Made by a program: the position numbers and the translations under genes. Below, piece after piece: positions 1 to 64,000 of a DNA stretch of 64,000 bases (position 1 is its first letter; each line of letters begins with the position of its first letter). Under the pieces are notes generated by a model that was not told where the DNA came from, did not search any database, and saw nothing but the letters and a program-made list of their open reading frames with translations. The DNA is from Candidatus Dormiibacterota bacterium (GTDB lineage Bacteria > Chloroflexota > Limnocylindria > Limnocylindrales > CSP1-4). The stretch spans positions 721 through 64,720 of the forward strand of contig DASQIK010000088.1 in the NCBI GenBank assembly GCA_035631615.1, given 5' to 3'.

Positions 1-659
1 GCGCGTCCGTTGATCGTGAGCCGGATGTCCGCGATGCCCTTGCGCGCCGACACGAAGTCGCCGTTCGCCCGCGCGCACTCGAGGACGAAGCAGGCGTCGG
101 CCGTCGCGGCGGCCTCGCGGATGTGCGGCGTCGACGACGGCGACCCGATCTCCTCGTCCGGGTTGGCGATGAACGTCAGTCGCTCGAACGGGAGCGGCCC
201 GCCGCCGTTCGCGTCGACGAGGGCTCGCAGCGCGCCGATGGCCCGCAGCCCGCCCAGGAGCCCGCCCTTCATGTCGGTGACGCCGGCGCCGCGCGCGATC
301 CCATCGGCGATCCTGAAGGGCCGCTTCGCGACGGTGCCCTCCGAGAACACCGTGTCCATGTGGCCGATCAGGAGGACGCGCCGGCCACCCGCGGCGCCCT
401 CGAACGTGCCGATCACCGTGTCGCCGTAGCGACCCTTCGGATCCGGTCGACGCTCGACGAAGGCACCCAGGCCGGCCAGCTCCGCCGCCACGAGGTCGCC
501 GATCCGGTTCACGCCGGCCGGCGTGTAGCTGCCGCAGTCGATGTTGCACATCCGCTCGAGGTCGGCGAGGAACGCCGGCTCCCCGGCGGCGACGGTCGAT
601 CGAAGGTCGTCGAGCTCGTCGGCCGAGACGGCAGCGCCAGGACCAATCGCGATGGGCAT
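1..659 (-). CDS. M20 family metallopeptidase (carboxypeptidase G2 / ArgE-DapE-like); C-terminal part lies outside the window
   Basis: Not in the ORF track because there is no stop inside the window. My translation of the minus strand from ATG 659..657 gives MPIAIGPGAAVSADELDDLRSTVAAGEPAFLADLERMCNIDCGSYTPAG..., with M20 hallmarks LLIGHMDTVF, GVTDMKGG and NPDEEIGS, and high GC3. Confidence 0.75.
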   Translation of the reverse strand, partial: MPIAIGPGAAVSADELDDLRSTVAAGEPAFLADLERMCNIDCGSYTPAGVNRIGDLVAAELAGLGAFVERRPDPKGRYGDTVIGTFEGAAGGRRVLLIGHMDTVFSEGTVAKRPFRIADGIARGAGVTDMKGGLLGGLRAIGALRALVDANGGGPLPFERLTFIANPDEEIGSPSSTPHIREAAATADACFVLECARANGDFVSARKGIADIRLTINGR

Positions 660-702
660 GGCTCGAAGTATGCCTGCCGCCCGTTGCTATTCTCGCCGGA
701 CC

Positions 703-2430
703 GTGCGCCTGATCGAGATCCGCCTGCTCGAGGGTCCGAACCTGTACCGGCTCGAGCCGGTGGTGAAGCTTGAGGTCGCGATCGGGCGGCGACGCACCTG
801 GTTCGGGCGCCGCGACCCGGAGCCGTACGCGCTCGTCCGCCTGAGCGCCGTCATGCCTGCGAACGAGCTGCCCGGGCGAGTCGCGATGCTGGCCGATTGG
901 GTTCGGAGGCTGCGCAGGGAGCATCCCGACGGGGCGCAGGGCGCGGTCTCGGTCCACCGCTCGTCCGATCCGGGCCACTGGATCGTCGCGTTCCCGTGGG
1001 CCATGGACGAGCGCGCCAAGGCGATTGCCGACGGGGCGTTCGCGCTCGCCGAGGGGGATGTCCCGCCGGCCCGTGGCGTGGGCCTGCGACGGACGCGCGC
1101 CCGCCTTCGCGACCGCGTCATGGCCCGCGTGGCGGCGGAGCAGGGCTCGCCGCCCGGGTACCTTCGCGACGCGGACCGGCGGCTGCCGATCATCTCGATC
1201 AGCGGCACGAACGGCAAGACGACCACGACCCGCCTGATCGCCCACATCCTGCGAGAGGGCGGGAAGCGGGTCGGGGCGACGACGTCGGACGGGATCGTCG
1301 TCGGGACGGAGATGGTGGAGCCGGGCGACTGGACCGGCTTCGGCGGCGGCCAGGCGATCCTCGAGCGCGACGACATCGACGTCGCCGTCCTCGAGACCGC
1401 GCGTGGCGGGATCCTGCTCCGAGGGATGGGCTACGAGTCGAACGAGGCGAGCGTGATCACGAACGTCTCGTCCGACCACATGGACCTGCAGGGGATCCAC
1501 ACGCTGCCCGAGCTGGCCGAGGTGAAGTCCGTCGTCGCGCGGATCACGAAGCCGGACGGCTGGGTGACGCTCAACGCCGACGACAAGCACGTCGCGGCGA
1601 TCGCCCCGAAGGTCCGGGCTCATGTCGCGTACTTCTCGCTCGATGGCGACGGCTCGGCGCGCGTTCGGCGCCACCTGCGCGGCGGTGGCCGAGCGTACTT
1701 CGTCCGCGACGGCTGGATCGGCGAGGCCGAGGGCGACGCCTGGCGGGCCATCGCGACCCTCGCCTCCGTGCCGGTCGCGCTCGGCGGCGCCGCACGCCAC
1801 AACGTGGCGAACGTGCTCGCAGCGGTGGGCGGCGCGCGGGCGATGGGTGCCTCGATCGACAGCGTGCGCGCGGCACTCAAGTCCTTCGTCCCGACGACCG
1901 ACGATTCCCGCGGGCGTCTCAACATCTTCCGGGACGAGCATCGCGTCGTCGTCGTCGACTTCGCCCACAACGAGGCCGGGGTCGCCGTCCTGCTCGACGT
2001 CGTCGATGCGATCGCGCGCGGCATCGGGACCGGAGGCGAACGCGCGCCGATCAGCGGCATCGTCGGGCTCGCCGGCGATCGACCCGACGACACGCTTCGG
2101 GGCGTCGGGCGGCAGGTGGCGCAGCGTGTGGATCGATTCGTGCAGAAGGAGATGCTCCACTACCTGCGCGGCCGGACGCGCGAGTCCGTGCTCGGCGAGA
2201 TCCGCGCCGGCGCGCTCGAGGGCGGCTGGAAGGGCGACATCCCCGTCTACGGCGACGAGCCCGAGGCGCTGGGCGCCGAGCTCGACCGCACCGACAACGC
2301 TACGCAGCCCGAGGTCATCTTCCTGCTCTGCCACGAGGATCGCGAGGGCGTCTACCGCCTCATCGCCGACCGCGGCCTCCGTCCGGTAGAGGATCCCGCC
2401 GAGCTGTCGCGTCTCGTGGCATCGCACTGA
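703..2430 (+). CDS. Cyanophycin synthetase-like protein with a CphA-type N domain plus a Mur-ligase-like M domain, and no ATP-grasp domain
   Basis: Frame of track ORF 541..2430. The likely start is GTG 703 (VRLIEIRLLEGPNLYRLEPVVKLEV), because the upstream part would overlap the divergent gene. Motifs: P-loop ISISGTNGKTTT, TNVSSDHMD, VVVDFAHNEAG, GLAGDRPDD. It is paralogous to the C-terminal half of the CphA at 3543..6389. Confidence 0.8.
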   Translation: MRLIEIRLLEGPNLYRLEPVVKLEVAIGRRRTWFGRRDPEPYALVRLSAVMPANELPGRVAMLADWVRRLRREHPDGAQGAVSVHRSSDPGHWIVAFPWAMDERAKAIADGAFALAEGDVPPARGVGLRRTRARLRDRVMARVAAEQGSPPGYLRDADRRLPIISISGTNGKTTTTRLIAHILREGGKRVGATTSDGIVVGTEMVEPGDWTGFGGGQAILERDDIDVAVLETARGGILLRGMGYESNEASVITNVSSDHMDLQGIHTLPELAEVKSVVARITKPDGWVTLNADDKHVAAIAPKVRAHVAYFSLDGDGSARVRRHLRGGGRAYFVRDGWIGEAEGDAWRAIATLASVPVALGGAARHNVANVLAAVGGARAMGASIDSVRAALKSFVPTTDDSRGRLNIFRDEHRVVVVDFAHNEAGVAVLLDVVDAIARGIGTGGERAPISGIVGLAGDRPDDTLRGVGRQVAQRVDRFVQKEMLHYLRGRTRESVLGEIRAGALEGGWKGDIPVYGDEPEALGAELDRTDNATQPEVIFLLCHEDREGVYRLIADRGLRPVEDPAELSRLVASH

Positions 2431-2438
2431 CTGACGAG

Positions 2439-3356
2439 ATGCGCGCACTTGAGGTCGGTCTCGTGCTGCCGATGGGCGACTCGTTCGTCGACGGCACGAC
2501 GGTCCGCTGGACTGAGATTCGGGACCTCGCGATGCTGGCCGAAGAGATCGGCTTCGACACCGTCTGGACGGCAGACGAGTTGCTCTGGCAGCCCGAAGGC
2601 CGCGAACCGCAGGGGTGGTGGGACTGCATCGCGATCACGGGCGCAATCGCGGCGGCGACGTCGAAGGTCAAGGTTGGCACCTGGATCCTGTCGGCACTCC
2701 ACCACAATCCCGGGATCCTGGCGAAGGCGGTCGAGACGCTCGACGAGATCAGCGGCGGGCGGTTCGTGTTCGGCCTCGGCGCCGGTCACGCAGGTCGCCA
2801 GGGCCACGCCTTTGGCTTGCCTGAAGATCGAATCGTCGGCCGCTTCGAGGAGGCGCTCAAGATCATCCTGCCGCTGCTCCGGGATGGCCACGCCGATTTC
2901 GAGGGCGCGTTCCACGCGGCCCGGGACCTCGCTCATCGGCCCGTGGGTCCGCGGACCGGACGGATCCCGATCATGATCGGCGCGAAGGGCCCGAGGATGC
3001 TGCGCCTGGCCGCCTTGCATGCCGACATCTGGAGCTGGTTCGTAGAGGAGCGAAGCGACCTCTCCGAGTTCGGCCCTCGCCTCGCGGCGTTTGAGGCCGC
3101 CTGCGTGGAAGTCGGCCGGGATCCGGCGACGATCGGCCGATCAGCCGGCGTCATCGTGGAGCCGACCGCATTCACCGGCGCGGCCGAGGTGCTCGGCGTC
3201 CCGATCCGCGGATCGGCGGCGGAGATCGCGGACGGCCTGCGGGCGTTCCAGTCGGGCGGTTTCGACCACCTCGAGATCATCCTCTGGCCACCGACGTTGG
3301 ATGCTCTCGAGGCGATGCGCCCCGTGCTCGCATCGCCGAGGCTGCAGGCTTCATGA
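2439..3356 (+). CDS. LLM-class (luciferase-like) flavin/F420-dependent oxidoreductase
   Basis: C-terminal 305 aa of track ORF 897..3356, starting at ATG 2439 (MRALEVGLVLPMGDSF...). Typical LLM pattern: GFDTVWTADEL, KVKVGTWILSALHHNP, GRFVFGLGAG. It starts 8 nt after the stop of the previous gene. Confidence 0.8.
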   Translation: MRALEVGLVLPMGDSFVDGTTVRWTEIRDLAMLAEEIGFDTVWTADELLWQPEGREPQGWWDCIAITGAIAAATSKVKVGTWILSALHHNPGILAKAVETLDEISGGRFVFGLGAGHAGRQGHAFGLPEDRIVGRFEEALKIILPLLRDGHADFEGAFHAARDLAHRPVGPRTGRIPIMIGAKGPRMLRLAALHADIWSWFVEERSDLSEFGPRLAAFEAACVEVGRDPATIGRSAGVIVEPTAFTGAAEVLGVPIRGSAAEIADGLRAFQSGGFDHLEIILWPPTLDALEAMRPVLASPRLQAS

Positions 3357-3542
3357 GGGAGGGCATCCTTCGCAACGCGGGCTTCGTCCACGCCGGGCGC
3401 GTCCACTTGGTGCTGTATTCGCTTGTCGACTCCGACGCCCGGAGCCCTGGCCGGAAGCCATCGGGTGACGTTCGCTGACCTTGATCCGAACCTGGGGCAG
3501 CCTTCGCAGCGTTCATGGCTCCCCGCTCCGTGGCGACCGGGA

Positions 3543-6389
3543 CTAGCCTTCGGGCGCCTCGAGCTCGCCTGGATCGGCGAACGCCGTCTGGCCGGCGCGC
3601 TGGCCGGCGGAGGCCATGGTCTCGCGGTAGACCGCGATCGAGTCGTCGACGCACATGACGACGAGGTCACCGGGGTTCGCGCGTCGGAGCGCCGTCTTCA
3701 CCGCGGCCAGCTCGTCGAGAATCTTGTCGACGTGGCCGGTGCGGCCCGTCCCGTCTTCGCGCGCCCGCCGCACACCATCGGCGACGAGGGTCGCAGCGAC
3801 GCCGGGCGCGCGCCCGCGGAGATTCCGGTCCTCCCGGACGATGATCTCGTCGAAGGCACCCGCGGCCAAGGCGCCGTAGTCGCGCATATCCTCGTCGCGC
3901 CGGTCGCCGGGCATGCCGATGACGCCGATCGCGCGACCGCCGCGGCCACTGGACCCATCGCCGTCGCTGTTCATCCGGCGGGTGAAGTCGGCCAGGTTGC
4001 GCATGCCGTCGACGTTGTGGCAGTAGTCGATGACGACGCGCACGCCACCGACCTCGAGGTAGTTGAGCCGACCCGGCGCCTGGAAGAACGAGGTCGTGAA
4101 CGTGCGCAGTCCCTGCCGGATGTCGTGCAGGTGCGCACCGGCCGCCCAGGCCGCCGCGGCGGCCGCCAGCGCGTTGGCGACGTTCATTCGGGCGCGGCCG
4201 CCGAACGTTGCCGGGATCAGGTGCGTATACAGCACGGGCATCACGCGCGGGCCGTGGCGCAGCACGATCTGGTCGCCCTCGGGCGTGTGCCGGACGACGA
4301 ACGCCGCGCCGCCGCGACTGGTGTAGCCGTCGACCCGGTCGAAGCCGCGCTCGCCCTTCTCGGTCTCCATCGAGAACAGGATCACCGTTCCGCGGCACTC
4401 CGAAGCGAGGCGCGCCACGTATGGATCGTCCGCGTTGAGGACCGCCGTGCCGTTGCGCGGCACGGCCTGGACGATCACGCCCTTCACGTCGGACAGCTGG
4501 CGCAGCGTGTCGATGCCGCCGAGGCCGAGGTGATCGGCGGTGACGTTCGTGACGACCGCGACGTCGACCCGATCGAAGCCGAGGCCCTCGCGGAGGATGC
4601 CGCCGCGCGCGACCTCGAACACGCCGGTGTCGACCGTCGGGTTCTGGAGGATCATCCGCGCCGATTTCGGCCCGGACATGTCGCCCCGCCGGATCATCCG
4701 CCCGTCGACGACGATGCCGTCCGTCGAGGTCAGCCCGACCCGCCGGCCCATCAGCTTCAGGATGTGGGCAATCATCCGGACGGTCGTCGTCTTGCCGTTC
4801 GTGCCGGTTACGGCCAGGATCGGGATGCGAGCGGCTGCGCCGGTCGGGAACAGCAGGTCGATGACGGGCTTCGCGACGTACTGCGGCTCGCCCTCGGTGG
4901 GGTGGGTGTGCATCCGGAAGCCCGGCGCCGCGTTGACCTCGACGATCGCGCCGCCGGTCTCGCGCACGGGCACGGTGATGTCCGGGCAGATGAAGTCGAT
5001 GCCGGCGACGTCGAGCCCGACGACCCGCGCCGCCATCTCGGCGATCTCGACGTTGTCCGGGTGCGCCTCGGTCGTCCGGTCGATCGACGTTCCGCCGGTC
5101 GACATGTTGCCGGTCAGCGCGAGCTTGACCCGCTGGCCGTTGGGCGGCACGCCATCGAGCTCGAAGCCCTGGGCCTTGACGAGGGCGTCCGCGGCGTCGT
5201 CGACCTTGATCCTGGTGAGGACCTTCTCGTGGCCGATCCCGCGGCGAGGGTCGGCGTTGGTCTGCTCCACCAGCTGCCGCACGGTCTGCCTGCCGTCGCC
5301 CACGACCGACGCCGGCACGCGCTCGGCGATCGCCGCGACCTTGCCGCCGATCACGAGGCAGCGGTAGTCGCTGCCGGTGACGAACGTCTCGACCACGAGA
5401 TCGCCGCTGCGGCTCTCGCGCCGCGCGCCGGCGAACGCGGCTCGGATCTCGGCATCGGTCCGCAGATTCAGGTGGACGCCGCGGCCATGGTTGCCGTCGA
5501 GCGGCTTGACGACGCACGGCAGCCCGACGCGCTTCGCCGCCGCGACGGCCCCGTCCGCGGTGTCGACGACCTCCGACTTTGGCACCGGCAGGCCCGCCGA
5601 GTCCAGGAGGCGGTTGGTGAGGTTCTTGTCGCTCGCGATGTCGACCGCGATGCCGGACGTCCGCGATGTCATCGTGGCCCGGATCCGCTGCTGATGGACA
5701 CCGTGCCCGAGCTGGACGAGGGAATGACGATCCAGGCGGAGGTAGGGAATGTCGCGCGACGCGGCCTCGTCGAGGATCGCCTGGGTCGACGGACCGAACG
5801 CCTGGCGCTCGGCGAGGAGGATCAGTCGCTCAAGCTCCTCGATGTAGTCGAGGGCCTGGGCCGGGTCGTTGGGGTCGACCAGGTGGTTGACGATCCGGAC
5901 CGCGAGCTGGCCCGCCGCGAGCCCGACCGCCTCCTCGCCGAACTCGAAGATGACGTTGTACTGGCCCTCGGCGCCCGCGGCGCGGGTCTTGCCGTGGTGG
6001 ACCGGCGTGCCGGCCAGGTTCTGGAGCTCCAGCGCGATGTGCTCCGCGACGTGGCCAACCCACGTTCCGTCATGGAGCCGCGTGATGAAGCCGCCGCGCC
6101 GGTTGAGCGAGCAGGCGTGGTCCTCGAGCGACGGCATCCACGCGATCAGGCCATCGACGAAGCCTGGGATCTTGTTGGTCGGGAACTGCTCGAGCACGCC
6201 GAGGTCGACGAGCATCTTGACGACCGGCTGGCGCGACCAGTAGTTGGCACCGCGCAGCACCCGGGTTTCGAGGATCTTGAGCGTCGGCTGGGGGACCGCG
6301 CCTGCCGCGGGCGCCGCGGCCCGGCTCGTCCTGCGCTTCGCTGCCGGGCTCGTTGACCGCGTCGGTGCCGCCTTCGCCAACCCTTGCAC
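3543..6389 (-). CDS. cphA: Cyanophycin synthetase (N + ATP-grasp + Mur-ligase-like domains)
   Basis: 948-aa ORF with a GTG start. N domain LKILETRVLRGANYWSRQPVVKMLVDLG; ATP-grasp KPLDGNHGRGVHLNL; M domain AVTGTNGKTTTVRMIAHIL, TNVTADHLG, VVIDYCHNVDG. The basic, disordered 35-aa N-terminal extension makes the exact start uncertain. Confidence 0.93.
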   Translation of the reverse strand: MQGLAKAAPTRSTSPAAKRRTSRAAAPAAGAVPQPTLKILETRVLRGANYWSRQPVVKMLVDLGVLEQFPTNKIPGFVDGLIAWMPSLEDHACSLNRRGGFITRLHDGTWVGHVAEHIALELQNLAGTPVHHGKTRAAGAEGQYNVIFEFGEEAVGLAAGQLAVRIVNHLVDPNDPAQALDYIEELERLILLAERQAFGPSTQAILDEAASRDIPYLRLDRHSLVQLGHGVHQQRIRATMTSRTSGIAVDIASDKNLTNRLLDSAGLPVPKSEVVDTADGAVAAAKRVGLPCVVKPLDGNHGRGVHLNLRTDAEIRAAFAGARRESRSGDLVVETFVTGSDYRCLVIGGKVAAIAERVPASVVGDGRQTVRQLVEQTNADPRRGIGHEKVLTRIKVDDAADALVKAQGFELDGVPPNGQRVKLALTGNMSTGGTSIDRTTEAHPDNVEIAEMAARVVGLDVAGIDFICPDITVPVRETGGAIVEVNAAPGFRMHTHPTEGEPQYVAKPVIDLLFPTGAAARIPILAVTGTNGKTTTVRMIAHILKLMGRRVGLTSTDGIVVDGRMIRRGDMSGPKSARMILQNPTVDTGVFEVARGGILREGLGFDRVDVAVVTNVTADHLGLGGIDTLRQLSDVKGVIVQAVPRNGTAVLNADDPYVARLASECRGTVILFSMETEKGERGFDRVDGYTSRGGAAFVVRHTPEGDQIVLRHGPRVMPVLYTHLIPATFGGRARMNVANALAAAAAAWAAGAHLHDIRQGLRTFTTSFFQAPGRLNYLEVGGVRVVIDYCHNVDGMRNLADFTRRMNSDGDGSSGRGGRAIGVIGMPGDRRDEDMRDYGALAAGAFDEIIVREDRNLRGRAPGVAATLVADGVRRAREDGTGRTGHVDKILDELAAVKTALRRANPGDLVVMCVDDSIAVYRETMASAGQRAGQTAFADPGELEAPEG

Positions 6390-6588
6390 TCCCGTCAGAG
6401 GCGATCCCGTGGAGATGCGCAGCCTAGCCGATCACCGTCCCGTCGCGGTCGAGAAGGCGTCGCGCCAGTCCCCGTGCCACTCGCTTCGGCTTCGGGTCAC
6501 TCGTCGGTCGAGGAGCGTCGGCGGAGGGTTCCGCGGAGGCTCCGGCGGAACTGCGGCGGAAGGGTTCGGCTCGCGCCAGTGCTGCACT

Positions 6589-6614
6589 CGCGCTGCCCGC
6601 CGCGGGTGAGCGCG
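6589..6614 (-). terminator. GC-rich hairpin about 18 nt downstream of the cyanophycinase stop (possible terminator or attenuator ahead of cphA)
   Basis: Minus strand reads cgcgct-ca-cccg-cgg-cggg-c-agcgcg: a 6-bp outer stem and a 4-bp inner stem, with no U tract. It lies in the 242-bp gap between cphB and cphA. Confidence 0.3.
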
Positions 6615-6631
6615 TCCTTGTGCGGGCAATC

Positions 6632-7552
6632 TCAGCTCGAGGCGATGGTCTCGATCTGACCGCCGGGAAGCGCCTTGAGCGGCGACATGGCGACGCGCTC
6701 GCGTCGGCGCAGGTCGAAGCGGTAGCCGGACGGGAGTGCGTGCAGGATCACGCCGCTGATCATGACCGGGCGGTGGCCGTGGACCTCCCACGCGTCGGTC
6801 TCGGCGGAGGCGCCGTCGATGATCGTCACGCTCCCACGCCCGATGACCTCCATCACGCCATCGGGCCCGACGACGCCCGCCGTGTCCTCGTCCACCCCCA
6901 CGCCGAGCAGGCTCGGGTTCTGGGCGATCACGGACAGCAGCCGGCCGTAGCGGTTCCGTTGCTGGAAGTGCTGGTCGACGATGACGCTCGGGAGCACGCC
7001 GAGCCCGGCGGCCAGGGCCGCCATCCGATGCTTCGGCGTCCCGCCGGAGGCCCCGAACGCGATCATGTGGCTGGACATCGCCGACGCGCCCGCCGACGTG
7101 CCGGCAACGACCGCGCCCGCCCGGAACCGCTCCATCACGGCCTCCGCGAGCAGCGTCCCGCCGATCGTCGACGACAGGCGCAGCTGGTTGCCGCCGGTCA
7201 GGAAGATGCCGGTCGCGTCGCGGAGCTGGTGGACGTACGCCTCGTCGTTCGCCTGCTGGCGGGTCATCGCGTGCAGCGGCCGGACCTCGCCGATGCCGAG
7301 GCCCGTGAAGATCTCCCGATAGCGCTCGCCGGCCTCGAACCCGAGCGACGACGCCGTGGAGATCACGACGACCACCGCATCGGCCCCGCCGGCCAGCGTG
7401 GTGAACCGGCTCAGGATGACCCGGTCGCGAATCTTGTCCTCGGCGCCGCCGATGATCATGACCGAGCCGTCGGTCGTGTCGCGGCCGCTGCGTCTGGGTG
7501 GCACGTTGCGCGGGAGTTTACCGAACGCGACCCCGTGTTGTTGCGCCGACAA
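6632..7552 (-). CDS. cphB: Cyanophycinase (peptidase S51), intracellular type
   Basis: C-terminal part of track ORF 6632..8272. Motifs: MIIGGAEDK, FLTGGNQLRL, serine nucleophile motif AGTSAGASAMS, VIVDQHFQQRNRYGRLL. No signal peptide. The start is ambiguous (TTG 7552, GTG 7504 or ATG 7459, all in frame and all downstream of the MFS stop at 7576). Confidence 0.88.
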   Translation of the reverse strand: MSAQQHGVAFGKLPRNVPPRRSGRDTTDGSVMIIGGAEDKIRDRVILSRFTTLAGGADAVVVVISTASSLGFEAGERYREIFTGLGIGEVRPLHAMTRQQANDEAYVHQLRDATGIFLTGGNQLRLSSTIGGTLLAEAVMERFRAGAVVAGTSAGASAMSSHMIAFGASGGTPKHRMAALAAGLGVLPSVIVDQHFQQRNRYGRLLSVIAQNPSLLGVGVDEDTAGVVGPDGVMEVIGRGSVTIIDGASAETDAWEVHGHRPVMISGVILHALPSGYRFDLRRRERVAMSPLKALPGGQIETIASS

Positions 7553-7575
7553 AAGTCCTTGCTTCGAGACGACGG

Positions 7576-9006
7576 TCAGGTGGCCGCCGCGGAAGCCTGC
7601 GCGGCAGCCTGCGCTGCCGCCTGCTCCGCGGCCAGTCGCGCCTCCCGCGGCGTCGGGTCCACGGGTCGCAGGAAGACGGCCGCGAGTGCGAAGAGCGCGA
7701 TCCCGGCGAGGAATGCGGCACGCGGCCCGTCGCCCGTCTCGGCGACACCACCGACGCGATCCATGATCGGGCCCGCGACGAGCGCCGCGACCGGGCCGGC
7801 GAGGCCCACGGCGAGGTTGCTGATGCCCATGAACCGGCCGGACGAGGCCTTCGGGATGATGTCGGTCATGAGGGCCCAGTCGACCGCCAGGAACGTGCCC
7901 GACGCGATCCCGAGCAGGACGACGCCGAGGACCAGGATCTGGGGCGTCGGCGCGAGCCCGGCGATCAGGAGGCCCAGCCCCCCGACACCGCACGCGACGT
8001 AGATCATCGGCTTCCGCCCGAATCGGTTCGAGGCAACCCCCGAGGGCAGCGTGGCGAGCGCGGTCGTCACCCCGACGACCACGCCGATGATCGCGATCCA
8101 CAGCCCCTTCTGGGCGTCGTCGAAGCCCAGTGACCGGGTGAGGAAGAACACGTTGAACCCGAGGAAGACGTTCACGCCGGCCAGGAACAGGAGCCGGCTC
8201 ACGAGCAGGAACGTGAAGTTGCGCTCCTTGAGGATGTCCGTGCCCCAGGCCGATCGGCCGATCGCCAGCCACGACCTGCCATGCCGTGGCTTCGCGGCCT
8301 TGCCCTCACGCACGAAGAGGAAGGTCCCCGCGGCCGTCGCCAGCTCGACCACGCCAAGCAGGATCAGGAACGCGGTGAACTGCCCGAAGCTGAACGCGAG
8401 CGAGATCAGGACCGCGCCGGTCACGAAGCCGACGGTCTGCATCGCGCCGACGAGTGCGCTGGCCAGGCCGACCTGTTCGGCCGGCACGAGATCGGGAATG
8501 TAGCCCTGGAACGGGCCCTGCGCGAAGTTCGAGCTGAACTGGAGCAGGATCACGAAGGCGACCAGCGCGACGAACGTCTGCGATGTCGCGAGGCCGATCA
8601 GGAAGACGACGTCGAGCGTCGCGCCGATGACGATGTACGGCTTGCGCTTGCCCCAGCGCGTGATCGTGTAGTCGCTGAGCGCCCCGACGGTCGGCTGGAC
8701 GAGGAGCACGACCGGCAGCGCCAGCCAGCCCATGAAATTGAGGTACGCACCGCCCTCGCCCGGCGGCGCCAGCTGGTCGATCCGCTGCTGGTTGAAGATC
8801 CCGACGCCGCCCCAGATCGCGTTGATGCCAAGCCAGTAGATCGAGATCTGGATGAGCTGTCGCAGCGGCAGCCGCACGGTCGGGCGGGCCCCCGCGTCGT
8901 CCTCGAGCGCGAGCACGACCGGGACCTCTGCGATCCCCTCGATCGCCATCGGCGTTCTCCCTCGTCCCCCGCCTGAACCCTGCACGTGGGATGACGCCGC
9001 TGTCAA
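7576..9006 (-). CDS. MFS transporter (12-TM type)
   Basis: 476-aa ORF made of hydrophobic helices throughout (ISIYWLGINAIWGG, LALPVVLLVQPTVGALSDY..RWGKRKPYI). Ala/Gln-rich C-terminal tail. An alternative start is ATG 8949 (MAIEGIAEV). Confidence 0.8.
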   Translation of the reverse strand: MTAASSHVQGSGGGRGRTPMAIEGIAEVPVVLALEDDAGARPTVRLPLRQLIQISIYWLGINAIWGGVGIFNQQRIDQLAPPGEGGAYLNFMGWLALPVVLLVQPTVGALSDYTITRWGKRKPYIVIGATLDVVFLIGLATSQTFVALVAFVILLQFSSNFAQGPFQGYIPDLVPAEQVGLASALVGAMQTVGFVTGAVLISLAFSFGQFTAFLILLGVVELATAAGTFLFVREGKAAKPRHGRSWLAIGRSAWGTDILKERNFTFLLVSRLLFLAGVNVFLGFNVFFLTRSLGFDDAQKGLWIAIIGVVVGVTTALATLPSGVASNRFGRKPMIYVACGVGGLGLLIAGLAPTPQILVLGVVLLGIASGTFLAVDWALMTDIIPKASSGRFMGISNLAVGLAGPVAALVAGPIMDRVGGVAETGDGPRAAFLAGIALFALAAVFLRPVDPTPREARLAAEQAAAQAAAQASAAAT

Positions 9007-9021
9007 TGCGACGTTGCGGGC

Positions 9022-9708
9022 TCAGATCGAGGCGGTCGCCTCGAAGTGGACGAGGGCGCGGTTGGTCGCCTCTGGCGCGACGTACTTGAACACCGATCGA
9101 TCGAGCGAGTACATGCCCGTGCAGGCCAGGCGGATGGCGCCGATGTGGAAGGTGAACACCGGGTTCTCGTCGTTGCCTGCGTAGTGGTGGCCCTCGCCGG
9201 TCCGGGTGAGGACGGCGAGGTTCGCATGCCCGCCGAACGTGTCGTGCAGCTTCGTGAGGACGTCGGGCACGGAGCCCGCGTCGGCCCAATGGTCCTCCAG
9301 CCAGCGCGCCCCGATCTCGGTATCGGCCTTGCCCACCAGCCGGCCCGCTTCGCGGTAGCTGCGCCGGTACGCCTGGTGGTGCTCGAGGTCGCCGTTGTGG
9401 CTGAATGCATAGCGACCGCTCGGGTCGTCGAACGGCTGGGTGTCGGGGATCCCGATCGTCGAGAACTTCGACGGGCGCCGGAGGTGGACGAGCAGCGCCC
9501 GCGTCACGACCTCGCCGACCTCCGCACGCCGCGGGTCGTCACGGAAGGTGCCGATGTCGCGATGGGAGTGCAGCCCGCCGTTCGCGTCGAGCCAGGTCGC
9601 GCCCCAGCCGAAGCCCGCGAGGCCGTAGCGCTCGAGGCGCTCCGTGAACGGCCAGAGGGCGTCGATGCGGAACGGCGCCGGCGACACGGCGACGTATTGC
9701 TCGCACAC
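9022..9708 (-). CDS. Class II glutamine amidotransferase-fold (Ntn, YafJ/EgtC-like) amidohydrolase
   Basis: Track ORF 9022..9882 trimmed to GTG 9708, so that the protein begins (M)CEQYVAV. An N-terminal nucleophile Cys directly after the initiator is typical of the family. Also VHLRRPS...DTQPF...YAFSHNGDL. Confidence 0.75.
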   Translation of the reverse strand: MCEQYVAVSPAPFRIDALWPFTERLERYGLAGFGWGATWLDANGGLHSHRDIGTFRDDPRRAEVGEVVTRALLVHLRRPSKFSTIGIPDTQPFDDPSGRYAFSHNGDLEHHQAYRRSYREAGRLVGKADTEIGARWLEDHWADAGSVPDVLTKLHDTFGGHANLAVLTRTGEGHHYAGNDENPVFTFHIGAIRLACTGMYSLDRSVFKYVAPEATNRALVHFEATASI

Positions 9709-9719
9709 CGGCCGAACGC

Positions 9720-10610
9720 CTAGCCGCTCGCGGACTTCGCAGCGGCCCGTGCTCCGGACCTGCCGCCGTTCTTCGCGGCGGGCTTGCCGGCGGGCGCCTG
9801 GCAGCTCGGGCACCAGTACGTCGTCCGCGGCAGCTCCGTGCCCTGAGGCGCGGCCTGGATCAGCGCGCCGCAGCGATGGCACGGCCGTCCGGCGCGGTCA
9901 TAGACCCACAGCCGCGATGGCGCGAGCCGCTTGCCGGTCTTGAGATCGACCGTGGTCGTGCGGCCGGCGGCGGCCTCCGGGCGGGCGTTTGTCCGCAGGT
10001 GCTCACGGGCGGTGGTGAGGATCCGCTCGATGGTCTCCTCGTCGAGGGTGCCGACGAGCGCGAACGGGTCGACCTTCTCGATGAACAGGACCTCGCTCTT
10101 GAAGACGTTGCCGATCCCCGCCACCGCGCGCTGGTCGAGCACCGCCTCGCCGATGGCGGTCCCGGCACGGGACGGGTCGCGGAGGCGGCGCACCGCCTCG
10201 GCCTGGTCGTAGGAGGCATCGAGGAGGTCCGGCCCCAGCATCGAGATCACGGGGTGGACGACCTCTGCTCGGCGCTCGAACAGCTCGACGACCGGGGCGT
10301 CGAAGCAGACCGCGATCGCGCCGGGGACCTCGATGACGAGCGCGGCGCGCGACGGCGGCCGGCGCCAGGTCTCGCCCGGGCGGTACCGATGCCACGAGCC
10401 ATGCAGGCCGAGATGGGTTCGGAGCTCGAGCCCGCCGTCGAACCTGATGAGCAGGTTCTTCCCGGCGGCATCGACCGCATCGATCTTCTGGCCGACGATG
10501 CGCGAGACCTGTGGGCCCGGCAGGCGCGCGCGGGCGCCCGTCACGACGCGCCCGGCCAGGTATGGCCGCAGCGCCACGGCGATTCTTGCGAGCGTGTCTC
10601 CTTCCGGCAT
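9720..10610 (-). CDS. nei: Fpg/Nei family DNA glycosylase (endonuclease VIII-like)
   Basis: C-terminal 296 aa of track ORF 9720..12020, starting MPEGDTLARIA (N-terminal catalytic Pro after Met). Also contains an H2TH region and a C-terminal zinc finger, CHRCG...YWCPSCQ. Its ATG overlaps the lhr stop (TGATG). Confidence 0.88.
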   Translation of the reverse strand: MPEGDTLARIAVALRPYLAGRVVTGARARLPGPQVSRIVGQKIDAVDAAGKNLLIRFDGGLELRTHLGLHGSWHRYRPGETWRRPPSRAALVIEVPGAIAVCFDAPVVELFERRAEVVHPVISMLGPDLLDASYDQAEAVRRLRDPSRAGTAIGEAVLDQRAVAGIGNVFKSEVLFIEKVDPFALVGTLDEETIERILTTAREHLRTNARPEAAAGRTTTVDLKTGKRLAPSRLWVYDRAGRPCHRCGALIQAAPQGTELPRTTYWCPSCQAPAGKPAAKNGGRSGARAAAKSASG

Positions 10611-13600
10611 CAGGCGATCATCGCCGGTGCGCGCTCTTTTCGCATGACGACTCCGCGATATCCCTGGATGAAGCCGGCCCGCAGGAGCGTTTCGTACCAC
10701 GGCGACCGCCCCACCGGCTCGCCATCCACGCGTGCGATGACCAGCTCGCGGCGGCCGGCGTCGGCGAGGAGGTGCCGAAGCGAGGCAAGCGCGGCTGCGG
10801 CGGTGACCGGGTCGTCGAGGGCGGGCAGCGTCTGCAGCGACGACCCGCCGCGGTCGAGGTACAGCGCGGCAAGCCCATCCACGAGCACGACCGAGGCCCC
10901 GGCGGCGCGCTGGAAGGGTCGGCGGTCCGTCTCGCCGCGTCGCGGCCACGGCACCGCGGCGCCGTACGGATTGGCCGGGTCGGCGGCGGCGAGCAGGTGG
11001 ACGACCGGTGCGTCGCCGGTCGTCGAGGCCGGCTCGCGGACGGCGCGCAGGCGATCGAGGGCGCCCGCGAGCGCGAACTGCGCCGCACCGAGGCCCTCGA
11101 CGAAGTAGCCGCGCCGGATCCGGCCGGCGTCCTCGAGGGCGCGCAGCATCGGATAGACCGCGGAGAAGCCGCCCTCCTGCCCCTCGGCCATCACCGATTC
11201 CCGGACGAGCACGCCGTGGCGGTCGAGGAGGGCGAGAGCGAGCTGGTGAAGGCGCTCGGTCGGGCTGAGGGCGGCGGGCGCCGGGTCCCACACGCCACTG
11301 CCGACGAGCGACCAGCGGCCGGCCGCCTCGGGCGGCCCGAGCGACGTCAGCCTGCCGATGCCGCGGCCGCGGGTGGTGCCGGCGCCGGGCCGCGATGGGC
11401 GCTTCCAGCGCAGCGCCCGCAGCGGCGCGAAGGTGTCGTTGGTCACCTCGCCGGCCCAGACGAGATCCCACAGGGCGTCGAGGACGTCGCGCTCGGTGGC
11501 GGCGCCGGTGCCGGAGCGACCGGCCGCGGCCTGGATCGCCCGGAAGAAGGAGGCGCCGCGGGCGGCGAGGTGGTCGCGAATTGCTCGATGCAGCGGCTCG
11601 TCCGGGGGCTTTGCGCCGTCGGCTGCGCCGCTCGGGAGGAGCAGCTCGCGGCCGGGACGGTGCAGCACGACGCGGCCGTCGTCGCGGCCGAGGCTGCCAT
11701 GGCCGACCCACGCGACCTCGCCGAGCGCGCCCAGCTCGTCGAGAAGCCGCGCCTGGTAGCCGGCGATCCGGGCCGGGAGCACGTCGCGCTCGAGCACGGA
11801 AGCGGGAATCGGCACGCCCGACAGCTGGTCGACGACCTCGGCCAGGCGCTCGAGCGCGGCGCTGCCACGGAGCGCGGTCGGATTCGAACCAACCGGGATC
11901 ACGCCCTGCCACGCGGGCAGGAAGCGACCGAGCGTCTCCGGCTCGACGGGCTCGACCTCGCGACGCAGGCGCGCGAGCGAGCGGCGGCGGAGCTGGCGCA
12001 GGACCTCGGGGTCGCACCACTCGCGCTCGGAGCCCGATGGGCGGAACTCGCCGCGCAGCACGGTCCCGGCCGCTGCCAGGCGCCCGAGGGCATCCTCGAC
12101 GACACCCAGCGGCAGGCCCCAGCGTGCGGCCGGCTCGGTGGCGAGGAACGGGCCATGACTGCGCGCGAACCTGGCGAGCAGGGACTCCAGCGCGCCGTCG
12201 ACCCGGACAAGGAACGCCTCCGGGACGCCGCTCGGCGGCGACGCGCCCACGCCGTCCCGGTAGCGGCCGGCGTCCTCGATCGCGATCCAGCGATCATCCC
12301 CGGCGATCCGGATCGCGACCGCGCGTCGGGTAGCGGCGAGCTCTCGCAGCCAGCCGTCCGCGCCGCCTGCCGCACGCTCGACCCGAGCCGCGATCTCGTC
12401 TGCCGAGAGGTCGCCGATCCGCCGCAGCAGGTCGTGGAGGTGCTCGACGCTGTTTGCCTGGCGCTCCTCGGTGAGCGATTGCAGGGACAGCTCGAGGTCG
12501 GCGAGCGCCTCCGGATCGAGCAGCTCGCGCAGCTCCTCCTGCCCGAGCAGCTCGCGGAGCAGATCGCGATCCAGCGCCAGCGCCCCCGCCCGCCGCTCGG
12601 CCAGCGGCGCATCGCCCTCGTACATGTAGGCCGCGACGTAGTCGAACAGGAGGGACGAAGCGAACGGCGACGCCTTGGCGGTCTCGACGCCGTGGATGGC
12701 GATCTCGCGCCGCTCGATCCCGCCGAGAATCTCGCGCAGTGCCTCGAGGTCGAACACGTCGGAGAGGCACTCGCGGTAGGTCTCGACGAGGATCGGGAAG
12801 CTGCCATACCGAGAAGCGACCTGGAGCAGGTCGGCGGCGCGCTGGCGCTGCTGCCACAGCGGCGTGCGCGCGCCCGGTCGGCGGCGCGGGAGCAGGAGCG
12901 CCCGGCCCGCGTTCTCGCGGAACCTCGACGCGAACAGCGCCGAGCCGCCGACTGCCTCGACGACGAGATCCTCGATCTCGTCGGCGGCCGGGAACAGCAG
13001 CGCCTCGATCTCGGCCAGCCGTGCCGCGCTGCCGTCGCCCTCGCCCTCGGGGAGGCGGACGGCGATGCCGTCGTCCGACCAGATCGTCTGTGCCTCGATC
13101 CCGAGGCGCTCCCGGAGGCGCGTCTCGATGGCCAGGGTGAGGGGCGCGTGCACGCGGCCCCCGTACGGCGACAGGATCACCAGCCGCCAGTCGCCGAGCT
13201 CATCGCGGAAGCGCTGGACCACGAGCCGCTGGTCGGTCGGCAGCGCACCGGCGACCTCGCGCTCCTCGTCGAGGTAGGCAATGAGGTTGGCCGCGGCCAG
13301 CTCGTCGAGGTCGTGCTCGGTGCGGAGGCGGCTCGTGAGCGCGCGGTGGCCGCGCTCCCCGCGCGCGAGGTCGCCCTCGGCCTCGCGCAGGAAGCCGCCG
13401 ATCGCCCGACCGAGCTCCACCGGGCGCCCGACGGCGTCGCCCTTCCAGAACGGCAGCTTGCCGGGCACGCCGGGCGACGGCTCGACGATGACCCGGTCCG
13501 GCGTGATGTCGAGCACGCGCCAGCTGCTCGCCCCGAGCACGATCACGTCGCCGTGCATGCCGGCGCGGAGCTCGTAGACCATCTCCTCGTCGAGCTCGCC

Positions 13601-15292
13601 GACGCGGCGGCCGGGCGTGCCGGTCTCGCCCGCGAGGAACACGCCGAACAGCCCGCGATCCGGGATCGTCCCCCCGGAGGTCACGGCGACCACCCGCGCG
13701 TCGCGCCGGCCCTCGACGACATCCGTGACCCGATCCCACACGACCCGCGCCTTCAGCTCCGCGAACTCGTCGGACGGGTAGGCGCCGGCGAGCATCCCGA
13801 GCACCGCCTCGAGCGCCTCCCGCGACAGCGTCTCGAACGGCGCGGCGCGGTTCACGATCTCGAGGAGCTCGGCGACCGTCCACTTGTCCATCACGGTCAT
13901 CGCGACGAGCTGCTGGGCGAGCACGTCGAGCGGGTTGTGGGGCATGACCGTCGTCTCGATGGCGCCGTCGTGCATCCGCTTGACCACGACTGCGGATTCG
14001 AGCAGGTCACCGCGGAACTTCGGGAACACGATGCCCTTCGACGGCTCGCCGACCTGGTGGCCCGCTCGCCCGACACGCTGCAGCCCGGAGGCGACGCTCG
14101 TCGGCGACTCGACGAGGACGACCAGGTCGACGGCGCCCATGTCGATGCCGAGCTCGAGCGAGGAGGTCGCCACGAGGGCGGGGATCCGGCCGGCCTTCAG
14201 GTCCTCCTCGATCTGGAGGCGCTGCTCGCGCGCGATCGAGCCGTGGTGGGCGCGGACGAGCTCCTCGCCGGCGAGCTCGTTCAGCCGCTGGGCGAGCCGC
14301 TCCGAGAGGCGCCGGCTGTTCGTGAAGATGATCGTGCTGCGATGCGCCCGGATCAGCTCGAGCAGGCGTGGGTGGATCGCCGGCCAGATGCTCGTCCGCA
14401 TGTCACCGAACGCGACCGGCCCGCCGGGCTGCTGATCCGCCGGCAGCACCTCGCCGAGGCGCGCCATGTCCTCGACCGGGACGATGACCTCGAGGTCGAG
14501 CGCCTTGCGGCTGCCGGCGTCGACGATCTCGACCTCGCGGCCCGGCCCGATCCCGCCGAGGAACCGGGCGATCGTCTCGAGCGGCCGCTGGGTCGCCGAC
14601 AGCCCGATCCGCTGCATCGGTGGCGCGTCGAGGGGCCGAAGCCGCTCGAGCCGCTCCAGGGACAGCGCGAGGTGTGCTCCGCGCTTCGTGCCGGCGATCG
14701 CGTGGACCTCGTCGACGATGACCGTCTCGACGCCGCGCAGCGTCTCGCGGGCGCCGCTGGTCAGGAGGAGATACAGGCTCTCCGGCGTCGTCACCAGGAT
14801 GTCCGGCGGCCGCCGGGCGAGCTCCCGTCGCTGCTCCTGGGGCGTGTCACCCGTTCGCCCGGCGATCGAGATCCGCGGCTCGGGCTCGCCGAGCCGCTGC
14901 GCCGCAAGCGCGATCCCGTGGAGCGGGGCGCGGAGGTTGCGCTCGACGTCGTAGGTCAGCGCCTTGAGCGGCGAGACGTACAGGACGCGGACGCTCCCCG
15001 GCTCGGACCGAGATGGCGGCGGCGATGGGTTGCGGGCGAGGCGGTCCAGGCACCACAGGAAGGCGGCGAGAGTCTTGCCGCTCCCGGTCGGGGCGTGGAT
15101 GAGCGTGTGCCGACCGGTCGAGATCGAGGCCCAGCCCCCGACCTGCGCCGGGGTCGGCGTTTCGAAGGCGGATTCGAACCACGCCCGCACCGGCGCGGAG
15201 AAGGGCGCGAGGGGGTCGCCGGCCGGGGCCCGGGCCTCGGTCGGGATCGGCTTCGTGCCGCGCCGCGCGGCTGGGCGGGTGATCGCGCTCAC
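10610..15292 (-). CDS. lhr: Lhr-family large ATP-dependent DEAD/DEAH-box helicase
   Basis: 1560-aa ORF with a GTG start. Motif I HAPTGSGKTLAAFL, DEVH box IVDEVHAIAG, helicase C region, long Lhr-type C-terminal extension. The lhr-nei arrangement is as in mycobacteria. Confidence 0.93.
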   Translation of the reverse strand: MSAITRPAARRGTKPIPTEARAPAGDPLAPFSAPVRAWFESAFETPTPAQVGGWASISTGRHTLIHAPTGSGKTLAAFLWCLDRLARNPSPPPSRSEPGSVRVLYVSPLKALTYDVERNLRAPLHGIALAAQRLGEPEPRISIAGRTGDTPQEQRRELARRPPDILVTTPESLYLLLTSGARETLRGVETVIVDEVHAIAGTKRGAHLALSLERLERLRPLDAPPMQRIGLSATQRPLETIARFLGGIGPGREVEIVDAGSRKALDLEVIVPVEDMARLGEVLPADQQPGGPVAFGDMRTSIWPAIHPRLLELIRAHRSTIIFTNSRRLSERLAQRLNELAGEELVRAHHGSIAREQRLQIEEDLKAGRIPALVATSSLELGIDMGAVDLVVLVESPTSVASGLQRVGRAGHQVGEPSKGIVFPKFRGDLLESAVVVKRMHDGAIETTVMPHNPLDVLAQQLVAMTVMDKWTVAELLEIVNRAAPFETLSREALEAVLGMLAGAYPSDEFAELKARVVWDRVTDVVEGRRDARVVAVTSGGTIPDRGLFGVFLAGETGTPGRRVGELDEEMVYELRAGMHGDVIVLGASSWRVLDITPDRVIVEPSPGVPGKLPFWKGDAVGRPVELGRAIGGFLREAEGDLARGERGHRALTSRLRTEHDLDELAAANLIAYLDEEREVAGALPTDQRLVVQRFRDELGDWRLVILSPYGGRVHAPLTLAIETRLRERLGIEAQTIWSDDGIAVRLPEGEGDGSAARLAEIEALLFPAADEIEDLVVEAVGGSALFASRFRENAGRALLLPRRRPGARTPLWQQRQRAADLLQVASRYGSFPILVETYRECLSDVFDLEALREILGGIERREIAIHGVETAKASPFASSLLFDYVAAYMYEGDAPLAERRAGALALDRDLLRELLGQEELRELLDPEALADLELSLQSLTEERQANSVEHLHDLLRRIGDLSADEIAARVERAAGGADGWLRELAATRRAVAIRIAGDDRWIAIEDAGRYRDGVGASPPSGVPEAFLVRVDGALESLLARFARSHGPFLATEPAARWGLPLGVVEDALGRLAAAGTVLRGEFRPSGSEREWCDPEVLRQLRRRSLARLRREVEPVEPETLGRFLPAWQGVIPVGSNPTALRGSAALERLAEVVDQLSGVPIPASVLERDVLPARIAGYQARLLDELGALGEVAWVGHGSLGRDDGRVVLHRPGRELLLPSGAADGAKPPDEPLHRAIRDHLAARGASFFRAIQAAAGRSGTGAATERDVLDALWDLVWAGEVTNDTFAPLRALRWKRPSRPGAGTTRGRGIGRLTSLGPPEAAGRWSLVGSGVWDPAPAALSPTERLHQLALALLDRHGVLVRESVMAEGQEGGFSAVYPMLRALEDAGRIRRGYFVEGLGAAQFALAGALDRLRAVREPASTTGDAPVVHLLAAADPANPYGAAVPWPRRGETDRRPFQRAAGASVVLVDGLAALYLDRGGSSLQTLPALDDPVTAAAALASLRHLLADAGRRELVIARVDGEPVGRSPWYETLLRAGFIQGYRGVVMRKERAPAMIA

Positions 15293-15301
15293 GGGCGGCG
15301 A

Positions 15302-15307
15302 ATTCTA
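15302..15307 (-). promoter_or_regulatory. Candidate -10 hexamer TAGAAT for lhr, implying a leaderless or near-leaderless mRNA
   Basis: Minus strand reads gagTAGAATtcgccgcccGTG. The hexamer ends 9 nt before the lhr GTG start, and there is no SD sequence in between. Confidence 0.35.
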
Positions 15308-15323
15308 CTCCGCACGGGCCATT

Positions 15324-15339
15324 TCGACCAAATGTTCGA
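15324..15339. promoter_or_regulatory. Candidate LexA (SOS/Cheo-type) box TCGACCAAATGTTCGA
   Basis: One mismatch to the actinobacterial consensus TCGAAC-N4-GTTCGA. It sits over the expected -35 region of the putative lhr promoter, and a third half-site TCGAAC follows at 15344..15349. Confidence 0.45.
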
Positions 15340-15499
15340 TGGGTCGAACCCCGGCGCGATGGCACGGGCCGAGGGGCCGCTGGTCCCGGCCACATCGGGC
15401 CATTGGGCCCGTTCCCGGAATCGCCCCGCGATCGATGCTGGCCGCAGTCGGGAGCCTATCCCGAGGGAAACAGGGAGCAGGAAGGTACAGGGTACGGAG

Positions 15500-16297
15500 A
15501 TGTCAGCACTGCGAAGGTACGTCGTGCCGCTGGGCGTCATTGCCGCGGCGATCGTTCTCTATCTGTCGGCACCGTGGGCCCAGTTCGGTCTCGCCTCGAT
15601 CGCGCCGAGCAAGGACGTGTACACGATCCTGTCGATCGTGTTCTGGGTCCTGGCCATCGTTCTGGTCCTTACGCTGTTCGAGGATCGCAAGCAGCCCGGA
15701 GCGACCGTGGTCGAGGTCGAGGGGCCGGCGTTCACGCGGTACCTCTTCAGCAACACCCGGGCCGGACTGCTCTGGCTGCCGATTCGCCTGTTCGTCGGGT
15801 TCGCGTTCTTCGCGGCAGGCATGCACAAGCTCTTCCCCGACGGCAAGCCGATCGGCGCCGGCTGGCTCGACGGTGGCGCCTCGCTCCTCGGCTACTGGAA
15901 GGGCGCGGTCGCGATCCCGGACGCCCCCGGCCATGCCGCGATCACGTTCGACTGGTATCGCGACTTCCTGAACATCCTCATCAACAACGGCGCCCAGAGC
16001 TGGTTCGCCTACATCATCGTCTTCGGTGAGATCGCGATCGGCCTCGGGCTCATCTTCGGGGTCCTCACCGGAATCGCGGCCTTCTTCGGAGCGACCATGA
16101 ACATGTCGTTCCTCCTCGCCGGCTCGGCGTCGACGAACCCGGTCCTGTTCTTCCTGGGGATCGGGCTCATCGTCGGCTGGCGGGTCGCCGGCTACTACGG
16201 CATCGACCGGTACCTGCTCCCGAAGCTCGGCGTGCCATGGCATGCAAGAGTCGTCGAGGCCAGGCCAGCCATGACGGCAGCGCCGATGACGAGCTGA
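15500..16297 (+). CDS. DoxX/DoxD-like integral membrane protein
   Basis: Only the last 265 aa of the 1928-aa track ORF 10511..16297 look real. ATG 15500 is preceded by GGAGA. Multiple TM helices and a DoxX-like segment, WLPIRLFVGFAFFAAGMHKL...FGEIAIGLGLIFGVLTGIAAFFG. Confidence 0.6.
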   Translation: MSALRRYVVPLGVIAAAIVLYLSAPWAQFGLASIAPSKDVYTILSIVFWVLAIVLVLTLFEDRKQPGATVVEVEGPAFTRYLFSNTRAGLLWLPIRLFVGFAFFAAGMHKLFPDGKPIGAGWLDGGASLLGYWKGAVAIPDAPGHAAITFDWYRDFLNILINNGAQSWFAYIIVFGEIAIGLGLIFGVLTGIAAFFGATMNMSFLLAGSASTNPVLFFLGIGLIVGWRVAGYYGIDRYLLPKLGVPWHARVVEARPAMTAAPMTS

Positions 16298-16352
16298 GCC
16301 GCTCCCACCCAGGGAGGCTGGTCTGCACCGACACCGGCCTCCCTTCGCTCCC

Positions 16353-16384
16353 CGATCGCCCAGGCCCCGAGGCCCGGGCGATCG
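16353..16384. terminator. Strong hairpin between the convergent DoxX and deacetylase genes (bidirectional terminator candidate)
   Basis: cgatcgccc-a-ggcc-ccga-ggcc-c-gggcgatcg: a 9-bp outer stem plus a 4-bp inner stem, followed by gcgttt on the plus strand. It lies 56 nt after the DoxX stop. Confidence 0.45.
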
Positions 16385-16407
16385 GCGTTTCCTGCGCCGT
16401 GGACCCT

Positions 16408-17586
16408 TCAGGCGCGATTCGCGAGGAGCGGGAGGACGCGATCGAGGACCTCGCGGGCGATGACCGCCGCGCGCTCGTCGGCGTGGGCCTGGGCGCGCGT
16501 GTACGGAAGGCCGGCGTTGTCCGCATCGTCGAGGGAGGTCGGGATCGGCGCCTGGTGGTGGTGCTCCGCGTCCGAAGCCCAGCGCTCGCGCCACGCCGGA
16601 GCGAGCTCACCGATCGGCGAAGCATGGGACTGGGCAAGCCACACGTGCGCCCAGACCCGTGGGACCACGCGATAGACGTCGTAGCCACCACCGCCGGTCG
16701 CGAGCCACCGACCTGCCGCGTGCCGGTGCGCCAGGGCGTCGACGAGCCGGGCGAGCCGGCCCATCGCGGTGGACGTGACCAGGAGGTGCGCCAGCGGATC
16801 GAAGGCGTGGGCGTCGGCGCCATGCTGGGAGACGATGACCTCGGGCCCGAAGGCCGCCGCGAGTGGCGGCAGCGCGAGCTCGAGCGCCTCGACCCAGCCG
16901 ATCTCGCCCGTCCCCGGATCCAGCGCGATGTTGACCTTCGTGCCCTCGGCGCCGCGCCCACCGATCTCGTCGGCAAAGCCCGTTCCGGGGAAGAGGCTGA
17001 ACCCTGACTCGTGGATCGACACCGTCAGCACGCCGGGATCGAGCCAGTGGATTGCCTGGACGCCGTCGCCGTGATGCACGTCGAGATCGATGTACATGAC
17101 CCGCAGCCCGTCGCGCCTCGCCCGCGCGATCGCCAGCGCCGGGTCGTCGTAGACGCAGAACCCGGAAGCACGCGCCGGCATCGCATGATGGAGCCCGCCA
17201 CCCGGGTGGAAGGCGTGGGTCACGTCACCGCGGAGGATCGCTTCGATCGCCCGCAGCGAGCCCCCGGCGACCGCGGCGGACGCCTCGTGCATGCCCGCGA
17301 ACGCCGGCGTGTCGCCCGGCCCGATCCCCGCCCGCGACCCACCGAGCGGCTGGCGCGAGAACGCCTTGACGATCTCGACGTAGCCCGGCTCGTGGATCCA
17401 CTCGAGCTCCGCGTCCGCTGCCGGCTCGGGCGCGAGATTCGGCACGGCGCCCAGCGTCTCGAGGAGCGAGATCCCGGTCCCGAACCGCCGCGGGGTCAGC
17501 GGGTGCGCGGGCCCGAAGTCGTACGTCGTCGAGCGCGGCCCGTAGACGAGGAGCGGCGGCTGCGGCAGGTCCGGCACGCCCGGCAC
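16408..17586 (-). CDS. Histone deacetylase-family protein (acetoin utilisation AcuC / acetylpolyamine amidohydrolase-like)
   Basis: 392-aa ORF with a GTG start. Motifs: PGGGLHHAMPARASGFCVYDD, DLDVHHGDGVQ, SIHESG. Confidence 0.85.
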   Translation of the reverse strand: MPGVPDLPQPPLLVYGPRSTTYDFGPAHPLTPRRFGTGISLLETLGAVPNLAPEPAADAELEWIHEPGYVEIVKAFSRQPLGGSRAGIGPGDTPAFAGMHEASAAVAGGSLRAIEAILRGDVTHAFHPGGGLHHAMPARASGFCVYDDPALAIARARRDGLRVMYIDLDVHHGDGVQAIHWLDPGVLTVSIHESGFSLFPGTGFADEIGGRGAEGTKVNIALDPGTGEIGWVEALELALPPLAAAFGPEVIVSQHGADAHAFDPLAHLLVTSTAMGRLARLVDALAHRHAAGRWLATGGGGYDVYRVVPRVWAHVWLAQSHASPIGELAPAWRERWASDAEHHHQAPIPTSLDDADNAGLPYTRAQAHADERAAVIAREVLDRVLPLLANRA

Positions 17587-17619
17587 GATAGCCGAGCGGA
17601 CCGGCGTACCATCCGCGAC

Positions 17620-17799
17620 GTGGACACCCTCCTGATCCTCATCGTCATCCTGATCCTCGCCCTGATCTGGCGCGGTCCCAAGACGATCCCGGAGATCGGG
17701 CGGATGTTCGGCAAGGGCGTCCGGGAGGCGCGCATCGAAGCGGCGAAGCTTCGCTCCGACGACGACAAGCCCTCGGACGGAGGCGCGCCAGGCGCCTGA
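17620..17799 (+). CDS. tatA: Twin-arginine translocase TatA/E-like small membrane protein
   Basis: Last 59 aa of track ORF 17011..17799, from GTG 17620: VDTLLILIVILILALIWRGPKTIPEIGRMFGKGVREARIEAAKL. This is one TM helix followed by an amphipathic helix, but the usual FG hinge is replaced by WRG. Confidence 0.6.
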   Translation: MDTLLILIVILILALIWRGPKTIPEIGRMFGKGVREARIEAAKLRSDDDKPSDGGAPGA

Positions 17800-17856
17800 G
17801 GACGCCGCGGCGGTGCCGACCCATGTCTTCGCGCCCTGACGTCAGAGCCCGCTCAC

Positions 17857-17895
17857 GGAGTAGCTGCCCTAGGGCGGAGTAGCTGCCCCTAGGGC
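17857..17895. repeat. Perfectly adjacent 19/20-nt tandem duplication (GGAGTAGCTGCCC[C]TAGGGC x2) spanning a stop codon
   Basis: Copy A is 17857..17875 and copy B is 17876..17895; they differ by one extra C. The stop of the 17869..18975 gene lies in copy A, while copy B encodes its last residues LGAATP. Confidence 0.85.
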
Positions 17896-18971
17896 GCGGT
17901 CGAGGTCGTGCCACAGGTCCTCGACGTGCTCCAGGCCGACGCTCAGGCGAATGAGCGTGTCCGGCACCCCCGCCGCCCTGTCCGAGGGGTAGCGCGCTCG
18001 CCGTTCCATTGACGACTCGACGCCACCGAGGCTCGTCGCGTGGACGACGAGCCGGGTCGCCTCGCAGACCGCTTCGGCGTCCTGGGCGCGCCCCTTCGTC
18101 TCGAACGAGATCATGGTCCCGGACCCCGGGTACCGAACGCGAGCGACGCCGCCGTGCGATCCAAGCCTCGTCGCGAGCTCGCGGGCCGTGGCCTGGCCAC
18201 GCGCAAACCGGATCGGGAGGGTCCTGAGCCCGCGGAGCGCGAGATACGCCTCGAGCACGCCCGGCACGGATCCCGTGTTGTGGCGCCGTCCGACGAGGCG
18301 CTGGCGGAGCTGGGGATTCGCCGCGATGACGGCGCCGAGCAGCAGGTCCGAGTGGCCGCCGATCAGCTTCGTCCCGGCGTGCATCACGAGATCGGCGCCG
18401 AGGGTCAGCGGCGTCTGCACGAGCGGCGTCGCGAACGTGTTGTCGACGACGACGAGCGCCCCGGCCCGCTTCGCGAGCGCGATCACCGCAGGCAGGTCGA
18501 CGACGTCGAGCATCGGGTTCGTCGGCGACTCGATCCAGACCAGCCCGGCTCCCTCGATGCTGTCGGCGAGCCGGTCGGCCGTGATCGCCGCGTGCGTCTC
18601 GAGCTCGATCTGGCCGCCCGCCGCTCGCTCCCGCAGCAGCTCCGCGACACCGTGATACGTCCCCCGCTGCGCGATCGCCCGGGAGCCGCGAGGGACCAGA
18701 TCGAGGATCGCGCCGGCGGCGGCCAGCCCGGAGGCAAAGGTGACGCACTGCCCATGCTCGAGCGCGCCGATGGCCGCCTCGAGCGCCTCCCAGCCGCGAT
18801 TGCCGTCCCGGCCGTATTCGAGCTCGCCGCCGTGGTGATACGTCGAGGCAGGCTCGATCGGGGTGTTGAGCGGGCCTCCCGGCGTGCGTGGCGGCCGGCC
18901 GGACGTGACGGCGACCGTCTCGGGATGCAGCGCGTCGTCATCCATGGGCGCGTCCCTTGACGTGGTGGAGC

Positions 18972-18975
<4 letters not shown>
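17869..18975 (-). CDS. PLP-dependent trans-sulfuration enzyme (cystathionine gamma-synthase/lyase family)
   Basis: 368-aa ORF. Family pattern: [23 protein letters not shown], and the PLP lysine region [16 protein letters not shown]. Its start overlaps the upstream gene's stop (ATGA). Confidence 0.85.
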
Positions 18976-21074
<2,099 letters not shown>

Positions 21075-21456
21075 CCGCCGATGGTAGCCGGGCCCGGTTC
21101 CGGCTCCCCGGCCGGGAACGCGGCGGTTCCTTGGGCGTTGGGCCTCGTCGTGGTGCCGCGGCCAGTCCTCTCGCCCCACGGGAGAACCCCGCATTCGTTC
21201 TCGTCGCGCGGCACAAGGTGGACCATCAACCCCGATCCGGCCGCACGGCGGGCCCCGGAAGCCCGAATCGATGTCGAGCGCGAACAAATCTGTTCCGAAC
21301 TTCTCGCCCGGGGGTAGGTTCCGCCCGGCGGGCAACCGTAACCTCGCAGGTGGCACTGAGTTGTTCCGCGGGGCGAGAACGCTCCCGGCGGACGAGACGG
21401 GCTGAGGTTGCCCGGAGCCCAGCCGCTCGGCGGATGCCGCTGGCTACGCTGAACGT

Positions 21457-22122
21457 GTGACTGAACTCCGCGAGCGCCTGGCCCACGTCCGCTGGCTGGG
21501 TGGCAGCTCCGGAGCCGGCAAGTCGACGATTGCGACGCGCCTCGCCGAGGTCCACGGGCTTCGGGTGTACAGCACTGATGAGACGCTCCGGCGCCACGTC
21601 TCCGTCGCCAGGCAAGATCGCCATCCGCTCGCGACGGCCTTCGTTCGGATGAGCATGGACGAGCGCTGGCTTGACCGCTCACCGCGCACGATGCTCGAGA
21701 CCTTCCACGGATTCCACGGCGAGCTCTTCGAGCGGATCGTGGCGGATTTGCTGTCGCTGCCGCCCGAGCCGCCCATCCTCGCCGAGGGATTTCGCCTGCT
21801 GCCGTGGCTCGTGGCCCCGCTCCTGCGGTCACCGGACGGTGCGGGACAGGCGGCCTGGCTGATCTCGACGCCGGCGTTCCGGCTGGCAGCGTTCGAGGCG
21901 CGCGGCGACGACTGGCACGGGGCGCAACGGACGCGCAATCCCGCACGCGCCATGGAGAATCTCCGGGGGCGGGACGCGCTCTTCGCGACGCGCGTCGCGG
22001 ACGGGGCGACCGCGCTCGGCCTGACCACCATTCCGGTGGACGGCAGCCTGGCCGTCGAGGCGCTGGCTGATCACGTCGCGGTCGCCCTCGGGCTCCCGGA
22101 CGGCCCGGGTCGTCCGGGGTAG
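21457..22122 (+). CDS. P-loop NTPase / kinase-like protein, function unknown
   Basis: 221-aa ORF with a GTG start. Walker A GGSSGAGKSTIATRL near the N-terminus. The size and layout resemble small nucleotide/nucleoside kinases. Confidence 0.6.
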   Translation: MTELRERLAHVRWLGGSSGAGKSTIATRLAEVHGLRVYSTDETLRRHVSVARQDRHPLATAFVRMSMDERWLDRSPRTMLETFHGFHGELFERIVADLLSLPPEPPILAEGFRLLPWLVAPLLRSPDGAGQAAWLISTPAFRLAAFEARGDDWHGAQRTRNPARAMENLRGRDALFATRVADGATALGLTTIPVDGSLAVEALADHVAVALGLPDGPGRPG

Positions 22123-22132
22123 CCTCCGCGGC

Positions 22133-22777
22133 ATGGCGTCGAACGCGGTTCCAGGCTTCCTGCCCTCGAGCCACGGCTTCCGCTTCGCGAACCGGTGGCC
22201 GCCCGGCCCGGCGCGGGTCGTCGACATTGGTGCGGTGCAGATCCCGATCGGCGACGTCGGCCGTGGCCTGTGCGGCGGCATGGCCTTCGCCGCGCGCGAT
22301 CGGTTCGACCGCGGCGCGGAGGCGCCTCCCGACACCGTGCCGCCGAGCCCCGGCCAGCCGCTGTTCAAGGAGATCGTCGACCGGCAGTTCGACTCGTTCG
22401 GCGCCCTTTTCCTCGTCCCGCTCACGTTCTGGCTGGCGGCGGTGGCAAGCCAGGCGGCGCGCGATCGCACGACCGTGCGCGACACGTGGCCGCTGGTGAA
22501 GTCCGGAATCGACGCGGGTGTGCCGCCGATGCTCGGGCTCGTGCGGGTCGCCGGGTGGAACCCGCTCGCCCCTCACTTCGGCCACCAGGTCGTGGCGTTT
22601 CGCTACCACGAGACCGCGACCGGGGTCACGATCTGGATCTACGACCCGAACCATCCCGGCGATGACGACGTGCGGCTCACGGTCACGCGCCGCCGGAACG
22701 GTGGCTACGCGATGGCACAGTCGACCTCGGAGCCCCTGCTCGGGATCCTCGCGCTGCCGTTCAGGGCGCCGGGATAA
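22133..22777 (+). CDS. Hypothetical protein; possible papain-fold (C39-like) cysteine peptidase
   Basis: 214-aa ORF with good GC3, starting 10 nt after the P-loop gene. Candidate Cys (GRGLCGGMAFAARD), His (FGHQVVAFRY) and Asp/Asn (IYDPNHPGDD) occur in the order expected for the fold. No signal peptide. The assignment rests on motif order only. Confidence 0.5.
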   Translation: MASNAVPGFLPSSHGFRFANRWPPGPARVVDIGAVQIPIGDVGRGLCGGMAFAARDRFDRGAEAPPDTVPPSPGQPLFKEIVDRQFDSFGALFLVPLTFWLAAVASQAARDRTTVRDTWPLVKSGIDAGVPPMLGLVRVAGWNPLAPHFGHQVVAFRYHETATGVTIWIYDPNHPGDDDVRLTVTRRRNGGYAMAQSTSEPLLGILALPFRAPG

Positions 22778-24083
22778 CCTCGGTGGCGCGGATCGCCTCC
22801 GGAGCGCGTGACGCCGTGGTTGCGGCCGACGGGCGCATGGGGCGGCCGCGCAGCACGGTGATGGCGCCGATGCCGGTGACGAGGCTCGCCGCCCCGCCGA
22901 GGCCGATCGCGACCGCCGCGCCGAAGCTCGACGCGATCGCGCCCGTCACCAGGCCACCGATCGGGGTCGAGCCGGCGAAGACCGTCGTGTAGACGCTGAG
23001 CACGCGGCCCCGCAGCTGGTCCGGGACGTTGAGCTGGATCACCGTGTTCGCGGTGGCGGCCATGCCGATGCCGCCGACGCCGGCGAAGAACATGCAGGCG
23101 AGCGCGAGCGGGAACGAGGCCGTGACGCTCATGACGATCTCGGCGGCACCCAGCATCAGCGCGCCCATCCCGATGATGATCGGCGTCGTCCGCCCGGAGA
23201 ACGCGATCGTGAGGGCGGAGATGATCGAGCCGACGCCGGTCGCCGCCATGAGGAACCCGTACCCGGTGGCGTCGGAGTGCAGGACCATCTGGGTGAGCGG
23301 CGGGATGACGACGGTGAAGTTCATCCCGAACGTGGACACGAGGCCGATGACCACGGTGGCGACGAGCACGACCTTCGTCCGCCGAACATAGCCCAGGCCT
23401 TCGCGCAGGTTCTCGAACACCGCGGACACCGACTGCGGCCGCGCGATCCCCGGGCGGGTGTGGAGGTCACCCTCGCGCATCTCGAGGAGCGCGACGATCA
23501 CGGCGAGGTACGAGATCGCATCCAGCAGGAACGCCGGCGCGACGCCGAACGCGCCGATCGTGATCCCGGCGACCGCCGGCCCGATCACCCGCGCGCCGTT
23601 GAACATCGCCGAGTTGAGCGCGACCGCGTTGCTGATGTCCTCGCGCCCGACCATCTCGACGGCGAAGGCCTGGCGCGTGGGCATGTCGAACGCGTTCCGG
23701 ATGCCCAGGAGCCCGGCGACCACGAGCACGTGCCAGACCTGGATGGTGTGCGTGAACACGAGCACGAACATGACGAAGCTCAAGAGGCTCGCGAACCCCT
23801 GTGTCACCACCAGCGTGCGTCGCTTCGGCAGGACGTCGGCGATCACGCCGCCGAACAGGCCGAGGATCAGCACCGGCAGGAACTGGACGGCGGCGACGAC
23901 CCCGAGATCGAACGGGTTGCCGGTCAGCTCGAGGACGAGCCAGCTCTGCGCGACCGTCATCATCCAGGTCCCGACGAGCGAGGTCAGCTGGCCGGCGAAG
24001 AACAGCCGGTAGTTGCGATGGCGCAGGGCACGCCAGCCCTGGTAGCCGAGGAAGCCGGCCATGGTCGGACGCGGCCTGGTCAT
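22761..24083 (-). CDS. MFS transporter (EntS/MFS_3-like efflux type)
   Basis: 440-aa ORF. N-terminal WRALRHRNYRLFFAGQLTSLVGTWM signature, with about 12 hydrophobic helices. Confidence 0.85.
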   Translation of the reverse strand: MTRPRPTMAGFLGYQGWRALRHRNYRLFFAGQLTSLVGTWMMTVAQSWLVLELTGNPFDLGVVAAVQFLPVLILGLFGGVIADVLPKRRTLVVTQGFASLLSFVMFVLVFTHTIQVWHVLVVAGLLGIRNAFDMPTRQAFAVEMVGREDISNAVALNSAMFNGARVIGPAVAGITIGAFGVAPAFLLDAISYLAVIVALLEMREGDLHTRPGIARPQSVSAVFENLREGLGYVRRTKVVLVATVVIGLVSTFGMNFTVVIPPLTQMVLHSDATGYGFLMAATGVGSIISALTIAFSGRTTPIIIGMGALMLGAAEIVMSVTASFPLALACMFFAGVGGIGMAATANTVIQLNVPDQLRGRVLSVYTTVFAGSTPIGGLVTGAIASSFGAAVAIGLGGAASLVTGIGAITVLRGRPMRPSAATTASRAPEAIRATEVIPAP

Positions 24084-24595
24084 CGCGGGGTCGTGTGGGC
24101 GCGGACCTCCGAGCCCGGCTCGAGCTCGGCGAGGTGGTCCTCGAGGTGGACGCGACGCGCGGTCGCGGTGTCGATCATGCCCTGGAGCCGATCGATCTTG
24201 GAGCGCAGGGTCGAGACCTGGCGATCGATCCGGTCGATGCCCTCGCGGAGCAGGGTTCGCCGCTCGTCGATGTCGGTGGTCGCGCGGAAGCGCGCGCGCG
24301 TCTGGGCGCGGGCGTTCTCGTCCTCGAGCAGCTGGCCGATCTCGGCGAGGCTGAAGCCGGCGTCATCGCGAAGGCCCTTGATGAACTGCAGTCGCGCGAC
24401 GTCGTCGGCGTCGTACAGGCGATACGACCCATCGGAGCGAGCCGGGTTGAGGAGCCCGATCTCCTCGTAATACCTGATCGAGCGCGTCGTCAGCCCGACC
24501 TGGTCGGCGACCTCCTGGATGCGGAGCTGTGGCTCGGCATCGGCCTGGGTCCCGTCGGCGGTCGGGGTGAGGGTCACCGTCGTAGCGTAGCGCAA
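24080..24595 (-). CDS. MerR family transcriptional regulator
   Basis: LRIQEVADQVGLTTRSIRYYEEIGLLNPARSDGSYRLYDADDVARLQFIKGLRDDAGFSLAEI, followed by a coiled-coil. A 4-nt overlap with the downstream MFS gene suggests a regulator-pump operon. Confidence 0.88.
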   Translation of the reverse strand: MRYATTVTLTPTADGTQADAEPQLRIQEVADQVGLTTRSIRYYEEIGLLNPARSDGSYRLYDADDVARLQFIKGLRDDAGFSLAEIGQLLEDENARAQTRARFRATTDIDERRTLLREGIDRIDRQVSTLRSKIDRLQGMIDTATARRVHLEDHLAELEPGSEVRAHTTPR

Positions 24596-24685
24596 CCTTG
24601 CCGTTTACGGGAAGGTTAGGGTTGCCGCATGCCGCGCCGACCGGCCGCCGCGCGTCCGATCGGTGGATTGCTAGCATCGCGAGCC

Positions 24686-25561
24686 ATGGACTACGGACTG
24701 GCGCTCCCCCACCTTGGCGACGACGCGAACCTCGACGGGGTGGCGACGGCGATCGACCTCGCCGAGCAGCACGGGTTCACCGACGTCTGGGTCACCGACC
24801 ACATCCTCGTCGACCATGACGCCGCCGAGGACTACGGCCGGATCTACGAGGCGGTCACGACCCTGGCCTGGGCGGCGGCGCGCACGTCACGGATCCGTCT
24901 TGGCACCAGCGTGATCGTCGTCCCGATGCGGAACGCGGTCCTGCTCGCCAAGCAGCTCGCGACGCTCGACGCGCTCTCGAACGGTCGGCTCATCGCCGGG
25001 TTCGGCGTCGGCTGGAGCCCGGACGAGTTCGCGAACGTCGGCGCGATCGACCGGTTCCACGAGCGCGGCGCCTACACGGACGAGACGATCGCACTGTGCC
25101 GGCACCTGTGGTCCGGCAGCACGGAGCCGTTCCACGGCCGCTACCACCAGTTCGACGACTTCGTGTTCGGGCCACTGCCGGTGCAGGGTGGGAACGTGCC
25201 GATCTGGATCGGCGCACGCGACGAGCGCGCGTTGCGCCGGGTCGGGCGACTTGCCGACGGCTACCACGCGTCGTCGGCGAGCCCGGCCGCGCTGGCCGGC
25301 CGCATCCCGGTGATCCGCGCGGCAGCCGAGGCGGCCGGCCGGCCGATGCCGCGGCTCTCCGCCCGCGTGCGGCTCGAGCTCGGCGTCGGCGCGCAGGACT
25401 TCTACACGATGCATGGCTCGCCGGCCGAGGTCGCCGCCGAGATTCGCGCCTACGCGGACCTCGGCGTCGACCACCTGGCGCTGATGTTTCCGCCCCGCGA
25501 TGCCGCTGGGCTCACGTTCGCCGTGGAGCGCTTCCTCGCCGAGGTCAAACCGCTCGCCTGA
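24686..25561 (+). CDS. LLM-class F420/flavin-dependent oxidoreductase
   Basis: Track ORF 24629..25561 trimmed to ATG 24686 (MDYGLALPHLG). Motifs: GFTDVWVTDH, RIRLGTSVIVVPMRN, GRLIAGFGVGW. Confidence 0.85.
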   Translation: MDYGLALPHLGDDANLDGVATAIDLAEQHGFTDVWVTDHILVDHDAAEDYGRIYEAVTTLAWAAARTSRIRLGTSVIVVPMRNAVLLAKQLATLDALSNGRLIAGFGVGWSPDEFANVGAIDRFHERGAYTDETIALCRHLWSGSTEPFHGRYHQFDDFVFGPLPVQGGNVPIWIGARDERALRRVGRLADGYHASSASPAALAGRIPVIRAAAEAAGRPMPRLSARVRLELGVGAQDFYTMHGSPAEVAAEIRAYADLGVDHLALMFPPRDAAGLTFAVERFLAEVKPLA

Positions 25562-25589
25562 GCACGTGCGCCGTGCCGCCCGGACGGCG

Positions 25590-25619
25590 GGGCGGCCACC
25601 TCCTCAGATGGCCGCCCCC
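25590..25619. terminator. Perfect 10-bp GC hairpin between convergent genes
   Basis: ggggcggcca-cctcctcaga-tggccgcccc, located 28 nt after the LLM gene stop. There is no clear U tract, which is common in high-GC genomes. Confidence 0.5.
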
Positions 25620-25666
25620 TTCGACAGGACGCTCCCTCGAGCGGCCCACCGGACCTCATGCGCTGG

Positions 25667-26275
25667 TCAATGCAGCGGTTGGCGCAGCACCGTGCGGAGC
25701 TTCCGCGGATCCGTGCGACGCGGGTCGCCCAGGTAGATCTCGTGGTGGGCGCCACGGGGCCGGAGCCCCGCCTCCCGTGCGACCTCGTGCATCCGGGCGA
25801 TCGTGTCGGGCTCCGCGTCGTACGGCCCGACGTGCATCGCCTCGACCGACACGCCCTCCCGGATGGTCCGGACGTACAGGTGATCAAGGGCCTCGGCGGG
25901 ATGGCGGCGGCGGGCGACCGCAATGGCGGACGCGACGTCGTCGGTGCCGGCCTCCTCGGGCACGCCGATCAGCAGCGTCCACTGCCAGGCCGCAGGCTCG
26001 AACGCGATATCGGCGTCCGCCCAGCTCGGCCGCCCGTCGCGACGCTCCCAGAGGGCCTCCGGCGGCGAGACGCGCGCGTTGATGCCGCGCTCGCGAAGCA
26101 GGAAGTGGAGCGTGTAGGCGGTCGTGTACAGCGCGCTCATGGCGGCCTGGAACTCGGGGCTGCCTGGCGCCGTGTCGCCGTCGACGGCAAGGCAGCGGCG
26201 ATCCGGTACTGTCACGATCCGGACGCGATGGGCTCGCGGCAGGTCGGTCGCGAGCGGGTACGCCTGCAGCGTCAT
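25667..26275 (-). CDS. GyrI-like small-molecule-binding domain protein
   Basis: Track ORF 25667..27022 trimmed to ATG 26275 (MTLQAYPLATDLP...). The pattern CLAVDG.....F..A...LY...Y........EALW......W.LLI..P and HVGPY...TI.R.H is typical of GyrI-like/SOUL-type proteins. Confidence 0.7.
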   Translation of the reverse strand: MTLQAYPLATDLPRAHRVRIVTVPDRRCLAVDGDTAPGSPEFQAAMSALYTTAYTLHFLLRERGINARVSPPEALWERRDGRPSWADADIAFEPAAWQWTLLIGVPEEAGTDDVASAIAVARRRHPAEALDHLYVRTIREGVSVEAMHVGPYDAEPDTIARMHEVAREAGLRPRGAHHEIYLGDPRRTDPRKLRTVLRQPLH

Positions 26276-26361
26276 GGTGCGCCTCCGAATCGGGAGGCTA
26301 GGTCGCTCGCCGGGGGCGGACCAGAGTCGGATTGCCCGCCAGGACGGGACCCGGGTCACGG

Positions 26362-29157
26362 TCAGAGGGCCGGCAGCACCTGCAGGTCGGTCTGCGCCGG
26401 GGCGAACAGGTCGCCGAGCCGATCGACCCGGTCCACGAGCGTGCGGATCGTCCAGCGATCGCTCCGCAGGTCGGGATCGTCCAGCTCGTCCCAGGTGATC
26501 GGCGCGGAGACCGGCGCTCCGTCTGCCGGCCGCACGGCATACGGCGCGACGAGCGTCTTGATCGAGGCGTTCTGGGTGTAGTCGAGGCGAGCCTTGCCGC
26601 CTCGCCGGTCCTTCGCCCACTCCCACGAAACGAGGTCCGGCACGGTCGCCCCGACGGCCCGCGACAGCCGCTCGACCCAGTCGCTCGTCTCGCGGAAGCT
26701 GTAGCGCCGCTCGATCGGGATCCAGACTTGGATCCCACGCCGGCCTGTCGTCTTCGGGTAGCCGCGCACACCGAGGTGGCCGAGCGCCGTTCGATACAGA
26801 CGCGCCAGGGTCAGGGTCTCGTCCCACGTCGTCTTCGTCCCCGGGTCGATGTCGATGAGGGCGAACGTCGGGCGGTCCGGTGCGTCGAGGCGCGAGGTCC
26901 ATGCGTGGACCTCGAAGGCGGCCTGGTTGCCGAGCCAGCACAGCGCGGCCACGCGGTCGCCGATGAGGTGCTCGTTCGCGTCGCGCTCGGAAACGCCGGT
27001 CTCCTTCCAGCGGCGCAGCCACGACGGCGCGGTCTCCGGGATGTCCTTCTGCCAGAAGCCGGGGCCGTCCGCACCGTTCGGGAACCGGTGCAGGTTCAGC
27101 GGCCGCTCCTCGAGGTGCGGCAGCATCGCCGGCGCGATCCGCGCGAAATACCGGACCAGCTCGCGCTTCGTGACCGGCTGCGGCAGGTCACCCTTCGCCT
27201 TGCTCCCGTCCGGCTCCGGGTCACCGGCCTTCGGCTTGAAGAGCACCTTGTCGAGGTTGGTGAGCTTGAGCTCGAACCCCCCGACGGACCAGGTTCCGTC
27301 CTTGGTCAGCGCCTCGAGCGCCGCGAGCTCGCCGGCCGAGGCAGCCCATGGAAACGCGTGCGTGGCCACGGCCACAGTGGCGCCCGCCGACGTCGACGTC
27401 GGCGCGTGGCGCTTCGGCGGTAGCGTTGCATCGGCGTCTGGTTCCGCGAGCGCACCCTCGACCTCGTCGACCGCGGCGGTCGTGGGCACGGCCAGCTCGC
27501 GGACCACCTTCGTCGGGGCCTTGCCGCCCTCGTCGAAGCCCTTGAACGCGGCCTGGCGGACGATGCCGTCACGGGTCCAGCCGCCGAGCTCCGCGCGAAT
27601 GACCAGCTCCGGCTTCACCCAGACGACGTCCTTCAGCTCGCCGCCCCAGCGGCCCTTGTAGTCCTTCGGAGGCGGCGGATCGAACGGGGATTCGGCGGTC
27701 TCGAGCGCGGCCAGCCGCTCCCGGAGGCGCTTGCGCGTCGCCGCCTTGAACCCCGAGCCGACCTTGCCGGCGAACCGGAGCTTGGGCTTCCCGCGGCCCT
27801 CGCGCTCGTACACGCCGACGACCACCGCGCCGAGGTCCCTCGCGGCGCCTTCGCCCGGCGTCCAGCCACCGACCACGAGCTCCTGCTCGGGGCGGATCTT
27901 GATCTTCAGCCACGTCCTGGCGCGCTTGCCCGGCTCGTACAGCGATCGGCGGTGCTTGGCGATGACGCCCTCGAGGCCCTGCGCCTTTGCGGCCTCATGG
28001 AACGCGACACCCTCCCCGATCACGTGGTCGGCGAAGCGCACCCGCCGATCGTCGGCGCGGAGGATCGACCGGAGCAGCTGCTTCCGGCTCTCGAGCGGGA
28101 CGCCGAGCAGCGAGCGCCCGTCCAGGAACAGGAGGTCGAACGCCTGGTAGACGAACCGGGTCGATGCGCCGCCAGTCGCCTCCTGGAGCAGGCTGAAGTC
28201 GGGCAGGCCGTCCTCGCCGATCGCGACGACCTCGCCGTCGACGATCGCCTCACGGGCATCGATCCAGGTCGCCTTCGTGAGCAGCTTCGGGAAGTACGCC
28301 TCGGCGTCGTTGCCGTTGCGCGTGTAGGTCTTCGCGCTGCCGTCGCGGACGACCGCCTCGACGCGATAGCCGTCCCACTTGACCTCGAACAGCCAGTCGT
28401 CGTCGCGGAACGGGCGGTCTGCGAGGGTGGCGGCCATCGGCTCGATGAACGCCGGCAGCTTGGCGTCCTTTGCGCCGCTCAGGTCGATCTCGGCGACTGC
28501 TGCGGGCGCGTGGCTGATCCAGATCGCGTCGCGGTCGGCCCTGACCTCGTCGTTGGTCCGGCCGGTCTTCACGCTCTGCGGAAGGTCCTCGGCGTCCCAG
28601 CCGGTGACGGCGGCATCGTCGCGCTTGTGGATGAGGAGCCACTGGTCGCCGCCCTCGTCATCGCGCTCGCGCTCCCGCCCGCGGGCGCCGCGGCCGCTGG
28701 TCCTGACGATCGTGAACCGGCCACGCAGCTTCTCGCCCGCGAGGACGAACTTGAGCTCGCCGTCCTCGACCGCGCGGCGCCCATCGGGCGTCTCGGATTC
28801 CGCCGCCCAGGTGCCCCAGTCCCAGACGATCACGTCGCCGCCGCCGTACTCGCCCTTCGGGATCACGCCCTCGAAGTCGAGATACTCGATCGGGTGGTCC
28901 TCGACGTGGACGGCCATGCGCCGAGCGCTCGGGTCCAGCGTCGGGCCCTTGGGCACCGCCCACGAGACAAGCACGCCGTCGATCTCGAGCCGGAAGTCAT
29001 AGTGCAGCCGCGTCGCACGGTGGCGCTGCACGACGAACCGGCCGCTGCGCGAGGTGGCGCCCGACACCGCCCCGCCGGCAGGCTCGGACGTCTTTCGGAA
29101 GTTGCGCTTGCGCTGGTATTCCTCGAGGGGCATCGCGCCAAGTTTGGTCGGCGGCAC
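26362..29157 (-). CDS. ligD: Multidomain ATP-dependent DNA ligase LigD (phosphoesterase - ligase - polymerase/primase order)
   Basis: 931-aa ORF. PE domain RFVVQRHRATRLHYDFRLE...SWAVPKGP; ligase motif I FEVKWDGYR; C-terminal Pol domain LTNLDKVLFKP...HRFPNG...FWQKD...IDIDP. Confidence 0.92.
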   Translation of the reverse strand: MPPTKLGAMPLEEYQRKRNFRKTSEPAGGAVSGATSRSGRFVVQRHRATRLHYDFRLEIDGVLVSWAVPKGPTLDPSARRMAVHVEDHPIEYLDFEGVIPKGEYGGGDVIVWDWGTWAAESETPDGRRAVEDGELKFVLAGEKLRGRFTIVRTSGRGARGRERERDDEGGDQWLLIHKRDDAAVTGWDAEDLPQSVKTGRTNDEVRADRDAIWISHAPAAVAEIDLSGAKDAKLPAFIEPMAATLADRPFRDDDWLFEVKWDGYRVEAVVRDGSAKTYTRNGNDAEAYFPKLLTKATWIDAREAIVDGEVVAIGEDGLPDFSLLQEATGGASTRFVYQAFDLLFLDGRSLLGVPLESRKQLLRSILRADDRRVRFADHVIGEGVAFHEAAKAQGLEGVIAKHRRSLYEPGKRARTWLKIKIRPEQELVVGGWTPGEGAARDLGAVVVGVYEREGRGKPKLRFAGKVGSGFKAATRKRLRERLAALETAESPFDPPPPKDYKGRWGGELKDVVWVKPELVIRAELGGWTRDGIVRQAAFKGFDEGGKAPTKVVRELAVPTTAAVDEVEGALAEPDADATLPPKRHAPTSTSAGATVAVATHAFPWAASAGELAALEALTKDGTWSVGGFELKLTNLDKVLFKPKAGDPEPDGSKAKGDLPQPVTKRELVRYFARIAPAMLPHLEERPLNLHRFPNGADGPGFWQKDIPETAPSWLRRWKETGVSERDANEHLIGDRVAALCWLGNQAAFEVHAWTSRLDAPDRPTFALIDIDPGTKTTWDETLTLARLYRTALGHLGVRGYPKTTGRRGIQVWIPIERRYSFRETSDWVERLSRAVGATVPDLVSWEWAKDRRGGKARLDYTQNASIKTLVAPYAVRPADGAPVSAPITWDELDDPDLRSDRWTIRTLVDRVDRLGDLFAPAQTDLQVLPAL

Positions 29158-29183
29158 GGCTCGCCGTCCACCGCGGCCCTAGC

Positions 29184-29915
29184 ATGGCGAGCCTCGTGCG
29201 CGGCTTCCTCGGCTTCACGGTGCTCGCCCTCGTCGGGCTCGCTGCCCTCGTCTTCTTCGTGCTGCCGACGCTGGTGCAGCCGATGGTCGTGAGCGCGGTC
29301 CGCTCGGCGCTCGCGTTCGGCGATCAGGCGCTCCAGATCGACGCGACGGTGACGGGCCCGGGGTTGCTCGGCGGCGCCATCGACGAGATCCGGATTCGCG
29401 GGTCGAACCTCGACGTCATCAGCCCCAACGCGGGCGTCAGGATCGGTAAGCTCGACGTGACCCTGCACCACGTCTCGATCGGCGACCACGCCTTCAGGGC
29501 GGTCTCCGGCGGCCTCGACGATGTCGCCATCCCGCTGTCGAATGGCGCGCCGATCACGATCCTCCGCGTCGAGCTCACGGGCGAATCGAACGCCGTGACC
29601 GGAGCGGCGCAGTTCGGACCCGAGCAGGCGCGCGCGTTCATCACGCGCTGTTTCGCCGACGCAGGGATCACCGTCGATGGTGTCCAGCTCGAGGACGGGA
29701 GGGTGGCCGTGATGGTGTTCGGCCAGCGCGTGGACCTCGCGATCGGCGTGCAGGACGGGGCGCTGGTCGTGCCCGATGCACTGGGCGCCGGCCCGATCAC
29801 GCTCATCCAGCCGGGCGTCGACGATCAGTGGCGGCTGACAGGGACCTCCGTCACGCCGGGCAGCCTGGAGATCGACGTGGTGGTCAACGCGGCGACGCTG
29901 CTCGCGCGCAGGTAA
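29184..29915 (+). CDS. Membrane-anchored hypothetical protein (possibly DUF2993/LmeA-like)
   Basis: 243-aa ORF with an N-terminal TM helix (FLGFTVLALVGLAALVFFVL), followed by a beta-rich region with repeated motifs (IRIRGSNLDV, LDVTLHHVSI). The family assignment is from memory only. Confidence 0.55.
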   Translation: MASLVRGFLGFTVLALVGLAALVFFVLPTLVQPMVVSAVRSALAFGDQALQIDATVTGPGLLGGAIDEIRIRGSNLDVISPNAGVRIGKLDVTLHHVSIGDHAFRAVSGGLDDVAIPLSNGAPITILRVELTGESNAVTGAAQFGPEQARAFITRCFADAGITVDGVQLEDGRVAVMVFGQRVDLAIGVQDGALVVPDALGAGPITLIQPGVDDQWRLTGTSVTPGSLEIDVVVNAATLLARR

Positions 29916-29950
29916 CGGCCTGCCGGAAAGGGGCGAACCCCGGCGGGTTC

Positions 29951-30904
29951 CTAGGCGCTCTTGCGGCGACGGGCGGGGCGCTCATCCTCGGCTTCGGCGG
30001 CGGGCCTGTCGGCCTTCGCCGCGGCCTTGCCGGCCTTCGCCGCGGGCGTCGCGGCGTTCGCGGCGCGCTGCTCCTTTGCCTCGGCGACGGAGACCGGCTT
30101 GCCCGTCCGCGCCTCTCTGGCGGAGGTGGCCGCATTCACGCTCGCCTGGAGGGCGGCCATCAGGTCGACGAGCTTCGTCGGCTCCTCGGCCGGCTCGACC
30201 TCGACCGTCTCGCGACCCTCGATCTTGGACTCGATGACCTGCATCAGCGCCTCGCGATACTCGTCGCGATAGGCAGACGGATCGAACTCGCCGGTCATCG
30301 CCTCGATCAGCTGCGAGGCCATCTTCTTCTCGGCCGGCTTGAGCTCGACCTCCTCGTCGGGAATGTCGAGCTCAGCCAGGGCGCGGATCTCGTCGGGCCA
30401 GTACAGGGTCGAGAGGAGCATCGTGTTCTCGAATGGGTCGAGCGCGGCAAGCGCCTCACGATCGCGGATCACGATCTTGCAGATGGCGGTGAGCCCCTTG
30501 TCCTGGAGGACCTCTCTGAGCAGTGCAAACGCCTTGCGGCCGACGCGATCCGGCTCGAGGTAGTAGGCCTGCTTGACGAACTTGGTCTGGCTCTCGGCCT
30601 CGGTGGCGTCCACGAATTGCTCGATCTCGATGGAGCGGACGGTCTTCAGCGGCAGCTTTTCGAGGTCCTCGTCGGTGATGACCACGTACTTGTCGGGAGC
30701 GTATTCATAGCCCTTGACCGTGTCGGTCCGGGAGATGATCTCCTCCTCGACCGGGCAGAAGACCTTCATCTGGATCCGCGACAGGTCCTCGGCGTGGAGC
30801 ATGTTGAAGCTCACGCCGGCGCGCGATTCCGTGGCCAGGTACAGCTTCACCGGGATCGTCACGAGGCCGAACTGGATGGCCCCCTTCCACATGGAGCGCG
30901 CCAC
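29951..30904 (-). CDS. ku: Ku DNA end-binding protein
   Basis: MARSMWKGAIQFGLVTIPVKLY....F..L....L.RI....C is the canonical bacterial Ku N-terminus. Ala/Lys/Arg-rich C-terminal tail (AAKAGKAAAKADRPAAEAEDERPARRRKSA). Confidence 0.93.
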   Translation of the reverse strand: MARSMWKGAIQFGLVTIPVKLYLATESRAGVSFNMLHAEDLSRIQMKVFCPVEEEIISRTDTVKGYEYAPDKYVVITDEDLEKLPLKTVRSIEIEQFVDATEAESQTKFVKQAYYLEPDRVGRKAFALLREVLQDKGLTAICKIVIRDREALAALDPFENTMLLSTLYWPDEIRALAELDIPDEEVELKPAEKKMASQLIEAMTGEFDPSAYRDEYREALMQVIESKIEGRETVEVEPAEEPTKLVDLMAALQASVNAATSAREARTGKPVSVAEAKEQRAANAATPAAKAGKAAAKADRPAAEAEDERPARRRKSA

Positions 30905-31042
30905 GGGTCTCCCTCATGCTCGTCGCGAATCCCGCTCGCCGCTAGCGGGAGCCGACTCTACCACCGACCGGCAACCGGGCCGAACGACGGACCCTGTCCG
31001 CGGCCTTCCGATTGCGCGGCAACGCGCAGGTACCCTGCGGAC

Positions 31043-31495
31043 GTGCGCTTCAACAGCACCCTCGAGTCGGCGGGCAAGACGGCGGCCGGATTCCACGTCC
31101 CTGAGGCCGTGCTGGATTCGCTGGCGGGCGGGCGGCGCCCGAAGGTGCGCGTCACGATCAACCGGCACACCTGGCGCACGAGCGTCGGGATCGTGGACGG
31201 GCGCTCGATGATCGGGATCCCCGTCGAGCATCGGGCAGCTGCACGGGTGACGCCGGGCGACGTGCTGGATGTCGACGTCGAGCTCGACACCGAGGTCCGC
31301 GAGGTCACGATCCCGGACGACTTCGCCGCGGCGCTGGCACCGTTCCCCGAGGCGCGCGCCTTCTTCGACAACCGCAACTACAGCGAGCGGCGCTGGTTCG
31401 TGCTGGGCATCGAGGATGCGAAGACGCCAGAGACGCGGGCTCGACGCATCGAGAAGGCTGTCGAGCGCCTCCGCGAGGGCCGCGGCCAGCGCTGA
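31043..31495 (+). CDS. DUF1905 / YdeI-OmpD-associated family protein
   Basis: Last 150 aa of track ORF 29828..31495, from GTG 31043: VRFNSTLESAGKTAAGFHVPEAV......RVTINRHTWRTSV, followed by a YdeI-like C-terminus (F.....Y..RRW.V..IE.AK.PETR.RRIEKAVE.L). Confidence 0.65.
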   Translation: MRFNSTLESAGKTAAGFHVPEAVLDSLAGGRRPKVRVTINRHTWRTSVGIVDGRSMIGIPVEHRAAARVTPGDVLDVDVELDTEVREVTIPDDFAAALAPFPEARAFFDNRNYSERRWFVLGIEDAKTPETRARRIEKAVERLREGRGQR

Positions 31496-31504
31496 GGGGC
31501 TGCC

Positions 31505-31774
31505 CTAGATCCGGCGGGTCTTCGCTCCGGCCCCGGCGCGCTGCTCGCCGCGCTGTTCGAGCTCGGTGGCAAAGTCATTGATCGGAACGATCCGACGGCC
31601 TGACCCGGAGTGGGTCCAGAGCGGCTTCGCCGCATCGAGCCGGATCAGCACCGCGAGCATGATCGCGGGGACGAGCGCGAGGCCCGCCGGCAAGCCCATC
31701 AGGCCGAAGGCCAGGCCACCGCCGGACCAGCCGGCGAAAAACCACAGGATGCTGGCCAGGTTGCGCTTGTTCAT
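31505..31774 (-). CDS. Small membrane protein (2 TM), unknown function
   Basis: Track ORF 31505..31921 trimmed to ATG 31774: MNKRNLASILWFFAGWSGGGLAFGLMGLPAGLALVPAIMLAVLIRL.... Host-like GC3. Confidence 0.45.
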   Translation of the reverse strand: MNKRNLASILWFFAGWSGGGLAFGLMGLPAGLALVPAIMLAVLIRLDAAKPLWTHSGSGRRIVPINDFATELEQRGEQRAGAGAKTRRI

Positions 31775-31881
31775 GCGGCGCAGGATGCCGCCACGACCTC
31801 GGCGAGGGCAGTCGTACCTTCGTTCAGCGCGGCGTTCGCTTGGTCCGGTGCAGGGATGCGCCAGTTTGAAACCGCGGCCGG

Positions 31882-33135
31882 TCAGCTCCGGGCGAGCTCC
31901 CGCTCCGCCCGGGAGATCCACGCAAGCACGGCTTCACGGAGCTTGTCCAGGCCGCTCGAGACGGCCGCGGACGTGCTGCCGATGTTCGACAGCTGGACCT
32001 TGAGGCTGCGGACGTTCTCGAGGGCCTCGCGGATGGCCGTGAGGCACGCCGTGACCTCGGCGAGGTCGACCTCGGCCTCGGACTCGCGAATGGTCGTGAG
32101 CGCGAGCAGCCGGACCAGTCGAACCGCTGCCTGCAGGGTGGCGGCGTCCGGGTCCGCCGGGTCGATGACCGCGTAGACGTCCCCCGCTCGCACGTCGAAC
32201 GGGGCGATGCCACTCGGGGCGTGCTCCGGTGTGAACACCACGAGTGCGGCTGCCGCGTCGCGATTGGTCTTCGCGGCGCGGAGCTCGTCGCGCATCTCGC
32301 GGCCCGACATCCTGCGGTTCTTCGCCTCGATGACCACCCGCAGGTCGCACCCATGCGCGAGGTCCGGGTCCAGCGTCAGCACGAAGTCGCCCTTCTTCGA
32401 GCGGCCCGCGTCACCCGCGTCGTTGCCGCAGCGCTCGAGCAGGTCGTTCGCGCCGCGCGCGATGTCGCCGAGCATGCCTTCCAGGAGGTCCTCGAAGTCG
32501 CCGCCCTTGGCGGCCGACTTCGCCCGCTGCTCGCCGCGCGCCTTCTGGGCGGCCTCGATGGCCACCAGCTGCTCATGGAGCGCCTTGAAGCCGTTCTCCA
32601 TCTCCATGCGGAACTGGTGCAGCGGCGAGTTCATGCGGGTCGGGTCGAGCAGCTGCGCCAGGCGCGAGCCGTCGCCGTCGAAGTACGTCTCGAGCATGGT
32701 CCCGATGCGGCCGATGGCGGAGTCACGCCGACGCGGGTCGAACAGCTCGTCGACCATGGAGCGGAGCTTGCCCCGGTCGCCGAGGAATGCCTCGAGGGTG
32801 CGAGGGAGGCGCCCGCCGTCGTCGCCGAAGTTGGCCCGGAGCACCTGCTCCAGGGCCGCCGCGGCCTGTTCGTTCGCGGCGCGGCTCTGGTCCGCGAACC
32901 GGTCGAACTCGGCGCGAACGGCATCCACATTGAGTGTGACGCCGACGCTCTGGAGGGCGGTCAGCCCGATGCGCAGCGCACGCTCGACCAGGATTGCGTG
33001 GTCGTCCATCGGCTGGGCGCCGAGCCACGTGGCGAGCGCGCCATCGCTCAGCGACAGGCGGTCGACGTCGATGCGGTCGCCCGCGACGCGGACGGCCGGC
33101 TGGGCGCTCGGGAAGGTGACGATGCGGGCTTCCAT
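31882..33135 (-). CDS. Hypothetical protein with a long helical/coiled-coil N-terminal part and a PD-(D/E)xK-like C-terminal core (RmuC/DUF2130-like architecture)
   Basis: Track ORF 31882..33369 trimmed to ATG 33135 (MEARIVTFPS). Candidate nuclease core KKGDFVLTLDP...LRVVIEAKNRRMSGREM...AALVVF. Host-like codon usage. Confidence 0.6.
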   Translation of the reverse strand: MEARIVTFPSAQPAVRVAGDRIDVDRLSLSDGALATWLGAQPMDDHAILVERALRIGLTALQSVGVTLNVDAVRAEFDRFADQSRAANEQAAAALEQVLRANFGDDGGRLPRTLEAFLGDRGKLRSMVDELFDPRRRDSAIGRIGTMLETYFDGDGSRLAQLLDPTRMNSPLHQFRMEMENGFKALHEQLVAIEAAQKARGEQRAKSAAKGGDFEDLLEGMLGDIARGANDLLERCGNDAGDAGRSKKGDFVLTLDPDLAHGCDLRVVIEAKNRRMSGREMRDELRAAKTNRDAAAALVVFTPEHAPSGIAPFDVRAGDVYAVIDPADPDAATLQAAVRLVRLLALTTIRESEAEVDLAEVTACLTAIREALENVRSLKVQLSNIGSTSAAVSSGLDKLREAVLAWISRAERELARS

Positions 33136-33235
33136 GCCGTGAGGTTGCCCCCGCCCCGTGCCACCTCTGCTGTCACAACTTCTGGTATGCATCACCGACG
33201 CGGGCACCTGCCGCAAGGACCAGAAGGGAAGACCG

Positions 33236-34099
33236 ATGGAGGCCACGGATGAACGCCGCGCGGTCGCGGCTGCCATCGCGATCGCCGCGGAGCTCGGCCT
33301 GGATGCCGAGGACGCGGACGTGCTCTCCAACTCGAACCGGCTCGCCCTGCGCCTGCTCCCCTGCGACACGCTCGCGCGCGTCGCGCCGCCGACGCATCAG
33401 GCAGCGGTATTCGAGGTCGATCTCGCGCGCCGGCTGGCCGGCACCGATGCCCCGCTCGGCGCCCTGGAGCCTCGGGTGGCGCCGCGCGTCTACCGGCGCG
33501 ACGGGCACCTGATCACGTTCTGGACCTACTACCGACCCCTCGGATCGGCGATCGCATCGGATGCCTACGCCATCGGCCTCGAAGCGCTGCACGGCGCCAT
33601 GCGCGAGGTCGAGGTTCCTGCTCCGCTCTTCACCGATCGGGTCGCCGAGGCGGAGCGACTCGTCGCGAGCCGAGATCGAACGCCGGCGCTCGGCGATGGC
33701 GACCGCGCGCTGCTCGGCAGCACGTTACGGAGCCTGACCCGAACGATCCTCGATCGCGGCGCCGCCGAACAGCTGCTCCACGGCGAGCCGCACCCCGGCA
33801 ACGTGCTGAGCACGAGCTCGGGCCCGCGCTTCATCGACCTCGAGACGTGCTCTCGCGGCCCGATCGAGTTCGACCTCGCGCACGTCCCCGAGGCCGTGAG
33901 CGATCGCTACCCAGGCGTCGACCGAGCCCTGCTCCGCGACTGTCGAACTCTCGTCCTCGCGATGGTCGCGACCTGGCGCTGGGATCGCGACGACCAGCTG
34001 CCGGACAGACGCGCGTTGGGCATCGAGTGGACCGCACAGGTCCGCGCGGCGGGCGAGGACCGTCAGGCTCGGACATCCGCGATCGCGGTCGACGAGTAG
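33236..34099 (+). CDS. Aminoglycoside/choline-kinase-type phosphotransferase family protein
   Basis: Track ORF 33158..34099 trimmed to ATG 33236, which follows AGAAGGGAAG. Catalytic-loop-like LLHGEPHPGNVL and FIDLETCSRGPIEFDLA motifs. Confidence 0.7.
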   Translation: MEATDERRAVAAAIAIAAELGLDAEDADVLSNSNRLALRLLPCDTLARVAPPTHQAAVFEVDLARRLAGTDAPLGALEPRVAPRVYRRDGHLITFWTYYRPLGSAIASDAYAIGLEALHGAMREVEVPAPLFTDRVAEAERLVASRDRTPALGDGDRALLGSTLRSLTRTILDRGAAEQLLHGEPHPGNVLSTSSGPRFIDLETCSRGPIEFDLAHVPEAVSDRYPGVDRALLRDCRTLVLAMVATWRWDRDDQLPDRRALGIEWTAQVRAAGEDRQARTSAIAVDE

Positions 34100-34542
34100 A
34101 CGAGCTCACCTTTGACCCGCTCCTCGAACCGGAGGGGCATGCCCGGCGCGGACGTCGCGAACCAGAACGTGTCGACCGTGTCGCCATCGACGCGCGTGTA
34201 GCGCAGGCAGTCGTAGCGGCCGGCCGGGATGTCGATCGTCTCCTTGTCGATCCGCGTGGAGTCGGCCGGCATCGAGGCGTGCTCCTGGAACTCGCGCCAC
34301 GTCGCGTGATCGGAAACCGGCTCGGTCAGGCGCCGTCCATCTGGCGCTTCGGCCCAGGACTCCCGGTCTGCCCCGTCAGCGTCGCACGACAGGAACCGAG
34401 TGACCCGGACGATGGGTTCGGCGCCTGCCTCGATGACGAGCGAGCGGACGGTCCGCCCCGGCGGGCAGCCTTCGCGGATCTCGGCCGCCGTGAACGGCGT
34501 CGGCAGGTGGTCCGGCCGGAGGACGTGCGGATCGGCGACCAC
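34063..34542 (-). CDS. Hypothetical protein (159 aa) directly downstream of uraH
   Basis: Good GC3. It starts 4 nt after the uraH stop. I recognise no motif. Its 3' end overlaps the convergent phosphotransferase gene by 37 nt. Confidence 0.55.
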   Translation of the reverse strand: MVADPHVLRPDHLPTPFTAAEIREGCPPGRTVRSLVIEAGAEPIVRVTRFLSCDADGADRESWAEAPDGRRLTEPVSDHATWREFQEHASMPADSTRIDKETIDIPAGRYDCLRYTRVDGDTVDTFWFATSAPGMPLRFEERVKGELVYSSTAIADVRA

Positions 34543-34546
34543 GGGC

Positions 34547-34900
34547 TCAGCTGCCGCGATAGGTCGTCATCGAATAGGGCGCCAGCAGCAACGGCACGTG
34601 GTACGAGCGCGTGACGTCCGCCACACGGAGATCCACCGAGATGCGCCGGAAGAATCGATCGTCGGATGCCTCGGGCGTCGTCCGTCCGGAGAGGATGAAC
34701 TCGAGCCGATAGTCCCCCGGCGACATCGGTCGATCGAGGAGGTCGCGGACGCGGCCGTCGGCGTCGGTCAGGGCCTGGGTCAGCCGGATCGGGCGGGCAT
34801 CCTCGCCGAGCTTGTACAGCGACACGTGGACGCCCGCTGCCGGCGAGCCGGTCTCCGTGTCGAGAACGTGCGTGGAGATGGTCGGCGCTTGTTCGGCCAC
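34547..34900 (-). CDS. uraH: 5-hydroxyisourate hydrolase (transthyretin-like)
   Basis: 117 aa with a GTG start. Motifs: ISTHVLDTETGSPAAGVHVSL, HVPLLLAPYSMTTYRGS, with the diagnostic C-terminal YRGS tetrapeptide. Confidence 0.88.
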   Translation of the reverse strand: MAEQAPTISTHVLDTETGSPAAGVHVSLYKLGEDARPIRLTQALTDADGRVRDLLDRPMSPGDYRLEFILSGRTTPEASDDRFFRRISVDLRVADVTRSYHVPLLLAPYSMTTYRGS

Positions 34901-34913
34901 CTATCCTCCCGGA

Positions 34914-35336
34914 ATGAGCCAGCTGCGGATCACCGTCGGCGACCTGCACTTTAGCGCCCGCTGGGAGCCGGCCGCGCCCCAGACGATCGAGGCGATCCGC
35001 CGAATGCTTCCGATCGATTCGAAGCTGATCCACTGCCGCTGGTCCGGCGAGTCGACCTGGATCCCGTACGGCGACTTCCGCCCCGGCATCGACTACGAGA
35101 ACCACACCTCCCATCCGGCCCCTGGCATGCTCGCGATGTATCCCGGCGGGATCAGCGAGTGCGAGATCTTCTTCCCGTATGGCGCCTGCACGACCTCGTC
35201 GAAGGTCGGCCAGCTCGCGGCGAACCACTTCGCGACGATCGAGCCGGACGATGGCTGGGGAGATCGACTGCGCGAGGTCGGCCGACGCGCACTGTGGGAG
35301 GGTGCCCAGGCGATCCGCATCGATGAGGTGCGGTGA
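34914..35336 (+). CDS. DUF3830-like (cyclophilin-like fold) protein
   Basis: Track ORF 34812..35336 trimmed to ATG 34914 (MSQLRITVGDLHFSARWEPAAPQTIEAIRRMLP...HCRWSGES.W). The longer version would overlap uraH. The family call is from memory. Confidence 0.65.
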   Translation: MSQLRITVGDLHFSARWEPAAPQTIEAIRRMLPIDSKLIHCRWSGESTWIPYGDFRPGIDYENHTSHPAPGMLAMYPGGISECEIFFPYGACTTSSKVGQLAANHFATIEPDDGWGDRLREVGRRALWEGAQAIRIDEVR

Positions 35337-35518
35337 TGGAGTTCTGGGCATTTCTCGGGATCGCGTTCGTGGGCGTCGTGTACTTCATCTGGCGAAGCCG
35401 TCGCGGAACCAGCCGCGGGCTCGACACGCTCAACAAGGGCCTGCCCGACGACCTCCGCGACAAGAACACCGGGATGATCAGCCTGCCGAATCGCGGGCGT
35501 CCCTGGGGGCGCGGGTAG
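35333..35518 (+). CDS. Small single-pass membrane protein (61 aa), paralogue 1
   Basis: ATGA overlap with the previous gene, with GAGGTG upstream. MMEFWAFLGIAFVGVVYFIWRSRRG.... High GC3. Confidence 0.5.
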   Translation: MMEFWAFLGIAFVGVVYFIWRSRRGTSRGLDTLNKGLPDDLRDKNTGMISLPNRGRPWGRG

Positions 35519-35567
35519 GCTGCGGGCGGCGACGGCGCATGATCGCCGTCGCAGAGGAGGTCAGCCG

Positions 35568-35804
35568 ATGCCGACCGAGATCCTGGTGTTCTTCGCGATC
35601 GCGTTCGTCGTCGTCGTGGGGCTGCTCTGGTGGAGTCGCCGAGGCGATGCCGCGGACCCAGCACCGATCGCCCGTGCCGTTGTCGATCGTCCCGAACCGG
35701 GTATCTCCAACGAATCGTCGATCGGGCCGCACCGGGATATCGGCCGGCCCTTCCGCGTGGACCACGGCGATCGCCCGACCGACGGCGGCGATCGTAGCGC
35801 GTAG
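35568..35804 (+). CDS. Small single-pass membrane protein (78 aa), paralogue 2
   Basis: Strong SD GAGGAGG 7 nt upstream. MPTEILVFFAIAFVVVVGLLWWSRRG... shares the F..IAFV.VV...W.SRRG pattern with paralogue 1. Confidence 0.55.
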   Translation: MPTEILVFFAIAFVVVVGLLWWSRRGDAADPAPIARAVVDRPEPGISNESSIGPHRDIGRPFRVDHGDRPTDGGDRSA

Positions 35805-35819
35805 CCGCTGCACCTAGTC

Positions 35820-37247
35820 GTGGACCTGCTCGTCCGTGGAGGCACAGTCGTCACCGCGGCCGCCTCGAGGCATGCGGACGTGGCGATTCGCGGCGGTGTG
35901 ATCGAGGCGGTCGATGACGACCTCGGGGCACTCGCGTCGGGCGGGAACGTCGAGGTCGTCGACGCGACCGGTCTGCTCGTGCTGCCGGGTGCCGTCGACG
36001 TGCATACGCACACGCGTGTCGCCACGGACGCCGAGCCGGATCGGTTCTTCCGGGATTCCGTCGCCGCGGCCTTCGGTGGCACGACCACGTTCCTCGCGTT
36101 CAACAACCCGGGGACGGGCTCGTCGCCCGCGGCGGAGCGCTCGCTGCTCGCGGGGCTTCGGGAATGGCGCGCTGCCACGGAGCGAGATTCGGCGATCGAC
36201 TACTCGGTGAGCCTGGCGATCAGCGGCCACATGGACGATCCGGTCGCCGAGCTGCCGGCCATGGTCGATGCGGGCGTCGCGACCGCGAAGGCGTTCATGG
36301 TCTTCGACTTCCGGCTCGGTGACCGCCGGATCTACGACGCGATGCGGGTGCTGGGCGGCCGCGGTGGGATGCTGCAGGTCCACTGCGAGGATCCGGTCCT
36401 GATCGACACCGCGGTCGCGGATGCCCTCGCGCGCGGCGACACGGCGCTGCAGTTCCACGCGGCGACTCGGTCAACGGAGGCGGAGGCCGTCGCGACGCAC
36501 CGCGTCATGGCCTTCGCCCGCGCCGCGGAGGTGCCGGTCCACGTCGTCCACCTGTCGTCCGCGAGCGCGCTGCGGCACGTGCAGGACGCAAAGGCGCGCG
36601 GGGTGCGCGCCCACGCCGAGACGTGCCCGCACTATCTCGCCCTGACCGACGCGCGATATGCATCGGCGGATCTCGCCTCGGTTGCGGAGTGCGTCATCTC
36701 GCCGCCGCTGCGCCCGATGTCCGACCAGGATGCACTGTGGGCCGGCCTCGCGGCCGGCTCGCTCGACCTCATCGCAACGGACCATGTACCAGATCGCCTG
36801 GCCGTCGAGAAGGCCGAGGCCGTCCGCGGCGCCTCGTTCAACAAGGTCAGCAACGGCGCGCCCGGCATCGAGACCCTGCTCGCGATCGCCTATTCCGAGG
36901 GCGTCGCCAGGGGCCGGATCACGGTCGAACGCATGGTTGACCTCCTCGCCACCTCGCCCGCCCGACTGTTCGGCCTGGGGCACAAGGGGGCCATCGAGCC
37001 AGGCCGCGACGCGGACCTCGTCCTGTTCGACCCGGCAGCGCGGCGCACGCTCCGCGCCACCGACCTCCACCACACGAGCGACTACACCCCGTACGAGGGC
37101 TTCTCGATCGCGGGCGCCGTGCGCTCCATCTTCGTCCGCGGCCGCCCGGTGATCCGCGACGGCCGGTTCGTCGGCACCCGAGGGTTCGGCCAGTTCGTGG
37201 AGCGCGGCCAGGCCGGGCATGACCTCGGGCGGATAACGGCTGGGTAA
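35820..37247 (+). CDS. Cyclic amidohydrolase of the dihydropyrimidinase/D-hydantoinase family (possible allantoinase role)
   Basis: 475 aa with a GTG start. Motifs: PGAVDVHTH, carbamylated-lysine region ATAKAFMVF, LQVHCED, VHVVHLSS, ETCPHYL, ISPPLR, IATDHVP. Confidence 0.85.
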   Translation: MDLLVRGGTVVTAAASRHADVAIRGGVIEAVDDDLGALASGGNVEVVDATGLLVLPGAVDVHTHTRVATDAEPDRFFRDSVAAAFGGTTTFLAFNNPGTGSSPAAERSLLAGLREWRAATERDSAIDYSVSLAISGHMDDPVAELPAMVDAGVATAKAFMVFDFRLGDRRIYDAMRVLGGRGGMLQVHCEDPVLIDTAVADALARGDTALQFHAATRSTEAEAVATHRVMAFARAAEVPVHVVHLSSASALRHVQDAKARGVRAHAETCPHYLALTDARYASADLASVAECVISPPLRPMSDQDALWAGLAAGSLDLIATDHVPDRLAVEKAEAVRGASFNKVSNGAPGIETLLAIAYSEGVARGRITVERMVDLLATSPARLFGLGHKGAIEPGRDADLVLFDPAARRTLRATDLHHTSDYTPYEGFSIAGAVRSIFVRGRPVIRDGRFVGTRGFGQFVERGQAGHDLGRITAG

Positions 37248-37272
37248 GCGCCACCGGTCAAGATGCGATCGG

Positions 37273-38025
37273 GTGAACGACCTCGCGATCGGCCGAGTCT
37301 TCCGCCACCTCCGGCACCGGCTCGGCTGGCGCCAGGAGGACGTCGGAGTGCGAGCCGGGATCTCGACTGGCCTGTACTCATTGATCGAGCGCGGGCACCT
37401 GGACGGATTGACCGTCGCGAAGCTCAGGAAGGTCGCCGCGGTGCTCGAGATCGAGCTCGCGATCGATGCCCGCTGGCGCGGCGCCTCGCTTGAGCGTTCG
37501 ATCGCACACCGGCATGCTGCCATGTCCGAGGCCGTGGCGCGACTCCTCCTAGACGCTGGCTGGGAGGTTCGTCCGGAGGTCTCGTTCAGCCATTACGGAG
37601 AGCGAGGTGTCGTCGACCTTGTCGCCTGGCGTGCGGGGGAGGGCGTGCTGCTGCTGGTTGAGCTCAAGACCGAGCTTGTCGACGTGAACGAGCTCCTCGG
37701 GGTCATGGACCGGCGACGGCGCCTCGCCGAGGTGATCGCGCATAGCTGCGGCTGGTCTCCACGCGTCATCGCGCAGTGGGTCGTCCTCGCCGAAGGGAGG
37801 ACGAACCGGCGACGCGTGGCCGCGCATCGAACGATCCTGCGAGCCGCCTTTCCGCTCGATGGCCGATCGGTCGGCGGCTGGCTCGCGCGACCTGCTACAC
37901 CCGCGACTGTCCTGTGGTTCTTGCCAGATTCTTCCCTGGTTAGAGCTAGGTCGAGTCGGGCACCTCGGCAGCGAGTGCGGGCAACCCGTTCGAGCGTGGA
38001 CCCGGCGACGAAACCTGCCAATTGA
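37273..38025 (+). CDS. HTH (XRE family) domain fused to a PD-(D/E)xK-like nuclease-fold domain
   Basis: 250 aa with a GTG start. HTH: LRHRLGWRQEDVGVRAGISTGLYSLIERG. Candidate core: EVSF...GVVDLVAW...LLLVELKTEL. It uses noticeably more A/T-ending codons than its neighbours, especially in the last ~38 codons. Confidence 0.65.
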   Translation: MNDLAIGRVFRHLRHRLGWRQEDVGVRAGISTGLYSLIERGHLDGLTVAKLRKVAAVLEIELAIDARWRGASLERSIAHRHAAMSEAVARLLLDAGWEVRPEVSFSHYGERGVVDLVAWRAGEGVLLLVELKTELVDVNELLGVMDRRRRLAEVIAHSCGWSPRVIAQWVVLAEGRTNRRRVAAHRTILRAAFPLDGRSVGGWLARPATPATVLWFLPDSSLVRARSSRAPRQRVRATRSSVDPATKPAN

Positions 38026-38043
38026 TCGCGCCCGGAGTGATCT

Positions 38044-38071
38044 GGCAGGTTGGACGAGCGCCAACCTCGCC
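38044..38071 (+). terminator. Hairpin 18 nt after the HTH-nuclease gene stop
   Basis: ggc-aggttgg-acgagcg-ccaacct-c-gcc: a 7-bp core stem plus 3 flanking pairs, with no U tract. Confidence 0.3.
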
Positions 38072-38258
38072 TAGGTCTACTGAGGCTGCACTCTGGCAAG
38101 TTGCGGGGCCTCTGCAGCGGGTGCACCGCCTGTCGCTTATCGGTTCGCCGGACCGGGAGGCGCAGTTGCGGGGGGTCGAGGCGCCGGGCGAGGAAGCGGG
38201 TTGCCAGCGCTGTCCGCGCGGCGGCGCTCGCGGAAGTGAGGGCCAAGGTCGAAGGCGG

Positions 38259-39874
<1,616 letters not shown>

Positions 39875-39878
<4 letters not shown>

Positions 39879-40771
39879 CCGGCCGCGCGTCGCCGGACGG
39901 TCGCGTCGATGAGGCCGTGCGGCTCGGTCGTCGAGACGAACACCTCGCCCGGGTTGTCGAGCCCGAACGGCGCCAGGTCGACCTTCCAGTGGTGGAGGTT
40001 CGGCAGGACCATCCGGACCCACTCGATCGACGGCTCCGCGTCCATCATCGCCGTGGCCATGATCCAGATCGACGCCTGGACCGACGGGCTGAAATGCTCG
40101 GCGAGCGATTGCCGCAGGGCCACGCGGGCGCGGTCCCAGGCGGCGTCGAAGTCGAAGCTGTCGCTCGCAGCCACCTCGGTGCGCAGGCCCCACGTCGCCC
40201 GGAGCTTGGTCGCCATCAGCCGATCGTCGACCTCGGGGAGCGTCGTGTAGGCGTCGCGGTCGAAGCCGCTGAAGGCGGACTTGGTGGTCTTCATGACGGT
40301 GAGGTCGCCGACGCCGGCCTCGACATCGACGGCACCATCTGGGCCAACGGTGACGCGGACGAGGCGTGTCAGATCGCCCGCGCGGGTGAACGCGTCGGGC
40401 GCCTCGCCGCCGCTCTCGATCGGGATCCGGAGCCAGCGGTGCTCCTCGATATCCACCATGGCCCGGTCCACCAACGGGTGGGTGGCGAAATGGCGCGCCA
40501 GCTCGAGCCCGAACGCCTCGGGAGAGCCGGTCAGTCGATCGCGGGCGAACGCGTAGACGGTGTTCTTCATCGTGTCGGTGGCCACGAGGTTCGCGTTGTC
40601 GCCGTCCACGTGCACCGCCGCGAAATCCCCCTCGAGCGCGATCGCGACGGTCAGGTCGCGAAGGTCGTGCCGCTCCGGGCCGCGACGAACGGTCACCAGG
40701 CGGATCCGCGACTTGCCGTAGCGGTTCTCGCCGAGCTCATAGTCCGTGTTCGCGTCGCGGCCGTCAGCCAT
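39875..40771 (-). CDS. Urate oxidase (uricase)
   Basis: Track ORF 39875..41242 trimmed to ATG 40771. Motifs: [34 protein letters not shown], which is typical of bacterial tetrameric T-fold uricase. Confidence 0.9.
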
Positions 40772-41297
40772 GGGTCGGCCTCGCGGCGGCCGCGTCGCTC
40801 GCCAGGGCCCGCTGGCGGTCGATGGCGATGTCGATGACGGCGTCGAGCGCCCGCCGGAGCTCCGAATCCCGCTCTCGCGCCATGGCGGCGCGCAGGTCGG
40901 GCAGCAGCTCGGGGCGCGATCGACCGGCCACGAAGACACAGTAGCGGAAGCCGAAGCGCGCCTCGTACGCGTCGTTGAGGCGCTCGAGCTCGGCGCCCAC
41001 GGAGGCGAGATTCGCCGCTGCTGCCGCGCCGTACCCCTGCTCCCGGTGGGACATCGCCGAGACCGACGCCGGCGGCGCGCCGAGCCGCGGATGGGCATCG
41101 ACGAGCTCGAGCTGCTCCGGCACCGGCATCGCGTGCGCAATGTCTCGCGCCGCCTCGAACAGCGCCGCCCACGACCCGAATGGGCGCCGGGCCGCGAGTC
41201 GCGCCAGGAACCGGGGAGCCCCCTCGAACAGCGGCGCGACACCCGCCTCGAACTCGGCCGCCGTGGCCGCGTCCAGCGCCTCGATGGCGACGCTCAC
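40764..41297 (-). CDS. uraD: OHCU (2-oxo-4-hydroxy-4-carboxy-5-ureidoimidazoline) decarboxylase
   Basis: C-terminal 177 aa of track ORF 40764..42500, from GTG 41297 (GTGA overlap with the upstream stop). Motifs: LVDAHPRLG, EQ.G.......L..LN..Y..RFGFRYCVFVAGRS. Confidence 0.85.
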   Translation of the reverse strand: MSVAIEALDAATAAEFEAGVAPLFEGAPRFLARLAARRPFGSWAALFEAARDIAHAMPVPEQLELVDAHPRLGAPPASVSAMSHREQGYGAAAAANLASVGAELERLNDAYEARFGFRYCVFVAGRSRPELLPDLRAAMARERDSELRRALDAVIDIAIDRQRALASDAAAARPTHG

Positions 41298-42148
41298 CAG
41301 CCGCCGGCGTCGCGCAGGAGCCGGTGCAGGATCCGCGCCGAGACCGCGCGGCGATAGTCGGCGGTGGACCGGACGTCGTCGATCGGCCGGAGCTCGCCGG
41401 CGAGCGTCTCGGCCGCCCGATCCGCGACCTCCGGCGTCGGGTGCGCGCCCTCGAGGACCGCCTCGGTCGCGTGAGCGCGGATCGGCGTCGCCGCGACGGA
41501 GCCCAGCGCGACGCGCACGTTCGTCCAGCCCGTCGACCCGAAGTCCTCCCAGGCGAGCGCCATGACGACCTTCGAGATCGCCTGCGCGCGCCGCGTCCCA
41601 ACCTTCCGGAAGCGCAGCTCGCGACCCCGGGGCAGCGGGACTCGGACGTGCAGGATCAACTCGTCCGGCGCCAGCGCGGTTCTGCGATAGCTGACGAAGA
41701 AGTCCGACGCCGCGACCTCGCGCTCGCCACGCTGCCCACCCACCAGGATCGTCGCGTCCGCGGCGAGCAGGATCGGGAGCGTGTCGCCGGCGGGCGAGGC
41801 GTTGGCGATGTTGCCGCCGAGCGTCCCGCGGTTCTGGATCTGGGCGGCGCCAATGGTCGCGGCTGCCTCGACGAGCGCCGGCAGGTGCTCGCGGCACAGC
41901 GCGGACCGACGGATCTCGGTGTACGTCGTGCGGGCGCCGAGGACGAGCGAACCCTCCTCCAGCGAGATCCCGCGCAGGGCGTCGATGCGCGACAGGTCGA
42001 GCATCCGGTCCGGGATCGGCCCGAGCTCGCCCGTGATCGCGACCATCACGTCGGTGCCGCCCGCGATCGGCCGCGTCGGCCCGGCCGCGAGCCGCTCGTA
42101 GGCCTCGAACAGGTGCCGCGGCGTATCGATCGGTGGCTCGGCGGGCAT
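41294..42148 (-). CDS. Xanthine dehydrogenase-family FAD-binding subunit
   Basis: 284 aa. Motifs: IAGGTDVMV, AAQIQNRGTLGGNIANASPAGD (CoxM/XdhB-type FAD-binding domain). Confidence 0.88.
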   Translation of the reverse strand: MPAEPPIDTPRHLFEAYERLAAGPTRPIAGGTDVMVAITGELGPIPDRMLDLSRIDALRGISLEEGSLVLGARTTYTEIRRSALCREHLPALVEAAATIGAAQIQNRGTLGGNIANASPAGDTLPILLAADATILVGGQRGEREVAASDFFVSYRRTALAPDELILHVRVPLPRGRELRFRKVGTRRAQAISKVVMALAWEDFGSTGWTNVRVALGSVAATPIRAHATEAVLEGAHPTPEVADRAAETLAGELRPIDDVRSTADYRRAVSARILHRLLRDAGGW

Positions 42149-42159
42149 GGCGCTCGCGC

Positions 42160-42632
42160 CTACTCCGCCGGGCTCGCCACAGCCGCGATGGCGTCGACGA
42201 TCTTCGTGTAGCCCGTGCAGCGGCAGAGGTTGCCGGCGATGGCCTCGCGAATGGCCTCGTCATCGGGGCCGCCGCCGGCGTCGAGATAGGCGCGCGCGGC
42301 CATGAGCATGCCGGGCGTGCAGATCCCGCACTGGGCGGCGCCGTGATCGAGGAACGCCTCCTGGAGCGTGTCGAGCGCGCCGCGCTCGCGCGCAGCGAGC
42401 GACAGCCCCTCGACCGTGCGCACGATCCGGCCCTCCACCTGGCAGACGGGCACGAGGCACGCATCGACGACCTGGCCATCGAGGAGCACGGAGCACGCAC
42501 CGCACTCCCCTTCCCCGCAGCCCTCCTTCGTCCCCGTCAGCCCGAGGTCCTCGCGAAGCACGTCGAGCAGGCGCCGCATGCCCGGCACGTCGACCTGGGC
42601 GGGCGCGCCATTCACGAGGAACCGGTACGCGC

Positions 42633-42636
<4 letters not shown>
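42160..42636 (-). CDS. Xanthine dehydrogenase-family [2Fe-2S] small subunit
   Basis: Track ORF 42160..42987 trimmed to GTG 42636 (GTGA overlap). Motifs: GCGEGECGACSVLLDG and CGICTPGMLM...NLCRCTGY, the two cluster motifs. Confidence 0.9.
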
Positions 42637-44960
<2,324 letters not shown>

Positions 44961-45010
44961 CCTTCCCTCGAGACTGCTGCTCGCGAGTCCAGTCGTATCT
45001 GCCCCGGAGA

Positions 45011-46186
45011 CTACCAGTCGGGCGATCGCGGGATGGGTTGCCGCTCGCGGGCAAGCTCCTCGAGCAGCGCCACCGCGTGCTCCATCGGAGGCAGCGCCTG
45101 CATGTCGGCGGCGAACGCCTGGGCGTTGCGCCGGAACCGCTCGTCGGCGAGGACCTCGCGGATCCGCGACCGGATCGTGGCGGGATCACGCTCGCTCGGC
45201 GCGACCGCCCGGCCCAGCCCAAGCGCCTCGACCCGCTCCGCGGTGTACGGCTGGTCGCCGCCGATCGGGATGACGACGAGCGGCAGCCCGAGGCGCAGCG
45301 CCTCCTTCGTGCCGTTGAACCCGCCGTGCGCGACGAAGAGCGTCGATTCCGCGAGGACCAGGATCTGCGGCACGAAGGCCTCGATCCGGACGTTCGTTGG
45401 CGGCGTGCCGAATCTCGCCGGATCCTGGCCGCGCCCGATGGCGGCGACGACCTCGATCGGCTCGCCGGCCACCGCCTCGATGATCGCCTCGAACAGGCCG
45501 GGCAGCCCATTCATCAGCGTCCCGAGGCTGGCGAGCACGAGCGGACGATCGCGTGGCGCATCGAGCCAACCCGGGCGCACCTCCCCCGGCCGATCCGGAT
45601 TCTCGTAGCGGATGAAGTGGATCGTCTCGGGGTGCGCCACCTCTCCGTCCCAACGAGGCGGGACGAACGCGAAGTGCAGGTATCGGAACAGCATCTCCGC
45701 CTCGGGGTCGGGCGGCAGCCCGAGCTCTGCGCGCCGGATCGACAGTGTCGGGCCGAGCTGCTCGCGTCGCTCCGGCAGGGAGCTCAGGGAGCCAGCCCCG
45801 ATCGAGGCGTGAGGCCGGTCGAGCTTCTCGGCGACGAGCGAGGCGGCCATCTCGCCGTTCTCGTTCACGAGCACGTCCGGTCGCCAGGCCTCGGCGTGGC
45901 GGACCAGGTCCGGGATCATGGCGAGCGCGGCCCGACCGGCGAAGACCTCGAGCTGCATGAACTGGCGCCTGCGCGGATCGCCGAGCGGCGGTGCGCCGCC
46001 AGAGATCGATTCGAGGTCGTCGGCGCCGCCGGGTAGGTGCTCGAGGCCACTCCGGCGAAGCTCGTCCGCGAATGCCGGGCTGCAGCAGACCGCGACGTCG
46101 TGCCCGGCCGCAGCCACGGCGAGCGCCATCTGCATGATCGAGTTGAAGTGCCCCGTCGCCGGCAGCGTCGTGAACAGGGCCCGCAT
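45011..46186 (-). CDS. GT1-family glycosyltransferase (MGT / UDP-glycosyltransferase type)
   Basis: 391 aa. N-terminal MRALFTTLPATGHFNSIMQMALAV and C-terminal donor-binding HGGFNGTKEALRLGLPLVVIPIGGDQ. Confidence 0.8.
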   Translation of the reverse strand: MRALFTTLPATGHFNSIMQMALAVAAAGHDVAVCCSPAFADELRRSGLEHLPGGADDLESISGGAPPLGDPRRRQFMQLEVFAGRAALAMIPDLVRHAEAWRPDVLVNENGEMAASLVAEKLDRPHASIGAGSLSSLPERREQLGPTLSIRRAELGLPPDPEAEMLFRYLHFAFVPPRWDGEVAHPETIHFIRYENPDRPGEVRPGWLDAPRDRPLVLASLGTLMNGLPGLFEAIIEAVAGEPIEVVAAIGRGQDPARFGTPPTNVRIEAFVPQILVLAESTLFVAHGGFNGTKEALRLGLPLVVIPIGGDQPYTAERVEALGLGRAVAPSERDPATIRSRIREVLADERFRRNAQAFAADMQALPPMEHAVALLEELARERQPIPRSPDW

Positions 46187-46196
46187 GCGGGAGAGC

Positions 46197-47834
46197 CTAG
46201 TCCCGGCCGCGGCGGAGGGCGCGACCCGGCAACGCGCCCGTGTGGGCGCCGTCCTCGACGACGAGGTGCCCGTTCACGATGACGTGCTCGATCCCCTCGG
46301 GGAACTGGCGAGGCCTGTCGTACGTGGCGTTCGCGCGCACCGTCGAAGGATCGAACACGACGAGGTCGGCAATGAGGCCGTCCGCAATGCGCCCGCGATC
46401 CTTCAGCCCGAGCCGCGCCGCCGGCATCGAGGTCATCTTCGCGACCGCGCCCTCGAGGCTGAGCAACGCCTCCTCGCGCACGAACTGCCCGAGGATCCGC
46501 GGGTACGAGCCGTAAGACCGCGGGCTCGGCCTGGCACCGACGAACGTGGAGTCGGTGCCGACCATGGCGACGGGGTGCTGATAGAAGCGCCGCATGCCCT
46601 CGATGTGCGGACCGGGCGTGACCTGGTTCAGGCGCAGCCCCTCCAACAGCAGCAGGTCGCACAGGACGTCCACGAGATCGCCGCCGCGCTCCCTGCCGAC
46701 GTCGCCGAGCGTCCGGCCCTCGAAGGCGAGATTCTCCGCTCTCGCGAAGTAGCCGAGCCGGATGTCGGCGATGCCGCCCGCGCCGGCGTACAGCACGCCG
46801 CGCTCGCGCAGCTCGCCGCGGATGCGTCCGCGCACGGCACGATCGGCGAGGCGCTCCTTCGTCGGCCCGGGACCGCCCGCCTGGACCCACGGTGGCACGG
46901 TGATCAGCAGCCGCGTGCTCGCCCACTCGTATGGATACGCGTCGAACGTGACGTCGAGCCCCTCGGCGCGGGCGTCGTCGACGAGCGCCAGCATCTGCTC
47001 GGGCGTGCCGGGGAACGTGGCCCGGTGGTAGAAGTGCGTGATGTGCGCGGGCGAGCCGCCCCGCCGGCCGATGTCGATCGCCTCCCGGAACGGATCCAGG
47101 AACCGGTCCCCGAGCGCGTACCGAACGTGCGAGTGGTAGAACCCGCCGAGGCGCGCGGCGGCGCGAGCGAGATTCGCCAGCTCCCCCGTGGACGCGTACG
47201 CCCCCGGCGGATAGTCGAGCCCCGACGAGATGCCGTAGGCGCCCTGCTCCATCCCTTCGACGAGCATCGACCGCATCGTCGCCTCGTCGGCGGCGCTCGC
47301 CTCGCGCTCGTTCCAGCCGATGGCGGCCAGCCGCAGCGCCGAGTTGCCGATCAGGAACGCGATGTTGACGCCGAGCCCCCGATCGAACCGATCGAGGTAG
47401 GACTCGACGCTGTCCCAGTCGAAGGCGATATCGGGGTGGCCGTCCAGCCCGGCGTTCATCTCGACGAGCTCGGCGAGGTGCTCCGGGCTCGTCATCGGCG
47501 CGTACGACAGGCCGTCGACGCCGACGACCTCGGTGGTCACGCCCTGCCGGACCTTGGGCTCGTGGCGCGGCTCCGCGAGAATCATCAGGCCCGAGTGGCT
47601 GTGCAGGTCGATGAACCCCGGCGCCACCACCTTGTCCTTCGCATGGACGAGGCGCGCCGCTCGCCCGATCGCGTCCTCGATCGAGGCCGGCTCACGCAGG
47701 ATGGCGATTCGCGCGCTTGCGCCCGCTGCCTCGCGGCTGACGCCAACCGCCGCTGCGAACCCGGGCGCCCCGGTGCCGTCCACGACGGTGCCGTCGAGGA
47801 TCAGGAGCTCGAAGCGCCGCTCGTCCGTCGTCAT
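46197..47834 (-). CDS. N-acyl-D-amino-acid deacylase (D-aminoacylase) family amidohydrolase
   Basis: Track ORF 46197..48131 trimmed to ATG 47834 (MTTDERRFELLILDGTVVDGTG). Motifs: PGFIDLHSHS, QGVTTEV.G.DG, and a family-typical C-terminus (GAHTGALPGRALRR). Confidence 0.8.
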   Translation of the reverse strand: MTTDERRFELLILDGTVVDGTGAPGFAAAVGVSREAAGASARIAILREPASIEDAIGRAARLVHAKDKVVAPGFIDLHSHSGLMILAEPRHEPKVRQGVTTEVVGVDGLSYAPMTSPEHLAELVEMNAGLDGHPDIAFDWDSVESYLDRFDRGLGVNIAFLIGNSALRLAAIGWNEREASAADEATMRSMLVEGMEQGAYGISSGLDYPPGAYASTGELANLARAAARLGGFYHSHVRYALGDRFLDPFREAIDIGRRGGSPAHITHFYHRATFPGTPEQMLALVDDARAEGLDVTFDAYPYEWASTRLLITVPPWVQAGGPGPTKERLADRAVRGRIRGELRERGVLYAGAGGIADIRLGYFARAENLAFEGRTLGDVGRERGGDLVDVLCDLLLLEGLRLNQVTPGPHIEGMRRFYQHPVAMVGTDSTFVGARPSPRSYGSYPRILGQFVREEALLSLEGAVAKMTSMPAARLGLKDRGRIADGLIADLVVFDPSTVRANATYDRPRQFPEGIEHVIVNGHLVVEDGAHTGALPGRALRRGRD

Positions 47835-47880
47835 CGGGTTGCCATCTTCGCACCCGGGTCCCGGTGCTAGCCTCCCGCCG

Positions 47881-49230
47881 ATGCACCTGCCCGATCGGCC
47901 GCCGTTCGCCATCCGCGCGCGGATCCTGACGCCGCTGGCGACGGGCGGCGTTGCCGACTTCCCGGACGGCGTGATCGCGGTCGGCGCGGATGGGCGCATC
48001 GACGCCGTCGGCGGCGCCTCGGACTGGGTCCCGCGGCTCTCGGCCCTGAACCTGGAGCCGATCGACCTGCGGCCGTTCGTCGTCCTGCCCGGCATGGTCG
48101 ACCTCCACGCCCACCTGCCGCAGCTGCCCAATGCCGGGCTCGGGGCGGGGCTCGACCTGCTGACCTGGCTCGACCGCTACATCTTCCCGCTCGAGCGCCA
48201 GTTCGACGACGCCGAGGACGCCGCCCGCCTCGCACCCGCCGCGTTCCGCGCCTTCGCGGCCGCCGGGACGACGACCCTCCTCGCCTACGGCGCCGTGTAC
48301 AAGGCGTCCACGGACGGCGCGTTCCGCGCCGCCGAGGAGCATGGCATCCGGGCGATCCTGGGCAAGGTGATGATGGATCGCGGCACGTACGACACGACCA
48401 TCGAGCCCGGGACGATCCTCGAACGGTCGCTGCGCGAATCCGAGGAGCTCATCGCGGCCTGGCACGGCGCCGACGATGGCCGCCTGGGCTACGCGGTTAC
48501 GCCACGGTTCGCCATCTCATGCACCGCGGAGATGCTGCGCGAGTCGGCCGCGCTCGCGGCTCGGACCGGCGCCTGGTGGCAGACCCACGTGAGCGAGGAC
48601 CCGGGCGAGATCCGGGAAGTTGCCAGGCTGTTCCCCGACGCTCGGGACTACGTCGACGTCTACGACCGCGCCGGCGGCCTCGGTGCCCGCACGATCCTCG
48701 CCCACGCGATCCACCTGTCGGATCGCGAGCTCGCGCGCCTCGTCGCGACGGACACGCGCGTCGCGCATTGCCCGTCGTCGAACCTGTTCCTGGCCTCCGG
48801 GATCATGCCGCTCGCGCGCTATCGCGAAGCAGGGCTGCGGGTCGGGCTGGGTTCCGACGTGGCCGGCGGCCCGGATCCGTCGCTGTTCGTCGTGATGCAG
48901 ATCGGCGCCTACGCGCAGGCTGCCCTGCGAACGGTCGTGGGCGAGACGCGCCCATCCCTCACGCCGATCGACTGGCTGCGCGCCGGCACCTTCGACGGCG
49001 CCGCGGCGCTCGGGCTCGATGATCGGATCGGTTCGCTCGAGACCGGCAAGGAAGCCGACCTCATCGCGGTCGACCCGCGCCTGACGGCCGCGCGGCGCGA
49101 CCTGCCCTACGACCCCGCGCGCGTCGAGCCGGGCGAGGTCATGAGCCGCTTGATCTTCCGCGCCCACCCGGACATGGTCCGCGCCGCCTGGGTCCGCGGC
49201 CGCCGCCTCGAGGGTCCGCCGAGCGACTGA
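47881..49230 (+). CDS. guaD: Guanine deaminase-like amidohydrolase
   Basis: Track ORF 47533..49230 trimmed to ATG 47881. Motifs: PGMVDLHAHLPQ (H-x-H-x-PQ), QTHVSE, AHAIHLS, HCPSSN, GLGSDVAGG. Confidence 0.8.
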   Translation: MHLPDRPPFAIRARILTPLATGGVADFPDGVIAVGADGRIDAVGGASDWVPRLSALNLEPIDLRPFVVLPGMVDLHAHLPQLPNAGLGAGLDLLTWLDRYIFPLERQFDDAEDAARLAPAAFRAFAAAGTTTLLAYGAVYKASTDGAFRAAEEHGIRAILGKVMMDRGTYDTTIEPGTILERSLRESEELIAAWHGADDGRLGYAVTPRFAISCTAEMLRESAALAARTGAWWQTHVSEDPGEIREVARLFPDARDYVDVYDRAGGLGARTILAHAIHLSDRELARLVATDTRVAHCPSSNLFLASGIMPLARYREAGLRVGLGSDVAGGPDPSLFVVMQIGAYAQAALRTVVGETRPSLTPIDWLRAGTFDGAAALGLDDRIGSLETGKEADLIAVDPRLTAARRDLPYDPARVEPGEVMSRLIFRAHPDMVRAAWVRGRRLEGPPSD

Positions 49231-49406
49231 GCTCAGGCTCGAGGTCGTCGGTTGTGCTGGCCAGCCTGCCAGACGTCGGCCCGCAGAGCACGAGGCGTCA
49301 TTTGCGGCCTCGTCGCGATGCATCCTGGACGCCGCCGAGCGTGGATCGCAGGCGAATGGCTGCCAAACTCCGGCCACGATGCAATGTGGCTGGTCCGGGC
49401 GCGCGC

Positions 49407-49610
49407 CTACTTGCGCTTGGTGCGGAACTGGTTGAGGTGCGTCGTCCAGTCGGAGCCGCCGGTGGCGTTCGTGGCGCAGCTGCCGTGCCAGCCGCAGACG
49501 CAGGTGATGGTCTGCTCGCGGTGCTTGTACTGGTCGATCACGTGACGCAGGGGCTCGGGCTCACCGGTCCGATTGGCTGGGCGGGATAGGGACAGTGGGC
49601 GTCCGTTCAC
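49407..49610 (-). CDS. Small Cys/His/Trp-containing hypothetical protein (about 67 aa)
   Basis: Track ORF 49407..49628. The in-frame GTG 49610 has AGGAG 7 nt upstream. Strong GC3 over HVIDQYKHREQTITCVCGWHGSCATNATGGSDWTTHLNQFRTKRK. Confidence 0.45.
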   Translation of the reverse strand: MNGRPLSLSRPANRTGEPEPLRHVIDQYKHREQTITCVCGWHGSCATNATGGSDWTTHLNQFRTKRK

Positions 49611-49700
49611 GGGTGAGCTCCTGGGCACGGTGGCCGCGTCGGGGGCACGACGTCGGCCAGCAAGTATCGCCGATTCGGGGGATTCGCGCTTGGGCGCCGC

Positions 49701-51110
49701 CTAGAGGACCCGGCCGGGATTGAGGATCCCGAGCGGATCGAGGGCCGCCTTGATCGAGCGCATCGCCGCGACGGCGCCCTCGCCGCGCTGGATCGGCAGC
49801 CAAGCGCGCCGCGCGGACCCGATGCCGTGCTCCGCCGTGACCGTGCCGCCTAGGTCCAGGGCAAGCCGGAAGATCGCGTCGCGCACCACCTCGGTGAGCC
49901 GCTCGGCGTCCGGATCCCCGCGTTCGAAGATGAAGTTCGGGTGCAGGTTCCCGTCGCCGGCGTGCCCGAACGTCGCGCACCGGACCCCGTGCGCCGTCGT
50001 GATCCGCTGGATGCCGAGGAGGAGCTCCGGGACCCGCGCACGCGGCACCCCGACGTCCTCCATCCTGACGGTGCCCTGCCGCTCGAGGGCCCGGAGCGCG
50101 AGGCGCCGCGCCTGCCGGAGCCAGTCGGCCTCCGTGGCGTCAGCGGCGCGCACGACCGAGGTGGCGCCGGAGGCGAGCACCGCCGCCTCGGCGGCATCGA
50201 GCTCGGCGCCCGCAGCGAGCCCCGGCGCGTCGGACTCCACGAGGAGCATCGCCGCCGCATCGCGATCCAGCCCCAGGTGGTGGGCGTCGTCGACCGCGAG
50301 GATCGTCTCGTGGTCGAGGAGCTCAAGGGTGACCGGCACCAGGCCGGATCGGGTCATGGCCGCAACGGCCTCCCCCGCTGCACCGAGGGTGGCGAAGAAC
50401 GCCAGCAGCGTCGCCCGCGGCCCCGGGAGCGGTCGCAGCCGGAGGGTCGCCTCGGTGATGATCCCGAGCGTTCCCTGCGACCCCACGAAGAGGTGCGTCA
50501 GCGAATACCCGGCGGTGTCCTTGACCGTCCGGCCGCCGGTCCGGATGACCGTCCCGTCCGCGAGCACGACCTCGAGCCCGAGCACCCAGTCGCGGGTCTG
50601 GCCGTACTTGACGCAGCACAGGCCGCCGGCATTCGTGCCGAGGTTGCCGCCGATCGAGCACGTCTCGTAGCTCGCCGGATCGGGCGGGTAGAACAGGCCC
50701 CGCTCGGCGACGGCGGCCTTGAGCGCGGCGTTGATCACGCCCGGCTGGGTGACGACGCACAGGTTGCTGTTGTCGATCTCCAGGATCCGGTTCATGCGCG
50801 TCAGCGCGATCGTCAGCGCCCCCTCGATCCCCGCGGCGCCACCCGACAGCCCCGTCCCGGCGCCACGAGGCACGACGGCCACGTGATGCACGCTCGCCAG
50901 CCGCAGGAGGCCCGCCACGTCGTCGGTCGAGGCAGGCAGGGCGACGGCGCCCGGCAGCCCGGCGGCCAGGTACGCCGTCTCGTCGAGCCGGTACGCCTCC
51001 CGATCGACGACGTCCGTCAGGAGCCGGACGCCGGGCAGCTCGCGCGCCACGTCGGCGAGCAGGGCGGCAATCGGCGATACGGTCATATCCCGAATCGTAC
51101 CGGTGGACAC
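49701..51110 (-). CDS. FAD-linked oxidase (GlcD / D-lactate dehydrogenase family)
   Basis: 469 aa. Motifs: VVPRGAGTGLSGGA, CSIGGNLGTNAGG, GSQGTLGIITEATLRL, and a C-terminal FAD-oxidase_C pattern (EHGIG....W). Confidence 0.88.
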   Translation of the reverse strand: MSTGTIRDMTVSPIAALLADVARELPGVRLLTDVVDREAYRLDETAYLAAGLPGAVALPASTDDVAGLLRLASVHHVAVVPRGAGTGLSGGAAGIEGALTIALTRMNRILEIDNSNLCVVTQPGVINAALKAAVAERGLFYPPDPASYETCSIGGNLGTNAGGLCCVKYGQTRDWVLGLEVVLADGTVIRTGGRTVKDTAGYSLTHLFVGSQGTLGIITEATLRLRPLPGPRATLLAFFATLGAAGEAVAAMTRSGLVPVTLELLDHETILAVDDAHHLGLDRDAAAMLLVESDAPGLAAGAELDAAEAAVLASGATSVVRAADATEADWLRQARRLALRALERQGTVRMEDVGVPRARVPELLLGIQRITTAHGVRCATFGHAGDGNLHPNFIFERGDPDAERLTEVVRDAIFRLALDLGGTVTAEHGIGSARRAWLPIQRGEGAVAAMRSIKAALDPLGILNPGRVL

Positions 51111-51130
51111 GGAGGCTTACGATCCGCGCC

Positions 51131-52624
51131 TTGACTGCGCGCGCGGGTCGGCCGAGGACCGTCTTCGCCGCGGTCGTGACGATGGCCGTCGCGATCGCCG
51201 CTGTCGGCTGCCAGTCGACGCTCGCGCCGGGACCGACCCAGCAGGTTGCCGCCCTCACCACGGCGCCCCGGCCCGATGCGACGCCCACGCCGCAGCCGAG
51301 CGTTGCCGAGCTCCCGAGCCCGTCCGTCGCGCCCGGGTCGACCGATCAGCCTGCCGATCCCGGTGCGAGCCAGATCGTGCCTGGCGCCGTCAATCGGTCG
51401 AGCCTGAACCTCAGCGCGAGCTACCACGTCAACGCCGCGATCACCGTGGGCTCGGGCACGCTCGACGTGACGACCACGATCAAGGTTCGCAACGACTCGG
51501 CCGATCCGATCGACCGGCTCGAGCTCAACACGATTGCCGCGCGCCTCGGCGGGATCAGGATCCTCGGCGCCACCGTCGACGGCACGCCCGTCAAGGTCAG
51601 CGTCTCGGACCAGACGCTCGAGGTGCCGCTCGGCGGCACGCTGCCCGTCGGCGCGTCGACCAGCGTCATCGTCGAATACCAGGGTCAGCTGAGGCGGGAC
51701 ATGGTCGGCTCGGACTGGATGTTCACGCGCTCTGGCGGCACCCTCGCGCTGTACCGCTGGATCCCGTGGGTCAGCCGGGCCGTGCCGTTCGACCGCCCGA
51801 ACCAGGGCGATCCGTTCGTGCTGCCCACGGCGGATCGGGTCGACGTCGAGCTGCTCACCGACGTGCCGATGGTTCTCGCCGCGCCGACGACCGAGGTCAC
51901 CGAGCTCGCCGCGGGCGCGGGTGGCTACTGGACGTTCTCGATGGAGCACGTGCGTGACGTGTCGATCCTCCTCGCGCCCGACTTCCAGGTCATCAAGGGC
52001 AAGGCGAACGGCATCCCGATTCGCGTCTACACCCGCTCGGGGACGATCGCCGGCCAGCGCCTCCTCGCCCTCGCGACCAGGGCGATCGTCGACGAGGGCG
52101 ACCGGGTCGGCGTCGCCTATCCATGGCCGGCGCTGTCGGTGGTCGAGACGACGGGCGGCACCGGCCTCGAATCACCCGGCCTCGTCTGGATCCCGCGGAA
52201 CCTCAGCTCGCTCAATCGGACGTACATGGTGAGCCACGAGATCGCCCACCAGTGGTTCTACGCGCTCGTCGGCAATGACGAGCAGGCCGACCCGTTTGCC
52301 GACGAGGCCGCTGCCGACCTCCTCGCGCGGACGGTCCTCGGGACGCTCCGCTCGAGCCGGTGCGCCCAGACGGCGCTCGACAAGAGCATCCGGGCCTACT
52401 CGAGCGGCTGCTACTACGAGGTCATCTACGTGCAGGGCGGTCTCGTGCTCGATCAGATCCGCAGGGCAATGGGCACCGCGACGTTCTGGGCCGCGATGGC
52501 GACCTACCTCAACGACAATCGGTACGCGATCGCCTCGACCAGGATCCTGCTCGACACGCTCCAGAAGGCCACCACGGTCGACCTGTCGCCGATCCTGAAG
52601 AGCCGCTTCCCGTCGCTGCACTGA
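51131..52624 (+). CDS. M1-family (gluzincin) metallopeptidase, probable lipoprotein
   Basis: 497 aa with a TTG start. Lipobox-like signal AVAIAAVGCQS; zinc site VSHEIAHQWFYALVGND with a downstream E (FADEAAAD). Confidence 0.75.
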   Translation: MTARAGRPRTVFAAVVTMAVAIAAVGCQSTLAPGPTQQVAALTTAPRPDATPTPQPSVAELPSPSVAPGSTDQPADPGASQIVPGAVNRSSLNLSASYHVNAAITVGSGTLDVTTTIKVRNDSADPIDRLELNTIAARLGGIRILGATVDGTPVKVSVSDQTLEVPLGGTLPVGASTSVIVEYQGQLRRDMVGSDWMFTRSGGTLALYRWIPWVSRAVPFDRPNQGDPFVLPTADRVDVELLTDVPMVLAAPTTEVTELAAGAGGYWTFSMEHVRDVSILLAPDFQVIKGKANGIPIRVYTRSGTIAGQRLLALATRAIVDEGDRVGVAYPWPALSVVETTGGTGLESPGLVWIPRNLSSLNRTYMVSHEIAHQWFYALVGNDEQADPFADEAAADLLARTVLGTLRSSRCAQTALDKSIRAYSSGCYYEVIYVQGGLVLDQIRRAMGTATFWAAMATYLNDNRYAIASTRILLDTLQKATTVDLSPILKSRFPSLH

Positions 52625-52663
52625 CGACTCGAATGCGCCCGCAACGTGAGCGCGGGTCGACGG

Positions 52664-53599
52664 TCAGGCCTGCAGCAGCCGGCCTCCGGCGCCGACCCGG
52701 CGATCGGCGCGAAGCGCCTGGGGCATGTGCCGGAAGGACGGCGGCAGCGCCGGCCGCCACGCCTGCCACGCGGCGACGAGCCAGGTCGCGACCGCGCGCT
52801 GGCGGAGCCCCCACGGCAGGCCGTAGCCCTCGCGAACTGCCGGCGGCAGGAGCCCGATCGACGGCCAGAACAGCCATGCGTACGCGCGGCTCGGGATCGC
52901 GTCGAGCAGCGGCGCGAGGTGCGCCACCGGCCCGCCGGCGGCGGCGACCGCCGGCCCGAGCGGCGGGTGGAGGATGCTGCCGGCGAGATCGCGCGCCACG
53001 TCCCCGACCTCGATCTCGCCGCCCGGAGCGAGCATCCCGGCGAGGTACGCCTCGAACGCGTCGAGGTCCGGCGGCAGCAGCGACGCGGGGATACCGAAGG
53101 CGCGTCCCACGGGCAGCGTCTCCTCGTAGTAGCGCGCCCGGCGCTCCCACGTGAGCGGCTCGAGCCAGGCGTCGTAGGCGGCGATCGTCGAGTCGACCAG
53201 GGTCGCGTGGACCCACAGCGCGAGGGCCGGGTCGAGCGCGCTGTAGCGCCGGCCGTGGCGCTCTCGCGCACTGGGATCGAGGACGTCGCCGCGGATCCCT
53301 CGGTGCAGCTCGTTCAGCCGGCGGATCTCGACGCGGGCGTCGTCCGCCGTCCCATACACGATGCGCAGGTACGATCGGAGCGTGCCGGACAGGCGGACCC
53401 ACGGGTCCGAACGAAAGTCGGAATGCTCGGCTACGCCGGCGGCCACGAGCGGGTGTGCGATCTGGAGCAGGAGCGCCCGGGGGCCGGCGCCGAGGAGGAG
53501 CATCGCCTCCCGATTGAGCTGCCAGGCCTCGCTTGCGGGACCGTAGAACCCACCGTCGACGACGGTCGCGTTGCCGGGGTCGGCGCCGGTGTCGGTCAG
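52664..53599 (-). CDS. MpaB/DUF2236-family oxygenase-like protein (start codon unresolved)
   Basis: The track ORF starts at ATG 53503 (MLLLGAGPRALLLQIAHP), but the in-frame upstream sequence encodes the family-typical DGGFYGPASEAWQLNREA. The only start-like codon there is CTG 53599..53597. The conservative alternative is 52664..53503. Confidence 0.7.
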   Translation of the reverse strand: MTDTGADPGNATVVDGGFYGPASEAWQLNREAMLLLGAGPRALLLQIAHPLVAAGVAEHSDFRSDPWVRLSGTLRSYLRIVYGTADDARVEIRRLNELHRGIRGDVLDPSARERHGRRYSALDPALALWVHATLVDSTIAAYDAWLEPLTWERRARYYEETLPVGRAFGIPASLLPPDLDAFEAYLAGMLAPGGEIEVGDVARDLAGSILHPPLGPAVAAAGGPVAHLAPLLDAIPSRAYAWLFWPSIGLLPPAVREGYGLPWGLRQRAVATWLVAAWQAWRPALPPSFRHMPQALRADRRVGAGGRLLQA

Positions 53600-53609
53600 C
53601 GCAAGGGCC

Positions 53610-54257
53610 TCAGCGGTCGCCCGGCCGGCGTCCGACGAACCACCAGGCGGCCGGGAAGACCGCGGCGGCCAGGAGCAGCTTCACGGCATCCCACAGGAGG
53701 AAGGTGCGCATGCCCTTGTCGAATGCCATCGCGAGGTCTCCACCGAACGCGGCGACGGCCAGCCATGGCACGCCGACGGCGTAGATCACGAGGCTCCCGA
53801 GGAACATCGCCCCGACCGCGCCGAGGATGGACCGGTCCCAGCCGAGCTCGGCCAGCCGCCCGACGAGCGCCGAGGCGACGACGAACCCGACGAGATATCC
53901 GCCGGTGACACCGAGGATGATGTCGACGCCGTGCCGGTTCTCCGCGAACACGGGCAGGCCGACCGCGCCGAGCGCGAGGTAGAGCACGGACGAGGCCAGG
54001 CCGCGCCGGAAGCCCAGGGCGCCGGCCGAGAGCAGGACGCCGAACGTCTGGCCGGTGAATGGGACGGGGTTGCCCGGAACGAGGAACGAGATCCGCGCGC
54101 ACAGGACGATGAGCGCCGTACCGATGAGGATCAGGGCGACGTGCCGAGCTCGGGTGTGCAGGCGCTCGGACAGCCGGATCGGGACGAGGAAGTCGCCGAT
54201 CGTCAGGCCACGCTCCTGGGCAGGCAGGCGATCGAGCCGCGGCATCGTGATCGTCAT
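53610..54257 (-). CDS. bioY: Biotin transporter BioY (ECF S-component-like)
   Basis: 215 aa. Motifs: PVPFTGQTFGVLLSGALLG-like (here PVPFTGQTFGVLLSAGALG), GGYLVGF, with about 6 TM helices. Confidence 0.88.
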   Translation of the reverse strand: MTITMPRLDRLPAQERGLTIGDFLVPIRLSERLHTRARHVALILIGTALIVLCARISFLVPGNPVPFTGQTFGVLLSAGALGFRRGLASSVLYLALGAVGLPVFAENRHGVDIILGVTGGYLVGFVVASALVGRLAELGWDRSILGAVGAMFLGSLVIYAVGVPWLAVAAFGGDLAMAFDKGMRTFLLWDAVKLLLAAAVFPAAWWFVGRRPGDR

Positions 54258-54312
54258 TCGCGGCTCCCTCCAGCGCGGCCCACCCGACGCGCCGCGAGTC
54301 TACCAGCCGAGG

Positions 54313-56814
54313 TCAGTCGAAGTGGAGGGCCTCGACGATCGAGACTCGAGCGGCCATGCGAGCGGGATAGATCGCGGCGAGCGCAGGCAGCACGAGGCCG
54401 AGGACCGCGGCGATCCCGATCGACGGCCAGGGCAGGCCGCCGGGATGTCCGAACCCGCCGCCGAGCTGGAGCAGCAGCGCGCCTGCCGCGAGCCCCGCGA
54501 TCGCACCGAGGACGACGCCGACGATCCCGAGGATCGTGGCCTCGACGACGACCATGCGCATGACCTGGCGCCGGCTCATGCCGATGGCGCGGAGGACGCC
54601 GATCTCGCGGATGCGCTCGACGACACCCATCGTCAGCGTGTTGATGATGCCCAGCGCCGCGACGAGGACCGCGACGATGACGAGGGCGTCGAAGACGCCG
54701 AACACGCGAGCCAGCGCCTCGGCGACCGCGCCCTGGATCTTCTCGATCGGGTTGGCCTCGAGCGCGTAGGTCCTGGCAGTCGCGGCAAGCAGCGGCCGGC
54801 TCGCGTCGATGGTCCCGGGCGTGAACCGGACGGCGAAGGCATCTGCCCCGAGCACGCCGAGCGAGCCGGTGGCGTCCTTCCAGCCGACGAGGATCGCCTC
54901 GCCGCTCGTGCCGGGCATGGAGCGCTCGACCACGGCCGCGACGGTCAGGCCGAGCTGGTGCTGCGAATCGATCGGGACGGTCATCGCGTCGCCGACGTGC
55001 AGCCCGAGCTGCTGGGCGAGGCCCTCCGGCAGGATGGCGGCGCCGCCGGCATCGAGTGCCTTGAGCGCGGCGACCCGGTCGCCCTCGACGACCGTCAAGC
55101 GGCCGTCGGCGAGGAAGTCGGCGCCGACGATCGCGGCGGCGTCGATGCGCTGGCCCTTGTACGCCATGTCGAACGAGGCGATCGGCGTGACCCGGGCGAC
55201 ACCCGGGACAGCGGCCAGCGCCTCCCGGATGCCCTCGTCCGCGCCGACCGGGCGGATCGAGCTGACGATGTCCTCGCCGGGCACCACGTCCTGCAGCCAG
55301 GCGAACGCGGACGCGCGGGCGGCCTGGGCAGACCAGCCGAGCGCAACGATCATCGCGAGGCCGATCACCAGCGAGCCGAGGGTCAGCGTTGTCCGGCTGC
55401 GATCGCGGGCGAGCGAGCCGCGCGCGAGGCGCTCCTCGATGCGCAGCACCAGCGCGATCGGGAACCCGAGCAGGCGCGCGAGCGGTCGGAGGATGAACGG
55501 CGACGCGAGCGTCGCGACGAGGAGCACGCCGTAGACGGCGAGCGCCCGCTCGGTCCCGGCGGCCGAGATGATCGGGGGCCACGCGAGCATCGCGAGTGCC
55601 GCGACGAGCAGGAAGATGGCCGCGATCCAGGACAGCCGGCCGCGGCGCAGGCTCGGCAGGTCGAACCGGTTCCGGAGTGCCTCGACGGGCGAGATCCGCG
55701 CCGCGGACAACGCCGGCTCGATGGCGGCGAGGATCGTGATCCCGATGCCGACGCACGCGGCGGTGAGGACGCCGGTGACATCGAGCACCGGCACTTCGGC
55801 GGTCACGCCGGTGGCCTCGCTCACGGCGCGGGCCATGAACACGGCGACCGCGGCGCCGAGCAGGCACCCGAGCCCGGCCCCGATGACGCCGAGGAGCAGC
55901 GCGCCGCTGAACACGAACCGGCTGAGCTGGCCACGCGTGGCCCCGGCGGCGCGCAGCAGGCCGACCTCGCGGGCGCGCTCGCCGACGGTCATCGACAGGG
56001 TGTTGACGATCAGGAATGCGCCGACGAACAGGACGATCGCTGCGACGAGCGCGGCGGTGCCCTGGAACGAGGCGGACGACGCGCGCAGCGTGCGGGCAAG
56101 GTCAGCCGGCGAGGCCAGCACGTACGGCTCGACCATGCTCGCCTGGAGCTGGTCGGCGACGGACTGCGTGGCGCCCGAGGTGACGACGAGGTCGACCCTG
56201 GTCGCGCCGGCGATGCCGAACGTCGACCGAGCGACCTCGATCGGGATGACGATCGTGCGGCCGTTGCCCGCCAGTGGACCGAGGCCGGGCATGATCCCGA
56301 CGATCCGCAGGTCGACCGGGCCGCCCGTCCCGAGCAGGGTCACGGTGCCGCCGAGCGTGTAGCCGCTCGTGGTCGCGAGCTCCTCGGTCACGAGCGCGAT
56401 CGGCTGTGAGCGGCTGTCGAGCGGGCTGCCCGAGACCACGGGCAGGTCGTGGATCCGCGTGTACGAGGCAGGATCGATGCCGAGGACGGTGACCGCGTTC
56501 CCGGCGCTGCCGCTCGGCGTGCCCGACGGGAACGTCCGGTGCTCGATGCTCGCCGACGAATCGAGAACGCCGCTGGCCGTGCTGATCGTCTGGACCGACT
56601 GCGCGGACAGGCCTGACTCGAGGAAGCCCGACACGCGCAGGTCGGCCTTGCCGACGAGGTCATGAACCGTCCTGCCGACCGCCTGGTCGAGCGCCGCGCC
56701 GAGCGTCAGCGACGCCGACAGCACGGCGACGCCCATCGCGATGCCGAGGATCGTCAGCAGCGAGCGGAGCGGCCGCGCGGCGACGGTGCGCCACGCCAGC
56801 CGGTCGAGGCCCAT
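54313..56814 (-). CDS. ABC transporter permease with two FtsX/MacB-type domains
   Basis: 833 aa. Two repeats, each a 4-TM FtsX-like module with a large extracytoplasmic loop (e.g. ERIREIGVLRAIGMSRRQV and ERAREVGLLRAAGATRGQL). Confidence 0.88.
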   Translation of the reverse strand: MGLDRLAWRTVAARPLRSLLTILGIAMGVAVLSASLTLGAALDQAVGRTVHDLVGKADLRVSGFLESGLSAQSVQTISTASGVLDSSASIEHRTFPSGTPSGSAGNAVTVLGIDPASYTRIHDLPVVSGSPLDSRSQPIALVTEELATTSGYTLGGTVTLLGTGGPVDLRIVGIMPGLGPLAGNGRTIVIPIEVARSTFGIAGATRVDLVVTSGATQSVADQLQASMVEPYVLASPADLARTLRASSASFQGTAALVAAIVLFVGAFLIVNTLSMTVGERAREVGLLRAAGATRGQLSRFVFSGALLLGVIGAGLGCLLGAAVAVFMARAVSEATGVTAEVPVLDVTGVLTAACVGIGITILAAIEPALSAARISPVEALRNRFDLPSLRRGRLSWIAAIFLLVAALAMLAWPPIISAAGTERALAVYGVLLVATLASPFILRPLARLLGFPIALVLRIEERLARGSLARDRSRTTLTLGSLVIGLAMIVALGWSAQAARASAFAWLQDVVPGEDIVSSIRPVGADEGIREALAAVPGVARVTPIASFDMAYKGQRIDAAAIVGADFLADGRLTVVEGDRVAALKALDAGGAAILPEGLAQQLGLHVGDAMTVPIDSQHQLGLTVAAVVERSMPGTSGEAILVGWKDATGSLGVLGADAFAVRFTPGTIDASRPLLAATARTYALEANPIEKIQGAVAEALARVFGVFDALVIVAVLVAALGIINTLTMGVVERIREIGVLRAIGMSRRQVMRMVVVEATILGIVGVVLGAIAGLAAGALLLQLGGGFGHPGGLPWPSIGIAAVLGLVLPALAAIYPARMAARVSIVEALHFD

Positions 56815-56817
56815 CCG

Positions 56818-57692
<875 letters not shown>

Positions 57693-57696
<4 letters not shown>

Positions 57697-58688
57697 TTGC
57701 CCAGGTAGGTGGACACGACGCCACCAACGATCGTGTCGAGGAGGCCCATCCGGGACGGCGGTTCGATCACCTGGAGACTCCCTCCATCGCTGTCGGTCAC
57801 CGTCCCGCCGGTATCGGGCGGCTCGGTCGCCGGGACGTCCGACGCATCGGGCGGCGAAGGTGCCGCAGGGGTGGCCGCCGGGTCGAAGGCGCCCGTCGGA
57901 TGGATGCCGTCATCGAACCCTTCGAGGACGAGGCCATCGAGCCAGATCGGGTAGGCGGTGCCGCCGACGAGATCCGGCGCGGTCGGGAGCGATGGCTCCA
58001 GTGTGACCTCGGGGGTGACCTCCGGAGTCATCTGGAGCGTCGGGTTTGCGGCCGGGTCCGTGGTCGGCCGGGGCGTCGCCTTCGGGGTCGGGGTCGGCTT
58101 TGGGGTCGGCTTCGGCGTCGGCGTCGGGCCGCCCGAGCACGAGTGCGTGAAGACGGCCGTCCAATCGTGCGTCGGGTAGGTGGACCCGGTGCCCTTGAAC
58201 GCCCCGACGCCGATGTGGTTGAACCCGCTGCCCAGGATCAGGGCCCGGTGGCCCGAGGAGCTCATCCAGCCGTTGAACATGGTCTGGGTGGCGACGTCGT
58301 CCGGGTAGTTGTTCTCGCCGATGTTCTCGCCGGCGAGCGTGTAGCAGATGCCCCGGCGCTTGAGCTCGTCGAAGACGGTGCCGCCGGGCGGGCTGGGAAT
58401 CGTGTGGCTGAAGTAGTTCCGATCCCACATGTCCTTCGACCGCCAGCGGGCGACGCTCGTGAGCGCGGAGTCGGTGACCAGCGCCGGCAGCCCGGCCGAG
58501 GCGCGGGCCTGGTTGATCAGGGTGACCATCTCGGATTCGTCGGCGGACGAGAACGAGTAGTCGGTCCAGGCGAGGGTCACGCTCGGGAGGCTCGCGGCCA
58601 CCACGAGGGCGGCGGCCACGGCCACGCCGAGCGGCATTCGCCGGCCTGGGCGGCGGAAGCGCCGCGATGGAGGTGCGAAGTGGTTCAT
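57693..58688 (-). CDS. Secreted CAP (SCP/PR-1-like) domain protein with a Pro/Thr/Lys linker and an acidic C-terminal region
   Basis: Track ORF 57693..60011 trimmed to ATG 58688. N-terminus MNHFAPPSRRFRRPGRRMPLGVAVAAALVVAASLPSVTLA (RR-containing signal). CAP core: LINQARA..GL..L..D..L...A..RS.DM....YFSH....G......GENI... Confidence 0.8.
58053..58127 (-). repeat. Low-complexity coding repeat (PTPTPKPTPKPTPTPKATPRPTTDP linker)
   Basis: The plus strand shows reiterated ggggtcgg/cttcggcgtcgg units. It lies in frame inside the CAP-domain gene. Confidence 0.6.
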
Positions 58689-58859
58689 CGGGCTCCTGCT
58701 CGGGCAATGAGCGGCCTGGCCGGGCTCCACTGCCCCAGCGATGCGACTTTGGTCCGGGGGACCCTTGGCTGCTTCGGCCCCAAGGTCCTGACGGTCTCCG
58801 ACCAGGGGTACCAACGCCCCATCGCGACCGCACCACAGCGCACCGGATACGATCCCGAG

Positions 58860-60077
58860 ATGCGGGTCGTGGTCGTCGGAGCCGGGGTGATGGGGGCCTG
58901 GACGGCGCTCTGGCTCCGCCGCGCGGGCCACGACGTGACGCTCGTGGACCGCCACGGTCCTGGGAATCGCCTCGGCTCCTCGGGCGACGTGTCGCGCATC
59001 ACGCGGAGCAGCCACGGCCCCGACCGGTTCTACCCGGTCTGGCAGCGCCGGGCGCTCGCCCAGTGGCGCGAGCTGGAGCGGTCGGCGAACGAGACGCTGT
59101 TCGTCCAGGCCGGCGTGGTCTGGCTCGTGACCCCCGGCGAATCGTTCGAGGCGGAGTCGCTGGTCTCGCTGACGGCGCTCGACATCCCGGTCGACCGTTG
59201 GTCGCACGACCAGTTCGCGGCGCGCGTCCCGGTCATGTCGGCCGAGGGCGTTCCATGGGCGCTCCACGAGCCCGAGGCGGGCGCGCTCTTCGCGCGGCCG
59301 GCGGTGAGCGCCACGATCCGGCAGTTCGAGGCGGCCGGCGGGGCTGTGGTCGTCGGCCGGGTCGTGCCCCCGCTGGAGGCCCGGGTTGCCGGCGCCGGCC
59401 CGGAGGGCCTCGACGGTCTCGACGAGGTCACCCTCGACGATGGCCGGCGCCTCGCCGCCGATGCGTTCGTGTTCGCCTGCGGGCCCTGGCTCCCGGACCT
59501 GTTCCCGACCCTGCTCGGCGACCTGATCGTGCCGCACCGGCAGGACGTGCTGCAGTTCGCCGTCCCATCGGGCGACGGTCGCTATGGCGCGGACGCGATG
59601 CCGCTCTGGATCGACTTCGGCGGCTCGTTCTACGGCTTCCCGTCGTTCGACGGAATCGGGCTCAAGGCCTGCCCGGACTGGCTCGGCCCGATCGAGCGGC
59701 CGGACGAGTCGGCGCGCGAGGTTGCCGGCGCCTCCGTGGAGGCGGCGCGGAAGGTGCTCCGGAAGCGTTTTCCGGCGCTTGCGGCGCAGCCGGTCGTGAG
59801 ATCGTCGACGTGCTTCTACGAGGTCACGCCCGACGCCCACTTCGTCATCGACCGGCACCCCGGCTTCGCCAACGCGTGGATCGCCGGCGGCGGGACGGGC
59901 CACGCGTTCAAGCACGGCCCGGTCATCGGCGAGTACCTCGCGGCGCTCGTGACCGGGGACACGGCGAAGGCTGCCGACCTGGGACCCAGGGACGGCCGCT
60001 TCGCGCTCCATGCCCGGGACGCCAAGCCCGGCTTCCGAACCAGCGGGCGGAACCCGCTCGCCGACCCGGTGGGCTGA
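58860..60077 (+). CDS. FAD-dependent oxidoreductase (DAO family; sarcosine/glycine oxidase-like)
   Basis: Track ORF 57900..60077 trimmed to ATG 58860: MRVVVVGAGVMGAWTALWLRRAGHDVTLVDR (Rossmann GxGxxG). C-terminal GGGTGHAFKHGP. Confidence 0.8.
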   Translation: MRVVVVGAGVMGAWTALWLRRAGHDVTLVDRHGPGNRLGSSGDVSRITRSSHGPDRFYPVWQRRALAQWRELERSANETLFVQAGVVWLVTPGESFEAESLVSLTALDIPVDRWSHDQFAARVPVMSAEGVPWALHEPEAGALFARPAVSATIRQFEAAGGAVVVGRVVPPLEARVAGAGPEGLDGLDEVTLDDGRRLAADAFVFACGPWLPDLFPTLLGDLIVPHRQDVLQFAVPSGDGRYGADAMPLWIDFGGSFYGFPSFDGIGLKACPDWLGPIERPDESAREVAGASVEAARKVLRKRFPALAAQPVVRSSTCFYEVTPDAHFVIDRHPGFANAWIAGGGTGHAFKHGPVIGEYLAALVTGDTAKAADLGPRDGRFALHARDAKPGFRTSGRNPLADPVG

Positions 60078-60128
60078 CCGGGTACACTGCGCGGGCCCTC
60101 GTCCCGAACCGGACGACCGGGCCGCCGC

Positions 60129-60205
60129 GGTGGCCTTAGCTCAACCGGCAGAGCAGCGGATTGTGGTTCCGCAGGTTATGGGTTCGACCCCCATAGGCCA
60201 CCCCA
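60129..60205 (+). tRNA. tRNA-His (anticodon GTG) with genomically encoded G-1 and CCA
   Basis: Manual cloverleaf: G-1; acceptor GTGGCCT/AGGCCAC; D arm GCTC-AACCGGCA-GAGC; anticodon arm GCGGA-TTGTGGT-TCCGC; variable loop AGGTT; T arm ATGGG-TTCGACC-CCCAT; discriminator C; CCA. It closely parallels E. coli tRNA-His. Confidence 0.93.
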
Positions 60206-60332
60206 ACCTCCGTGGTGCGCGCTCTCGGCCTGCGTACCATGCCGTCGCGGGCGGCGGTCGGTCGCCGTGGCCGTTGCCGATCACCGTTCGGCGTGCCGTG
60301 ACAGGAACAGCAGAACGCGGGACGATACGGTC

Positions 60333-60530
60333 ATGACCGAAAAACGGCACATCGATCAGAACGAGGACCCCGTGTGCGGGATGGTCGTCGAGCCCGAGGT
60401 CGCTCGGGCCAGGGGCCTGACGCTCACCCACGAGGGCCGCGAGTACCTGTTCTGCGGCAAGGGCTGCTTCCTCGAGTTCCGCGACGACCCCGAGCCGTTC
60501 CTGGACCCTCGCCACCTGCCCTCGATGTAG
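60333..60530 (+). CDS. YHS/TRASH-domain small metal-binding protein
   Basis: Track ORF 60267..60530 trimmed to ATG 60333. DPVCGMVVEPEVA......HEGREYLFCGKGCFLEFRDDPEPF is the YHS pattern. Confidence 0.75.
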   Translation: MTEKRHIDQNEDPVCGMVVEPEVARARGLTLTHEGREYLFCGKGCFLEFRDDPEPFLDPRHLPSM

Positions 60531-60611
60531 GTTCCGCAACCTGGCCTCCGCGGTGCAACACCGCGGGCCTCGCCGGCGTCCCTTGCCCCCGATGGCTACG
60601 CTGCGCGCGCA

Positions 60612-62027
60612 ATGAACCGACCCGGGATCGCGGCCCTCCTCTCCGCGCTGTGGCCCGGGCTCGGACAGGCGTGGCTTGGCGCCCGGCGCCGCGCGCTGCT
60701 GGTTGCGCTGCCGATGTTCGGGCTCGTCGCGGCGGTCGCCGCAGTCGCCCTGCTGAATGTTCGGCTCCTCATCGACGGCTTCGTCCAGCCGGGCACGCTC
60801 GAGGCGATCCTGGTCGGGGTGCTCGTGCTCGCCGTGTACCACCTGCTCGCCGTGCGCGACGCGTTCCGGGTGGGCGTGCGACGCGGCGGGCCGGATGCCT
60901 CGGGGCGAACGCCGATCCTGTTGCTGGCCCTGGCGCTCGTCGTCGGGCTCTACGGCTCGGTCGAGCTCGTCGGCGTGCACGCGTACGAGGCGACGTCGAC
61001 GATCTTCGTGAACCCCGGCACGGGCTTCACGATCCCGAGCGCCAGCTTCGCGCCGACGGACGAGCCGGGCTCCGCGCTGGGCACGACCCCCTCCCCCTCG
61101 CCCGAGCCGAGTGCGACAGCGCTCCCCGTCCCGGCGTGGGCCGCGGACGGCCGGCTCAACCTGCTCCTCATCGGCAGCGATGCCGGCCCGGGTCGCTGGT
61201 CGCTCCGAACCGACACGATGATCGTGCTGAGCGTCGACATCGCGACGCACCGTGCCGCGATGTTCGGGATCCCGCGGAACATCGTGAACGTGCCGCTCGC
61301 GCCCGAGGACCAGGACGCGTTCCCCAATGGCCGCTTTCCCCAGTTCCTGAACGCCCTGTACGTGTACGCCATGGGCCACGCGAATCAGTTTCCCGGCGGC
61401 GACGCCCGCGGCTTCCGGGCGGTGACCGGCGCGGTCCAGGAGCTGGTCGGCGTGCCCCTCGACGGCGCGATCGTGGTCGACCTCAACGGCTTCGTCGACC
61501 TCGTGAACGCGGTCGGCGGGCTCTGGATCAACATCCCGCAACGACTCTATGACGCCCACTACCCGAAGCCGGATGGGAGCGGCTACATCCAGATCTCGAT
61601 CCCGCCGGGCTGCCAGCAGCTGAACGGTGACCGCGCGCTCGAGTACGCGCGGTCGCGGCACCAGGATGACGACTACGCTCGGATGCGCCGCCAGCAGGCC
61701 GTCCTGCTGGCCCTGCGCCACGAGCTGAACCCGATCGCGCTCCTGCCGCGCGTGCCCCAGCTTCTCGACATCGCCAAGAACAACCTGTGGACGACGATCC
61801 AGCCGGGCGACATCGCCGACCTGGCGGCCCTCGCCGCACACGTCGATTCGCATGACATCCAGACCATCGAGCTCTCGCCGCCGACGTATCCCGAGTTCCT
61901 GAACACCGAGGAGATCAAGGCGATCCAGAAGCGCGTCCAGACGATCTTCGCGGCGGTGCCGTCGGCAGCCGCGTCGCCATCGCCGATGCCCTCGGCGACC
62001 CCGAAGCCCTGCCCGCAGACCCCGTAG
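60612..62027 (+). CDS. LytR-CpsA-Psr (LCP) family cell-envelope phosphotransferase
   Basis: 471 aa with N-terminal TM helices. LCP core: LNLLLIGSDAG....RTDTMIVLSVD, GIPRN, LNGDRALEYARSRH.DDDYARMRRQQ. Confidence 0.85.
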   Translation: MNRPGIAALLSALWPGLGQAWLGARRRALLVALPMFGLVAAVAAVALLNVRLLIDGFVQPGTLEAILVGVLVLAVYHLLAVRDAFRVGVRRGGPDASGRTPILLLALALVVGLYGSVELVGVHAYEATSTIFVNPGTGFTIPSASFAPTDEPGSALGTTPSPSPEPSATALPVPAWAADGRLNLLLIGSDAGPGRWSLRTDTMIVLSVDIATHRAAMFGIPRNIVNVPLAPEDQDAFPNGRFPQFLNALYVYAMGHANQFPGGDARGFRAVTGAVQELVGVPLDGAIVVDLNGFVDLVNAVGGLWINIPQRLYDAHYPKPDGSGYIQISIPPGCQQLNGDRALEYARSRHQDDDYARMRRQQAVLLALRHELNPIALLPRVPQLLDIAKNNLWTTIQPGDIADLAALAAHVDSHDIQTIELSPPTYPEFLNTEEIKAIQKRVQTIFAAVPSAAASPSPMPSATPKPCPQTP

Positions 62028-62037
62028 CATTGCCTGG

Positions 62038-62742
62038 ATGGCCCAGCTCGACTTCGACGACTTCGACGTCCTGACCTTCGACTGCTACGGCACCCTCATC
62101 GACTGGGAGACGGGGCTGCTGAGCGCCTTCCGTGCGCCGTTGGCGGCGCACGGCGTCGACGAGGCCGATGGCGCGATCCTCGAGGCGTTTGCCCGGCACG
62201 AGGCGCAGCTCGAGGCGGGTCCGTACCGGCGCTACCGCGACATCCTCGGCGCCGTCCTGGCCGAGATGCTCGAGCACTTCGGGCAGGTTCCATCCGCCGT
62301 CGAGGTCGCGGCGTTCGGCGGCTCCGTCGCGAGCTGGCCGGCGTTCCCGGACTCCGCGGCCGCGCTCCAACGCCTCCACTCGCGGTTCAAGCTGGGCGTC
62401 ATCACGAATTGCGACGACGACCTGTTTGCCGCTTCGGAGGCGAGACTCGGGGTGGACTTCGACTGGGTCGTCACGGCGCAGCAGGCGAAGCGTTACAAGC
62501 CGAACCCGCGCGGCTTCGAGCTGGCATTCGAGCGAATCGGGCTGCCGCCCGCGCGGATCCTGCACGTCGCCCAGAGCCTGTACCACGACCACGTGACCGC
62601 AAAGCGGCTCGGGCTGTCGACCGTGTGGGTCGATCGGCGCGGCAATGAGCCCGGCTCGGGCGCGACGCCACCCGCCGAAGCGAAGCCGGACCTCACCGTG
62701 CCGGACATGGCGACGCTCGCCGCGCTGGCCGTGCCGGCATGA
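62038..62742 (+). CDS. HAD-superfamily hydrolase (haloacid dehalogenase type II-like)
   Basis: Motif I VLTFDCYGTLIDWE. Also KLGVITNCDDD and YKPNPRGFE. Confidence 0.8.
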   Translation: MAQLDFDDFDVLTFDCYGTLIDWETGLLSAFRAPLAAHGVDEADGAILEAFARHEAQLEAGPYRRYRDILGAVLAEMLEHFGQVPSAVEVAAFGGSVASWPAFPDSAAALQRLHSRFKLGVITNCDDDLFAASEARLGVDFDWVVTAQQAKRYKPNPRGFELAFERIGLPPARILHVAQSLYHDHVTAKRLGLSTVWVDRRGNEPGSGATPPAEAKPDLTVPDMATLAALAVPA

Positions 62743-63317
62743 GCGACGACCCGCTGCGCGAGACCCCGATCAGCTCCGAGCTCATCAGGCGCGGCCGCAT
62801 CCTGGAGTTCCGGGTCGACACGATCGAGTCCGCCGACGGCCATCGCTCGACCCGCGACATCGCCGCGCACCCCGGTGGCGTGTGCATCCTCGCGATCGAC
62901 GACGAGGACCGGGTGCTGCTCGTCCGCCAGTGGCGCCACGCGACCGGCGGCCCGTTGCTCGAGATCCCTGCCGGGACGCTCGACCGGGAGCCCGATGGCT
63001 CGATCGAGGACCACGCCGTCGCAGCCGCCCGCGAGCTCGAGGAGGAGACCGGCTCCCGTGCCAGCACCTGGCGCTACCTGGGCAGCTTCTACACGGCCCC
63101 CGGCTTCACGAGCGAGCTGATGCACCTGTACCTCGCAACCGGGCTCACGTTCGCGCACGAGGGCGGGCTCCAGCCCGACGAGGACGAGCGGCTCGAGCTC
63201 TACCCCACCCCGTTCCACGACGCCGTCGCGATGGCCGAGCGCGGGGAGATCCGCGACGCCAAGTCGATCGTGGGCCTGCTCTGGGTCGCCCGGCTCCGGG
63301 AGTCCGAGCGGGGCTGA
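62739..63317 (+). CDS. NUDIX hydrolase (ADP-ribose pyrophosphatase-like)
   Basis: Nudix box GTLDREPDGSIEDHAVAAARELEEETG. The N-terminal beta region is typical of NudF. It has an ATGA overlap with the HAD gene. Confidence 0.85.
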   Translation: MSDDPLRETPISSELIRRGRILEFRVDTIESADGHRSTRDIAAHPGGVCILAIDDEDRVLLVRQWRHATGGPLLEIPAGTLDREPDGSIEDHAVAAARELEEETGSRASTWRYLGSFYTAPGFTSELMHLYLATGLTFAHEGGLQPDEDERLELYPTPFHDAVAMAERGEIRDAKSIVGLLWVARLRESERG

Positions 63318-63325
63318 ACGCGGGC

Positions 63326-63727
63326 TCAGGTCGTCGGTGGGTCGACCTTGGCGAGGGCGTGGCGGTAGAGCGCGGAGCTCGGACACAGCGCGACGGCGAG
63401 CCGGAGATGGGTGCGCGCCTCCGAGGTCCGGCCGAGCTTGCGCAGGCTCGCGGCCAGCGCGAAGTGCGCCCAATGTGCCGACGGATCGAGGTCGAGCAGC
63501 GCCTCGAACGTGTGACGGGCGAGCTCGAACTGGCCGCTGTGGTGATAGGCCCGCCCGAGCGGCTCGAGGATGGAGCCCTTGCCGGGCTCCTCGCGCGCGG
63601 CTCGCTCGAGCACGATTGCCGCCTGGGCGTGGTGGCGGCTCCGGATCAGCGCCTGCCCGCGCTGGAGCAGCCCGTAGGCGCTCTCGCGGTCGGCGTCGTC
63701 AAGCGGGTTGTCGGAGCGCTCGATCAC
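63326..63727 (-). CDS. Tetratricopeptide-repeat protein
   Basis: 133 aa with about three TPR-like helix pairs (AAIVLERAAREEPGKGSILEPLGRAYHHSGQFELARHTFEALLDLDP...). Confidence 0.65.
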   Translation of the reverse strand: MIERSDNPLDDADRESAYGLLQRGQALIRSRHHAQAAIVLERAAREEPGKGSILEPLGRAYHHSGQFELARHTFEALLDLDPSAHWAHFALAASLRKLGRTSEARTHLRLAVALCPSSALYRHALAKVDPPTT

Positions 63728-63845
63728 CCGCCGATGTTCGCACGGAACGCCCTGCCGGGCAGCGAGCGGCGTGGCCGTCAGGCCGGCGGATCCGTCCGGG
63801 TGGCGCAGGCCTTCGAGGCCGCGCTCAGGGGTAGATCTTCGCTCA

Positions 63846-64000
63846 CTACGCCTCGCGCCAGTCCTCGAGCTTGACCACCTTGAGCCGCGGGCTGTCCGTG
63901 CGGCCGGGGATGCGGCCGCGCTTGGCGATCGGCTTGCCGTCGATCTCCTTGATGTCGCCGGTGAAGTCGATGGGCGTGGCGCCGCTGATGTACGAGCCGA
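63846..64000 (-). CDS. C-terminal fragment of an unidentified protein (N-terminus outside the window)
   Basis: My translation is ...GSYISGATPIDFTGDIKEIDGKPIAKRGRIPGRTDSPRLKVVKLEDWREA*, with a TAG stop at 63848..63846 and high GC3. I do not recognise a family. Confidence 0.5.
   Translation of the reverse strand, partial: GSYISGATPIDFTGDIKEIDGKPIAKRGRIPGRTDSPRLKVVKLEDWREA

What the first reader, a model, noticed from the sequence alone, without database searches (positions are those of the whole stretch)
34063..37247. Urate-degradation cluster lacks recognisable allantoin-to-glyoxylate enzymes but embeds several uncharacterised proteins
The window encodes guanine deaminase, a three-subunit xanthine dehydrogenase, uricase, HIU hydrolase (YRGS end) and OHCU decarboxylase, which is the complete route to (S)-allantoin. 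It also encodes malate synthase, which consumes glyoxylate. I find no AllB/PuuE-type allantoinase, allantoicase or allantoate amidohydrolase, ureidoglycine aminohydrolase, or ureidoglycolate lyase. Sitting between uraH and the xdh operon instead are: a 159-aa unknown starting 4 nt after uraH; a DUF3830-like (cyclophilin-like) protein; two small membrane proteins; and a dihydropyrimidinase/hydantoinase-family amidohydrolase. Inference: the hydantoinase homologue may open the allantoin ring, and the unknowns may supply the missing downstream steps or a transport or regulatory function.
Basis: partly seen in the sequence, partly recalled or inferred. Interest (0 to 1): 0.6.

Follow-up and report, generated by a model that had tools for sequence, protein, structure and literature searches.

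The report
Non-canonical allantoin breakdown genes with DUF3830
This soil Chloroflexota genome degrades purines to allantoin but has none of the known enzymes for the next steps; a diverged hydantoinase, a D-aminoacylase-like hydrolase and the uncharacterised protein DUF3830, which sits beside allantoinases from bacteria to haloarchaea, are the likely replacements.

Summary
The gap in the pathway holds across the whole genome. I found no AllB, PuuE, allantoicase, AllC, AllE, AllA or AllD in this 93%-complete MAG. Six related genomes were tested for AllB, allantoicase, AllC, AllE and AllA and gave the same result, except for one weak M20 paralogue in G070.

In 72 of 80 related genome loci, DUF3830 lies divergent from uraH and directly upstream of a cyclic amidohydrolase. 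That enzyme is either this hydantoinase type or a genuine AllB, usually with AllC. In a more distant clade DUF3830 is followed by PuuE. In Haloferax volcanii it lies in the uricase cluster.

The window's hydantoinase belongs to a well-supported clade that is sister to canonical dihydropyrimidinases. It keeps the catalytic residues but has remodelled substrate loops. The genome also carries a canonical dihydropyrimidinase in a pyrimidine-catabolism cluster on another contig.

The 159-aa protein and the two membrane peptides are lineage-specific and unlikely to be pathway enzymes.

Best reading: this is a variant ureide pathway. The specific role of DUF3830 is unresolved. No enzyme activity has been tested.

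The parts
34914..35336 (+). DUF3830, a cyclophilin-like protein of 140 aa. It is the conserved unknown of the ureide module.
   Evidence: It scores 84.5 bits on PF12903. The AF2 model (pLDDT 68) best matches PDB 3KOP, TM 0.76-0.80, and a sequence profile hits 3KOP at E=1e-7. It lies next to uraH and a cyclic amidohydrolase in 72 of 80 genome loci. It precedes PuuE in 21 of 80 metagenome loci. It is also in the Haloferax volcanii pHV3 uricase cluster.
35820..37247 (+). Diverged D-hydantoinase/dihydropyrimidinase-family amidohydrolase (475 aa), the proposed allantoinase.
   Evidence: It scores 408 bits on TIGR02033 (cut-off 393) and 271 bits on AllB TIGR03178 (cut-off 358). Its clade has 100/100 support and is sister to canonical DHPases. 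The metal ligands are kept and the three substrate loops are remodelled. It occupies the AllB slot, and AllB is absent from all 7 genomes of this type.
46197..47834 (-). D-aminoacylase-family amidohydrolase (545 aa, 'amh3'), a candidate allantoate-cleaving enzyme.
   Evidence: It matches PDB 1M7J and 3GIP at E=1e-67. HxH, H220, H250 and D366 are kept, and C96 is replaced by D. It lies in-cluster in 11 hydantoinase-type loci. Orthologues at 54-67% identity occur in 7 of 7 hydantoinase-type genomes; AllB/AllC-type genomes have only 37-43% paralogues.
34547..34900 (-). uraH, 5-hydroxyisourate hydrolase.
   Evidence: It scores 102.8 bits on TIGR02962 (cut-off 87.45) and ends in YRGS.
34063..34542 (-). 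159-aa cytosolic beta-barrel protein, a lineage-specific accessory gene.
   Evidence: It has no Pfam or NCBIfam family. There are 364 homologues, all hypothetical. The AF2 model has pLDDT 95 and weakly resembles the RseB/MucB/LolA half-barrel, TM about 0.5. Its genomic context varies.
35333..35518 (+). 61-aa single-pass membrane peptide. It overlaps the DUF3830 stop by 4 nt.
   Evidence: Sequence. Similar N-terminal-TM ORFs occupy the DUF3830-hydantoinase gap in 10 clear other cases, but the sequences are poorly conserved.
35568..35804 (+). 78-aa single-pass membrane peptide, a paralogue of the 61-aa one.
   Evidence: Sequence. A 61%-identical copy is in L002.
38259..44960 (-). Gene string xdh (Mo, FeS, FAD), uraD, uricase, malate synthase A.
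   Evidence: Pfam hits. The same genes accompany DUF3830 in most related loci.
47881..49230 (+). Guanine deaminase.
   Evidence: It scores 352.7 bits on NF006679 (cut-off 351) and 355.9 bits on TIGR02967.
33236..34099 (+). APH-family kinase. It lies beside the 159-aa gene here and in L021, as an accessory pair.
   Evidence: PF01636 at E=1e-11. It is found only in this window and in L021.

Best explanation
The locus encodes a variant ureide pathway in which the canonical allantoin-to-glyoxylate enzymes are replaced.

1. XDH, uricase, UraH and UraD make (S)-allantoin. This follows from family membership.
2. A neofunctionalised paralogue of the D-hydantoinase/dihydropyrimidinase family (35820-37247) opens the allantoin ring. 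This is inferred from positional equivalence with AllB and PuuE, from phyletic complementarity, and from its remodelled substrate loops.
3. DUF3830 is an integral, conserved component of this module. My preferred role is a step after ring opening: releasing glyoxylate from the ureido-aminal intermediates ureidoglycine or ureidoglycolate. That role is inference only.
4. The D-aminoacylase-family hydrolase at 46197-47834 probably removes the first ureido group of allantoate in place of AllC. This is the weakest step.
5. Glyoxylate goes to the operon-encoded malate synthase, and any urea goes to the genome's urease.

The 159-aa protein, the APH kinase and the two membrane peptides are lineage-specific additions, not pathway enzymes.
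For: Absence of canonical enzymes:
- AllB, PuuE, allantoicase, AllC, AllE, AllA and AllD are all missing from this genome.
- AllE, AllA and allantoicase are also missing from all 16 DUF3830-bearing genomes tested. Positive controls scored each time.

Slot equivalence:
- In 72 of 80 genome loci DUF3830 is followed by a cyclic amidohydrolase: the hydantoinase type in 62 and AllB in 10. The gap is 40 nt or less in 34 of 62 and 9 of 10.
- In a more distant clade DUF3830 is followed by PuuE (548-556 bits) and then uraD-uraH.
- In the archaeon H. volcanii it sits between an AllC-like M20 enzyme and a cyclic amidohydrolase in the uricase cluster.

Complementarity:
- AllB scores over its cut-off in 9 of 9 AllB-type genomes and 0 of 7 hydantoinase-type genomes.
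- In-cluster AllC is present in 7 of 9 against 0 of 7.
- amh3 orthologues are present in 7 of 7 against 0 of 9.
- Urease is present in 5 of 7 against 1 of 9.

Paralogue evidence:
- The genome has a canonical DHPase (579 bits) with a CN-hydrolase, a class-III aminotransferase and a semialdehyde dehydrogenase on contig C27.
- The window enzyme falls in a separate clade with 100/100 support and altered substrate loops.

Malate synthase is translationally coupled to uricase.
Against: - No biochemical data exist for any of the three candidates.
- The hydantoinase still passes the NCBIfam dihydropyrimidinase cut-off (408 against 393).
- The DUF3830 model is only moderately confident. Its most conserved loops have pLDDT below 50, and no catalytic site can be named.
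- DUF3830 also occurs beside canonical dihydropyrimidinases, FAD oxidoreductases and DHDPS-like genes outside purine clusters. Its chemistry may therefore be more general than the ureide pathway.
- AllB-type genomes have 37-43% amh3 paralogues, so the amh3/AllC complementarity rests on an orthology call by identity alone.
- Ureidoglycine and ureidoglycolate decay spontaneously (PMC13751858, PMC4016543), so fewer enzymes may be needed than I assume.
- All genomes tested are MAGs, some incomplete.
Confidence: 0.55

Rival explanations
1. DUF3830 is a cofactor-independent allantoin or hydantoin racemase. It would be an analogue of HpxA/HyuE that feeds the stereospecific allantoinase. The downstream steps would then be spontaneous or carried out by amh3 alone.
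For: It is immediately upstream of, and often overlapping, whichever allantoinase type is present: AllB, hydantoinase type or PuuE. It also occurs beside canonical hydantoinase plus M20 carbamoylase pairs, where the classical third gene is a racemase. The allantoinase paired with the racemase HpxA (HpxB/PuuE) is (S)-specific, and racemases are known members of hpx clusters (PMC13751858).
Against: In Rhizobium johnstonii pRL10, DUF3830 shares a cluster with an Asp/Glu-racemase-family gene. UraH and UraD already deliver (S)-allantoin. Known allantoin racemases are, from general knowledge, sporadic accessories, whereas DUF3830 is present in 34 of 36 genomes of this genus. This reading leaves the missing downstream enzymes unexplained.
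Confidence: 0.15
2. DUF3830 is not an enzyme. It would be a ligand-binding, regulatory or assembly partner of the amidohydrolases, for example a ureide-binding protein.
For: It is small (140 aa) and has no conserved metal-binding motif. Across the wider family the conserved columns include only three polar residues, E62, N63 and N104. Within the genus it is 78-95% identical, often more conserved than its neighbours. The related cyclophilin-like proteins 3KOP, TM1367 and AF2241 have no known activity.
Against: Cyclophilin-like barrels do serve as enzymes, for example the KslB and McbB Pictet-Spenglerases that rank next in the fold search. DUF3830 partners three structurally unrelated enzyme families (cyclic amidohydrolase, PuuE, M20). 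That argues against a specific protein-protein partnership.
Confidence: 0.2
3. The pathway simply stops at allantoin, or the canonical genes lie in the unassembled 7% of the genome. The hydantoinase would be an ordinary dihydropyrimidinase placed here by chance.
For: The MAG is 93% complete. The enzyme passes the TIGR02033 cut-off.
Against: The same absence is seen in six other genomes of this type and in the genus-wide PuuE scan. The arrangement is conserved in 62 loci. Malate synthase is coupled to uricase, which implies glyoxylate as the product. A canonical DHPase with its pyrimidine partners lies elsewhere in the genome.
Confidence: 0.07
4. The 159-aa protein and the two membrane peptides supply the missing catalytic, transport or regulatory steps.
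For: The 159-aa gene is tightly packed 4 nt after uraH. The peptides lie inside the DUF3830-hydantoinase unit. N-terminal-TM small ORFs recur in that gap in 10 clear other cases.
Against: The 159-aa gene follows uraH in only about 5 loci and occurs elsewhere next to toxin-antitoxin or signalling genes. The peptides are missing from most loci and are poorly conserved.
Confidence: 0.03

Closest known systems
Canonical bacterial ureide pathway (E. coli AllB-AllC-AllE-AllA; Pseudomonas/Acinetobacter PuuE-Alc-AllA)
   Same: The upstream half is the same: XDH, uricase, UraH and UraD. The inferred end product, glyoxylate, is the same, and the genes are clustered. Sister lineages place genuine AllB+AllC or PuuE in the same operon slot.
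   Different: None of the six canonical enzyme families for allantoin to glyoxylate is present in this genome. The cluster instead holds a hydantoinase-clade paralogue, a D-aminoacylase-family enzyme and DUF3830.
D-hydantoinase/dihydropyrimidinase (PDB 4KQN, 1YNY, 1K1D; TIGR02033)
   Same: Same superfamily and branch. HxH, the carbamylated Lys, two further His and the Asp are conserved. E=2e-88 to 4KQN.
   Different: It forms a separate long-stemmed clade. Loop 1 is shortened and carries Arg. Loop 2 has a 6-residue NNPGTG insertion. Loop 3 is shortened. It lies in a purine cluster, not a pyrimidine cluster, and the genome has a canonical paralogue elsewhere.
Rubrobacter xylanophilus alternative route (ureidoglycine carbamoyltransferase; Barba et al. 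2013, PMC4016543)
   Same: It is a precedent for a high-GC bacterium with a purine cluster that lacks every canonical allantoate-degrading enzyme and fills the gap with a recruited paralogue. That cluster also has an unannotated gene (Rxyl_2846) next to allantoinase.
   Different: No carbamate kinase is detectable here, and I did not see a carbamoyltransferase-like gene in the cluster. The candidates here are hydrolases plus DUF3830.
PDB 3KOP (Arthrobacter sp. FB24 cyclophilin-like protein, DUF3830)
   Same: Same Pfam family and fold: TM 0.76-0.80, profile E=1e-7.
   Different: About 20% identity. 3KOP has no assigned function, so it gives no mechanism.
D-aminoacylase / N-acyl-D-glutamate deacylase (PDB 1M7J, 3GIP)
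   Same: amh3 aligns over its full length at E=1e-67, with HxH, H220, H250 and D366 conserved.
   Different: The bridging Cys96 is Asp. There is an insertion of about 60 residues. The gene is embedded in a purine catabolic cluster and is complementary to AllC.

Membership tests
Allantoinase AllB (TIGR03178) | Score at or above the curated equivalog cut-off of 357.85 bits | tested here: not met
   271.5 bits. Genuine AllB from sister loci scores 399-539 bits.
Allantoinase AllB (TIGR03178) | Falls in the AllB clade of cyclic amidohydrolases | tested here: not met
   It groups with the DHPase/hydantoinase branch at 100/100 support, apart from the AllB clade.
Allantoinase AllB (TIGR03178) | Hydrolyses (S)-allantoin to allantoate | not testable with these tools
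   This needs an enzyme assay. Only genomic slot equivalence and complementarity support it.
Dihydropyrimidinase/D-hydantoinase (TIGR02033) | Score at or above the cut-off of 393.25 bits | tested here: met
   408 bits, marginal. The genome's other paralogue scores 579 bits.
Dihydropyrimidinase/D-hydantoinase (TIGR02033) | Binuclear-metal ligands and carbamylated Lys (H58, H60, K150, H183, H239, D315 in 4KQN numbering) | tested here: met
   All are conserved in the alignment.
Dihydropyrimidinase/D-hydantoinase (TIGR02033) | Canonical substrate-gate loops (HxHLDxPxGG..ADDF; KxFMxY..F) | tested here: not met
   All three loops are remodelled across the clade. The Tyr155 position is Phe in this protein and Tyr in more distant clade members.
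Dihydropyrimidinase/D-hydantoinase (TIGR02033) | Genomic association with reductive pyrimidine catabolism | tested here: not met
   That context belongs to the C27 paralogue, which sits with a CN-hydrolase, an aminotransferase and a semialdehyde dehydrogenase.
DUF3830 (PF12903) | Pfam gathering score and cyclophilin-like fold as in 3KOP | tested here: met
   84.5 bits against a cut-off of 26. Foldseek TM 0.76-0.80 to 3KOP. Profile E=1e-7.
D-aminoacylase family (Amidohydro_3; PDB 1M7J) | Full-length homology and zinc/catalytic residues H67, H69, C96, H220, H250, D366 | tested here: inconclusive
   E=1e-67. Five of the six residues are conserved, and C96 is Asp. The substrate is unknown.
HIU hydrolase (TIGR02962) | Score over the cut-off and C-terminal YRGS | tested here: met
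   102.8 bits against 87.45. The protein ends ...TTYRGS.
Allantoicase, AllC, UGlyAH (AllE), ureidoglycolate lyase (AllA), PuuE | Any genomic match over the family cut-off | tested here: not met
   There is no match in this genome for any of the five. Positive controls scored for all five.
LolA/RseB-like half-barrel (for the 159-aa protein) | Structural similarity to the unclosed beta-barrel | tested here: inconclusive
   Foldseek E=1e-4 but TM only 0.50-0.58. The DUF3108 hit is below its cut-off.

The most novel reading that the evidence does not exclude
A complete, previously undescribed route from allantoin to glyoxylate. It would be built from a D-hydantoinase-clade allantoinase, a D-aminoacylase-clade allantoate hydrolase and DUF3830. 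DUF3830 would be a new cyclophilin-fold enzyme that eliminates urea or ammonia from ureidoglycine or ureidoglycolate. DUF3830 would also be a widespread missing ureide-pathway enzyme shared by Chloroflexota, Gemmatimonadota, Proteobacteria and haloarchaea.
Probability: 0.3. Interest if true: 0.8.

Novelty: new variant of a known kind. Interest (0 to 1): 0.68.

Why it matters
The ureide pathway has been treated as enzymatically complete since about 2010. Here an abundant soil lineage, Limnocylindria, lacks every known enzyme from allantoin to glyoxylate yet keeps a tightly organised purine-to-malate cluster.

DUF3830 has no literature. Even so, it is physically coupled to all three kinds of allantoinase, in organisms from bacteria to a genetically tractable archaeon.

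If the assignments hold, they would:
- give a function to a DUF;
- add two cases of paralogue recruitment, a hydantoinase and a D-aminoacylase, to purine catabolism;
- correct the automatic 'dihydropyrimidinase' annotations, and with them the nitrogen-cycling predictions, for these soil bacteria.

The hypothesis can be tested directly in Haloferax volcanii and in vitro.

Tried and rejected
- **Allantoicase control.** The first allantoicase searches (PF03561, TIGR02961) had no positive control. I found an Acinetobacter plasmid carrying alc and used it as the control.
- **First plasmid checked.** The Sinorhizobium PuuE region had no alc gene.
- **Locus search.** The search for related loci failed with a 23-sequence DUF3830 alignment because it lacked a conserved stretch. 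Smaller alignments worked.
- **Sequence matches to PDB.** phmmer of DUF3830 and of the 159-aa protein against PDB gave nothing useful. The fold search and a profile search were needed.
- **Literature.** Searches for DUF3830, for cyclophilin-like plus allantoin, and for Limnocylindria plus allantoin found nothing relevant.
- **UGTCase route.** I considered the Rubrobacter ureidoglycine carbamoyltransferase route. I rejected it because no carbamate kinase homologue exists in the genome.
- **DUF3830 as a plain AllE analogue.** I considered this and weakened it. A genuine AllE (302 bits) sits in the operon next to two DUF3830 genes in Paracoccus.
- **DUF3830 as a racemase.** This was weakened by its co-occurrence with an Asp/Glu racemase gene in Rhizobium.
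- **Distant DUF3830 contexts.** Short contigs were uninformative.
- **The genome search 'of' option.** It does not accept a locus id.

Full report
**Organism and gene map**

The window is contig C88:721-64720 of a 2.63-Mb MAG with 89 contigs, 93.4% complete and about 71% G+C. Close protein relatives are labelled Chloroflexota or Candidatus Limnocylindrales. I called genes with a codon-usage log-odds model because the high G+C produces many spurious ORFs.

The gene order around the finding is as follows.

| Coordinates | Strand | Gene |
|---|---|---|
| 31882-33135 | - | 417-aa coiled-coil protein |
| 33236-34099 | + | APH-family kinase |
| 34063-34542 | - | 159-aa unknown |
| 34547-34900 | - | uraH |
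| 34914-35336 | + | DUF3830 |
| 35333-35518 | + | 61-aa TM peptide |
| 35568-35804 | + | 78-aa TM peptide |
| 35820-37247 | + | hydantoinase-family amidohydrolase |
| 37273-38025 | + | HTH-XRE gene |
| 38259-39878 | - | aceB |
| 39875-40771 | - | uricase |
| 40764-41297 | - | uraD |
| 41294-44960 | - | xdh FAD, FeS and Mo subunits |
| 45011-46186 | - | glycosyltransferase |
| 46197-47834 | - | Amidohydro_3 enzyme ('amh3') |
| 47881-49230 | + | guanine deaminase |

**Is the downstream pathway really missing?**

Yes, as far as a 93%-complete MAG can show.

- tblastn of E. coli AllA, AllC, AllD, AllE and carbamate kinase against the whole genome gave no hit at E<1e-3. The best AllB hit was the window's own hydantoinase, at 28.5% identity.
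- Acinetobacter allantoicase and ureidoglycolate lyase gave only noise, with E>1.
- HMM searches over six-frame translations gave no allantoicase. The positive control, an Acinetobacter plasmid, scored 465 bits.
- The same kind of search found no PuuE (48 bits against a cut-off of 424.6), no UGlyAH, no AllA and no AllC-type M20 enzyme.
- The genome does have ureABC on contig C31.

**The conserved core**

Within the genus, 34 of 36 species genomes carry DUF3830. In nearly all of the 30 loci inspected, uraH lies divergent from DUF3830, and the hydantoinase follows it.

A scan of species-representative genomes returned 80 loci, with 95% down to 58% identity to the window's DUF3830. They come from Limnocylindria, Gemmatimonadales and a few other groups. 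In 72 of them a cyclic amidohydrolase follows DUF3830. The gene is divergent from uraH, usually with uraD and uricase beyond it, in nearly all 80.

- In 62 loci it is the window's hydantoinase type, at 51-89% identity.
- In 10 loci it is a genuine AllB (TIGR03178, 463 bits in L105). AllB is usually followed by an AllC-type allantoate amidohydrolase.

The gap between DUF3830 and the amidohydrolase is 40 nt or less in 34 of 62 hydantoinase-type loci and 9 of 10 AllB-type loci. Many pairs overlap by 1 nt.

A second scan used a more distant DUF3830 clade, 46-55% identical. In 21 of 80 metagenome loci, DUF3830 lies beside a PuuE-type allantoinase gene, in most of them immediately upstream (TIGR03212, 548-556 bits in the two loci tested), followed where the contig extends far enough by uraD-uraH, sometimes with uricase and the xdh genes.

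Annotated replicons of cultured organisms add the following.

- Haloferax volcanii pHV3 carries xdh, an AllC-like M20 enzyme, DUF3830, an SLC23 permease, a cyclic amidohydrolase, uraD, pucL and uraH.
- Paracoccus pantotrophus has two tandem DUF3830 genes beside a genuine allE (302 bits) and an AllC-type hydrolase.
- Azospirillum, Agrobacterium vitis and Paraburkholderia have hydA-DUF3830 with an FAD oxidoreductase, a DHDPS-family gene and an amino-acid ABC transporter.

DUF3830 is thus physically coupled to three kinds of allantoinase, in bacteria and in an archaeon. More broadly it accompanies modules that process cyclic ureides and N-carbamoyl compounds. None of the roughly 160 loci carries alc, allA or allE within 10 kb.

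**Two alternative gene sets**

I compared 16 whole genomes. Seven are 'type a', with the hydantoinase in the slot (G000 and G070-G075). Nine are 'type b', with AllB in the slot (G061-G069).

| Feature | Type a (n=7) | Type b (n=9) |
|---|---|---|
| AllB over its cut-off | 0 | 9 |
| In-cluster AllC (345-375 bits) | 0 | 7 |
| amh3 orthologue (54-67% identity) | 7 | 0 (only 37-43% paralogues) |
| Urease alpha subunit | 5 | 1 |
| UGlyAH, AllA, allantoicase | 0 | 0 |

For urease, one-sided Fisher p is about 0.02 by my own arithmetic. One type-a genome, G070, has a weak 206-bit M20 paralogue. Type-b loci use the membrane urate oxidase PuuD in place of uricase.

In type-a loci amh3 sits inside the purine cluster, next to xdh and guaD or next to uricase. 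This holds in 11 related loci as well as in this window.

**The hydantoinase is a dedicated paralogue**

The genome has three cyclic amidohydrolases.

- PyrC is on contig C6.
- A canonical dihydropyrimidinase is at C27:23283-24680 (TIGR02033, 579 bits). It sits with a CN-hydrolase, a class-III aminotransferase and a (methyl)malonate-semialdehyde dehydrogenase. That is a reductive pyrimidine-catabolism cluster.
- The third is the window enzyme, at 408 bits, just over the cut-off of 393.

In a maximum-likelihood tree, the type-a enzymes form a clade with 100/100 support and a stem length of 0.65. This clade is sister to the canonical DHPase/D-hydantoinase clade, which holds the C27 paralogue, PDB 4KQN and the DHPases found next to DUF3830 in Proteobacteria. 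It is well separated from AllB.

All metal ligands and the carbamylated Lys are conserved. The three loops that gate substrate in D-hydantoinases differ across the clade.

- Loop 1 is HTHTRVA-TDAEPDRF, shorter and carrying an Arg.
- Loop 2 is FNNPGTGSSP, with a 6-residue insertion.
- Loop 3 is KAFMV[F/Y]--DF, shortened.

The loop names come from my recollection of the hydantoinase literature. The alignment itself is a tool result. The loops carry more polar and charged residues, which fits a polar ureido substrate such as allantoin. This is an inference.

**amh3**

Its best PDB relatives are D-aminoacylase 1M7J and N-acyl-D-glutamate deacylase 3GIP, both at E=1e-67. HxH, H220, H250 and D366 are conserved. 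The bridging Cys96 is replaced by Asp.

A hydrolase of N-acyl-D-amino acids acting on allantoate, which is N-carbamoyl-ureidoglycine, is chemically reasonable. The assignment rests only on context and complementarity.

**DUF3830**

The family is small: 821 representatives at E<1e-3 among 1.8 billion proteins. No paper mentions it.

The AF2 model has a mean pLDDT of 68. The conserved loops at residues 43-57 and 78-99 fall below 50. The model matches 3KOP (TM 0.76-0.80), then the cyclophilin-like parts of the Pictet-Spenglerases KslB and McbB, then TM1367 and the cyclophilins. A sequence profile hits 3KOP at E=1e-7.

Family-wide conserved polar residues are few: E62, N63, N104 and an SE.E motif in most members. 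There is no metal-binding motif.

What it does is not settled.

- A racemase role fits its position next to allantoinases. It is weakened by co-occurrence with an Asp/Glu racemase in Rhizobium and by the stereospecific supply of (S)-allantoin from UraH and UraD.
- A simple AllE replacement is weakened by the Paracoccus cluster, which has both genes.
- A role in releasing glyoxylate from ureidoglycolate or ureidoglycine would explain three things: the systematic absence of AllA and allantoicase, the link to malate synthase, and the association with enzymes that generate alpha-ureido acids. I prefer this role, at roughly 35-40%. It is inference.

AllA is also absent from some DUF3830-free bacteria. 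By general knowledge these can use the M20 paralogue ureidoglycolate amidohydrolase (UAH) instead, so that absence alone is weak evidence for type-b genomes. Type-a genomes have no AllC-type M20 enzyme, apart from one weak paralogue in G070.

**The other 'unknowns'**

The 159-aa protein has 364 homologues, all about 159 aa and all hypothetical. Its model is confident (pLDDT 95) and shows an open beta-barrel that weakly resembles RseB, MucB and LolA (TM about 0.5). It has no signal peptide. It follows uraH only in this genome, L021, L002/L003 and L037. In most genus members uraH is followed directly by the 417-aa gene. Homologues at 67-75% identity lie among toxin-antitoxin or signalling genes.

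The two TM peptides are paralogues. Comparable ORFs, with an N-terminal TM helix and starting at the DUF3830 stop, occur in 10 clear other type-a cases, but with little sequence conservation. They are absent where DUF3830 abuts the amidohydrolase. They look real, because hydrophobic helices are not expected from random 71% G+C sequence. They are dispensable for the module.

**Comparison with what is known**

The canonical routes and the instability of ureidoglycine are summarised in PMC13751858. Barba et al. (PMC4016543) describe a precedent. Rubrobacter xylanophilus lacks all canonical allantoate enzymes and uses a recruited carbamoyltransferase. Their table lists an uncharacterised gene, Rxyl_2846, next to allantoinase. 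I could not test whether it is a DUF3830.

Earlier first-reader notes from other genomes of this scan report the same DUF3830-allantoinase, DUF3830-hydantoinase or DUF3830-PuuE arrangements. They are unchecked and I used them only as leads.

**Verdict**

This is a variant of a known pathway, with two recruited paralogues and one function-less family that is clearly part of it. Every functional assignment beyond family membership is inferred from comparative genomics.

Noticed in passing
genome contig C27:16000-31000 (outside the window): A complete-looking reductive pyrimidine catabolism cluster. It holds a canonical dihydropyrimidinase (TIGR02033, 579 bits), a CN-hydrolase (beta-ureidopropionase-like), a class-III aminotransferase, a semialdehyde dehydrogenase, a luciferase-like oxidoreductase and an ABC transporter.
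   Followed up: partly
L214 (Haloferax volcanii DS2 pHV3, 344612-359016): A model archaeon carries xdh, an AllC-like M20 enzyme, DUF3830, an SLC23 permease, a cyclic amidohydrolase, uraD, pucL and uraH. Its cyclic amidohydrolase passes neither the AllB nor the DHPase cut-off (298 and 318 bits). In the control searches H. volcanii showed no AllA and no allantoicase.
   Followed up: partly
L217 (Paracoccus pantotrophus plasmid, 45728-49778 of the record): Two tandem DUF3830 genes lie next to a MurR regulator, a genuine allE and an AllC-type hydrolase with a peptide ABC transporter.
   Followed up: partly
L212, L215, L216 (Azospirillum, Paraburkholderia, Agrobacterium vitis plasmids): A recurrent cluster outside purine catabolism. 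It holds an amino-acid ABC transporter, a DHDPS-family gene, a multi-domain FAD/2Fe-2S oxidoreductase (opine/sarcosine-oxidase-like), hydA and DUF3830. The substrate is unknown.
   Followed up: no
L105:8186-9220 and other AllB-type loci: AllB-type clusters use the membrane urate oxidase PuuD (PF06181, 342 bits) instead of the soluble uricase found in hydantoinase-type clusters.
   Followed up: partly
window 37273-38025: An HTH-XRE gene with lower GC3 than its neighbours sits between the hydantoinase and aceB. It is absent from most related loci, although weak copies (38-48% identity) occur in a few, so it looks like an insertion.
   Followed up: no
window 45011-46186: A macrolide-type (EryCIII-like/UDPGT) glycosyltransferase is inserted between xdh and amh3. 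In several related loci amh3 directly follows xdhMo.
   Followed up: no
G073:C2:123310-124887: The amh3 orthologue in one related genome has an in-frame TGA. This could be a pseudogene, a sequencing error or recoding.
   Followed up: no
G071:C133:79240-99213: In one related genome the urease alpha gene lies about 10 kb from amh3 and the hydantoinase, on the same contig.
   Followed up: no
PMC4016543, Table 2: Rubrobacter xylanophilus Rxyl_2846, an 'uncharacterized protein', lies between allantoinase and the ureidoglycine carbamoyltransferase. It may be another DUF3830 member. I could not check this with the tools.
   Followed up: no
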